Assembly: GCA_964016885.1 (NCBI GenBank)
Contig: OZ024740.1
Span: 395,002,001 to 395,066,000 of the forward strand
Length of the DNA: 64,000 bases
From: Eledone cirrhosa
Taxonomy: Eukaryota
Direction of reading: 5' to 3'
Shown here: positions 1 to 64,000 of the stretch, one piece after another
How the letters are laid out: every line of letters starts with the position of its first letter
Position numbering within the stretch: the stretch's first letter is position 1
The notes under the pieces: generated by a model
Database searches by the model: none
Seen by the model: only the letters and a program-made list of their open reading frames with translations
Told to the model about the DNA's origin: nothing
Made by a program: the position numbers and the translations under genes

Positions 1-247
1 AGTGAGACGAGTTGTGGAAGAGCTTGTCTCACAAATGACAGCCACATCGGTTCACCGGTCAGGAATACCTGGAGATGACGTAGCCTCAGCGCATGTTTGC
101 GCATCATCAGCCATGGCATGCCCAGCCCTCCGTTAGAAGGGTGTTGACAGCAGATGGATCTCCTCACCAATGGAGCCTGTTTCTTCCAGAAGAACTTGAA
201 GAGTACGCGTTCCATTTTGGTAAGGTATTCGCGAGGGCAAGGCACGA

Positions 248-248
<1 letters not shown>
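1..248 (-). mobile_element. 5'-truncated L1/Tx1-clade LINE ORF2 fragment (post-RT region), running off the window start
   Basis: Minus frame reads FVPCPREYLTKMERVLFKFFWKKQAPLVRRSICCQHPSNGGLGMPWLMMRKHALRLRHL, the F-x-W...GGLG-x-P pattern after the RT of L1/Tx1 ORF2. Its 5' end abuts a (GATA)n tract. Confidence 0.75.
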
Positions 249-329
<81 letters not shown>

Positions 330-348
330 TGATTGATTGATTGATTGT
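248..348. repeat. (GATA)n microsatellite grading into (GATT)n
   Basis: Directly visible. Confidence 0.98.
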
Positions 349-1464
349 TCGTCTGGTGTAGATAGCTTCATTCACGAGGAGACTTGAATTTAATCATGTT
401 AGTTAATGAAATATTTGAGAATTTAAATAATGTTGATGTTGCTTGCAGTGATGAGTTGTTCTATTCTGAGGGGTATATTCTCAATTAGATTGATATGACT
501 ATTCAAGTGCTTAATATATTGGACACGCACGCACACACACACGCTCTCACACACACACACAGACACATATACACTCACACACACTCTCACACACACCCTC
601 ACATACACACACACGCTCACACACACTCACACACAAACACGCGCACAATGACGCAAACACACGCCTGCACACACACATACAGTCGATAACCATGTTCTAT
701 AATGTGATGCAAGGACACAGCGTACAAAGGCCCGGGTATTTTCTGAAATCACAGAAAATATGTGCATCTGTTAAAGTGAGAAAGAGAGAAAGAGGGGGAT
801 AGAGAGAGAGGGAGATTGGGGTTATCAGAAAAAAAAAAGAATATTATCCGTTGCCAACAGACAGGAAAATGTCTTTCCTCCCTCTGCCTAACTTGGAACA
901 AAATCAGAATTGTTCTGCATGTCATAGCATTCGTCAACTTGTTTCCAGAAGTAAGCAATTCATTATCATTAAACATAAGCATTGGATGACGGTTTCGTAG
1001 TTTTTCATGGATTTCAAACATAACAGATTAATTGCATTACCATGCCTTTAGAACTTTCTCGATTCGGTAACGCTCCATACTAACATCCAATGATAAAAAC
1101 AAAAATAAACAAAAATAAGAAAAATAAAGAAAAAAATCAAATTTTCCTATAATCCCCGTTCTGAAAAAATTAAATACTGTTCAGGATACCTTTATCGACG
1201 CCCCATAACCTCTACTAATTCGCTATAGAACTGTAAAGATGTCCCATCTCCTCACTAACCTCACTGACCAATTGGTAGAGAGTTAGGAGCACCTGGCAAC
1301 AATTCAGATGTTATTGTCAATCTATTCTTGTCCCACGGTGGCCCGTAACTTGCCATTGTCCACCTACCACTACCCTTCTGTTGACCGTTAATCATGTGAT
1401 AATTCTTCCATTCGAAAATATCGCTGGTAGCGGATAACTCAGAAGGATTTTTCATAATTGAGAA

Positions 1465-1544
1465 GTTCACTGAAGAGCTGAGATTTCTCACAGTTCTCAG
1501 ATATTCAGATTACTGTTATTACTCAGTGAAACTGCAGTCGGGAC
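1465..1544 (+). ncRNA. Type I hammerhead ribozyme motif with palindromic helix III
   Basis: gttca-CTGAAGA(1470)-stem II gctgag/ctcagt-GAAA(1528)-ctgcag-TC^-gggac. Helix III ACTGCAGT is palindromic. Stem I has one mismatch next to the core. Confidence 0.7.
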
Positions 1545-2895
1545 ATCGACATAAATAGGTAAAAATTCCTTTCTTATCTTATTTACTTTTCCCAAATATG
1601 ATTTTACTATGCTCTGATAAATTGCTGTTTATTAATTCCTTCATTGAGCAAAACTGGTATTGGTTGGACTCCCTCATATGTATGTCTATACTTGTGTATA
1701 ATATATATATATATATATATATCTTGTGTACTAAGTACGAATACCCCCCCCCACCCACCCACCACTACCAAAAAGGAAACACTCTAAACGTGTGTTTGTG
1801 GTTTGTATGTGTGTGTGTATGAATACATATGCATGTACGTTGTATAGATATGTATGTACACACACACAGAGATACACACACATACACACACACACACACA
1901 TACACACACATACACACACACATACATTCACACAGCATATCTTGAATTGTATATAATTTTCCATTTTCCTTTACAAACTGCAAGAATTTGACATTTAACC
2001 AATTGAACTGTTTACCCATAGAATTAGCATATAAGTGGCTATATATTCCTTAGATCAGTCTACCCTTAACTCTAATCCTCACGTAGTTTCAATGTGATGC
2101 CAGGTGTGAACAGACGAGGCATCGGAATTACAAATATAATGCATCTGACGGGCTTCCACATAATTTCCATCTACCCAATTTCACTCACAAAACTTAAATC
2201 GACCCGATACACATACAATCAGCAAAACATAGCAATAAAAATGAATTATTTTGCTGGTTTCATTTATTTGATTATACTGCGTTGCCTACTTGAATGGTTT
2301 CGTCGATCATATCGACTCCACAACTTATTTTAACCAGTTACTTATTTTATCGATTTCTATTTGTCGAACCACAATATTATTACATGATAAAAGATTACAA
2401 TCATAGACACATGCCCCCCCCCCCACACACACACACATACGCGCGCGCGCGCGCAACGTGCTTCCATATAGTCTCTTCCTTGCCAATTTTACTTGGTATT
2501 AATCACTGCAAGGCTATAGTAAATAGTTTTCGAAGGAACATGAAAAGCACGAGATTGAGAATAACCTTTCTTAACCACATAGTAACCACTGCGCATGTAT
2601 TAAACAATTATATATTGATGGAGTTGTAAACTAAGCACCCTCTCAACAAAATTGAAAGAAATATCATTTTGAGAATCTGATCTATGTGATTACAAAGCAC
2701 TTCTTTTTTAACTACACCTAGACCTATATTAAATTATATATATTTCATATATCATAAAACAATATATATTGGTGGGTATGGTTTTTTGTTCAGAATAGTT
2801 TTCTTCAAATGTTAAACAGAAATGCGAAAACATGAAAAAAAAGAAAAGACAAAAAGTTAAAGATTAGGAAGTATGCTTATTGCATCCCTCTATCA

Positions 2896-3066
2896 TCTAT
2901 ATACTACTAAAACTCCGCGATTGCTTGCTTGTCTGTAATGTAATACAGCCGAAAGGGCGCATAATGGGAAAATACTTTGAAATGGGAATACAATTGAAAT
3001 AAAACATGTTTCGCGTAAATCGGAGAACGGGTTCCCGAGATATCGGGGTTTTCCGGGTACCTTCAT

Positions 3067-3135
<69 letters not shown>

Positions 3136-3590
3136 AGGACAGAGAGAAAGAGATAGTGGTTGGGAGAGAGTAGGTTGAAAGAGAGACATATATATATATA
3201 GAGAGAGAGAAGGAGAATGAAAGATAGAGAGAGCTGGTGGTGTTGTTGTGTGTGTGTATATGTGTGTGTGTGAGTGCGTGTGTATATATATATGTGTGTG
3301 TATATGTATATGTGTGTGTGTGTCTATGACCAGTGTATATAGATTACAGACACTCACATATATACACGCATAGATACATATATATATATGTATATATATA
3401 AATATGTATACACACACACACATTTATATATTTCCACACACACACGTATATATATGGGCCTTCCAATTTCATATCACATTAGATACATGTCTGTGTATAT
3501 TTTAATTATTTAAAAATTATTTTTAAGTGAACATGATTTTTTAAATATATTTTGAAGTGAACGTGACACAACGGGTCACGGGTGGTCTAG
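2896..3590 (+). mobile_element. Non-autonomous Helitron with internal (GA)n/(TG)n
   Basis: 5' A|TCTATATACTACTAAAAC; 3' hairpin cgtgac-acaacgg-gtcacg followed by CTAG|T; no TSD. Confidence 0.75.
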
Positions 3591-3933
3591 TATATTATAT
3601 AGGTATTGCATAGTAATATACATTTTACATATATATTGTATACATATTTCAAACACATTGAATGGCTTGTTATTGATAGAGTATCTTTGTGCTATTTCCT
3701 TTTATAGTGAGTTATTGAAATACAAATAAAATTTTAAGTAAAAAAAAAACTGTCTGTTACAAATACTATTAATATTGTGACTGAAATAATTGTATTTATA
3801 CAGGATTGCTATAATTCTTCTTCATAGAATTGGCGACCAATTAATTTTTGTTTATTTCCAGGGCGACACCGGGTGAACTTCTTTTATATGCCACCATACC
3901 AACCCACATGTATAAGTATGATATGTGTGTGTG

Positions 3934-4004
<71 letters not shown>

Positions 4005-4559
4005 ATACGTTAAAGTAATTAGCGTGTTTGTTGTGTATATTATTACCGTCTGAGTAACTTTCAGCCCAATCATTTAACAGTCTGTTTCTCCTCTATTGTT
4101 ACCAATGTAAAAATGTGACAAAGTTGACTGATTCCATATTATTACTCTTTACAATAATTTTGTTTTTTCACTTCGCTATTCAACATTCACCTCTTTTATT
4201 AATCCGATTGTAGAAGATATGGAACATAGATTTATCTGTTTAATAAGTAATTCAACTGCACTAACATAGAATGGCTTTTTATAACTAAGCTGAAGATCAT
4301 CATCATCACCACCATCATCGTTATAATAATAACATTGCTTTCAGTTTTCGTTTTTAATGACAAGCCGAATTGTTATAACCAATCTAATGGGCGGTGAATA
4401 AAGATCATTAGAGCGTATGACACAGAGCCTCCTGGTGTTAATAAGTTTTGCTCCATTGAAATTTCTGAGTTTGAATCCCACTTTCGTTGACGTTGCCTTT
4501 TATCCGTCGATAGAGTTGGTGATATAAGTACCAAGCATGCATTGGCGTCATCTTAATCA

Positions 4560-4753
4560 CAGACCTGCCAACCTCTGAAAACCCCGACGGGGAGTACCAT
4601 GGAAAAAAGTGCGCCGAAACAGGGGAAAATGAGGCAAATGGGGAGATTTTACACAATGAAAGCTATACCCATTTTCATAAGAGAAGACATCTTTCAACCA
4701 CACCAAAGTGAGTGGGAGATCTCCCCGTCTGACGGGGTAAGTTGGCAGGTCTG
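4560..4753. mobile_element. hAT-type MITE (copy 1)
   Basis: TIRs cagacctgccaac/gttggcaggtctg; homologous, inverted, to 52911-53105. Confidence 0.8.
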
Positions 4754-6563
4754 TAATCGACTATACTCTACCAATTATAATGTGTGTTCTTGTTAGAAAA
4801 GGCTGGTGGATTTGCAGCATCTTTAGAACATGGGACAGGATGTATTGAGGTTTTTGTTTTAGTTCGTTGCACTCTCAGTTCAAATTTAACTTTGCCTTTC
4901 GTCCTTCTCAGGGTCAATAAAATAAAGCAACAATCAAACACTGGAGTCGATATAATGTTCCCCTCCTTCAAAATGTATTGGTTATATCCATGTAAGACAC
5001 AATATTAATAAATAACGGTAATTTTGTCACAATGGGGGTTCAAAGCGTATTGAATCTAAATATGAAATCATTTTCCCCTTTGGCTTATAGCTTTTGTGAC
5101 GCTATGTTTTTCTCTCCTCTGGCATAATCATCAGATAAAATATAATATATTATAATAATATAACTATGAGTAAAGATATTTGTTGTATTAATTTTTATGT
5201 AAAATTAATACAGTTTATTCTTTTGGAAAGAAGGTTCCTATAATTGTGGCGGGATAAATTTGATCAAAGAAGTAGACAATGCAGGTTGAAAAGCGTTTAG
5301 ATCCGCCCGTTCTGAGATAAGCTGTCTCAGTGTGTGGAGCAGTTTTTAGCCAGCTTGTTTATAAATGCCACAATGTTAACAGCTAGTTTATATTACTCTT
5401 TGTTTGTTTTGCAGCTCTGTTGTGTTTGTGTAAATGCTTTGTCATACGGCAGGACTGTCTAAATCACCATATTTCCTCATATGTAGGAATCTAACTTTAA
5501 CATCCTAGAAACGTAACCTTGTGCCACTAGTAAAAAATTTCTTTGAAAATTATTTGGGATGTAATGCGGGTATCAGGCCAAGAAATAATCCCCTCACGTT
5601 TGTTTTGTGACACGTGTAATACTATTAGCAGGATGGCTAAACGGTTCACGTCCCATGATCTTTGCTATTCCAATAATTTTGAGGGAACCCAAAGATCACC
5701 AACAGACTTATTTCTGCTTAGCAAGTACAAACGAATCACTTCGGAAAGAAAGAGCTTAATTAAATACCATAATCTACAGTGGGACCAGTTCCTCCACAAT
5801 GTTCAAGCGCGTTAATTTAGGTAATGAGGAATCAATCGAAGCTGAACCATATCCCGAGGCAAAAGGTGAAAGTAAGTCTGCTCCAACATTCCAGGCTACC
5901 TGTTCTTCTAATGTGCCACATTTACTGTCATACGTAGATATGAATGACGTAGTTTGTGGTTTTAATTCAACTAAATGGCAAAGTGGACTTCTATATTCAA
6001 GATTAAATGGTTAAAATCTCCTATAAAGTAAGACTAAAGTTTGTGTGACATGCAACTGTTCAAAGAATAGTTTTCCAATGAAAATGAACTTGTGATTTGT
6101 AATGATGTTAATTACAGGAGCACTTGGTCATGATCAAAATATAGATGAACAGTGATTATTTAATGATTTCTCAAACGTCAGCTTGTAAGCAATCCTTCTT
6201 CAAAATAAAAATAAATATCATTCTATTCCAATTGTCATACAACAACCTGAAGCTGCTTTTAGAAAAGGTTCAGTATCAGAATTATAAGCGGACTATCTTT
6301 GGATAACTGAAACTCATTGCACATTACATTTGGTAGGACGTTAGCTATATTACGTCAAGTATCGTTGATTTTATGTACGTGGGGAATAAGCTACTTTCAA
6401 TGGAATCGGCTAAAACGTACCTCGCTTATTCCAGACAGGAAATACATTTGAAACTGCTTACTTGGTGACGATGAGAAAGTGTTCTTTCCTATTTTGAACA
6501 TCAAGCTAAGTATTGCAAAAACAAAAACAAAATAAAAATGTTAAAACGTTAAATCATAAACTG

Positions 6564-6623
6564 GAGACATAAATTTTCGAGACATAAATTTTCGAGATAT
6601 AAATACTCGAGACATAAATTTTC
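6564..6623. repeat. 15-bp tandem repeat x4 (gagacataaattttc)
   Basis: Directly visible. Confidence 0.9.
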
Positions 6624-9600
6624 CCGGATCAATTATAGAAAGATTAATGAAAGCATATTATATTTTTAGGTCCTATATCACAAATATTTCTATCATGGAA
6701 AAATTTTACCAAAGCAACTGGTGCCGCACTACGTTTTCTCAATGCTAATGGAATTTTAAGGGAGATATATCTGAGATAAAGTATTATAGAAAATAAAACC
6801 AAACTACTTTTTAAACGATAGGCATGTCATTTCGATCGTATTTTAATAAAAGTATAAGATTACAGTGTGTTGTTTTAATCAAATTGCATGTCATACAAAA
6901 CCTCAACCAGTTAGAAAAATATTAACTTATCTGAATTCAACACCAAAATATACTTTGAGGTAGATGTGTTCTGTTTTCATTGTAGTTTAAGCGGACATTT
7001 AATTTTGGCCCGACAATCCATATGCCTACAAAACCTATCACGTGATATCGTTGATAGCCATGCTTCTCTCTACATCGTGTCTCTTTAACTGACTCTTTGA
7101 GGAGCGGATAACAAACGTAAACTGATGAAAGGAGAGTTGCCAGGCTCTCCCATCTCTCTACTAACTGGGCAATGTTGCCAAGTGATCATCCACTCTGATA
7201 CTCTATAGTGTTTAAATAGGGTGTAAACAGCTGTGTCATATTAGACAGTTGGGTGTCAATTGGACAGCCTCTGCGTAATCACATAGTTTCGGGTTCGATT
7301 ATACTGTGTCACCCTGGGAAAGTGCTCTCCTCTATAACAGAGTTGAACTTAGCTTAGTGGATGAATTTCGATAGACGAAAGTTGTACAGAAGCTAGATGA
7401 GCTATACCTATCCTTGGCATCAGACTTAAATTTTTTCCCGACTAAACGCAGTATTTTGGGTTCTTTTATTAATTCCAACCAGATTTCCCAGTTGGGAATA
7501 ACCCCTGCCTTTTCTTCCTCCATTCTCCCCAACCGTCCGAAGTCCTGCAAAAACTAGGGCATAAAAATATTTTAATATAACTGAATAACATTTTTTTAAA
7601 ATATGACAACAATGTTTTTAAATAATTTCCGGGGAAATGTATATACAAATGTTTTTGTTTTGATTTGATTGTTTTTTTGTTTGTTTGTTTGTTTTTTCGT
7701 TCAGTTAAAACTACACGAATAATGTCCAGCGTTTCTTTGTTTCGAGTGTTTGTCGAAACCTCTTATCATCTATTCAAGAGCCATCATTTGATCAAAAGCA
7801 TTCCAGTTGTGACTATCCCATATTTTAATTGTATCTAACACCACATTATTTAATGTGTCCTTCCCCCTATTATTTTTATTTTATTTCAAAGATTATAATT
7901 TTGCAAATATTTGTATTCAGCTTCTAGCAAGTCAAGTGGCCGTGTAAAGACTGACTTCTTAATTCCTTATTCTTATATTTACTAGGGCTGCTGTTTCAAC
8001 AGTAACAATCTCATACATCAAAAGTAAATAGTCACGCGTTATAACATGATGTACAGCAACATCCAGTAGGCAGGATTAACGGCAGATTTTCATTTGAGAA
8101 ATGTTCATCCACACGAGAGCTGTAGTGAGAAAGAAGTGTAAAAAAAACTACACTAGATAATTTTTCTTCCAAAACAATTTTTTTCTCCGCTGTTTATATC
8201 TTTCGTGTGTGTGCATTGCTTAAATATGTGAATAGTTTCCCAAGAAACAGCACTGTATTATATCACCTGGAACCACGTTTCCTGTGAAGCTAACTGTGCA
8301 TGTGCCTTATATATATGGAGACATTTAGACTCTAGGCGATCACTTGACGTGCTAAAAATAACAGCCAAATTTCCCTCATCACATCCCATAATAATTGTTT
8401 CTACTTTTGGCATAAGGCCAGCAATTATCCCAGTGCATTACTGGTATTTTATTTTATCGACCCCGTAAGGATGAAAGGCAAAGTTAACCTCGGCGGGATT
8501 TGAACTCAGAATGGCAAGGGCCGTAACTCTATGCGTCTACCGATACTGCCGCCAAATATAATATCGTTCACAATTTCCAGTTTTTGATTATGCATTATTT
8601 CCCTTAGAGCAGAGAATATAAAGGGGGATAATAGCAATCTTAATCTAAACTAAAAACAAAATTATCGTAATTATTCCCCTTACAAAAAATCTCGTAACAG
8701 AAATGGTTAAAATGACAAATGTTATTTTTATTTAATCTCAACTAGCCCTAACCGAATAGAACTACAGTCAAAAGTGATCTAGCCATGACCATCCCATGAC
8801 GTAGAGTAAACAACAAAAAGTGGTGGGGGTATACTCTATGTGGTTGTTCTGCTTGCTAGAAATAGCAGCTGAATCACCCTCATTTCTAACCCCTATGAAT
8901 GAAATTTGGCCGACGGAAAGTATGTGGTAGCATGTCTGTATGTGTGTATGTGCGCATGTGCTTATGTTTACTGTTTATGTTTACTGTTTACGCAGTGATT
9001 CGATAAAGAAATAGATAAAGTAAGTTACAGATTTCTAAATATTGGATTAGGGTCGATATGATCGACTAAATCCCTTCAAAGTCGTTCCCCTGCATGGTTG
9101 TAGTCTAATGAACAAGTACGAAAATAAAAGAAAATACGAAAGCTTATTTTGATATTGCACTGAGATAGGATATTTAACACTATTTCATATATGGATAGCC
9201 ACTTTCAAGGGAAATAACTCTGTACATCTTTATATATTGTTGTTATTTCGCTGTTACGTATCCTTTTGAACTCGAGATGTAAAATGTAAATTAGAATGTA
9301 CATAAATATTGCAAGACATTTTATCCCGTACCCTGTCAATTCCTCCATTAACGGCTCTACCGACAATGTATATATTTTTGGTTAGTTAATTGCTTCAAGT
9401 GAAGGAGGCAATCAAATCTCGCATTACATTACCGGTACTTAATTCATCATTGGAGGAAAGCAAAATCCAATCAAATGCAGTGCCATTTAAATTCAGAGGG
9501 TTGAAAATAAACACGATGAAATCTTTTAGTCAAGTTTCGGAGCTGTACTTGTTTGGCAAATATCTTGATTTGAAAGGCTTTTTATAAGAAGTGAAGCAAT

Positions 9601-9709
9601 TACATTGTGAAGAAGTCATTTAATTATAATATGAATACACATAAAATATATTCGTTCGTTAGAATGACTCTTCAACGATGTAATCGATCTAGTCAGCATG
9701 ATGGTCAAA

Positions 9710-10420
9710 TTTCTAGAAATTCCTGGCATGTTAGTACTACCAGAGAGCTCTGCCGGTTCGAGACAAACTCTACAGGGACGGTTAGACGGTCAGGCGGAGC
9801 TGTCCGAGATGGGCGCAGAGCGACGAAACTGTTCTGCGCGCACACGTCCAGTGTCTGGGTATTGCCTTGTGGAGTTTTGTCGAATAGCTAGTGTCTCGTG
9901 TAGGAGAGATCCGGCTATCAGCCGACGCCATCATGAAGATGCCCCCCATCCCCACCCCCACCCACACACACACTTTCTTTTAGAGGACAGGCAGCTTTTG
10001 TCATGAGTCCGTGGCAAAAGAAGTGTGGCAAAACAGACACTTTCCTCTTCGGTCACGCTCTCATTATCTTTTTCAAGTTCCACTTGGAAAGGAAAGTGCG
10101 GGTCGAGAGAGAAATGTTGCCTCTCAGTATGTTTGTTAAAATGTAGTTGAATGTAGCGAGGACGGTCCAAGTGGATGGGCCAACTCTGACCATACGCCTG
10201 TCGGGTGGAGAATTTCGAGAGTTGAGGGGTACCTTCCTATGGTGCTCTTGGAGATTAGGGTGTTTTAGAATCTGTGTGGTTCCTACGATACCTTTCGTTG
10301 GTGAATTTATTATTGTTATAATTTTGCTCTGTATTGTTATCTGTTGTATTTGTTTACACGTTTTGAATTTTCATCTTTTTGTAAATCCCTACTGTCTTTG
10401 TCTTTTGTATTATTCTGCAT
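9710..10420 (+). mobile_element. Decayed 3' end of an L1/Tx1-clade LINE (zf-RVT region, C-terminus, 3' UTR)
   Basis: Reads YYQRALPVRDKLYRDG*TVRRSCPRWAQSDETVLRAHVQC (LPxRxKL...CPxC...ETxxH...C) and later FFKFHLERKVRVERE...LNVARTVQVDGPTL; T-rich UTR follows. Confidence 0.75.
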
Positions 10421-10523
10421 GGTCGCCGAGGTTAACTTGGCCTTTCATCCTTACGGGGTCGATAAAATAAAGTACCAGTAATGCACTGGGTGATTGCTGG
10501 CCTTGTATCAAAAGTAGAAACAC

Positions 10524-10569
<46 letters not shown>

Positions 10570-10640
10570 GGCGGTGGATTGGCAGTATCGGTAGCGGGCC
10601 AGACGCCATGCTTTGCAGCATAGAGTTACGGCGCTTTATG

Positions 10641-12682
10641 GTCTGAGTTCAAATCCCGCCGAGGTTAACTTTGCCTTTCATTCTTACGGAGTTGATAAAA
10701 TAAAGCACCAGTAATGCACTGGGATAATTGCTGGCCTTGTGCCAAAAGTAGAAACAATTATTACCTTTTACTCTTTCTTATAACTATACATCATCAGCAT
10801 ACAACTGATTGGATATTCTATGTGGACGTTCAATCTGTTATAAATAGCAGTTAAAAATCCCTCATTACATTCTAGGATTATATTATCTAATATCTGATTA
10901 AGAAAAGGATAGAGCTGTTACAGCTGTTAGCTCGTGGCTGATCTTGAACTAAAAAGCACTAACAAACACGTCACGTCAGATGTACACTGATGCTAATCAG
11001 ATGTCAGATGTACACTGATGCAAATCACTGGAATACTCTCACAACCCACATTTTTACTCAGGAGCCGACGACCTTCAGAGTTTGATGCTCATTACTATCA
11101 ATTTCATTAAATTGGAATGCCCATCTAAAGTCATTAGTATGCACTTCCCCTTCTCTTTTGACTGTTTTATAAATACAAAAAGAGAGTAAAATAACTCGTC
11201 TAATTCATAGTGATGGGAAATGTATTGATTCAATATTTCACATTAGACTGTATATATTAGCAAACGGGAAGAGCTAAAAAGAAAGAGAGGGAAATGAATA
11301 AAAATAAGGTAGGACGAAATAGGTGGGAGCGGGGTGGTAAACTCTACACGATTTTGTCTGGACGATACAATAGATGTTCAATAACTAGATACTTTTGATA
11401 AGATAGAATATCCTGTGCTGATGAAAATGTCTGACATTCCCAGCGAAACACTTCCTGAACAAAAAATCCTTTTATCTTTTATTGTTTATGGAATAAGTGA
11501 ACAGATAGTAGGCGGCAAATTGGTATCGTCGTTAGAACATCGGATAGAATACCTATTTGTTCATGTTTTCTGAGCGTTTACAAATCTCAGTACAGTCAAG
11601 TTTATCTTTCATCCTTTTGTAGTCGGTAAAAAAAGTACCAGCCAATGGCAATGGGTTGGTGAATTGTTAGAGCGTTTGACAAGATGCCTTACAGTATTTG
11701 TTCCGTCTTTTTTTATTTTTGCATTCTGGCGTCAATGCCGGCACCGATTCTGTTGCCCAACTGTCGCAGATTTTGCTTTTTTCTATTGGTGGCGTGGAGA
11801 AGAGAGACTTGCTACATGGGCAACTGCTGGTCTTTCATAAATAAAACCTTTTCTAGGCCTGCGCCCTGGTTAAGAACATCCCATGCACAGAGGCATGATT
11901 TCACGATACTTACGGAAATCCCGGATAAACATACAGGTTTGCTGAATGTACGTATTTGAACGGAATAGGAGAGAAGAGTGTTTGAGGGAGGGAAAGAGAA
12001 CTTGACAAATAGAGTGCTAGGAATTCAGTGATGAGAGTAGTAAAGTGAAGTCTCGGGAGACAAGGCCAGAGGTAATTTGGAAAAACTAAAATCCAAGTGT
12101 GGATGTGGAAACATTAAAAGGTTATCATGGCAGATAATTTCATTTTATAATTGATGCAGCATAGCTGAATAGTTAATAGGTTTGTTTCGCAATCATAAAC
12201 GCCAGAATTCGATCCACCTGAGTGGTATATTTGACAAGTGTCATTTACCATAGTTGGAAGCCTATCGAATGAATTTTACTTGTACTTCAAATGTCCCGTC
12301 TTGTCACACATTCTCTCGTGTAGAATTGCCCTGAGAAATACGTGCCTGTTGAATGCTCAACCACATGTACGTTAATTTCACAAACCGGCCGTTTCGTTCA
12401 TTAGAAACCTAGAACATTCGTTGTGGAAACCGAGGGAAGTCTCTTCTGTTAGCTATTTAGACTGTGTCAGCTCAAATCCCGCCGAGGTTAATTTTGCCTT
12501 TCATCCTTATGGGGTCGATAAAATAAAGTACCAGTCACGCACTGGGTCGATTTAATCGACTTTCCCTTCCCCCCAAATTACTGGCCTTGTGCCTATATAA
12601 GAAACCATTATTACCTTGGATTGGCAGTATCGGTAGAGGGTCGGATGCCATGCTTTGACGCATAGAGTTACGGCCCTTTATG
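10641..12682 (+). repeat. 2.04-kb inverted, circularly permuted copy of 13889-15925
   Basis: 10641-12473 is the reverse complement of 13889-~15710, and 12469-12682 is the reverse complement of ~15711-15925. Only scattered substitutions and three indels seen. Confidence 0.95.
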
Positions 12683-13888
12683 ATCTGAGTTCAAATCCCG
12701 CCGAGGTTAACTTTGCCTTTCATCCTTACGGGGTCGATAAAATAAAGTACCAGTCACGCACTGGGGTCGATTTAATTGACTTTCCCCCTCCGCCAAAATT
12801 GCTGGCTTTGTGCCTACATAAGAAACAATTATTATTAGGGCGGTGAATTGGCGATATCGGTAAAACATCGTAAAACATGCTTTGCGGCATGTAGCTACAA
12901 CCCTTTACGTTCTGAGTTCAAATTTCACTGAAGTTAGTTTTGCCTTTCATCATTACGGGGGTGATAAAATACAATATCAGTAAAGCACTGTGGTCGATTT
13001 AATCGACTTTTCCCCTCACTTCAAATTCCTGTCATTGTCACAAAAGTAGAAATACTAATTATTTGTAAAATCTCTGTTAGTTTCAAAGCGCTAAATAGTT
13101 TATGAAATATTGATTCTCCAGACACCGACATATTAAATATTGTTGTCCTGGGAATGTGAAAAAAAACCAAAAAAACAATAAACGAATATCCCTTCTTTCA
13201 TAAGTCTGCTCCATGAGGGTTGACCTGGGGTTAAACAACTATCACAAGGGTAATACTGACGTTTGCTACGCTAAATAAGTTGATAATTTCCTTCCAAATC
13301 CGCCATGATTCCAGTTCTTGTTTAGCCTAGTATTTCATTAAATTAATTCATTTCACCTAAAAACAAAAATTGCGATATGTTTAGGGAACAGAAAAGAAAA
13401 TAGGAATTTATAACGTGTATTACTTTCCAATAAACATCTGCTAGATAAGTAAACTGAAATGATATGAAACAACATGGAAGAGGAGTCTATAAATAGGAAG
13501 CTGTGATGTTTATGACTTTCTCAAGGACATTGGTTAGTTAAATGAGGTGAATTGGTTCGATACGAGAGTACAGTGGAGTTGAAACATTAAAACACCAATA
13601 AACTGCTAGAGTCGATTTAATTGATTAAAGTGAACTTCTGCCGAAGTTAGAATTCAATATCAAATAATTGTTTGTACAGCTCGACTGTAAATTCTGTCAG
13701 GAGAAATATTTGTCGCTTGAAATCAAGTCACTGCAGCTGCTACTATTAGCAGATAAAAATAGCAGCTAAATCCTTATTATATCGCAGAAGAAGAGCTGTA
13801 TTGTATAGTGTAGTCCTAGATACATTATACCCGAAAATGACTGGATGATCATGTTTAGAATGTCTTTGGCCATAGGCCTGTCCGACCG

Positions 13889-15925
13889 GAGCTGACACAG
13901 TCTAAATAGCTAACAGAACAGACTTCCCTCGGTTTCCACAACGAATGTTCTAGGTTTCTAATGAACGAAACGGCCGGTTTGTGAAATTAACGTACATGTG
14001 GTTGAGCATTCAACAGGCACGTATTTCTCAGGGCAATTCTACACGAGAGAATGTGTGACAAGACGGGACCTTTGAAGTACAAGTAAAATTCATTCGATAG
14101 GCTTCCAACTATGGTAAATGACACTTGTCAAATATACCACTCAGGTGGATCGAATTCTGGCGTTTATGATTGCGAAACAAACCTATTAACTATTCAGCTA
14201 TGCTGCATCAATTATAAAATGAAATTATCTGCCATGATAACCTTTTAATGTTTCCACATCCACACTTGGATTTTAGTTTTTCTAAATTACCTCTGGCCTT
14301 GTCTCCCGAGACTTCACTTTACTACTCTCATCACTGAATTCCTAGCACTCTATTTGTCAAGTTCTCTTTCCCTCCCTCAAACACTCTTCTCTCCTATTCC
14401 GTTCAAATACGTACATTCAGCAAACCTGTATGTTTATCCGGGATTTCCGTAAGTATCGTAAAATCATGCCTCTGTGCATGGGATGTTCTTAACCAGGGCA
14501 CAGGCCTAGAAAAGGTTTTATTTATGAATTTATGAAAGACCAGCAGTTGCCCATGTAGCAAGTCTCTCTTCTCCACGCCACCAATAGAAAAAAGCAAAAT
14601 CTGCGACAGTTGGGCAACAGAATCGGTGCCGGCATTGACGCCAGAATGCAAAAATAAAAAAAGACGGAACAAATACTGTAAGGCATCTTGTCAAACGCTC
14701 TAACAATTCACCAACCCATTGCCATTGGCTGGTACTTTTTTTACCGACTACAAAAGGGTGAAAGATAAACTTGACTTTATTGAGATTTGTAAACGCTCAG
14801 AAAACATGAACAAATAAGTATTCTATCAGATGTTCTAACGACGATACCAATTTGCCGCCTACTATCTGTTCACTTATTCCATAAACAATAAAAGATAAAA
14901 GGATTTTTTGTTCAGGAAGTGTTTCGCTGGGAATGTCAGACATTTTCATCAGCACAGGATATTCTATCTTATCAAAAGTATCTAGTTATTGAACATCTAT
15001 TGTATCGTCCAGACAAAATCGTGTAGAGTTTACCACCCCGCTCCCACCTATTTCGTCCTACCTTATTTTTATTCATTTCCCTCTCTTTCTTTTTAGCTCT
15101 TCCCGTTTGCTAATATATACAGTCTAATGTGAAATATTGAATCAATACATTTCCCATCACTATGAATTAGACGAGTTATTTTACTCTCTTTTTGTATTTA
15201 TAAAATAGTCAAAAGAGAAGGGGAAGTGCATACTAATGACTTTAGATGGGCATTCCAATTTAATGAAATTGATAGTAATGAGCATCAAACTCTGAAGGTC
15301 GTCGGCTCCTGAGTAAAAATGTGGGTTGTGAGAGTATTCCAGTGATTTGCAGTCATAGCATCAGTGTACATCTGACGTGACGTGTTTGTTAGTGCTTTTT
15401 AGTTCAAGATCAGCCACGAGCTAACAGCTGTAACAGCTCTATCCTTTTCTTAATCAGATATTAGATAATATAATCCTAGAATGTAATGAGGGATTTTTAA
15501 CTGCTATTTATAACAGATTGAACGTCCACATAGAATATCCAATCAGTTGTATGCTGATGATGTATAGTTATAAGAAAGAGTAAAAGGTAATAATTGTTTC
15601 TACTTTTGGCACAAGGCCAGCAATTATCCCAGTGCATTACTGGTGCTTTATTTTATCTACTCCGTAAGAATGAAAGGCAAAGTTAACCTCGGTGGGATTT
15701 GAACTCAGACCATAAAGGGCCGTAACTCTATGCGTCAAAGCATGGCATCCGACCCTCTACCGATACTGCCAATCCAAGGTAATAATGGTTTCTTATATAG
15801 GCACAAGGCCAGTAATTTGGGGGGAAGGGAAAGTCGATTAAATAGACCCCAGTGCGTGACTGGTACTTTATTTTATCGACCCCATAAGGATGAAAGGCAA
15901 AATTAACCTCGGCGGGATTTGAGCT
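13889..15925 (-). repeat. Donor segment of the inverted duplication, bounded by GAGCT direct repeats
   Basis: GAGCT at 13889-13893 and 15921-15925. Both ends continue into native flanks (an older repeat on the left; SINE TSD aatccaaggtaataat on the right). Confidence 0.9.
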
Positions 15926-17396
15926 CATATCATAAAGAATCCAAGGTAATAATATCTGTATATGAGGTGTTTATAACAAAATGGAAATGTTTATATTTTT
16001 AAATAACAATTTTTCTTTTCTTCTTTTAAATTGGCTTCATTCAAGAGATCATTACGTTAAATAGGAAAATGGTTTTTTAATAGCTTTTATATTTGTTTAT
16101 TGTTAACTGAGTTTATCTCCTATGAGATGTTGCTATTACTTAGTCCTTTAATCAAAATCGTTTTAGGCACAACTCCATCAATTTTTCAAGTCCCTATCCA
16201 AATTTTCATTTCGTTTTTGTTTTTTTTAAAGGCGGCACTGTTTGATTTTAAGGCGATTCAGCAGCTATTAAGTCCAATATCACGTAGAGTTTATTTGTTG
16301 GTGTCAGTGATTATTGTAACGTACAATTGACCGCTGCTTTTGTAGTTCTAGATTTAATTTTCTGCACTAAGTTTTATTTCCTGTCAAATGCTAGGTCTAC
16401 CTACACGGTTCAAATGTTAAAAATAGCCATTGCACAAATGATTCTCAGACTCAGAAAATATCAAATACGGAGTCATGGAACATTGGGGGTGCTCTAGTCT
16501 TGGCCATCTAATACTGTTTTATCCAACGTTTCCATCTTCTTTTCTCCGACAGTATATGGTTTGAGAAAGATTTGGTTGCTATTTCTAGCAGATCCAGCGA
16601 CCATATAGATGTTTACTCGTTCATACATCTAACTTGGGTTTTGGAATTAAGAGCAGGTTCTCTTTATATGGTGCTTCACAATTTCGGTCAACACCCAACT
16701 CTGGATATTCCGAGTAATAAAGTCTAATTCTGTTGGGAATATTGTTGTCAGTTTTTAGCAAGCAGACCAATGTTTAAGTATGTTCCATCGAACCAGGAAA
16801 ATTCTGTTATATTTTTAAGAAAAGTGTATCTTGAACTGTATGATCTAATGTGTCCTTTTTTATGACGGTGGAGAAGCTGGCATTTTATGCTAGATTTGGT
16901 TGCTATTTCTAGGCGTTTGAGCAGTCACGTAAACACCTCCATAGTCGGCTTTTCATTCTATCTGGATTGATGTTAAAGTAGGAAACATCAGAGACCAATG
17001 CTAGCTGCCACTCTACTTGAAAAGGGATCGTTGAGCTAACAAATGTGCCTCTTTGTAAATTAATTAAATGTTCCATTCAAAAGAAGCATTTAGCAAATAA
17101 TTGAGTTTGTCGGATCTTTCATGTATAATGTAAAGGAAATCATAGTTTCCTTTGAAATTTGAATGATACAGAAGCAATGCTTAAATTTCCTGGTGCAATT
17201 GCTAAAAGTGATGCAGGTGAATGTATGTTCTTGTGTAAGAAGTTTCGCTGTCTTCCGCCGTTCTTGCCGTATATATTTACTTTTACAACAATGATAATCT
17301 GTAGTATATTCCCATCTGTTTCTCTGTCTACATACCTACCTGGCTTCCTATCGTCCTATCTGTTTGTTTGCCATTCTATTTATCTATCCATTGTTA

Positions 17397-17468
<72 letters not shown>

Positions 17469-17660
17469 AATCAAAAATATTGATCGAATAAATAACTCAA
17501 AACATCAAGTAAAGTGAAAGAAATATATTTCATTATTGATACTTGGAGGTTTTACTCAGTAAAGGTTTTCGAACTGTAGTGAAAACTTGATATATATATA
17601 TATATAATTGGTGTGGAATGCTTAAAGCGTCCGTATGCGGTATACCATTTGAGCACTCGA

Positions 17661-17755
17661 GACGTATGTGAGGATCTTGCGATTTCAGAGTCAGGCTCGA
17701 TCACTGTATCGATCGTGCCTCGAGCTGGTCACCAGAGAAACGATTGTAATATGTC
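17661..17755 (+). ncRNA. Hammerhead motif with mutated core (C3->G), probably inactive
   Basis: gacgtat-GTGAGGA-tct...aga-GAAA-cgattg-TA^-atatgtc; 7-bp stem I; lies between (TA)n tracts. Confidence 0.55.
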
Positions 17756-17815
17756 TAATAAATTCGTCGCACCACTGATTCTCTGTTTCTTATGTGATAT
17801 ATATACATATATATA

Positions 17816-18599
17816 TTGTCTGTTTACCCTCGCGTCCCCTTTATTTACGTGTCCCAACGACTTTTTTTAGCCTTTGCTCGCACCAACCGGAGGTATATGG
17901 TCTTTAAAGCGATGAAATGCCTATGATGGTTGGAAGATTACTTATGAAGGACAAACTTTTTTCATATGTAACCCATTTGCAACTCCGCAGTGCCCTTATT
18001 ATCATATTTACACATATTTTTTCCTCTGCTGCTACCCGTCTTTTTCGTTCTATGTATCTTTACCCTTTCTAGCAGTCTCTCTCTCTGTTAGCCTCTTCCT
18101 CACCCTTCACTCACTCATTCTCTGTCACTACCTCTCCTCCTCCTCTTTCTTCCCGTTTGACCTGTGTGTAATTCTTTTCTCTCGCACGCTTGGCCAAGCT
18201 GGTCCGAATTTTTTCTCTCTCTCGTCTACGATTTCACAGAACTTATGTTTACCGAATTCGCAGACCAGACCCCTTCTTCCTCCCGTTAGACCTGTGCGAA
18301 ATTCCTTCCTTGCTCACATTTCAACCAGGTCTCTCGTTCACGATTTCACCGAATTTAAATTCATAGAAATCTGGGACTTGTCTCTTTCTTCCTCACTTTC
18401 TGTTGCTTCACCATTTTGTTTGTTTACCCTCGCGTCCTCTTTATATACGTGTCCCAACGACTTTTTTTAGCCGTTGCTCGCACCAACCGGAGGTATATGG
18501 TCTTTAAAGCGATGAAATGCCTATGATGGTTGGAAGATCACTGATGAATGACAAACCTTTTCATATGTAACCCATTTGCAACTCCGCAGCGCCCTTATT

Positions 18600-18606
<7 letters not shown>
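17816..18606. repeat. ~190-bp direct repeats 600 bp apart around a pyrimidine-rich core, TA-flanked
   Basis: tgtttaccctcgcgtc...gcccttattatcatat at 17821-18007 and 18421-18606. Confidence 0.9.
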
Positions 18607-18681
<75 letters not shown>

Positions 18682-18811
18682 CAAAAGTTGTATTTAAAAT
18701 TGTTGGGTTACAAAAAGTAAATATTTTATAACTGATATAAAGCACTCGACAAGTTTTTGGAGTAGATATACGATATTAAACAAATGGAAACTATATTTAT
18801 AAAACCATATT

Positions 18812-18877
18812 TATTTCATTATACATATTTCAGGGATACCATATTAAAAATATGGCATGCCTTCGTCAGATAAAATA
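18812..18877 (-). ncRNA. Type I hammerhead ribozyme (mirror of 19081-19146)
   Basis: Reverse complement of the right-arm motif. Confidence 0.85.
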
Positions 18878-19080
18878 CAATATATAAACAGTTTTATAAG
18901 TAATTTTGACGTACCCTATTATAAGCGACCATTATATTTGGTAGCTGTCTGGATAGTGATTTGTTTATAATTATTATAACTAAATAATTATAAACAAATC
19001 ACTATCCAGACAGCTACCAAATATAATGGTCGCTTATAATAGGGTACGTCAAAATTACTTATAAAACTGTTTATATATTG

Positions 19081-19146
19081 TATTTTATCTGACGAAGGCA
19101 TGCCATATTTTTAATATGGTATCCCTGAAATATGTATAATGAAATA
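19081..19146 (+). ncRNA. Type I hammerhead ribozyme, family A
   Basis: tattttat-CTGACGA-long stem II (aggcatgccatatt/aatatggtatccct)-GAAA-tatgta-TA^-atgaaata; 8-bp stem I; quasi-palindromic helix III. Confidence 0.85.
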
Positions 19147-19186
19147 AATATGGTTTTATAAATATAGTTTCCATTTGTTTAATATC

Positions 19187-19264
<78 letters not shown>

Positions 19265-19272
19265 GTATATAT

Positions 19273-19348
<76 letters not shown>

Positions 19349-19400
19349 AAGAGGGTATACCCGGTGGACCATCACGATACTTGGAGTAGTAGAGTGGGTG

Positions 19401-19503
19401 ATATGAAAAGATTCAGGACCCCGACGGCTGAGCTCCGGCTGTTTCGACAGCTAAATCCGAAGCGGCCGGAGCTCAGCCGTCGGAGTCCTGAATTTGTTCA
19501 TAT
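19401..19503. repeat. GC-rich hairpin with ~46-bp arms, related to 43155-43260
   Basis: attcaggaccccgacggctgagctccggctgtttcg / cgaagcggccggagctcagccgtcggagtcctgaat. Confidence 0.9.
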
Positions 19504-20101
19504 ATATATATTTAGAGAGAGAGAGAAAGAGAGAGAGAGAGTGAGATTTGTATTAAGACTGAAACAAACAACACGACATGTGTACGGAAATCATGAACAG
19601 GTAATGTTCTTAGATTAGACGTTAGACGGTTTTGCATGATTGTAAGGCAACAGAAGAAATTATAGGTTTTTTTCCCCCCGACAACGGTATGATAAATGTC
19701 GGATGTATCAGACCAACAACAAGCCAAGAACGAGTCGGTCACAGTGGATAGAAAGTAATGAAAGAAAGGACCTGCATTGGTTTGGGAGGAGGTTACAGAG
19801 AATCCGACAGTAAAAGAAAGAAAGGAAGGAGCACAGAAAAAGAAAGGGAGTGGAAAGAAAGATATATATAATCCCCCAGATAATAAAACAGTTTCAGTGT
19901 AACAATCGCGGTCTGCATAGCATTTTGTCAGTATCGGTAGAGGGTCGGACGCCATGCTTTCCAGCATAGTTACGTCCCTTTACGGTCTGAGTTCAAATCC
20001 CGCCGAGGTTAACTTTGCCTTTCATCCATACGGGGTCGATAAAATAAAGTACCAGTAATGTACTAGGTAATTGCTGGCCTTGTGCCAAAAGTAGAAACAA
20101 T

Positions 20102-20147
<46 letters not shown>

Positions 20148-20367
20148 TATGCACACGTACACATATATATATATGTGCGTACACACATATATACATATGT
20201 GTGTATATATACATACACACACATATATATACATATACATATGTACGTATGGGTTATATCGAACATTAATAATAATATTCGATTCGTTTGTAAACAAACT
20301 GCCTGATTTGAAGCTGTGTCGTGCCAGTGATCGATCGTCACTGTTTGTTCAACACTGGTTTGGGGGA

Positions 20368-20410
20368 ACAATCAACATGTTTCTGGGTCATTACCCTTCA
20401 TCAGGACTGT
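20368..20410 (-). ncRNA. Minimal type I hammerhead ribozyme (43 nt)
   Basis: Minus strand acagtc-CTGATGA-a-gggt-aatg-accc-a-GAAA-catg-TT^-gattgt; 6-bp stem I; palindromic ACATGT. Confidence 0.75.
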
Positions 20411-22133
20411 ATACCTCTGCCAGTCTGTTGAATGGTTGAAAATTTATAATATTTTCTTAAGTACACATCGGCTGAGTAGCCTCATTACCATACCGAGCTA
20501 GTTACGGCTGGCCTTGCCGAATATCAAAAATAAAATCAGAATTTCATTTCTCACCCTAGCACAGCTGATACATAAATGTATACATATGTATATATATATA
20601 AAGAGAGAGAGGGGAGAGAGTGCGATGTTGTAGACGTTGAAGAGTCCTTTATTAATAAAGCTGTGATACATATTTCAATGAAGATCATGGTCACTTGATT
20701 ATTTAACCATTCTTATAATAAAAAAATTGTTTTTGTTAGGATTGCAATCCTAACAATTGTCCGTTTCCTTGCATTTAGGACTGCCTCGGAAACAACCTCT
20801 TACTCAATATCACTATCTTATGAGATCACGAGAATGGTTAAATAATCGTATATATCACAACTTTATTAACTCTTTAACATCTACAACTTCACATTTTCCT
20901 CATTTTAATTTTACTCCGTCATTCTTTGAAGAAGTAACAAGACGTCAAGTGCTTGAATTGAATTGCATCTATATCTACTGTGTATGTATGTATGTATGTA
21001 TGTATGTATAATATGTGTGTTTGCTCGCGTGCACAAACATCCAACATCCAATCAATCATTCATAGGATACTGTTAGAGAAACAATACCCCGGTGATGAGA
21101 AAGGGGTTGAAATTCAACTACCAAAACAATACCAACTATAGTAGAAATCGCTTTTAAATTTGATCAAGAGAAGAACGATTGCGGTTTTGTTCGGGCTTAT
21201 CTGTTCGTTAAGCGAGGTTTTGATTGCGGGAAGGGTTTTTTTCATTTTAGATAATTGATTACGAGATTTTGATTTCAGTCGGTTCAGGTTTTAATAGTTA
21301 AGCTAATAGTTACTTTCAGTAAGATTGTTTATTGTCAGGCTTATGGTATTAATAGTTAAGCTAGTAGTTACTTTCAGTAAAATTGTTTATTGTCAGGCTT
21401 ATGGTATTTCATTTTAGAGTGTCGAGTAGGTATAATGTATTATGATTTCGGTTCGTTTTTTGTTGGAGGTGATATATGGTTAAAGTATGTTAATTGGTAG
21501 TTGATTTTATTCTTTGTAGATGAAATACTGATTGCGTAACGGAATGGTGGTCGTGGCATAAATATATATATAAACCACATAATATGGTGACTGAATATAT
21601 ATGGAGTTCATCGACTATGTACCATGGGTGTATGTTTCAGGGTAAAGTTCTGTATATGGTAAATTAGAATAAGGTTTAGATGTATGGATGTCATCTGTTC
21701 ATTGGATTGAAGACAGTTTTTTCGCGTTTATCGATATATACAATATATAAATCAATATACACGATAAATAGCTCCATGAACATAAGGGCTAAAATCAAAC
21801 TTTTCAGAGTTTCATTTACAAAAATATTCTTTTGGTATAATCATTGTTTCTACTTTTGGCACAAGGCCAGTAATTATCCCAGTGCATTACTGGTACTTTA
21901 TTTTATCGACCCTGTAAGGATGAAAGGCAAATCTGATCTCGGCGGGATTTGAACTCAGACCGTAAATGGCTGTAACTCTATGCTGCAAAGCATGGCATCC
22001 AACCCTCTACTGATACTGCCAATCCACCGCTCTTTTGGTATAATAATATATATAGTGTAGCAAGCAAAAATACATTTAAAAGCAAATACAATTCTACTTA
22101 CAAAATTATAATTGGTAAATCAATCATAATTGC

Positions 22134-22229
22134 TTAGAACGCGGTTTCGGATGACAATGAAAAAAATGCCAATTTCCATAATGAAAATGGTTAATTAGTA
22201 AATTAAGACAATCATCCTCTTCAGTAATC
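22134..22229 (-). ncRNA. Type I hammerhead motif with long stem II
   Basis: Minus strand gatta-CTGAAGA-ggatga...tcatcc-GAAA-ccgcgt-TC^-taag. Helix III is one change from the palindrome ACCGCGGT. Confidence 0.7.
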
Positions 22230-22409
22230 TTGTCTTACAAGAATATATTTTCACAGCCATTACAAGAAAATTCAAATAAATTGCCTTGTGTTGGTTAACG
22301 ACGCCAAGAAGACGAGTAATTTTAGAGTTAAATAAAATTTAAAAAATACCGCATATGTATTAATAAAACTACGTGTTTTTAGTTTTAAAAGCAGTCGGTT
22401 CAATGTTGA

Positions 22410-22660
22410 AAGGCTGGAGGTTAATATGGTAAGGGTGTTGGATTTACGATCGTAATGACACGGGTTCGATTTCTGGGGTGGGTTGCATGTTGTGTTTTTG
22501 AGCAAAACACTTCATTTCAAGTTGCTCCAGTATACCCAGCTAAAAATGAGTACCAGCAATAGCTGGGAGTTTAACCCTACGATGGACTGGCATCCTGTCC
22601 AAGGGGAAGTCGCTTCACGCCATGAAACTGGGATAAGCACCGACTGAACGAAGGCACACA
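22410..22660 (+). mobile_element. Second tRNA-derived SINE family (another copy at 38070-38348, minus)
   Basis: ggttcgatt B-box and body ttgagcaaaacacttcatttca...gatggactggcatcctgtccaagggg...gggataagcaccg shared by both copies. Confidence 0.8.
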
Positions 22661-22720
<60 letters not shown>

Positions 22721-24481
22721 TGTGTGTGTGTGTGTGTGTTTGTGTTTCTCGGTAAATAATGCTCTATTATAAAAAGATGTACCTATGTCACAAATAATAT
22801 GAACATTGTTCCTGTCAAAATAAATTCTGCAGAATTACCATGACATGAGTCTCATTCAGTAAAATGGCCAACAATTCAGTGAATTGTTTCCAGGGCAACG
22901 TCGAGGAAACGTTTAGTTAAAATCATAAAATTGCAAGGCGGAAACTTAGCAGTTTTAAAAACGTATCAATGAAATTTGTATTGCAATTAATATTTGATTC
23001 TAATTAACTGTAATAATTTGTTGTTATTGGTAGGATTACAGGGGTGGTTAATTGGGGGGGCATGCTCCCTCTAATAATTATATATTTTTCCCCAAACTAC
23101 CAAAATACACATTTGTATATGCGCTACAATTAATGTACATGTTATGTTAATCGCATATCGAAGTTTTTTTATATCTTAGTATTTGATAATAATTGTTTCT
23201 ACTTTTGGCACAAGGCCAGCAATTATCGCAGTGTATTACTGGTACTTTATTTTATCGACCCCGTAAGGATGAAAGGCAAAGTTAACCTCGACGGGATTTG
23301 AACTCAGACCATAAAGGGCCATAACTCTCTGCTGCAAAGCATGGCGTCAGACCCTCTACCGATACAACCAATCCACCGCCCTCGGATTAATTAACTTTGT
23401 TCTTAAGAAATAAAATGAATGGCTAAATTTTCGTATTTGTTGCTAATCGATTGTAAACAACTGGGCCAAATGCAATACTTTATTTTTCGAGACAAAATAT
23501 GTCTATTGGTTTAGTACGAAGTTACGGTAAATGTTCTTTGGATGGGGAACAATATAATATATCCATACACAACTAAAAAACGTTGAAGGATATAAAACTA
23601 TATTTAAGAAGCCTACTATACTGTAGAATAATTGATTCTACTTTAGGCACAAGGTCAGCAATTTGAGGGGATAGGGAAAGTCGAATAAATCGACCCCAGT
23701 GCATTACTGGTACTTTATTTTCTCGACCCCGTAAGGATGAAAGGCAAAGCTAACCTCAGCGGACTTTGAACTCAGAACGTAAAGGGCCGTAACTCTATGC
23801 AGCGAAGCATGTTCTCCGACACTCTACCGATTCTGCCAATCCACCGCCCTTACTATACTGTACAATAATAATTTCTTTTATAGGTCAGCAATTTTGAGGG
23901 AGGGGAAAGTCGATTAAATCGACCCCAGTACATTACTGGTACTTTATTTTATCGACCCCGTAAGGATGAAAGCAAAGTTAACCTCGGCGGATTTTGAACT
24001 CAGGCCGTAAAGGGTCGTAACTCTATGCTGCAAAGCATGGCGTCCTTACTATACTGTATAATAATAAATATCGAAGCAAAGGAATTAATTAGAAAAGGAA
24101 GACATGTTTGGGAACAGATTCACTTTTGTTTCAAGGTATTCGTTCTACGAGAAAAAAAATAGGAAAATTAGATCCATGGCAAAATTCCAGGCATTTTAAT
24201 TTATATGTTTTTGTTGAATATATTATAAGTGAAGTGATATTTACAACAGACATTACATTTTGAAACTCCCGCCTCTACAAATAGTGGAAAATGTATGTAA
24301 ATATTGAATATAATTGAGGTCTATGTGGTAATGTGAATGTGGAACTACGGAAAGATAATTGTAAGTGGGTGAAGGAGTGTTAATTTATTATGGTTAGTAA
24401 AGTGTACACATACACGCACACACGCAGTTTATTAATCTCTACTTTGGTATTGAGTATTAATTCACGCCTACGTCAACACTG

Positions 24482-24512
<31 letters not shown>

Positions 24513-24612
24513 CTACTATATATATGAAAGAGTATGTGTGTATGTATGTTTGTACGTATGTGTGTATGTCACTGAAAGACTCCGAAGCGGTGCATCCTAG
24601 AGAAAAAGGTAT

Positions 24613-27600
24613 TTAGAATGTTAGTATCAGTGTATATATATTATTAAGAATGACAATAAATGCAGGTGAGTGTTGTGACATGGTTTTACTTCACTGAAGT
24701 CAAATAAATTAATAGAAATAATTTTTACCACATGTTGATGGTTAGTTGGTCACAACTCCCAGACCGGAGTGTGTAGAGAAGAACAGAAATCTTCTCTTGG
24801 TAAGGTTCAAGTGGTCCTTTCGGTTGCCGGTGCAGGAAGTGAGAGAGTAATGCCTTGATGTTCTCAAATATAGTCCCCAGGGGGACGCAACTCCATTTAG
24901 TACATGGATCTGCCACTGGGTGTCGCGACCATCACAAAGGGACGCAACTCCTATACGTATCTGCCACTGGGAGTCGCGACTGTCACAAAGAGACGCAACT
25001 CCGCTACAGTACCCTCCTCCAGACGATAGGCGAAAAGCCCGAAGGTAACTGTAGCGAACCCACAAGCATGGGCTCCCAGCACAGGCATGAAATAGTAACG
25101 AAAAGGTATATGTGTACATAGTAATAGAATAAAGAGAAAAACAAAAAAGGCTCCAGTGGCCAGTTCACATGAAAACAGTTTGGCAGATTTTTTGGGGGCC
25201 AGTGGACTCTTCGACCGGAACGGGTCGTGGCCTTGTATGTAGGTGAAGGTGGGGCAGGAGGAGCAGGTGTATGCACAAGAGAGAAAGATTGGGGTATTTG
25301 TGGCTCGGGTGTATGAGCGTCATTGTATGCCCTTTTTAGTCTATCCACCGAAATTGTCTCTCTGGACCCCTTAATGTCTACAGTGAAATGTTTGTCAGTA
25401 CGTGCTAACACACGGTAGGGTCCAGAGTACGGCTGTGTGAGGGGTGGAGTAACCGCATCGTTTCTGACGAATACATGTGTCCACGAGGCAATATCCCTGC
25501 AGCGTTAATAGTTTGTTTCCTAGTATTCATGGGCGGTAAGTCCTGAAAATAGGAGCGCAAACGAGATACGTCGGAAAGAGGGTCCTGGAAAGCAAGATCA
25601 ACAGGGGCAAGCATTTACCCAAGAAACGCTAGAGGAGCACCATACAGTAATTCGGCCGGGGAGAACCCAAGGTCCTCCTTTATTGATGACCAATTTCCTA
25701 ACAACACAATAGGAAGGTACTCGCTCCAACGTTAAGAGTCTGTATAGGCGCGAAGAGCGGCCTTTAATTTGCGGTGGAATCGTTCCACCATTCCGTTCGA
25801 AGCAGGATAAGCTGTGGTCCGAATCCGTTGAGCACCAATGATCTTTGTCAGCTCAGAGAAAAGATGAGACTCAAATTGTCTACCCCGGTCTGTGGTGACT
25901 GTAGTTGGTACCCCAAAGCGGGTAATCCACCCTGATACCAGGGCACGCGCTACAGTCTCAGCAGTAATATCTTTTAAGGGGATGGCTTCAGGCCATCGCG
26001 AAAAACGATCGATACAGGTCAAGAGGTACGAATATCCACTACTGAATGGACAAGGTCCAACGATATCAATGTGGATGAGTTGAAACCGAGCATCTGGGGT
26101 ACTGAAAGTACCAAGTGGAGTCCGGACGTGTCTGTGGACTTTAGATCTCTGACACTGTGTGCAGGAACGGCACCAGACAGTAATTTCTCGCTTCATATTG
26201 GGCCAGAAAAATCTAGCCGTTATAAGATTTACTGTGGCAGAAATTCCTGGGTGAGAAATGCTGTGCAAAGCAAGGAACACAATTCGACGGTGAGTCTCAG
26301 GAACATATGGTCGTGGTGAATCCGTAGATACATCACATAGAATCTGCCTGTCGGTGGTCGACAAGGGCAGATATCTGAAGAGGCAAGTCGCAAACTCGGC
26401 AGAAAGAGTATCCAACGATTGGAGTGCAGGTTGGTCTGCAGCTAAACGACCTAAGTCGATCTCCTGGGATGACGAGATGGAGCTGATTGGCAAACGTGAC
26501 AATGCGTCTGCAGCTATGTTAAGCGAGCCAGCAATGTGCTGGATATCATTTGTAAATTGCGAAATGTAATCCAGGTGCCTTGTCTCTCTGGACGAATATC
26601 TGTCGGCTTTAGCCCTCACGCGAAGGTCAGAGGTTTGTGGTCGGTTAAAACAGTAACATTTCTCTCCTCAAGAATATGAGAGAAATGTTTCACCGACAGA
26701 TATATGGCTAATAATTTCCGCCCAAACGTGCTGTAACGCGTTTGTGCTGGTTTCAGCTTCCTTGAGAAAAATGCCAAAGGTTGTTGGTTTCCAGCATTGT
26801 ACTGCTGTAAAACTTCCCCCACAGCGGTATCAGATGCATCAACACAAAGCGAAAGCTTGGCCTCTGGTACCGGGTGGGCTAGCAAAGATGAACTAGCGAG
26901 TGCTCTCTTGGCAGTCTGGAAGTCTTTAAGCTGTCCTTGTGTCAAGGAAATATCCTCATTCTTCTCACGACGATTTTTCAAAATGTCAGTAAGGGAAGAT
27001 AGCAAATTAGCACAATGAGGAACGAAACGCCTATAGAAATTGATTAGGCCTAAGAAGTGATGCAACTGGTGAAGTGTAGTAGGCGGAGGTAACTCCTGTA
27101 TGGCTTGAACTCGCTGAGGCAGCGGCCTAATACCTTCGACGTCGATGAGGTGGCCTAAAAAATTTAGCGAAGTGGAACCGAAAACACACTTTGCGGGATT
27201 CACACGAACGCGGTAATCCTGAAGTCGCCGAAATAAGAGATGCATGTGGCCCATATGCTCTTCCGGGGAGGAACTAGCGACGAGAAGATCGTCTAAGTAT
27301 GCATAAACGAAGTCCAGACCACTAGTGACTTCGTCTATGAACCGCTGAAAAGTGCTAGCGGCGTTCCTGAGTCCGAAAGGGATGGTAAGGATCCGAAAAG
27401 AGTTGTGATCGCCGTTTTCGGAATATCCTCCTTCCTGACCGTAATTTGGTGGTAAGCTCGCACTAAATCTAGTTTTGAAAAAATCTTACACCCCTGCAAT
27501 GAAGATGCGAAATCCTGGAGATGGGGAATCCGGGACGGTCATAGCATTTAACCTCCTGTAATCCTCAGTGGATCTCCAGTCGCCGGAAGTCTTGGGCACC

Positions 27601-29494
27601 ATGTGTAACGGTGAAGCCCAAGGACTCATAGATGGGCGAATAATGCCCAGCTGCAGCATATGGTCGAACTCGGACCGTGCTGCCTTTAATTTGTCCACCG
27701 GTAAGCGGCGTGGACGCGAAAACACTGGAGCACTGGTGGTGGAAATGAAATGTTCAGTTGAGTGTGTTGGCTCAGTGACTCGAAAATTTCCATCGGTGAG
27801 CTCCGGGAAAGAACCTAACAACGAATGGTAGGCGTCTCCAGCGGCAGCGATGAAGAAAATGGGGCTGACAGTTGGGGCATTGGCTTTCCGGCCACGAATT
27901 TAAAAACCGGTGATGTCATCCACCAGGCGTTGGCCACGGACGTCCACAGTCAAAGAGAAGTTGTGGAGGAAATCCGCACTTAAGATCGGCAACCGTAAAA
28001 ATCCACTTAAAATCTGTACGAAGATTTAGGAATTTGAGAGGAAGTGAGATTTGCCCGTACGTCTTTATAGACGAGTGATTAACGGTCTGCAGAGTAACGG
28101 ATGACTCCACGGGGGTATCTTTCAGGCAATGGACCGACCAAATACTACATGAGGCTCCTGTATCCACGAGGAAACCTCTTCCCGACATAAGGTCCTTAAT
28201 GAAGAAATGGCGGTTTGGTAGCTTTATGTTGAGGTCAACTGCCCCCATCAGCCGACCTCTTTGGCGTTTCCCGCCTTATGAAACGAGCAAGGTTCCACGC
28301 AGTGGTTCGCGCTCTCGGCAAATCGCTCATGGTACCAGCATAAAGATGAAGCTGGGGATTTGGGGCGGCGTCTAAAAGAGTGAGATCTCCTGCGCGATCG
28401 CGAACAGGCACCACACCAGACCTTCATCTTCTGGACCTCCAGGTTGAGTTCCTGAATGGACTTCTGCATCGCCATAATGGCTGAGTGAGATGCCATTGTT
28501 ATACCGTAGGTAATCTGCAAAAAACAAATCGTCTCCGTTTGGAAAAATGTCTCCAACACGAGGGAAAAGGAAAACAAAATCGCTTGTTTTTCTCTGTCAA
28601 ACAACTGGACAGTAAAAAGAATGCATCCGAGACAACATGTAAAGGAGCTACTAACCGAGCGATGTCATTAACAAGGTATAGGCAGGGAATTTAAAACTAA
28701 AACTAATATGGCGGACGATTTCGCGCCCAAAACACTATTGATGGAGAAAAAAGCCGCCATCTTGTCATCCTCAAAAATTTTAGCCAGAGAAAAGAAGAGA
28801 AGAAAAGAAGAAAAAACATTCATACAATTGTTGTTTCGCTAGGAAACTAGCGGCAATATTATGTTATCTTTTTTTTTTGTGTTTGTGTGTAAATAAATGG
28901 AATGTTCGCTTTGCACATATGAGGAGTTTGATTGTTAAATGTTACAGATAAAGATGCTGAAATCAGTAAAATAGAGGCAGATCGGAATGAAGTGTGTTGT
29001 TCTGTATTAAATGTTTTTTTTCTTTCTCTTTTTTTTTTGTATATACACATGACACCGTTTCCCTTTCTTTTTTTTTTTTTAAACGTCAGGTCAACCAATT
29101 AAGAATGTTAGTATCAGTGTATATATATTATTAAGAATGACAATAAATGCAGGTGAGTGTTGTGACATGGTTTTACTTCACAGAAGTCAAATAAATCAAT
29201 AGAAATAATTTTTACATGTTGATGGTCAGTTGGTCACAACTCCCAGACCGAAGTGTGTAGAGAAGAACAGAAATCTTCTCTTGGTAAGGTTCAAGTGGTC
29301 CTTTCGGCTGCCGGTGCAGGAAGTGGGAGAGGTAATGCCTTGATGTTCTTAAATATATAGTCTCCAGGGGGACGCAACTCCATTTAGTACATGGATCTGC
29401 CACTGGGAGTCGCGACCGTCACAAAGGGACGCAACTCCTATACGTATCTGCTACTGGGAGTCGCGACTGTCACAAAGGGACGCAATCCGCCACG
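24613..29494 (-). mobile_element. Ty3/Gypsy LTR retrotransposon, near complete, decayed
   Basis: ~395-bp LTRs 24613-25008 and 29100-29494; TSD GGTAT at 24608-24612 and 29495-29499; PBS-like TGGTTGACCTGACG after the 5' LTR; PPT GGAGGAGGG before the 3' LTR; PR-RT-RH-INT order. Confidence 0.97.
25180..28500 (-). pseudogene. pol: Frameshifted Gypsy gag C-terminus and pol
   Basis: Gag knuckle CWYHERFAESANHCVEPC; protease FLVDTGAS; RT SPWASPLHMVPK, DYRRLN, AYLDD (~27290); RNase H VDASD; integrase [27 protein letters not shown]. Split over several ORFs. Confidence 0.95.
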
Positions 29495-30013
29495 GGTATT
29501 TTATTTTTGAAATCTGCGCCCCAAGGAGAAGGTTTTGGGGCACACAGAGTTTCTTAATTCCGAAAAAAAATAAAAGAAAGATAACAATAAAAAAAATAGT
29601 AATACTTTCAATCACTGTTACTGTGGCAGTGTAAGTGGACTGGCTTTTATTGTTCATCACATGCATTTTTTTCCAACGTGACTTTATTATTCCGTCCATC
29701 CATATCGTCAGCAGGGGACGTTGTTTTCGCTATGAGGTAAACTTGTCCTCACAGAGGTCATCTGATATTTATGTGAAGACACCCACGCTAAAGCACACAA
29801 ACCACTGACACGACTGCAATATACATCTCCACTGAGAAAATGTCCATAGAAACTATCTAGGGGCGATTGGCGATTCATAGAGTGGGGCCACGGGGAATAA
29901 GTAAGGGGATATGAGTCACGGGGATATGTGGTTTGACATGGAATAAAGAAGATGTCCATTTTATGGGGGGAAATTAACCGGCAGCGATGGGCTACTCTGC
30001 TAGTATATATATG

Positions 30014-30171
<158 letters not shown>

Positions 30172-30255
30172 CTTCTATAAAATAAAAAATTTTACTCTGC
30201 CATGTATTGAGTACCTTACTTACTGTGGTTATCCCCGACTCAACCCGGGACCTAC

Positions 30256-30302
<47 letters not shown>

Positions 30303-30303
<1 letters not shown>

Positions 30304-30743
30304 GATATTAATAAATGGAAACTATATTTATAAAACCATATTTATTTCATTATATATATTTCAAGGATACCAAGTTACATTATGGTATGCCTTCATCAGA
30401 CAAAATACAATATATAACAGTTTTATAAATAGACATTGACGTACCCCTTTAAAAATTGACCGTTGCTTTTGGAGGCCATCAATAGTTATGTAATAAACAA
30501 CATAAGGCAATTATTCCATTTACCAGTGGTTTCTTAAAAGCAAAATATTTAGCTTTCAATCATCAGAATGAAAAAACCCTGGTCTGTTTATTGAATTTGG
30601 ATTTTAAAAAACGTTTTTAAAATTCAAATTCAATAAACAGACCAGGATTCTTTTATTCTGATGATTGAAAGCTAAATATTTTGCTTTTAAGAAACCACTG
30701 GTAAATGGAATAATTGCCTTATGTTGTTTATTACATAACTATT
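30303..30743. mobile_element. Family A copy 2 with a fold-back at its 5' end
   Basis: 30303-30480 is homologous to the arms at 18771 and 58259. Hairpin 30481-30743 is centred on aacgtt at ~30612. Confidence 0.8.
30343..30407 (-). ncRNA. Type I hammerhead ribozyme, family A
   Basis: Minus strand tattttgt-CTGATGA-aggcatacca...tggtatcctt-GAAA-tatata-TA^-atgaaata. Confidence 0.8.
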
Positions 30744-30800
30744 AAGCTCTGTTACCTACATAGAGCACTCTTTTTTCCTGGACTTTTCCGACGGAATTAC

Positions 30801-30847
<47 letters not shown>

Positions 30848-30875
30848 TAAAATAACAGATTAAAGTTTAAGCAAA

Positions 30876-30977
<102 letters not shown>

Positions 30978-31699
30978 AGAATTGTCTCTTGACTTCGTGT
31001 AAACAATGTATACCTACTTAGATAAACAAAGCGATGACTACGTAACATATCTAAATTTAATTATTGTCTTTTGCGGAATCGTATTATATCAATGATGTTT
31101 ATATGAGTAAATTAAATGTTGTTACAAAGAATAATTTGGTACATATCTAAACAATGGCATTATTTAATCAAATACATTAAGAAAACTACATGTCAAATTA
31201 AGTGTGGAAAAGCAAACTTTTTTATATAAATTGATATAAATTGTGATAAGGTAAAATTAAAGAGGGTTGACTAAGGTAAAGTTGGTATAATATAAGTAAA
31301 TACAATAACTCAGACTATAGTCTGTAATAATTGTTGGGTATGTAAATTTACAAACTGTTCACATAGAGGAGGTTGAAGGATAACTTGTAAATAAGTTAAC
31401 TATATAATAACATTAATGAAACTTAAAAATTTGCGAGCGAATAATTTACTGTTGCGTATATTCTATGGTAGATCATGATAAAATTGAAAAGCTACAATGA
31501 TTAAAAGAGTCATTGCACATACTTCTGCTGAGTGTGAAAATGAAATTTACGTTGAAAGTGTTTTGTTTTGTTGTTATTTTTTCTTACGTGTGGGTAAAAA
31601 CTTTGTTGAAGTGTACTGCTTTATTTGAGAGGATTAAGAGTGTGTTAAACTATTTCTTGTATACAAAAATATATTCGATACAGAATGCATTAATGTTCT

Positions 31700-32700
31700 A
31701 AAGGTCTTGTGTCGGCAAGGTGAGTTAAATACTCAATGTCGACTGGTTATTTGCAAGTTTTGAGGGAATGTTATAGAAGTCTAAGGTGCACAACTCACAA
31801 AGTTTTCTTCATTATTTGTATACGATTTTACGGAGAATAGAACTGTTTATTTTAAGGGATGTTGATCGATTTTTATATTCCGAATATCGCTTGACTGCGA
31901 GGGCTTTTGTATTATGGTTTTTAAAAGTGTGTGTATATTCACAAAATCCTTGTTTTTTTTTTGTTTTGTTTTTTATTTAAATAGCCGTTAAATGCAAAAT
32001 GGCGCAATAAACTTTTTTTTTTTAATTATTCAATTTCTTTCAACTGGACAATTATATTTCACCCATAAATTTAAATAGTGTTTTCAATTTCTATAGATTC
32101 GCTCACGTTTGTGTAAAATGAGGAGTAGTGGAATGTGAAATTTATGATTTGGAAGGAATTTTGAAGTTTAGATACGAGTTTAATTCCTTGTAAGGTGGAC
32201 GGCGGATATATCATGTTGTATAATTATTTTTAAGTTTAATAGGTATAAAATAATTATTCTGGCTATATTGTATTTTTTTCTGTGTAATCACTTTTCTTAA
32301 GTGCTTAAAGATATATTTTAAACTAAATTCTTAATAAAATTATCGATGTAATTAGATAATTTGTGAATATATTGAAAAGGTATATAGCATTTTAAATTTA
32401 AGTAATAAATATCAAAATGATAATCAAATTTCAAATTTTGTAGATATCATTTTTAAAACCGCCGAATATTTGCCCTAGCATTACCCGGCATTATTGCGAT
32501 GTTATAATTTATTTTAATTAAAATCTCATTTAAAATATAAATCTCTACATAGCTTTTTCAAAACCAATCAAATTTAACTCAGCAATGCTATTTATTTGCC
32601 ATATTTTTCAGAAACGAAAATCCTTCATTTTTTCAAGTTTAGAAGCTATTAAATCGTGAGAACAATACCCTAAACCCATATACATTAAATATCCCACAAA
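31700..32700 (-). pseudogene. Highly decayed Penelope-like element ORF remnant (RT end to GIY-YIG C-terminus)
   Basis: Minus fragments T*YIRRPPYK...FLPNHKFHI and KINSSILRKIVYK**RKLCELCTL...SPCRHK resemble PLE motifs WFNPPY...HKLH and IxWxIL...CxLC...CRH. Many stops and frameshifts. Confidence 0.5.
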
Positions 32701-33397
32701 AATGCACATAAACAAATTCGCCCACATTCCACTCCATATATGTCTATACTTCATATATCACATAGAAACAATATATTGGACACAAATACAACCTTATTTA
32801 TTCTTCGGTATTTGTATCGATAATTCCAATTCATCCTTTACACCAACTTTTTTCATTTTTTGTATCCCTAATTTGTTTCTATTCGGCGGACATTCATTGG
32901 TTTATTAGTTTGAAACTCTTTACTTGGCTTCGTATGGAAGATGAAAGAGTTAAACATCCGAAGTTAGGCACAAAGCCTAGCTTAAATTTGATCTGAAAAG
33001 AAAAGGTAATATTCATGTAGGAAATCGGGAGAAAATGCAATTCGTAGGAGATCAAAGAAATGGAAAAATCATTTTGCTCAATGCGTCCAAATATTTTGAG
33101 GAGAATCATTAAATATGATGAAAGTGAAACTAGACGCAAGGAAAGGAAACCCTATATGTGTAAATAATCCTTTCAAATTATCAACTTCGATTTTATCCTC
33201 CCAAGGCTCGTCTTGTTAGCCACTCAATGTTATATGAACTAAAAAAGTTGATAATATATCATAGCCACCTGAAAGAAAATATATTTACCAGTAATGTAAC
33301 GAATAACTTCCTATCGGTGGTCTGAAAAGACAATGGGTATTATATTGATTCTGTATTGCATTTAACCGAGAAAAGAGATGTAGTAGTTATCGTAATA

Positions 33398-34665
33398 CGA
33401 GGGTCGGCTGAAACGTTCATAGGCTGGTCAAGATACTCTCATAGAATGTGACCAAATGAGGTTTAGTTTTCAACATAGTTCCCACTGTGGTCCACACACT
33501 TCTTCCACCGGTGCTGCAGTGCTTGGATGCAACTCGTGAAGAAGCTTTCATCCTGTTGGTCAAGAAAGTTATCAACAGCAATGACATCATCATCACTGCA
33601 ATACTGGTTCCACGCTAAGTATTGTTTCATGTTGGGGAAGAGATGATTATGAGATGGAATCAAATCAGGAGAAGATAATCAACCAGTTGAAAGACACAGT
33701 CATGCACAGCAGCCACTGAAGCCATGGACATGTGTGCTGGAGCATTGTCCTCGAGAAACAAGACCCCCTTTCGTCAGTTTCCCTGGGCGTTTGGACTTGA
33801 GCCTTTCGTAACTGCCTGAAAGTTGGTACAATGCTCTCCATTGATGGTGTAGCCATTTTGAAGATAATCAATATACACAATGCCTTTTACATTCCCAAAC
33901 GCTGAGGTCATCATCTTCTCTGCAGAGGAAACGATCTTGGCTTTCTTTAGAGAATATAAGAAGAGGTGTTTTCACTGCATGGATTGTCTCTTTGTCCATG
34001 GATCAAAGTGATAAACCCAACACTCATCCAGAGTTACTAAATGTTCAAGGAAACCAGCTGAATTTGCCTCAAACAATGTCAGATTTTCCCATGAAGTGAT
34101 CAGCCTGGTACGCTTTTGATCGGGAATCAGAAGACGTGGCACCCAACGAGCAGAAACCTTCGTCGCGCCAACATCCTTGTGCAGAATATTCTCAACTCTC
34201 TCACAGGATATGTTAATAGCATTGGCTATTTGAATTATAGTCAATTTCCTGTCATCCATCACACGATCAATGTTTTTCTTGGTGATGGCAGTTGCAGGAC
34301 TTCCAAGCCTTGCGTCATCTTCAAGACTATCCCTTCCTGTCCTAAATCCAGCTGCATAACCTTTGCAACCTTGATAAAGCTGAAGCGTCATCCCCTAATA
34401 TAGCAACCATGTCAGCATGAATGTCCTTGGGGGCTAAACTCTTTTTTCTGCTGGTACTGGATAATACCACGATGCCAAACTTTGTCCATTTAGTTACTTT
34501 TGTCCACTAATTACTTTTGAAGTCTTCTTTAAACAATCAGATGTCAGTTTACCTAGGAGAAAACAATGCAGTTATTAATAAGAGTTGAAATTAATACATG
34601 CGAGATTTCACAGTTCTAGCATGACTCCTTCATAGTCAGCCTATTAACCTTTCAGCCCACCCTCG
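33398..34665 (-). mobile_element. Full-length mariner transposon (1268 bp), decayed
   Basis: TA|cgagggtcggctgaaacgttcataggctg ... cagcctattaacctttcagcccaccctcg|TA: TIRs with TA TSD. Confidence 0.95.
33463..34489 (-). pseudogene. Mariner transposase pseudogene
   Basis: ATG at 34489; WVPRLL, VTLDECWVYHFDP, decayed SPD...HLFP, QALQHRWKKCVDHSGNYVEN*; frameshifted. Confidence 0.93.
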
Positions 34666-36344
34666 TACATGTAAATCATCTTCTAGGCTAAAACTTCGTT
34701 TTTCCTATAGAGATAATTGACAAACATCATACTTCTTAACAACTTCTGTGTGACACACATACACAGAGATTAAATGTATAAAGTTAGATACTATAAGTAG
34801 TTGGTAAGTATGATATAATGTAAAGTGTTCATGTGGTTGTCAAACGATATGCATAGATACGTTGTACAACTACCACCACGTTATTTCCTTTTTACTGAGA
34901 GAAATTATAAAAAGAAAGGTAATTTTTTTATTTTGTCTCTATATCTTGAATTCAAACCACGATGAGAAGAGTTAAATTTGATTTTCATTCTGTAAGTCTT
35001 CTACAAAATAATTGTTTCTATTTTTGACACAAGGCCAGCAATTATCCCAGTACATTACTGGTACTTTATTTTATCGACCCCGTAAGGCAGGATTTGAACT
35101 CAAACCGTAAAGGGACGTAACTCTATGTTGCAAAGGATGGCGTCCGACCCTCTACTGATACTGCCAATCCACCGCCCTATAGAATAATACTAGTTGTGAT
35201 CTGAGATTGGTTTCAAATATTTACATGCTAATTCCACCATAGTTTGTCAGGCAGATAATTTACATCATATTAGTTAGGCCCAAGTCAGCAATTTTAGGGA
35301 ATGGGCAACGTTGATTAAAATAACCCCAGTATTTAACCGATATTGGCAGTATTGGTAGAGAGTCGGACACCATGCTTTGACGCATAGAGTTATGGTCCTT
35401 GCCATTCTGAGTTCAAATCCCGCCGAGGTTAACTTTGCCTTTCATCCTTACGGGGTCGATAAAATAAAGTACCAGTAATGAAGTGGGTAATTGCTGGCCT
35501 TGTGCCAAAAGTAGAAACAATTATATTTTGTCAAACTAGGTATTATTTGAACTTAGAAGGCAATACAAATACCACATTACATTTTTACGGCGATATACGA
35601 ATTCTGCTAGCCCACCACTCTTTTCTGATATTAATATTGATTTAGGCATATGTGCATAAAGTAGAAACAATATTGATTTAGGCATAAGAACAACAAATTT
35701 GGGGGACGGGCAAAGTTGATTAAATCAAACCGAGTACTTCACTGGTCATTTATTCTTTCGAATTTGAAATGATTAAAAGCAAATTTGACCTTCGAATTGA
35801 ACTCAGAATGTAAAGTAACAGAACAAATACCGTAGCGGTATTTTATCCAACGCTCTATTAATTCTGCCAATCCGCCAGCCCTTTATCTGATATTAATATT
35901 AATATTACTTATTGATGAAAAGGTTTATATGACTGACATCAAAACTCGAAATCAAATAGCCTCAGTTTCCCGTCCAATCAGATCAGTGTTGACCTTTTGT
36001 CTTTCTTAAATTGATAGAAACATTACCGGCCGTATAATAAATATAAATGGGATAACTAGCCAATTTTATATGATACACAAAGCAATGTCCATCTCCTTCT
36101 TCGTGTCAAAGTCCACAGAAAGTGTTGGCAAATAAAATCTGTTATGGTTTCGCCAAAAAGGAAAAGGAAGGTAATGGAAATATAAATATATTTCAAATGC
36201 AAATGAAAAATAAAAACTCCCAATTAATTGTTTATTCAGAAATTTCGATGAGAAACACACACATACACACACACACATACTCACACACATACACACACAC
36301 GCATATGTTTCGTTTTGGCAGCATGACCCTCCCAAAGTATAACA

Positions 36345-36377
<33 letters not shown>

Positions 36378-38352
36378 TATATATACGTACACACACACAC
36401 ACATATATACACACACACACATATATATATATATATACACACACATACATATATATATATATACACACACACATATACACACACATATATACTCACACAT
36501 ACATATATACACACACACATATACACACACACATATATATACACACATACATATATATATATATGTGCGTGTGTGTATGTGTGTGTGTGTGTATGTGCGT
36601 GTGTGTATGTGTATATATATATATATATAGACACGGACATAATATACATACAAACACAAACACATACACATATAAACATTAAAAAAAACACAATTACGTT
36701 TAGATATACAGGTGCTACATACATACGATCACTTAAAATAATATATGTATATATGCACTCATATAAAACACACACAATCACTATAGATCACACATTGATA
36801 CATACACATTCCCTTCTCAGAATATCAATAATGGGAGGACTATTTAGTAAATATGAAAGACTGGAAAATAAAAAGGGAAGAAAGAAAGAAAAATGGGAGT
36901 GAAGAGAAAAAGAGATCTTTTATTGAATATGGAAATGTTATCAGGAAATGTGAAATAAAAACAAGAGAAATACATTGAAAATAATGGTGCTAAAGATTAA
37001 AGTAATTTATTATTCTGACAATCTATTATTCTGATATTGGGAAAGGTTATGTTTATATAAATTATTCTTAAGATATATGAAGTAAGTTAAAGGGAAATAG
37101 TATTCATTACAGTATGTCATTAATTCTAATCAGCTGTTCAATCTCTTACATACATACATGTGAGGAAGGGAAAGTGCAAAGAAGCTAATAAGGGAATTTC
37201 TACATGGTCATTAGTTCGGCTTGAAATAGCTACTAAAATGAATTATTGACTATTGTCTTTTGAGAAAAATGAAGATGTTTTGAATAATGTAGCCCTGTGC
37301 CTTACTATAATTATATGTGCCTTAAAAGGGACATGGTCAGTCTTAGTAATATCTTTGGTAGTAGATATACTTTACCAAAGGATGAACTAGTGCAAGACAA
37401 TAACACATACTCTGTGTATATATATCTGTGAATGTTTCATTGCGTCTGAGTGCATGTGCTTCACATAACACACGTGTGTTTTTTGTTGTTGTAACTACTC
37501 ACACCAGTGTATGTTTAGCCGGCCTTGTATGAGATAATTGTTTCTACTTTTGGCACAAGGCCAGCTATTACCCCAGTGTATTACTGGTACTTTATTTTAT
37601 CGACCCCGTAAGGATGAAAGGCAAAGTTAACCTCAGCGGGATTTGAACTCAGAATGGCAAGGGCCGTAACTCAATGCGTCAAAGCATGGCGTCCGACCTT
37701 CTACCGATACTGCCAATCCACCGGCCTTGTATGAGATAATGATCTCATAAGAGGGTTTTAGTTTCCTGTGTGTGTATATGATAGGAACTCCAGCCCTATC
37801 ATGATGAGGTGTGTATGTTTGTGTGCGTAAATAGCAACACAAAACAACAATAGAATAAGCAAAAGTACAAGGAAAACTAACCAACAAAATTGTACTTATT
37901 AAAAACTCATAATCATAAGTTTACTTTAATTTCTTATTTTTTTCTTTAAGTTGTGAATTGTTTCTAGTAATTAATTGATGTTGCCTTCATTTCAGCTGTA
38001 TGCCATTTGGGCACACTATATTTTTCTCTCTCTTTGTCAGAAATGATAAATCAGTCTATGAGGAATCTAAGTCTGTCTCAAGCCAGAAGGCTCGTTAGGC
38101 CGGTGTTTATCCCGGTTTCGTGGCATGAAGTGACTGAGAGTACGAGACTTCCCCCTGGACAAGACGCCAGTCATTCGCAGAGTTAAACATCCAGCTATGC
38201 TGATAATCATTTTCAGCTGAGTATACTGGAGCAACGTGAAATGAAGTGTTTTGCTCAAGAACACAAAACACAAGCTAACCCAGGAATTGAAACCACGGCA
38301 TTATGATTGTAAGTCCAACTCCCTTACCACCAGGCCACGTGCCTTCACTATA

Positions 38353-38393
38353 GTCTGTGATGAGGTGTTATAAAATGCTGAAACTAGTCAGAT
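38353..38393 (+). ncRNA. Minimal hammerhead motif with mutated core (C3->G)
   Basis: gtct-GTGATGA-ggtgtt-ataa-aatgct-GAAA-ctag-TC^-agat; palindromic ACTAGT. Confidence 0.55.
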
Positions 38394-39528
38394 CGATACT
38401 TTTCTGATCACTGAGAGAAACATCTACGGTTTAACGGGAAAGTCTTTACCGCACAAATACTTGTCACAGTATATCTCGAAAACCATGGAACTACACATTG
38501 AAAGTTTCTCTCATAAAAGACTCTTAACCAGAGACAGGCCTGGTTTAAAGAAGACCATCCCTTGCCCGGGCATACAAGTCTCCTCTACTTGCCAAAAATA
38601 TTGTCTAAATAAAGACAAGGCCTGATAAGCTTCATATCGTTGTCATCGCAGACGAAGTCAGAGCGTAAAGAGTCGGAACAAATACCACAAGGTCCGTTTC
38701 TTTAACAATTCCTCCAATATTCCGACTGGTAATTTATTTATTGGCCCCCAAAGGGATGAGAAGCAAAGTTGGCCAGGGTAAACCTTGAGACCTCTGCTCT
38801 CAGAATGCAGAGAGTTGGAACAAATATCACAAGACATTCTATTCAACGTTTAATGACTGTTATTTTGCTTTATATATTGGGTGAATAGAAATAAGACTCT
38901 TTACCTCAAATAAGAACAGCTGAAATCCTTTTAATCGACGTGTTACCCACAAAAAGGGCTCAAGATAAGTTACAAGCAGTTGTAAATAATTCAGGGTTTC
39001 ACCTTTTAAAAAATTATGGCATAGCTTTCTCATGTATATTGTAGTATGGATATTAGAAAGACAAGGCGATAAATTATCAAGCGTGTTAGGGTATCGGTTT
39101 AAACACGTCTCGATATTTGTTCCAGTTCATTGAGCGCTGAGTTTAAATCCCACCGAGGTCGACTTTGTTTTTCATCCTTTAGAGGATAAGGAATAAAGTA
39201 CCCGTCCAGTACTGGGGCCGAAGGTAAGTGTGTGTGAAAGAAATCGACTGTATTCAAACCTGGAGAAGTATGGGTTCCACCAGGTTGACAATGCCCAAGA
39301 CACGCTGTGACTCAAGATGGCGTCTCTACGACTCCATCGAGAGTTAATGTCCTTTACTTATTTTTAATTAGAAAGGTCACCACTCACTGAGACTAGTAGT
39401 CTCCTACCAAGTGCAAATCTAGTTACTGCAAGGTACACATCTACCAAAACATTGTATATTTATAAACGTATTGAGCTCTCATTTTATTTTGAAATATTTA
39501 TACTTAGCTCACACACACACACACACAA

Positions 39529-39578
<50 letters not shown>

Positions 39579-39849
39579 GTGGCTACAATCCATCATACAG
39601 TAACACATTAATCAACAACAATGCATTATTGTATTAATTAGGAATGATAATGCATCAATCAATAGGAGACCTTAAGTACATAATTTACATGAATCTGATA
39701 TGAATATCTTTTGGTATATTATCACGCAGCTTGCTTTTCATTAAATTAATGCAAGCTTTGTTTTGAATTTATAGGCATGTCTATACTTAATACATCTACT
39801 ACTTCCAGAGCACATATCACCAGATTGGCACCCGATTTCTCGATTAGCG

Positions 39850-42690
39850 TAGTAGGACGATCGCTTGAATTGAATCGTAACTCATGTAACTTCAGTTTAT
39901 GAAAGTTATCTGAATATCCGATGGGTAACCCTTCACAAATGTACGAGGTCTTTGACAGAGCAGTAAAGAAAAATCCATATACAAATTCTATTACCATATA
40001 ACATGAATCACCAGTCACGATGAACCATCTACCTAGCACAAGTACTATTGAGCCACCAAACGGGGATTATATAAGAAAAATAGCTAAATGAAATTGTCAT
40101 GTTGGTGCCATTACAAAACTTGGACAGTAGATCAGTGACAGAGTGGGATGATTGTTTGGATGAATTCAGCCTTACCTAGTTCTTTGTATGTGTGTGTCGT
40201 CTTCGTAGATCAACTGGTAAATGGGAGCTGCTTCTGGAGGATGTAGTTTATGCATACAGGAACCAACATAAAGCAATCCACACAGCTCCAAATTATTCGT
40301 AAGAACTTGCTTGAGAAACAGCAATAATTCCCATTTATTTAAATGAATACAGTGTAAAATGTAGCCCCGAACATTAAACAAGTTGTATGACCACGTTTGT
40401 AATGTCTTTGATCATAGATCTACTTAATCAGAACTGACTTGGAGTTAAACAACATAGGAGTACATAAAGATTGGACAATAGAGAGAGTACATATTAAGAC
40501 TGTCACAATCATTAACCATGTTTAACCATCGTTGAAATATGTAAGGTGGAGAATTGGTAACTGATAGTCGCTAGAGTATCGAATATAAAGCCTTTCAACT
40601 GTGACCAACCCACATTTTGGGGTATTTAATATGTGTCTTTCCCCTTTTAAAAAATCGGCGGGGTGTGTTATGTGCAGAGATATGACTGCTTTACTTTGTA
40701 GATTGAGCAACTGAATTGTCATTCCATCGTTAGTTTAACAAGTGAGCTAACCGTAAGTCTACCTATCATACTCTCAGATGATTTGACCCAATACGTAATT
40801 TTTTTATTTTATTTTAAACAAAAAAAAACAAACAATTTAGTCTCTGTTCACCACAAGATACAATGTATGTGTTGTTGTTGTTTAGCCCCAGGTCGTTCCT
40901 GATCGAGTAAACTTATGATCAAAAGTTATCCTAGCCGTGTCAAACTTTTTTTAACTTTAGGAAAATACGATATGTATGAATTTGGCTGCTACTTCTAGTA
41001 GGTTGAGTGACCATGTAGAACTTCATCACTGACTTGCCTACATGTCATCAGTGACCCAACAAAGGAATCTTTTAATCAGTCACTTCACCTCCTCCTAGAA
41101 ATAGCGGGCAATTCTCTACCAAATTATACTCTACAGTCTTTGAAAAAAAAAAAAAAAGACATTTGATAATGTAGTTTTAGATACACTTTAAAAAGAGAAA
41201 AAAATGGTCACGACTGGGATGTCTTTGATCGTATGTATGCTCGATTAAAGCTGATCTAAACAATAATTCTTAGTAACTTACAAAGAAAAGTAGAAATAAT
41301 TTCAAGAAATTAAATTTAATTTTACAATCAAAGTAGTTGCAACACTGACAACGAAGTTAATGTCATTGTTCGGCACTCGTCTTACTAAAGAATCAGGTGA
41401 TGTTCGTGAGAGCGTTTGATTATTTCAGCGCATTGTTCTCAATATCACTTGTGGTAATGTCGTGCACGTCTTTAGTTTTAGAGGAAAACACCAACATTAC
41501 TCGATGTAGTGTGTAATTAAGTCTGTACGTCTGCTCCCAATTTGGCTCCCTTTTGGGCTCATTTTTTATTGAATTATTCATTATATAATTTAATTGGAAT
41601 AAAGTTTTCTTTGTATCATAACTATCTCACAAACTGAATTTATATGCTCAGACGAAAATCTGGACTTCTTTATTGCAGTGCAATCGTAACAATACAACTG
41701 AGACCAAATTAACACTCTACAAATCGGAGAAAGGACCTATATGTAGTCACTCGGCCTGCTTAAAATAGCAACAAAATCTCCTTCAAGCCAAACCCTACAA
41801 TCTTAAAAACACATGGAATATTGTAGTTCAAAGTACACTGGTGAATAAAAGACAGAATGGTCAAGGCTGAGACTCATTTCACAATCGCCTGAGCTCATCT
41901 GGGTGTAAAAAACAACTTAACACTCTATGAGCAAGTAAGTGCACTGAGCCACGACATGGTCATTTGATTTGTAAAAATAGCATCCAAATCACCCTCAAAC
42001 TTCATTGTCTTCTTAGGAACGGAAAAGGTACATTGGATAAATATAGCACAACATACCTCTAAAAAGATGAGGTAGTTATAGTTAGGTTTGCTCAATAGAA
42101 GTTAACATGGGGCTAAATAACAACAATTTGACTATATATTCTTTTAAATAAAGTGTTTGATGTTTTAGCGATGATTTGCAAAACAGACAACTCCACTAAA
42201 TTCATCCAATATTCAGATTGTGCTTTTTAGACGATAAGTGTAGTTGTATGAGAACATAATCGGTTTGCGTCAGGTGAAACTAGTTAGAATATAAAATGGC
42301 TAAAGTCAGAGAGGAGTTTTCAGAATTCTACTTCACTTGGTTGCATTTAAAACATGGTTTACATTGTAAAAAGAACTACGTTGGCATAATGAAAACAATC
42401 TCAACTACATTATGACGATTTATAAGGTTATAATATTTATTTTAATGTGAGTTTACTGTAAACATGACGTTGAGTACTGCCATCTGATCTGAACTTGAAA
42501 GGGCTTTTTAAGAAAGATCAATAAATCAATAAAATCGATGTTATCAAAGTAGATAAATGTAAAATTCAATATTACAACATACTCATTGTATAGCATTGCA
42601 TACAGTGTTGTAGTAGCACCGATAACAAATCTGGACACTTTACATGGAGACCTATCTTATCAGCAATCATTCTACCATAAAATGAGTGTG
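39850..42690 (-). pseudogene. Possible decayed ionotropic-receptor-like exons (S1 ~42460-42690, M1 ~40176-40311, M3 ~39850-40075)
   Basis: FVIGATTT...VVILNFTFIYFD...LLIFLKKP; FLRIIWSCVDCFMLVPVCINYILQKQLP with a GTAAGG donor; STCAR*MVHRDW*FML. Resemblance and order judged by eye only. Confidence 0.3.
41369..41476 (+). mobile_element. CRE-clade non-LTR retrotransposon C-terminal remnant
   Basis: FGTRLTKESGDVRESV*LFQRIVLNITCGNVVHVFS fits the GD-x-RE...LFQR...GN terminal motif. Confidence 0.55.
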
Positions 42691-43296
42691 GTGCTTAATT
42701 TTCAAATATACGAACTGATGTAGATACAGTATGTTACTTATGTGTATTATACAATGCAAAATCAATAAAGAGAGCTTTTATGAGGTTACTTAGTCTGCTA
42801 GAAATAGCAATCAAAAGTCATGAAAATATACCCTGCTGTTAGAAAAAACGGATACAATAGATAATGTCCTAGAAACCTCTTAAAAATGCGGAATGGTCAA
42901 GGGTGAAATCATTGGGTTTAGGAAAGTGATGTATTTTGACAAAGGTCAAAACAAAAGGAAAGAGATACATATCCAAAACCGAAACGTAAATCTTTGAAGA
43001 AAATGTTCAGTTTGAAAGACAAAAATGATAAAGTTTTCTTTTTCAATCTTAAAGCGCCAGCTAGATTTTCTGATAATTTGCAGAATTCGTATTTGACTGA
43101 GGTAACAAATTAATTTGTTCCATAGGCAAAAGGCTACAATTTTTTAGGGAGAGGGGCTGAGCTCCGGCCGTTTCGGCAACTAGATCCGAACTGAGTTCGG
43201 ATCTAGCTGCATGGTCGGGATTTTACCACCTCACCCACCCTCTCTCTCGAGTAGAATCGAAGTCAGTATTGCAGCATATGTACAAACTTATATTGG

Positions 43297-43384
43297 CATA
43301 TTATAATTGTTTCGATATCAATCAGCCCATGGGTACAAGCAAAACTACGGAGCTCGGCTCTTCCTCGACATCTCATCAGATATG
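43297..43384 (-). ncRNA. Type I hammerhead motif
   Basis: Minus strand catat-CTGATGA-gatgtc...gatatc-GAAA-caatta-TA^-atatg; 5-bp stem I and 6-bp stem II base. Confidence 0.75.
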
Positions 43385-43565
43385 TAGGCTTATATGTGCA
43401 ACAACACATCTAAACTATTTACACTCTGCACACAATAGCAGCCTTAACTCTGGAATACAACCCAACACGAGACGGACTTCGTAACAGCATTGAATACTTC
43501 GAATGGCGAGCCGCCTGTAACTGTAGTTACCCACCGAACTAATACCCACACACTCACACAGAAAC

Positions 43566-43688
<123 letters not shown>

Positions 43689-43813
43689 CATATATACATA
43701 TATATATATACATATATATACATATATATACATATATATATATACATATATATATATACATATATATATATACATATATATATATACATATATATATATA
43801 TACATATATATAC

Positions 43814-43846
<33 letters not shown>

Positions 43847-43929
43847 CATATATATACATATATATATACATATATATATATACATATATATATATACGTA
43901 TATATATGTATATATATATATGTATTTAT

Positions 43930-43960
<31 letters not shown>

Positions 43961-44010
43961 AATGTTCTAAATGACTAGGATTCTAGTTACATGTTTTCGA
44001 CATTCCTTAT

Positions 44011-44055
44011 GCTCCGATGATTCCAGACTTCCATATGGAAGAAACAATTGTTAGC
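44011..44055 (+). ncRNA. Hammerhead motif with mutated core (U4->C)
   Basis: gct-CCGATGA-ttcca...tggaa-GAAA-caattg-TT^-agc; palindromic ACAATTGT. Confidence 0.55.
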
Positions 44056-44150
44056 TAATAAATGTTCTAAACTAAAATTTGTGAATCCAATTCTCTAACC
44101 ACTCAGCCACATGCCTTCACTGTATATATATATGCATATATATATATACT

Positions 44151-44249
<99 letters not shown>

Positions 44250-44250
44250 G

Positions 44251-44310
<60 letters not shown>

Positions 44311-44448
44311 AGTATATATATATATATGCATTTATATATATGCATATATATATATACATATATATTTATATATATATATATATATATATACAAGTATATA
44401 TATATATATGCATTTATATATATATGCATATATATATACATATATATT

Positions 44449-44507
<59 letters not shown>

Positions 44508-44597
44508 CACACATATATATATGCATATATATATATATATGTATATATATATACATATATACATATACATATATATATGTATATGTATATATATATG

Positions 44598-44643
<46 letters not shown>

Positions 44644-44659
44644 CATATATATATATATG

Positions 44660-44743
<84 letters not shown>

Positions 44744-44744
44744 C

Positions 44745-44827
<83 letters not shown>

Positions 44828-44967
44828 CCTGTTGATAACGTGATATTCCTTATTCGATCATAATACCAAAAGCTTATAGTTTTAAGCAGACAGTATTATT
44901 GATTTATGTGTCATAGAAACCCTGCATTTGGATTTTACCATCAATTCCAATGCGTCCAGATCGTTTA

Positions 44968-45037
<70 letters not shown>

Positions 45038-45267
45038 TATATGATTTTATCATTTATTTTGTTTGACCTGTTTAGCTTGACTTGTTTTTTGGCTTAGGTC
45101 TTTAATGCCTTCTTGAACACTTTTTCAGTTTGTATTGCGTTTTAACACATATGTTTAGCTCTGTTTTTTTAACTATGGAGCGCTTGCCAGCATATCTCTG
45201 ATTTTGCGTTTAGTTTTGCTTTTTATACCCGCCGAAATGCGATTCTCGCTGAATTTATATTTATATA

Positions 45268-45341
<74 letters not shown>

Positions 45342-45550
45342 TATACATATATATATATGTATTATAAAAGTGGATGAATACCTCAACAGGTACTATGTAC
45401 TTGTAGAAATATGCAAGTTGTTTATAATATTTGTGGTTCTATGGTACTAATTCGAGACACCAGAACAATATAAAAAGTAGCGGAGCAAGCGGTTATCAAA
45501 CAATTCTCTAAATAAATTAAAAAACGATTTAAATAATCACCTGTTCTGTT

Positions 45551-45631
45551 GATGTTACCGACGGTTTCATCATTCCAAAAGATTGGAAATCCAGAGAATT
45601 TCCAATGGAAAGAAATGAATCTTCAGACAGC
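45551..45631 (-). ncRNA. Type I hammerhead motif with long stem II
   Basis: Minus strand gctgt-CTGAAGA-t-tcattt...gaatga-t-GAAA-ccgtcgg-TA^-acatc. Confidence 0.7.
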
Positions 45632-45745
45632 CTATTTCCACACCATAAGGTTGCAAGCCCTATAGTAAGTAAATATTTCGCTTCCTGCCCAACGCATAAA
45701 TATATATATATATACATATATACATATACATATATACATATATAC

Positions 45746-45792
<47 letters not shown>

Positions 45793-45926
45793 TACATTAT
45801 TGACCAACCAATCAAATTACTTCTCGAAAAACCTGGCATTTCGAGCCACTTTTTCCATATAAAACAAATAACATTCAGAGACCAACCAGATGTGAGAAAA
45901 ACCACAGACCCTCCATCTCAACTCTA

Positions 45927-45962
45927 CTTTTGAAAAGCAGAAGAACTGCGAAACCGGTAAAG
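45927..45962 (+). ncRNA. Degenerate minimal hammerhead motif
   Basis: ctt-TTGAAAA-gcag-aagaa-ctgc-GAAA-ccgg-TA^-aag. Stems and the ACCGGT palindrome are intact; the core has two changes. Confidence 0.4.
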
Positions 45963-46101
45963 GAACCAAATAAATATATATATATTTTTTAAAAAATAAG
46001 ACTCCAGTTGCATTTTCGATTTCATCTTTTTTTCTTTATACTTTCACTCGTGTAGGACACCTCGGTTATTTTTCATTTTGTAAAAAAAACCTCGGTTTCT
46101 A

Positions 46102-46162
<61 letters not shown>

Positions 46163-46166
<4 letters not shown>

Positions 46167-46817
46167 TATATGAAAATTAGAGTTAAAACTCCAATTGGAA
46201 CCCTGTAACTATTAAGCTCCAAGTATAAAAATACTGAGCCGATTAATAATATATAGTAAGAAACACAGTAAACCGTGTGTCTAAAATTACAAGGGTTGAA
46301 AAACCACATTTGTTTGAAATATTTAACCAAGAAGTAGACAGAATGATAAAATAAAAATATATTATTATACAAACCGCCTCAATAACCATTATATCTCTCG
46401 GACAGATTATCCCTAATCTGTTTCGCCCTGAGTGTGTTTGTAACAGATAATCCTGGGCATCATCAGCGAGAGAATCTGATTAAATGGAACAAACACTATT
46501 TGCCAACGTTCACACAGAAAGATGAATTTGTCACCTCGTGCGCCGCTAGTCAAACGTGGTAAGCGCGTATTGAATAGAAATAACAGTCCAACACACACAA
46601 CTTAATAAGCTCAACTTGTGAGGGAGCAGAAATATATATGAAAATTAGAGTTAAAACTCCAATTGTCCGAGAGATATAATGGTTATTGAGGCGGTTTGTA
46701 TAATAATATATTTTTATTTTATCATTCTGTCTGCTTCTTGGTTAAATATTTCAAACAAATGTGGTTTTTCAACCTTGTAATTTTAGACACACGGTCTACT
46801 GTGTTTCTTACTATATA
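46163..46817. mobile_element. Hammerhead element with an inverted partial copy
   Basis: Inverted arms 46251-46404/46664-46817; ~34-bp direct repeat at 46163 and 46632; (TA)n on both sides. Confidence 0.8.
46395..46472 (-). ncRNA. Canonical type I hammerhead ribozyme with GUC cleavage site
   Basis: Minus strand ctctcg-CTGATGA-t-gccc...gggc-GAAA-cagatta-ggga-taatctg-TC^-cgagag; all three stems perfect. Confidence 0.9.
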
Positions 46818-46837
46818 TCATATATATACATATATAC

Positions 46838-46934
<97 letters not shown>

Positions 46935-47095
46935 AATATATATATATACATATATATATATAAATATATATATATACATATACATATATATATATACATA
47001 TAAATATATATATACAGATATATATATAAACATATATATATATACATATAAATATATATATACAGATATATATATAAACATATATATACATAAAC

Positions 47096-47158
<63 letters not shown>

Positions 47159-47427
47159 AAAGTTGTGGGTTCGAATCCCATGTACGTCAATACTCATCTT
47201 TTTCCATTTCTCCGAGGGTTCTTAACCCCACTATCAGGCTAAATAATTTCTTTAATTTCTTTAGTCAAAATACGGCGATAGCTTACATTTATAATAATTT
47301 CAAACCCGCTCGCTGTTTCGAAATTATTCTTATATATATATACATAAATATATATATATATACATAAACATATTTATATATACATAAACATATTTATATA
47401 TACATATATATATACATACACATACAT

Positions 47428-47841
47428 ATGGTGGCTGCCAACTCGTTTTCGAGTACGGCCACTACTTATATCCATGTAGGAGAACCCCTACCGATGCGCT
47501 GAACGAGTGTGACTTTTTAGTCCAGCCAGCGACTTGAAAACTCTGGTACAAACACGACACTTGTGACAATTATTGACACATAGTGCTTTGCCTTTGGTAC
47601 CATGTGACGACAAGTGCAGAGAGATCTCCATATACAAAGCAATGCCTGTGCCGTGAAGCTTTTATAGTGAGCAAAGGCACTGCACAAAGCCAGTCTCACT
47701 CTCTTAACCAAGATGATATTTACCAAAAAGAAGAACAAGTCAACATCATTGGATAACATCAGGGTTGCAGGTGTTATATCAGAGTTTTCCTTCTCCTAGA
47801 ATTCTGCCTTGACAAAGGCTAAGGGGTCATCTCTCCCAGTG
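47428..47841 (-). mobile_element. Non-autonomous retroposon with RTE-like 3' tail (homolog at 54919-55262)
   Basis: Shared ccttctcctag...gacaaaggcta...ctcccagtg block; 3' end gcagccaYcat matches the tail of the RTE LINE at 48179. Confidence 0.65.
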
Positions 47842-48036
47842 ATTTTGGATGGCCATTGACTCTTAAGAGCTCCTTTGCCCTTTGACAGGTTTTGTTTTTA
47901 GTCCTGCAGGATGTCCAAAGTCACCCTCCTCACCAAGAAACCTTGGTGGGGTTGCCAGTTTAGTCGCCAACGACCCGACCATGAGACAGGTTGTACTGGG
48001 ATACATGTTACCAGTAGCACCAAGTGGTGACCTGAC
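47842..48036 (-). mobile_element. ~190-bp structured repeat (second copy 55338-55530)
   Basis: The two copies align end to end; both have (CATA)n at their minus-strand 5' side. Confidence 0.8.
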
Positions 48037-48081
48037 ACATACACATACATACATACATACATACATACATACATACATACA

Positions 48082-48153
<72 letters not shown>

Positions 48154-48178
48154 TATATATATACATATATATATATAT

Positions 48179-51100
48179 GATGGCTGCAATCTCTGCCAAG
48201 AGTATTGCAATCGCTTGTCAGATTCAGATGTGTGACGCTCGGATATGACTTTTCAAGCCTGCTAACACTGACGACAACTATGGATCTCTCTGGCGTGAGG
48301 TCCTGCACCAACATCAGGTTGCTCCTGAACCCTCACATCACCGTGGAGATCATAGTTCACTGGTTCTCTTCGAACATGACTGCGACTGTGGCTCCTGAGA
48401 CCAGATTTGGTCAAGCAAATTTTTCCACACTCAGGGTACTTCAATTCAATGTAAACACCGATCGTTTCGAGAAATACACCAGGGCATTGCTTACGCACAT
48501 CCCGTTTTATCTTCTCGTGCTCTGTGCATCTGTCCTCAAAATTATGGACCCAATCATCCACCATTCCACGCTAAGTCTCCCTTTCAAGAGCTATCTCCCA
48601 GTCAGCCATCATCAAACCAGTTTTTTTCAATGAGTCCTTTACATAATCCTTGAATCGGAGCCTTGGATTGTGAGGTGGTCTCTTACCCTCACAAAGCTCG
48701 CCATACAAGAGTTGTTTTGGGGATTCGATCATCCTCCATTCTGCAGAGGTGTCCGGTCCATCGCAAACGCCGTTGGTGGATGATACTCTCAATGCTCCGA
48801 CACTCACTTCTCTTAAGGACCTCAACATCACTCACATGCATCTGCCACTTGATACCGAGCATCTTTCTGAGACACTGCTGGTGAAACCGTTCTAGTCGGT
48901 GGATATGCCATTTGTAGGCAACCCATGTCTCACGTGCATACAGCAAAGCTGGCAGTACACATGCAGCATACACTCTCACCTTGGTCCTCATTGTGATTCC
49001 TCGCCTGCACCAAAGACGGTCGTTGAGCTTTCCAAATGACTCACTTGCCTTACTAACACGTAGACCAACTTCTGCATCCAGAGAGCAGGCCACACTCAGA
49101 GTACTCCCCAAATACACAAATGTGTCAGCAGCCTTCAGCTTTTGACCGTATACGTATATGGAGGGTTCATTGAAAACTTTATCCGGTGCAGGTTGGTACA
49201 TGACGACAGTCTTCTTCAGACTGATTGTCAGTCCCAAAGCACTGCACGCATTGGGAGTGTGCAAAGAGATCACAATCATCTGCATATAAAAGTTCTCTGA
49301 TCAAGGTACTCAGTACCTTAGTGTTGGCAGTGAGACGCCTAAGGTTAAACAGCTTGCCGGAACTGAGATAGATACCGTGTTGACAATTCTTGAAGGTCAT
49401 GAAGAACACCCTTGCGAAATACAAGGCAAACAAAGCTGGTGCAGGTATATCACCCTGCTTGACAGCATTTTCAACAGAGATTGGCTCAGGCACTTTACCT
49501 CCAACATTCACCCATACCTGCATGTCATGGTGGATGAGTTTCAGAATGTTCACAAACTTTTCAGGACAGCCCAATCTCTCCAAAATAACCCACAAAGCCT
49601 TCCGATTAACGGTGTCAAATGCCTTGGTCAGATCGACAAAAACTTGCTATAAGTCCATGCGCTGCTCAATGCATTTCTCTTGAAGTCATCTGGCCGAGAA
49701 GATCATGTCAACAGTGCCTCTGCCATTCCTAAAGCCACATTGGGACTCAGGAAGTACCTCAACAGCAATGTGCTGTATCAATCTGTCCAACAAAATCCTG
49801 CTCAAGATCTTCCCAGCCACAGATAGCAGCGAGATACCTCTGTAGTTTCCACAGTCATCTTTGGCTCCCTTTCCTTTGAAAAGTACCACGATCAATGCAT
49901 CTTTCCAGTCCTGTGGCACATCTTCTTCATTCCAAACATTCACAAAGAGATCAGTGGGGCGGTTTAAGAGGTTATCACCAGCACCTTGAAAATCTCGGCA
50001 CTGAGTCCATCCATTCCAGGTGACTTGCCGCTGTTTAATTTGGCAATGGCCTTAGCCACCTCATCAAATGAAGGGGGATCAGCCATTGCCAGCTTTGTAG
50101 GTCTTGATGGAATCGACTGGATGAACTCATCATCAATTTCTGATGGTCTGTTGAGAATCTCATCAAAGTGGTCATGCCACTTGATCAGGATTTCCTTCGA
50201 ATCTCTGAGCAATTCCTTGCCGTCTCTGGAGCGAAGTTATGATATTTGTGAACCGGTCGGAACATACACCTCCCTGAGCAGACTGTTTAGGAGCTTTGTA
50301 TCATGTCTATCTGAGGCCTTCTGGATTTCATCAGCCTTTTGGCTCCACCAGGTATCCTGCATGACTCTCAATCGATGTTGCACACGTGCCTTGATCTGCC
50401 TGAAGGTCCGGTCACTCCTGTCAGAACGTGTCTCACACAACAAGGATGTCAGCACCTTTTGTTTCTCTTCAAGCAAGGTCTGGACCACTGCATCATTTTC
50501 ATCGAACCAGTCTTTATATTGGTATGACCCAAAACTCCAGCACTAACATCATAGACGGTTTTCTTCAATGATTCCCACGTGTTTTCACATTCCATGGACT
50601 CAAGGGACTTCGACAGCTCAGCTCTGACTTTCTCTGTTTTCAGACGAGCCACGTTTAGTTGTTTTGGAAGTGAAACCTTCTTCCCCCTTACTTTGGGCTT
50701 CACAACAAATTGAAACTTGGCGCGCACCAGACGATGATCAGTCCAACATTCCGCGCCTCGCAATACACAATCCAATGTGATATACCTGATATCACGTTTC
50801 CTCGTTAAAAAAAAGTCAATAAGGTGCCACTTCTTGGAACATGGATGCATCCAAGTTGTCTTATATTTGTCTTTCTGCTGAAAGAGCGTGTTCCCAACAA
50901 AAAGATCCATCTCAGTGCACATCTGCAACAGAAGTAGACCATTGTTATTGCACTTACCTACTCCATTCCTGCTCCTCACACGCCAAGCTTCCCAGTCATT
51001 ACCAACACGTGCATTAAAATCACCAAGGATGACAATCTTGTCTGCATAAGGTATACCATGCAAAAACATGTAGAAACTTAGTTTTTCATCCTCACTGGCA

Positions 51101-51600
51101 CACATAGTAGGAGCGTACACACTGACCAGAGTCACAAAGCGGTTTTGAATCAAAGGGACTCTCATGGACATTATCCGATCATTGAATCCACAAGGAAGAT
51201 TTTCCAGCTTTGAGACGATTCCATTCTTGACAGCAAATGCGACCCCTGCCTCTCTCCTACAACCCTCTGCTCCACCACTCCAATAGAAGGTATATCCTCC
51301 CTTCTGTTCTGTGAATTGACCCTCACCTGCCAATCTCGTTTCTGAAAGAGCAACGATATCCATGCTATAGCGATTGAATTCCCTCGACACCAAAGCAGAT
51401 CTTCTTTCAGAGCGATTTTTACTGGACAGGGAATCAAATAAAATTCTTACATTCCAGCAATATTCAAAGGTTTGAACCTCTTTGCAGTTGTAGGATAATG
51501 ACCGGACCCACGCTGCGGTGTCATGGGAACCTGCCGGGCCAGACCCCTTCACAATAAGTTCCAGAGCCCTTACTGCCATTGACTTCAAGGTTATCATGTC
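48179..51600 (-). mobile_element. RTE-clade LINE, near full length, frameshifted
   Basis: APE: WNVR, DIVALSETR, ILGDFNA, TDHRLV. RT: KSPGMDG, NYRGISLL, QCGFR, VKQGD, LLYADD, YLGS. C-terminal RRLRWTGH and a decayed C2H2-like motif. 5' boundary approximate. Confidence 0.95.
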
Positions 51601-51699
51601 ATCATAGAGTTTGGTGCAATTTTAGGCTACGGCCAGCCACACGAACCTCTAACAGATCCTGAACAAGCGATGCAGAATATTTAAAGATAAATTTCGTTA

Positions 51700-52459
51700 C
51701 ATTTTTGTTCTGAGCGGTAAAAAATAACTGAACTTCTCACAAGATTAATTCAAGAATGTGCAGATATAATTTGTCATTGTTTTGATTGTCGATTACAACT
51801 TATTCTAGATGATGCGGAACAAATTTTATGCTATTTTTATCAGGTTTATTAAAAGTCACACTTGCTGCAGAACTATTTTCTGGAATAGTAAAAACTGTGT
51901 GTTTTTGCGGTCCACGATTAACTATCTTTAATCTACTATAGCTGATTACAGGCAGTTCAGGACTTTTAAAAAAGATTGAAAAACAAAGCATTTTTCTAAG
52001 GTTGCTTCTTAATGATCTTCGTTTTGGATGAACTTGCATCATTTTCAAATTCATTACAAGAAAGACCATTGAGTTTAACGGAGTTAAACAAACACATCCA
52101 GCATAAAATCGATTTGTTATATAATTAATTTAGTTTGCATGAAAATAAAATTAATGAACTGGTACAAAGGGATGCTTTCAAATGTTTAGAATTTCAAGAC
52201 AATGAGAATCTATGATATAGAATTAATAGAGTACATAATTATGATATAAAATTAATAGAGTACATAATTAGGCAAATAAAAATAAAATTATTAAATGAAG
52301 AATACATTACGTTTGAAAGGGATTATATAGGTTCTGGTAATAATATGCCAATAATTATTGAATCATTTGATGTTTTTCGCCTCCATTACATAAAACATTG
52401 ATGAAGTCGTAATCCCTTAGAAACTTGAGGAAGAAAAGTTGTACAAATTAAAATAAATC
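51700..52459 (-). pseudogene. Decayed exon-like segment, paralogous to ~61400-62181
   Basis: After ttttag|G it reads FILICTTFLPQVSKGLRLHQCFM*WRRKTSNDSIIIGILLPEP. Colinear diverged homology 52120-52470 vs 61880-62190, including the acceptor-like site. Confidence 0.35.
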
Positions 52460-52910
52460 CTAAAAATTGAAATTTATTTTAATTATTCCTGTGACTATGT
52501 AGGAAATGATATTTGAATGATCTTCCAGATGTAGAATTAATAAGCAAAGCAAATCAAATTATAAGCACTATTGCACTAAGTTCTATATTACAGAAAAAGA
52601 ATTATTTCTTGGCAAATAATCACAATTTTAAAGTGAGGAAAGAGATAAATGTTATCACTACAATTTTCAATGTAGAAACGCCTGACTATTTTGTCACTCA
52701 CCGTTTATATTTCAATTACCAACCGGAATCGATCTAAGCCTTCTTTCATTTGTGAGTTCATAAAATAAATACCTGTTACGTATTTAAGGTCAGACATTTT
52801 GTCAAGTGCTGACGTAAGAAATTAATATAATTAAATATTTTCAATATTCCAAGTTTCGTTGCCAACATGAATTAGACTATTGGTTGTAGCTGTTATATTT
52901 AATTTACATG

Positions 52911-53105
52911 CAGCCCTGTCAACTCTCCCCGTCGGACGGGGAAATCTCCCACCCACTTTGGGGTGGGTGAGAGATGTCATCTCTTGTGAAAATGGGTATA
53001 GCTTTCATCATGTAAAATCTCCCCATTTTGCCTCATTTCTCCCCGTTTTGGGGCACTTTTGTTCACGGTACTCCTCGTTTGGGTTTTTAGAGGTTGGCAA
53101 GTCTG
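52911..53105. mobile_element. hAT-type MITE (copy 2)
   Basis: TIRs cagccctgtcaac/gttggcaagtctg with an 8-bp TSD TTTACATG (52903-52910, 53106-53113). Confidence 0.88.
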
Positions 53106-55558
53106 TTTACATGACCAATACATATAATAAACGTAACTTAATTTTGTATATACATTGACGCTTGTACTTTGGGCGTGTGCAGAAAAACCGAGGTTTGTGT
53201 CTGTGTGTGCAGTAAAATCGCCTGAAGAAGGAAAATTCCAAAATCAACCTCTACAAATTTGTGGGATTCTTTTTATTCGAAAAGTCTGTGAAAGAAGTCC
53301 TCTAATTTAAAACCTGTGATTGAAATAATTTCCAATCATCTTGCTCTTATTGGAGATGTTTAGTGCAGCATACGTGTAGAACAAGCATACGTCACTATAG
53401 TTCAATGATATACAAATATCTCATCACCTCATTATTAAAAGTCATCTCAGGACATATGGGTAAATAGAGATTGATTGAACAATAAATAATGGTTTCTAAT
53501 TTAAACACAAGAACAGCCATTTTGGGGGAAGAGAAATGTTGATTATATCGACCTCTGTATTTCACAGACATTTTATTTTATCGATCCCTAGAAGGATGAA
53601 AGGTAAATTTGACCGTGGCAAAATAAACAGCTATTATCTGACAAAACAATCATTAACCAATTCTCCTCTCTTGTGTTTTTTCCCTAAATTTCATACCGGC
53701 TCTCACCCAAATATGTTTATATTTTATATATTCAATGCTTCAGCAAACTTCAACATTGGTAATATGTAGACTGTCTCTTGTAATTTAAACCTAAGACAAG
53801 ATTGAGATATTTCACTGATTAATATAGTGATTTCTTATATAGGCACAATGCCAAAAATTTGGGGAGAGGGGAAAGTCGATTAAGTCGACCCCAGCGTGTG
53901 ACTGGTACTTTATTTTATCGACCCCTTAAGGATGAAAAGCAAAGTTAACCTCGGCGGGATTTGAACTCAGATCATAAAGGGCCGTAACTCTAAGTTGCAA
54001 AGTATGGCGTCCGACCCTCTACTGATACTGCCAATTAATATAGTAAATGTATATAAGGAGCCGTATCTCTTAATGGAGTCGTAAGGATGCCGTAGTGACA
54101 TATGACGTTTCTATGGCATTTTTAAACCTGGCGGAAACCATTCCCTTTCCAGTATGGTAGGTAGACATTCTATATTCTCGCAACACATTTAAATGATTAT
54201 AACAACCAGGGTAAGACTTCTTAGCGTGTATGTACATCATAGCACATACACAAACATACTTTGCTTGCTTTATTATGGTTATCTATCGATTTTGATTATG
54301 GCCCCTTTCGCCTTTGATTGTGGATTATTTTATAACTGTAGATTCCAGTCCTCAATGTACTGCCTCGGTTGTGGACGGGGCATGTACATGTTTGGTTGGG
54401 GGAATTACACGTTTCCCTTTTTTTCTCGCTTTTGCTAGTAGTGCTGTGTGCCTTCCTCTTCCATATCTTTAATCTCTTATTCCCAGTGAGAACAACTGGT
54501 TCTTTACAACTCTAGCCGGGTAATGACTATGGTATAGTTCAAAGGTTCTCAACGAGGGCATATGCCCCTCCCCCCGTGGAAGGGGGGGGGGGGGGCCTTT
54601 GAAGCTTTGGGAGGCGCTTGGCTATTTCCTTAGGTAAGTTTTATAAGCCATATTTGTACGTCTCTAAGACAGCCAGTGTGAATGAATTTGAATGAAAAAA
54701 ACGAAGAAAATAAATAAAAGAAGCTTGTCAACGAATTCCCTAGGGAGATAAAAGAAAAACGAAAGAAATCAAAGAAAATGAAAATAAAGGACAGCGTCAA
54801 CTTTTACAACAGTTACAAGAACAACAAAAAACGACAAGAAAAAGAAGCAATGGTGATGAAAGGTGTGGATTTATACATATACATACATACAATCATACAC
54901 ACACATACATACATACATCATGATGGCTGCCCCCCTCGTTATCGAGAATGGCCATTGCACGATATACCATCATTAATAATTATTAATTAATTCTATCGTG
55001 CAATGCCTGTGCGTAAAGATATTTTTTAAAGTGAGGAAAGACTGTGCACTGAGCCAATCCCACTCTCTGAGCGACAGTAGCTATAACCCGAAAAGAAGAA
55101 AAGATCAACATCATCGGTAACTACTGAGCTACAGGAGTTATCCCAGTTTCCTGAGTTGCCTTCTCCTAGAAGAATGCCCTGACAAAGGCTAGGGGTCCTT
55201 CACTCCCAGTGGTTTAACTGCGCGATCGGGTGTCCAGCCCGACTATTTCTATGTCCCCGCGCATATACATACACATGCACCCATGTATATACACATATAC
55301 ATACATATGTACATGTGTATACACATATTTACACACTTTTGGATGGCCGTTGACTCTTATGAGTTCTTCCGCCCTTTGTCAGGTTTTGTTTTTTGTCCTG
55401 TAGGGTGTCCAAAATCACCCTCCTCAACAAGTAAACTTTGTGGGGTTGCCGGTTTAGTCGCCGACGACCCGACCATGCGACAGGTTGTACTGGGTTACAT
55501 GTTACCAGTAGCACTCAAGAGTGACCCGACATACATACATACACACATACATACATAC

Positions 55559-56003
55559 CTGATGAGAAATCTGCAGATACTCCACCCTGATTACACCTTC
55601 AGATTTGTGCCTGTGATTATTGGGGTACTGGGGTATGTTAGTAACTGCCTCAATACAAATCTTGAGAAGCTAGGCTTCACAGGAACAGAAAGAACACAAC
55701 TAGTTAGGAAATTACAAGTACAATCCATTAATGGAACAGTAAAAATATGTAAAACATTCCAAATATTTTGCATCTAATAACTGCATATACACATGTACAG
55801 ATACAAAGCATATACACATGCAACTCAAAACATACACATCCACACATACAATAACATCCATATCTACACATGCATGCATGCAGACATACATACATATCTA
55901 CCTAGTTGATGTTGTGTAAATTCCAATGAGAGAGTCTTGTGTCTATGTTAGAAACCGACTCTCTCTCTATTGGTAAAAATTTGTGAAATTATAAAACCAG
56001 AAG
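55559..56003 (+). mobile_element. 5'-truncated RLE-type non-LTR retrotransposon (Dong/R4-like) 3' end in (CATA)n
   Basis: LMRNLQILHPDYTFRFVPVIIGVLGYV...LQVQSINGTVKICKTF, then a UTR; (CATA)n on both sides. Confidence 0.7.
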
Positions 56004-56268
56004 AACATACATACATACATACATACATACATACATACACATATATACACACACAGGCTGGCGTTGGTGTTTGATAAGGTTGAGAACCTGGTCAGCTTTC
56101 AGCCAGAAGTGTGGTATTTAATCTCCCTAGGTAATAAAATCTGGAGCGAAAATTCTCTCCTTAACAAAAAAAAACACACATAAATAATGTCAACATCCTT
56201 GCACACTTAAATATAAATGCATGTGTATTTATACAAATGTATAAATGCATAGCTATATACATAGGTAA

Positions 56269-57957
56269 TCATCATCATCATCATCATCGGGTTTAGCGTC
56301 CGTGTTCCACGCTTGTATGGGTTTGGACGGGGGTTTTCCCACTTGAGGCAAGAGTGGTTGTCTTGCTCGCATAGGACTGTCTGGCGGGTTTTCTACAGCT
56401 GGATGCCCTTCCTAACACCAACCACATTTACAGTGTGGGGCTGGGAGGTTTTTACCGTGTTGCCTACACGGCCACATTACAGCGTGGACTGTCTGGCGGG
56501 TTTTCTACAGCTGGATGCCCTTCCTAACGCCAACCACATTTACAGTGTGGGGCTGGGAGGTTTTTACCGTGTTGCCTACACGGCCACATTTACAGCGTGG
56601 ACTGTGTGTTTTTTTGTCGTGACACCTACACGATCTCATTTGTTTCGGCCTGGATGTTGTGGGACCAACATAACTTTACATTGAAAGGGGCGGTGTGGAT
56701 GGGGTGGAGATGGTGGGACGGGGGTGTGTGATAGAGATGCCTACTGACTGTAGTAGGTTTTTACTTTGTATTTAGGTAAGGCGGGTCTTCTCTATTACTG
56801 AGTACCGCCAAAGGTCTCGGTCCTGTGACATTGTCTTGGAAAGGTGTAAGCGTGTGAGGTCGGAATTTATCATGTCGTCCCAGGTTTTTCTGGGTCTGCC
56901 TACTCCGTGGCTACCGTCTATCTTTATTGCCATGCACTTTGTTATACAGCTGTCGTCTTTCATGCGCATCACGTGACCGTACCAACGTAGCCTTCTCTCG
57001 AGTAAACAACATCTGATCCCTCTTATTTCTAATTTTTTCCTTAGTTCGTTTATGCTTTGCCGTTCACGTATATTACTATTGCACATCCAGCGGAGCATGC
57101 AAGCTTCGTTCCTCTCTAGTCTGCGTATATCCTCTGCACACAATGCCCAGGTCTCACTGCCATGCAGCATTGCTGTTCGTATGCAGGCATCGTATAACCT
57201 GCCTTTCATTTTTAGGGAGAACCCTCTAGCGGCTAATAGTGGTATAAGCTCTCTGAACTTTTTCCATCCAGTTCTGACTCTAGCTACTGTACTTTCAGAG
57301 CACCCTCCCCCACTGCTGATTTTGTCACCCAGGTAACGGAAGCTGTCCACTATTTCTATAGAACCCTCTGCGCAGTTGAAGGAGCTAGTATTTTGTGGGC
57401 ACTTGCTGCTACTTATTGCACCAGAGCACCGGCCACATGTAAAATCTATGTTCTTAGTTAGCTTACCTGTGATCCCACTACATCTTTTATGCACCCATAC
57501 TTTGCATTTGGGACATAAAATGGAGTTTCTACCTACGCCTTTCCTACACACGGAGCATGGCCATTTCCCAGAAGGGACCGCCGCCTTATTTTCTTTCCTA
57601 CAAACTAGAACTTTAGTCTTAGCCAGGTTAATTTTAAGGCCTTTTGATTCTAGGCCTTGCTTCCATGTTTGGAATTTCTTCTCTAGTTCGGTCATTGATT
57701 CAGCTATGAGCGTTAGATCATCTGCGTATAGGAGTTCCCATGGGCAGCCGGTCTTGAACTCCTCTGTTATAGCCTGAAGGGCAATAATAAATAGTAGGGG
57801 GCTAAGAACAGAGCCCTGATGGACACCAACTTTTACGCTAAACTCTTCACTATATTCGTTGTTAATTCTAACCTTACTGACTGTTTCTTTATACATGGCT
57901 TGTATAGCTCTCACAAGCCATTCGTCAACACCTAGTTTTCTAAGAGACCACCAGGTA
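56269..57957 (-). mobile_element. 5'-truncated RTE-X-like LINE with (TGA)n tail
   Basis: Open RT frame; 3' UTR with a 112-bp tandem duplication (56374, 56486, partial 56599); (ATC)n on plus at 56269. Confidence 0.9.
56772..57956 (-). CDS. Uninterrupted partial ORF2: reverse transcriptase with embedded PHD finger (no native start)
   Basis: [23 protein letters not shown]...CPKC..WVHKRC...[17 protein letters not shown]. The frame is open upstream of the listed start ([14 protein letters not shown]) to the truncation. Confidence 0.85.
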
Positions 57958-57984
57958 AATGTATGTATATATGTATGTATATAG

Positions 57985-58024
<40 letters not shown>

Positions 58025-58025
58025 C

Positions 58026-58175
<150 letters not shown>

Positions 58176-58298
58176 TTCTATTTAAATTGTTGGGATACAA
58201 CAAGCAAAGATTTTTATAACTGATATAAAGCACTCAACAAATATTTGGAGTAAAAATACGATATTAACAAATGGAAACTATATTTATAAAACCATATT

Positions 58299-58363
58299 TA
58301 TTTCATTATACATATTTCAAGGACACCAAGTTAAATTATGGTGTGCTTTCATCAGATAAAATA
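58299..58363 (-). ncRNA. Type I hammerhead ribozyme (mirror of 58533-58597)
   Basis: Reverse complement of the right-arm motif. Confidence 0.85.
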
Positions 58364-58532
58364 TAATATAGATCAGTTTTATAAATAAATATTGACATAC
58401 CCTTAAAAAATGCAACCATTGCTGTTGGAAGCTCCCGGATAGGATTATAGTGACTATCCGGGAGCTTCCAACAGTAATGGTTGCATTTTTTAAGGGTATG
58501 TCAATATTTATTTATAAAACTGATCTATATTA

Positions 58533-58597
58533 TATTTTATCTGATGAAAGCACACCATAATTTAACTTGGTGTCCTTGAAATATGTATAATGAAATA
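58533..58597 (+). ncRNA. Type I hammerhead ribozyme, family A
   Basis: tattttat-CTGATGA-aagcacacca...tggtgtcctt-GAAA-tatgta-TA^-atgaaata. Confidence 0.85.
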
Positions 58598-58636
58598 AAT
58601 ATGGTTTTATAAATATAGTTTCCATTTGTTAATATC

Positions 58637-58691
<55 letters not shown>

Positions 58692-58842
58692 CGTTGTTAT
58701 TTGACGTTGTTGAAAAGAGCAGTGGCCTTTGACCCGGCAATAAAAACTGGAAACAAAATTATTTCTGTACCAAAAACAAGGCCCACACAGACACACACAA
58801 GTTTGTTTGTGTGTCTATGTGCATGTTTGTATATATATTTAA

Positions 58843-58902
<60 letters not shown>

Positions 58903-58908
<6 letters not shown>

Positions 58909-59155
58909 ACTCCACGTGTTTACAACATAGGAATTACAGCGTACTCGCAGCATCACTATGGAAACGCCTTGTTGAGTCAAACGTAGCCAAGCGTTGATAT
59001 CATCCACTACCCGGAGTACCATAACTGGTACCATTATGGTACTCCGGGTAGTGGATGATATCAACCCTTGGCTAAGTTTGACTCAACAAGGCGTTTCCAT
59101 AGTGATGCTGCGAGTACGCTGTAATTCCTATGTTGTAAACACTTGGAGTAATAAT
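58903..59155. repeat. Near-perfect palindrome (122-bp arms, 9-nt spacer) in (TA)n
   Basis: Arms 58903-59024/59034-59155; three mismatches seen. Confidence 0.95.
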
Positions 59156-59419
59156 ATATATATACACACACATATATATATATGTATATACACACACATA
59201 TATATATATATGTATACACACATATATATATATATATATATATGTATACACACATATATATATATATATATGTATACACACACACATATATATGTATACA
59301 CACACATACATATATATGTACACACACACATATATATATATGTGTACACATACACATATATATGTGTACACATACACATATATATATGTGTACACATACA
59401 CATATATATGTGTACACAT

Positions 59420-59467
<48 letters not shown>

Positions 59468-59487
59468 CCATCTACATATATATATGT

Positions 59488-59535
<48 letters not shown>

Positions 59536-60223
59536 TGAGAGAGAGAAGGGGGGGGGTCAACAATCCCCAAACTAGGCAGTGTGTTGTGTCCTTGAGTACA
59601 GTACTTCATTTCATGTTGTTTCAACCCACTTAGTTAAACAACTCGTATCAACAGTAGCTGAAGACTTACCTAAAACCAGCCGTGGAAGCAGGATAAGACC
59701 TTGTCTGATATGGTGATGAGGCATCAGAAATTCTTCAAGAATACATTATAAAACACGGTAAACATGTATTTTATGTAATTATGTTTAATATGATTTCCTT
59801 TGTGTACCTCCATGGCAGTTACACGAATGTTTGTCTCAGATAATTGAATATAAACTACTAAACTATGACAATATATTGCACTGTTGAACATTACATTGCT
59901 CTATTCTGTTACATTACAGTCCTACTATAGTTCATTACACTGTATTAAGCTATTAAATTGTATTGTACAACTCAACATTTCTAACTGATTGCATTATACT
60001 GCATCATTTTTCTACATTCACTCTCATATCCATCGGTATCACATACACACACCATCAGATATACATATTCACCCCTAAACTATTTTATATAAACTTATTT
60101 AGCGGGGGAAAAACTGAAAATATGGATTATAAAAAGAAAGCAGATAATATAAATGATTTTATCCAGAATTTTATACATTATTAACAAAGTTTGTTTTGAA
60201 ACAGCGAGCGAAGTTTAAAATTT

Positions 60224-60411
60224 GTTAGAAATAGAGGCTTTCGCCGTACTTTTGACTAAAGAAACTTTAGCCTGGTAGTAGGGTTTAAAATCCTCTAAAA
60301 ATTGAAACGGATGAGTATTGTCATACTTTTCCATTTTTAGAGGGTTTTAAACTCCAGTATCCGGTTAAAATTTCTTTAGTAAAAGATATGACGAAAGCCT
60401 TTATTTCTAAC
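60224..60411. repeat. Older imperfect fold-back (~85-bp arms)
   Basis: gttagaaatagaggctttcg...cctctaaaaat / atttttagagg...cgaaagcctttatttctaac. Confidence 0.85.
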
Positions 60412-63400
60412 TTATTTATATATTAATTGTTTTCTACTTTTGGCACAAGGCCAGCAATTATTCCAGTACATTAATGTTACTTTATTTTATCGACCCCCAT
60501 AAGGATGAAGGGCAAAGTTAACCTCGGCAGGATTTTAACTCAGACCGTAAAGGGACGTAACTCTATGCTGCAAAGCATGGTTGAGAGTATAGAAGGTACA
60601 ATCTCTGTGAAACATTGTACCGTCTATACGCTCAATAAAATACATGCTCTACTTAACTTTTTAGACTTATGTATTGAGTTGTCTTTTTCAGAATGGTAGC
60701 CACTACTAATAATATATAAACATTCTTTAAGCCGTACTTATATGAGCAAAATGGCAACCGCGTTAACTAAATGTCCAGAATAAATATTGTATCAATATCG
60801 GAGATATATTCACACTATGCTGAACATAAGGATGTCCTACTGCTATTTACGCCAGGCATGTGGCCCACGGGCCGTATGTGGTCCTTTACAAGCACACCTG
60901 CGACCCGTACAAAGGTTTTTACAGTGCGAGCATGTTTTATCTTCGTAATTAGTTGTCGTGTGTGGCCCTCGGAGGACCCTCAGTTTCACATGCATGATTT
61001 ATACAATGGAGACATGAAAACAAAAGAAAGAAAAGAAGAAAAAGACAAACACAGTCTGTAAAAACATGCTCGTTAAACTACGATTTCTTTCGTTTGTAAT
61101 AATAGCATTGTGTATTTTAGAACTCATAGATGTTCTGATCTCCCCATCATTACTAACTTTAGAATACATACCGATTGTGTTCATACAACACAACACCAAA
61201 AAAGGTCCTTAATTTACGAGATGTGGCGGCTTCAGTCCTAAAGCTTTGGTATTCTGATGTAGTCACCACCAATACAATATAGTTTCATTCATATATATAC
61301 TGGAGAAATAAGGAACCAGACACCGTAAGATAAGTCATTTAACTTTTTGAATTTCTTGGTTTCTTTTGTTAGTGTGCTTTGTGTTTCAACATGGATAATT
61401 TTATTAATCATTTTATATCACCATAAGCACCCACCACTCGCTTTCAAATTCTTAACGCCCACCTGCCAATCTAGCACGGCAGTAGCACTTTGCATTTATA
61501 CATCTCGGTTGTTGAAATTACAGGATGGTCAGCCTGCAATTATACGATTAAACAGTGCTGCATATAATTCCTCATAAAATTTACTGAACCCTACCAATCT
61601 TAATAACTGTAAGACTACAGTCAATAAACGAGCAGGTAGCCTTTGTTCATCGAATAATTTGTAAGCTACCAAAATTGCAGCAGCAAAAATATCTTCACAC
61701 ACACTGATATAGAAAAAGTGGCTGAAAATCTTTCAATTATAAAAGACACGGCATTAATAATCGGCATTTTGAATGAAATTACTTTATTATTAAATCCATC
61801 CCCCAAAAAGACAGCTGAGAGACAATAAAGGCCGATAAAATCATCAAAGGTATAATCAATTTTTTTATACAATTAAACAGTAGTTTTAATTTGCATGAAA
61901 TTGAAATTAATGCTCCAATTGAGTGATGTTCCAAATGTATAGAATTTGTAACAATAGAAAGCTTTAAATCACTACTATGAGAACACTTAATACTGTATAA
62001 TTGACAGAAGACAATACTATTATTTGAGGCACGCATTATGCCTATAATTTACGTTCTGATAATAATTTACATAAAATTGTTGGATTATTAGATATTATAC
62101 ACACCATTTCATGGAACATTGTAGACGTCAGAGTCCCCTGAAATTTTGAAGTAGAAAATGTTCACAAATTAAATAAAATCCCTAAATTTAAACTTGATTA
62201 CATGAGCTTTATGAAAGAGAAAATTTCATTCAATTGGAAATCATTTTTGCTTCAGAAAAATTGTCGGTATGTTATTACCCAATTTGGATTTTTTCATATT
62301 GGACCCACAGTACAAATATTGGCAGTTCACTACAACAAATAAATGTGTGTGTGTGTACACATATATATCAACAAAGTGTAGTGGAAAAAAATTCATATAA
62401 TGTATACATGCAAATAATATCACAGTCTAATTTCCTTTTTCATCAAAAGAGCAAATGGTCCAATCCGGTTGATGTAAACTGGAGCAAGGCATGATGATTG
62501 ACAGTATTAGATAAAAAAACAAAAGGTAATGTATGTATGTGTTACCTTTGCCCGACCTTTCGTAAACAATTTCCATTCAGCTGATTTCTGGATGAGATTG
62601 AACATCCTTCTTGCAAACTCACCCCATTTCCTCTGGAGATCTCTCCTAACTCCAATTACCTTAATCTATATTTATTATTGTACCTGGGAAGCCATCTCTG
62701 AATGATATATATATAGAAAATAGTGCTGACTGGTACAACCCATGTCCTGGGGAGGGCATTATCAATTTAGATACGTTGCAGAGGCATTTACTCTTGTTTG
62801 TGCCCTTGTGGCATCATTTGTATGGCATTTGATTATAAAATGTGTATATTATCAAATTTTGCCTCGGGTGCCAGGCTGACACTTGACATGATATGGGAAA
62901 GAAGCAGAATTCAAAGGAAGTTTCAAATAATAATAAGGTAAAATAGAATTTGAATTATATTGCTACATTGAGATCTCATCTCAAATAATATCACCATTCT
63001 CTTGCTAACCTCTTCTCTCAAATAATATTGCCATTTTCTTTTAAAGAAATAGGTTATGACATAAAAACAGCTGCTTCTATCATGAAAAGAGGTGAAAAAA
63101 TTGTCATGTTTCCCAAAATCTCTTTAAAAGTTATGGTGTTGCTAAAGATTAAAGGAAGCTTAGAAATATTTCTATATTATGCAATTAGAATAAAATCAAT
63201 CTGTATTACTCAATATCCTGAGAATATTATATTGATGTTTTAATATTTCACACAGCTTCAGCCTCTATGAATTTGTTGTCTTCTTAAAATTAATTTATTA
63301 TTTTTATTATTACTATTATTATTCTATTTTTAGTAGCAAAAAAGAACACACATAATCACGCACTTTCAAACTTGCTAACACACATACAACTTACAACTTA

Positions 63401-63589
63401 CAAAAATAAAACGTGACAATTTTTTTTTATGTTCTCCACATTTGTGTAAGGTGTGAGCATGTGTATATGTATTAATACATACACCCTTTCTAACACAAAT
63501 AAGCATGTATATACATATATATATATCACAATCATCAATTTACATCTGTTTTCCCAACTTCCAAAGGTTGGACTATATGTGTGTGTGAG

Positions 63590-63786
63590 TTCTGAGTTCA
63601 ATTGGGGGTAACAACAGTAAGTAAGGTACTCAATGCATTAGTTGTGTGTAAACATCATGTTTAATATAGAAATGGCTTCTACAGGACTAGAACTGTTTCA
63701 TTCAAAAGAAATCATCAGGAAAGCCCATATGATTTCTTTTGAATGAAACAGTTTTAGTCCTGTAGAAGCCATTTCTATATTAAACA
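63590..63786. mobile_element. Family B hammerhead element with inverted partial copy
   Basis: Homologous to 30119-30255, inverted; arms 63658-63715/63729-63786. Confidence 0.8.
63674..63725 (-). ncRNA. Type I hammerhead ribozyme, family B
   Basis: Minus strand ggctttc-CTGATGA-t-ttc-tttt-gaa-t-GAAA-cag-ttctagtc-ctg-TA^-gaagcc. Confidence 0.82.
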
Positions 63787-64000
63787 GATATATATATATT
63801 AAAGCATGATATAATATATATATATATATGTATATATATATTAGAGCATGATATAATATATATATATTAGAGCATGATATATGATATATATATAATATAT
63901 ATATATGCTCTAACAACTCTGCCAGAAATGTAATCTATTGTGAGGGATTATTTTTAATAAACATGCAATATTAACCTGACTGTAAAAAATAATGAAAATG

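Follow-up and report, generated by a model that had tools for sequence, protein, structure and literature searches.

A rotated, inverted 2-kb duplication opened within a SINE in Eledone cirrhosa may have formed without a DNA circle

In a 64,000-nucleotide stretch of the Eledone cirrhosa genome (contig OZ024740.1, positions 395,002,001 to 395,066,000; hereafter the window), segment 10641-12682 was found by self-alignment to be an inverted and rotated duplicate of 13889-15925: its two blocks stand in the order A-C, against C-A in the donor, and it opens inside a SINE. A preliminary description had read this arrangement as the footprint of a free extrachromosomal circle that had re-integrated. 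We give roughly even chances to a different origin, namely one double-strand break in a SINE (T) that was repaired by copying from a neighbouring SINE pair (D2 and D1), with no free circle. The features concerned, in window positions, are the following.

10424-10569, plus strand: SINE L0, a 5'-truncated copy of the short-tail type with a terminal (ATT)n run
10570-10640, plus strand: head of the putative target SINE T, with 7 markers that differ from D2
10634-10640, plus strand: 7-bp switch window at the left joint (T head to D2 tail)
10641-12473, plus strand: copy segment A, an inverted duplicate of 15710-13889 that comprises the D2 tail and 1.7 kb of largely non-repeated DNA
12469-12473, plus strand: new joint, a 5-bp microhomology common to donor 13893-13889 and 15925-15921
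12469-12682, plus strand: copy segment C, comprising the D1 tail, a target-site duplication and the D2 head; inverted copy of 15925-15711
12676-12682, plus strand: 7-bp switch window at the right joint (D2 head to T tail)
12683-12837, plus strand: tail of the putative target SINE T, of the long-tail type
12683-13888, strand not applicable: spacer S between copy and donor, single-copy, 1206 bp
12838-13062, plus strand: older SINE R2, about 75% alike to its neighbours
13889-15710, minus strand: donor segment A, from the alignment
15595-15775, minus strand: donor SINE D2, short-tail type, with an 11-bp target-site duplication at 15786-15776 and 15594-15584
15711-15925, minus strand: donor segment C, from the alignment
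15787-15937, minus strand: donor SINE D1, 5'-truncated, long-tail type, with a 16-bp target-site duplication at 15953-15938 and 15786-15771

The locus order, read directly from the sequence, is P-Th-A-C-Tt-S-A'-C'-Y. The unit measures 2032 bp, the insert 2042 bp. Copy A differs from the reverse complement of its donor by 13 substitutions, an indel of net +19 and one of -8, and copy C by 1 substitution and a 1-bp deletion, which gives an overall divergence of 0.7% (14 substitutions); the extents, orientation, lengths and indels (+19, -8, -1) given in the preliminary description agree with our alignment to the base. The copy displays the cyclic shift of block order that marks a rotated (AB-to-BA) duplication: the donor ends are fused within it, and its own ends are neighbours in the donor, where 15711 and 15710 abut. 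No second rotated pair was found in the window among the 10 non-SINE repeat pairs listed. The inverted orientation and the opening within SINE homology make the present case unusual.

At the new joint exactly 5 bases (AGCTC, as claimed earlier) are shared with each donor end; random joining of local DNA gives at least 5 shared bases 0.67% of the time. At the opening point T and D2 align in register over 149 bp with 90.6% identity (9.4% difference), and the switch point falls in a 7-bp window (10634-10640 = 12676-12682). Seven sites differ from the donor at the left joint only (10595-10633) and seven at the right joint only (10641-10724, in SINE register); all of the former precede all of the latter (P ~3e-4 under random order), and the single in-register SINE-SINE exchange point proposed earlier holds. 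Site 10658 is private to the donor, and 10693 is different in all three sequences (both joints and the donor). Two independent switches in a 150-bp homology would share one marker interval 14% of the time, so the reciprocity of the joints is weaker evidence than it appears. The T-type markers on either side of the switch window are retained 8 bp apart and a conversion tract is absent. Within D1, the 5-bp joint comes within 6-10 nt of where the switch window falls in the SINE, and the T tail is nearer to D1 (129 of 146 columns) than to D2 (103 of 146, with a 29-bp gap).

The SINE at the joints has the features of a tRNA-derived element: a B-box, an (ATT)n tail, target-site duplications and very high read depth. 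When three copies were searched for the A-box and B-box patterns of Pol III promoters, the B-box was present in all three and the strict A-box in none (copy s23850 fits the A-box by eye). Target-site duplications of 11-20 bp were seen in 4 of the 10 unrelated copies surveyed, and at least 11 other copies lie within the window. The element gave no Rfam match at gathering score, and a literature search with two motifs returned one irrelevant paper; we presume that it resembles octopus SINEs.

The nested 11-bp and 16-bp target-site duplications tie D1 and D2 to both donor flanks; judged from this sequence arrangement, they show the right copy (13889-15925) to be the ancestral donor. The chimeric SINEs at both joints of the left copy, unlike D1 and D2, have no matching target-site duplications. 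The coupling of heads and tails among SINE subfamilies weakly favours the same polarity: among 11 unrelated copies, a D2-type head goes with a short tail in 3/3 cases, while none of three long-tailed copies has a D2-type head. The polarity proposed earlier (donor right, copy left) is thereby upheld with additional support. The reverse polarity, in which a circle excised from an ancestral left copy by SINE-SINE recombination was inserted at the microhomology, is contradicted by the nested duplications.

The break-repair route would proceed as follows. A break would have occurred in T at the 7-bp window, and the left end would have paired with the head of D2, then about 3 kb off and inverted, and copied 1.83 kb through the D2 tail into A. 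The right end would have paired with the D2/D1 pair, and the 214 bp of C would have been copied, either by leftward extension of the right end or by a switch of the left strand to D1 at the microhomology. The new strands would finally have been joined at the 5-bp microhomology, leaving the donor intact. Since both ends start at the same point of shared SINE homology, rotated order and reciprocal joints would arise automatically. The opening point lies in homology common to target and donor, so one break can give the same three joints in one event; it counts in favour of this route that a single event may account for all three joints along with the proximity of copy and donor and the intact state of the latter. 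The near-register position of the 5-bp joint and the closeness of D1 to the T tail are what would be expected had the register of the break guided the joint. The scar is of the kind expected for SDSA capture: T is split at 10640/12683, the intact donor, 1206 bp off, retains its target-site duplications, the closing microhomology is 5 bp, the only repeated sequence is the shared 7-bp window, and neither polyA nor a new target-site duplication is present. Against this route count the T markers retained 8 bp apart with no conversion tract, a tight arrangement for two priming ends, near whose termini mismatches are subject to proofreading. The copy-type letter at 12443 and a bridge over the new joint, both unseen in contigs of sample S3, and the unobserved empty allele likewise count against it.

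Published systems resemble the locus in part, as far as the available text of each report goes. In circular-DNA-mediated segmental duplications, where A-B/C-D becomes B-A/D-C (human cases, with yeast, tilapia vasa and cattle KIT cases cited; Chicote et al. 2020, PMC7450558), the rotated block order, the non-tandem position and the short microhomology at the closing joint are the same as here. Those cases, however, span 22-3918 kb and are separated from their source by 0.09-58 Mb or sit on a different chromosome, against 2 kb and 1.2 kb in Eledone, and show microhomologies of 1-2 bp. Of the marks of a circle used there, the microhomology or small indel at the closing joint is present here (5 bp), whereas the absence of homology at the opening and insertion points is not, the locus having opened in register in 149 bp at 90.6% identity. 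As in the eccDNA duplications of Takahashi and Innan 2020 (PMC7188851), two parallel dot-plot lines are seen and a circle was deduced from order alone; their breakpoints were confirmed with reads and outgroups, whereas the structure here is read from the assembly. Only 3 of their 52 candidates were kept once tandem-duplication look-alikes had been removed. Among human germline AB-to-BA insertions (Zhang et al., bioRxiv 10.64898/2026.09.03.749254), the source is likewise up to 5 kb and on the same chromosome; rotated order was taken there as the footprint of circular-DNA re-integration, and 82 of 327 source-resolved insertions were assigned to eccDNA, with microhomology of at least 5 bp enriched (23/82). 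Insertions overlapping transposable elements were filtered out, and an inverted, SINE-opened case would have been excluded; the terms 'template switch', 'SDSA' and 'homologous recombination' give no hits in its main text.

Repair-mediated duplications in human (Pace et al. 2009, PMC2671141) share with the locus an insertion in a transposable element, an intact donor at most 5 kb away (within 5 kb in 824 of 1136 cases) and two-donor chimeras joined at microhomology, 20 of which were explained by copying from both ends followed by microhomology annealing; the word 'circular' is absent from the main text. The two 'donors' abut here, unlike in those chimeras, and rotation follows from this. The proximal cases there reach at most 619 bp and were primed by 2-9 nt of microhomology, against 2042 bp primed in a homeologous SINE, a difference in length that counts against break repair. 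Kilobase copying primed by homology and ended by microhomology joining, as envisaged here, is reported in mouse cells (2016, PMC5104497, where nucleotide addition may also end it) and in the germline of Drosophila, where SDSA is aborted and alternative end joining takes over (PMC8951532); two-ended SDSA is described in that germline too (PMC3962482). The first two are experimental reporters with near-perfect homology, and their available text does not describe a rotated insert made by ends copying outward past each other. In Drosophila, recombination is suppressed already at 1.4% divergence (PMC3962482), and the 9.4% difference between T and D2 weighs alike on break repair, on a crossover with a circle and on routes by inversion. 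A non-exhaustive search of titles and abstract openings found no circle-free explanation of rotated duplications.

No sequence feature separates break repair from a circle or from a multi-step chromosomal route, since identical joints result from all of them. In the multi-step route, to which we attach a rather low probability, a microhomology-mediated tandem duplication of C-A would come first, then one T-by-D2 SINE inversion, and last a flip between the inverted repeats thus created; alternatively, two inversions that overlap would precede an ordinary spacer crossover with a chromosome of standard arrangement. The observed order was rebuilt exactly in all three routes tried (symbolic bookkeeping), exact reciprocity and short distance are predicted by a single SINE-SINE crossover, the 0.7% divergence could be allelic, and PMC7188851 names tandem duplication plus later events among the arrangements that falsely mimic the circle pattern. 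Against this, one 5-kb locus must have undergone three events, the near-register position of the 5-bp joint relative to the switch window is left unexplained, and no intermediate allele was seen in the thin read data. The preliminary description had offered template switching as its alternative; it belongs to the family of routes that we favour. A free 2032-bp circle, closed by the 5-bp microhomology and re-integrated by one D2-by-T crossover, appears slightly less probable again. It predicts the rotated order, the 5-bp joint and the reciprocal joints; microhomology-mediated joining is reported as the main germline circle-forming route (PMC10581685), and reporter circles integrate in the mouse germline (bioRxiv 10.64898/2026.09.03.749254). 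Two independent rare events would be needed, though, and the circle would have bypassed 2 kb of identity with its own donor 1.2 kb away, and the other SINE copies on offer in the window, for a 149-bp neighbour that is 90.6% alike. Moreover, human circle-attributed duplications open without homology (PMC7450558), and 79 of 80 same-chromosome AB-to-BA insertions retain the orientation of their source (bioRxiv 10.64898/2026.09.03.749254), whereas the present copy is inverted. Of the preliminary interpretation, the polarity, the microhomology joint and the SINE exchange point stand, while the free circle is not favoured over its rivals. Nothing supported a rolling-circle or tyrosine-recombinase element, which was also considered; outside its SINE part, A occurs twice in the window and is near single-copy depth in several bins.

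It is improbable that the structure is an assembly artefact, in which two haplotypes (standard and rearranged) or a flipped interior were merged via the shared spacer or the inverted repeats. Such a merger is compatible with a copy/donor difference that could be allelic in level. Contigs of sample S3 show the donor-type A-to-spacer joint alone and unbranched in 3/3 runs, lack the copy-type letter at 12443 in all three and include, among those listed, no bridge over the new joint; contigs drop branches, so a missing joint is not absence. Distinguishing sites are reached by four raw RAD reads, each of donor type (3 in run X6, 1 in X7), unique DNA being barely covered in these runs. In this one public sample, however, duplicated A and C are about 1.6-fold deeper than the spacer (A, 13 versus 8.17; C, 13, 18.6 and 13 versus 8.17, 11.6 and 7.99), where a ratio of 1.0 is expected without duplication, 1.33-1.46 for a heterozygous and 1.70-1.88 for a homozygous one (z against 1.0 = 2.4-4.3 for assumed read lengths of 250-100). 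From this depth it seems that the extra copy exists in the reads. The A contig carries the donor's extra 8 bases and, judging by its length, probably the copy's extra 19 as well, as expected for collapsed copies. Each of the 3 runs has one contig identical to the spacer across 904 bases. In run X3, 255,558 contigs match the stretch, with nearly all depth over SINE parts; this pile-up masked locus-specific joints and the empty allele was not observed. Runs X1 and X2 (small shares of other organisms) gave mostly SINE pile-up and no usable ortholog.

The duplicated DNA is non-coding, with no long reading frame and no RNA family: of the 10 open reading frames of at least 90 aa in 8000-18000, two lie inside A (both <100 aa), and the 4 Rfam matches in this interval are all below gathering scores. 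The product of the duplication is probably neutral, and nothing in this single non-coding event, taken alone, points to a function. Nearly identical inverted repeats of 1.8 kb now enclose a 1.4-kb interior, which could flip. The locus, resolved to the base at three joints, presents a circle footprint whose full explanation requires no circle, because target and donor share the homology in which the opening point falls. If the circle reading were true, the locus would record a rare circle that integrated by homeologous crossover. A broader proposal, which we regard as speculative and on balance doubtful, is that neighbouring SINEs act as two-ended copying portals, both ends of a break in one copying outward from the next; SINE-rich genomes would then routinely make circle-like rotated duplications, and part of AB-to-BA eccDNA counts would be ordinary break repair. 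Should many SINE-opened cases exist in the genome, the distance to the target SINE and the intermediates present in populations would allow the circle and copying models to be tested.

Self-comparison of the window returned two inverted matches between 10.4–12.8 kb and 13.9–15.9 kb, which global alignment resolved into two segments: A (10641–12473), the reverse complement of 15710–13889, and C (12469–12682), the reverse complement of 15925–15711. Donor order on the minus strand is C-A; in the copy it is A-C, the arrangement that defines a rotated duplication. Unit and insert measure 2032 and 2042 bp, and a single-copy spacer of 1206 bp separates the copy from the donor. Substitutions between copy and donor number 14 (0.7%), alongside three indels (+19 net, −8 and −1). 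At the A-C joint exactly 5 bases are common to both donor ends, as in 0.67% of random local joins. The block order, sizes, indels and 5-bp microhomology of the preliminary description were all reproduced, and its coordinates proved correct wherever these comparisons checked them. The duplication, rotated and inverted, is genuine and clean, and the DNA involved is non-coding.

Five of the 14 substitutions are clustered in 71 bp beside an old SINE remnant (11542–11612; simulation, P about 0.01), possibly a conversion tract. At the +19 site the copy (10973–11028) holds a 28-bp two-unit tandem; the donor (15335–15386) may be the derived state there, since it looks as if it had lost 23 bp and gained 4 inserted bases.

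Both copy ends lie inside a SINE of high copy number that has a B box and ends in an (ATT)n tail; a motif-based literature search gave no family name for it, and it presumably resembles octopus SINEs. Target-site duplications of 11–20 bp flank 4 of the 10 unrelated copies surveyed. The element occurs in head-to-tail clusters (10424–13062, 15595–15937 and 23187–24045) and re-inserts at (ATT)-like ends of earlier copies, target-site duplications starting in the tail motif. In run X1, from another organism, a 1079-bp contig matches 10245–10425 with roughly 90% identity as far as the beginning of the SINE at 10424–10569, and 132 further bases of it are not aligned there; the contig could represent a locus lacking that SINE.

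The donor contains two adjacent SINEs, D2 and, in front of it, the 5'-truncated D1. An 11-bp duplication (15786–15776 and 15594–15584) brackets D2, and a 16-bp one (15953–15938 and 15786–15771), which takes in the first five bases of D2, brackets D1; together they link D1 and D2 with A and the right flank as the retrotransposed state. Neither of the chimeric SINEs at the ends of the copy has a matching duplication, except for tail-like letters. To judge from these duplications, the right copy is the donor, the polarity originally proposed. The inferred target SINE, T (head 10570–10640, tail 12683–12837), shares 90.6% identity with D2 across 149 bp. In SINE register, the 7 differences from D2 found only at the left joint all precede the 7 found only at the right joint, confining the switch to one 7-bp window and bearing out the single exchange with swapped heads and tails described earlier. 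This reciprocity is by itself evidence of modest weight, because two independent switches would fall in one marker interval 14% of the time.

Of eight sequencing runs listed, five contained part of the stretch, and seven were compared over 10200–13888; X3–X5 are one sample, possibly the assembled one. That the duplication is an assembly artefact is very unlikely, although the contig across the end of A continues unbranched into the spacer in all three runs, no contig of these runs has the copy letter at 12443, no piece among those listed bridges the A-C joint, and all four raw RAD reads at distinguishing sites are donor-type. In favour of a true duplication, A and C contigs have about 1.6 times the spacer depth (z 2.4–4.3 against 1.0, assuming read lengths and even coverage), where 1.0 is expected without a duplication, 1.33–1.46 if heterozygous and 1.70–1.88 if homozygous. 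In X3 a 1648-bp contig covering A stands at depth 13 and the 1026-bp spacer contig at 8.17; another contig, 54 bp long and specific to the boundary of D1 and D2 in C, reaches 13, 18.6 and 13 (spacer 8.17, 11.6 and 7.99). The X3 A contig carries donor letters at the 4 displayed distinguishing sites, out of 9 differences, and its length implies that it retains both the +19 of the copy and the +8 of the donor, which suggests collapsed copies. The missing bridging contig does not amount to absence of the joint, since branches can be lost from contigs and the last copy/donor difference lies only 30 bases away from it. A SINE pile-up covers the joints where the empty allele would appear, and that allele was not observed.

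As to origin, we favour, at roughly even confidence, break-repair copying from the neighbouring SINE pair. One break in T would account for all three new joints (T head/A, A/C and C/T tail) as a single event: the left end would pair with the D2 head and copy via the D2 tail into A, C would be captured by the other side from the same D1/D2 pair, and the new strands would be joined at the 5-bp microhomology, leaving the donor untouched; a short distance would be expected. Rotation and reciprocity would arise without a circle because both ends would begin at one SINE position. The switch window, the D1 5' end and the 5-bp joint all lie within about 17 nt of one SINE position, and D1 is a nearer relative of T's tail than D2, a hint that circle and inversion routes leave unexplained. 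Each step has experimental precedent in excerpts of PMC2671141, PMC5104497, PMC3962482 and PMC8951532, but no conversion tract is visible, divergence suppresses recombination (PMC3962482, excerpt) and the copy is longer than known proximal repair duplications (PMC2671141, excerpt); our literature search found no paper deriving rotated duplications from two-ended break-repair copying. A multi-step chromosomal route, three versions of which rebuild the block order exactly, is unlikely. The free circle originally proposed, excised, closed at the microhomology and crossed over with T, agrees with the reproduced structure and joints and is possible, yet we consider it unlikely: it needs two separate events (excision with closure, then a later crossover) and would pair with an adjoining 9%-diverged SINE, passing over all other SINE copies as well as its own donor, with which it would share 2 kb of identity.

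Elsewhere in the window are other elements:

24611–29493, minus strand, LTR retrotransposon with 400-bp direct repeats (94.75% identity) and Pfam matches to reverse transcriptase, RNase H and integrase in separate frames
48689–51621 and 56772–57986, non-LTR retrotransposon remains with one frame for an endonuclease and another for a reverse transcriptase, the latter with a PHD-finger match; these may be partners of the SINE

A (TA)n-flanked element occurs twice (18680–19195 and 58170–58640), the two being about 81% alike. Each ends in its own long palindrome (433 bp, 97.9%, and 385 bp, 96.6% self-complementarity) with a different fold-back point, an indication that the palindromes were rebuilt independently by folding back or that one arm converted the other.

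Published work describes rotated duplications that it attributes to circles in human, cattle, tilapia and yeast (excerpts of PMC7450558 and PMC7188851), and likewise among human polymorphic insertions (bioRxiv 10.64898/2026.09.03.749254, in part). Circle-mediated duplications in the PMC7450558 excerpt have no homology at the opening point, whereas the Eledone cirrhosa locus opens in SINE homology; 79 of the 80 human same-chromosome rotated insertions in the bioRxiv excerpt are non-inverted, whereas this one is inverted. Bar an empty site, all testable features of repair-mediated duplication given in the PMC2671141 excerpt are present here.
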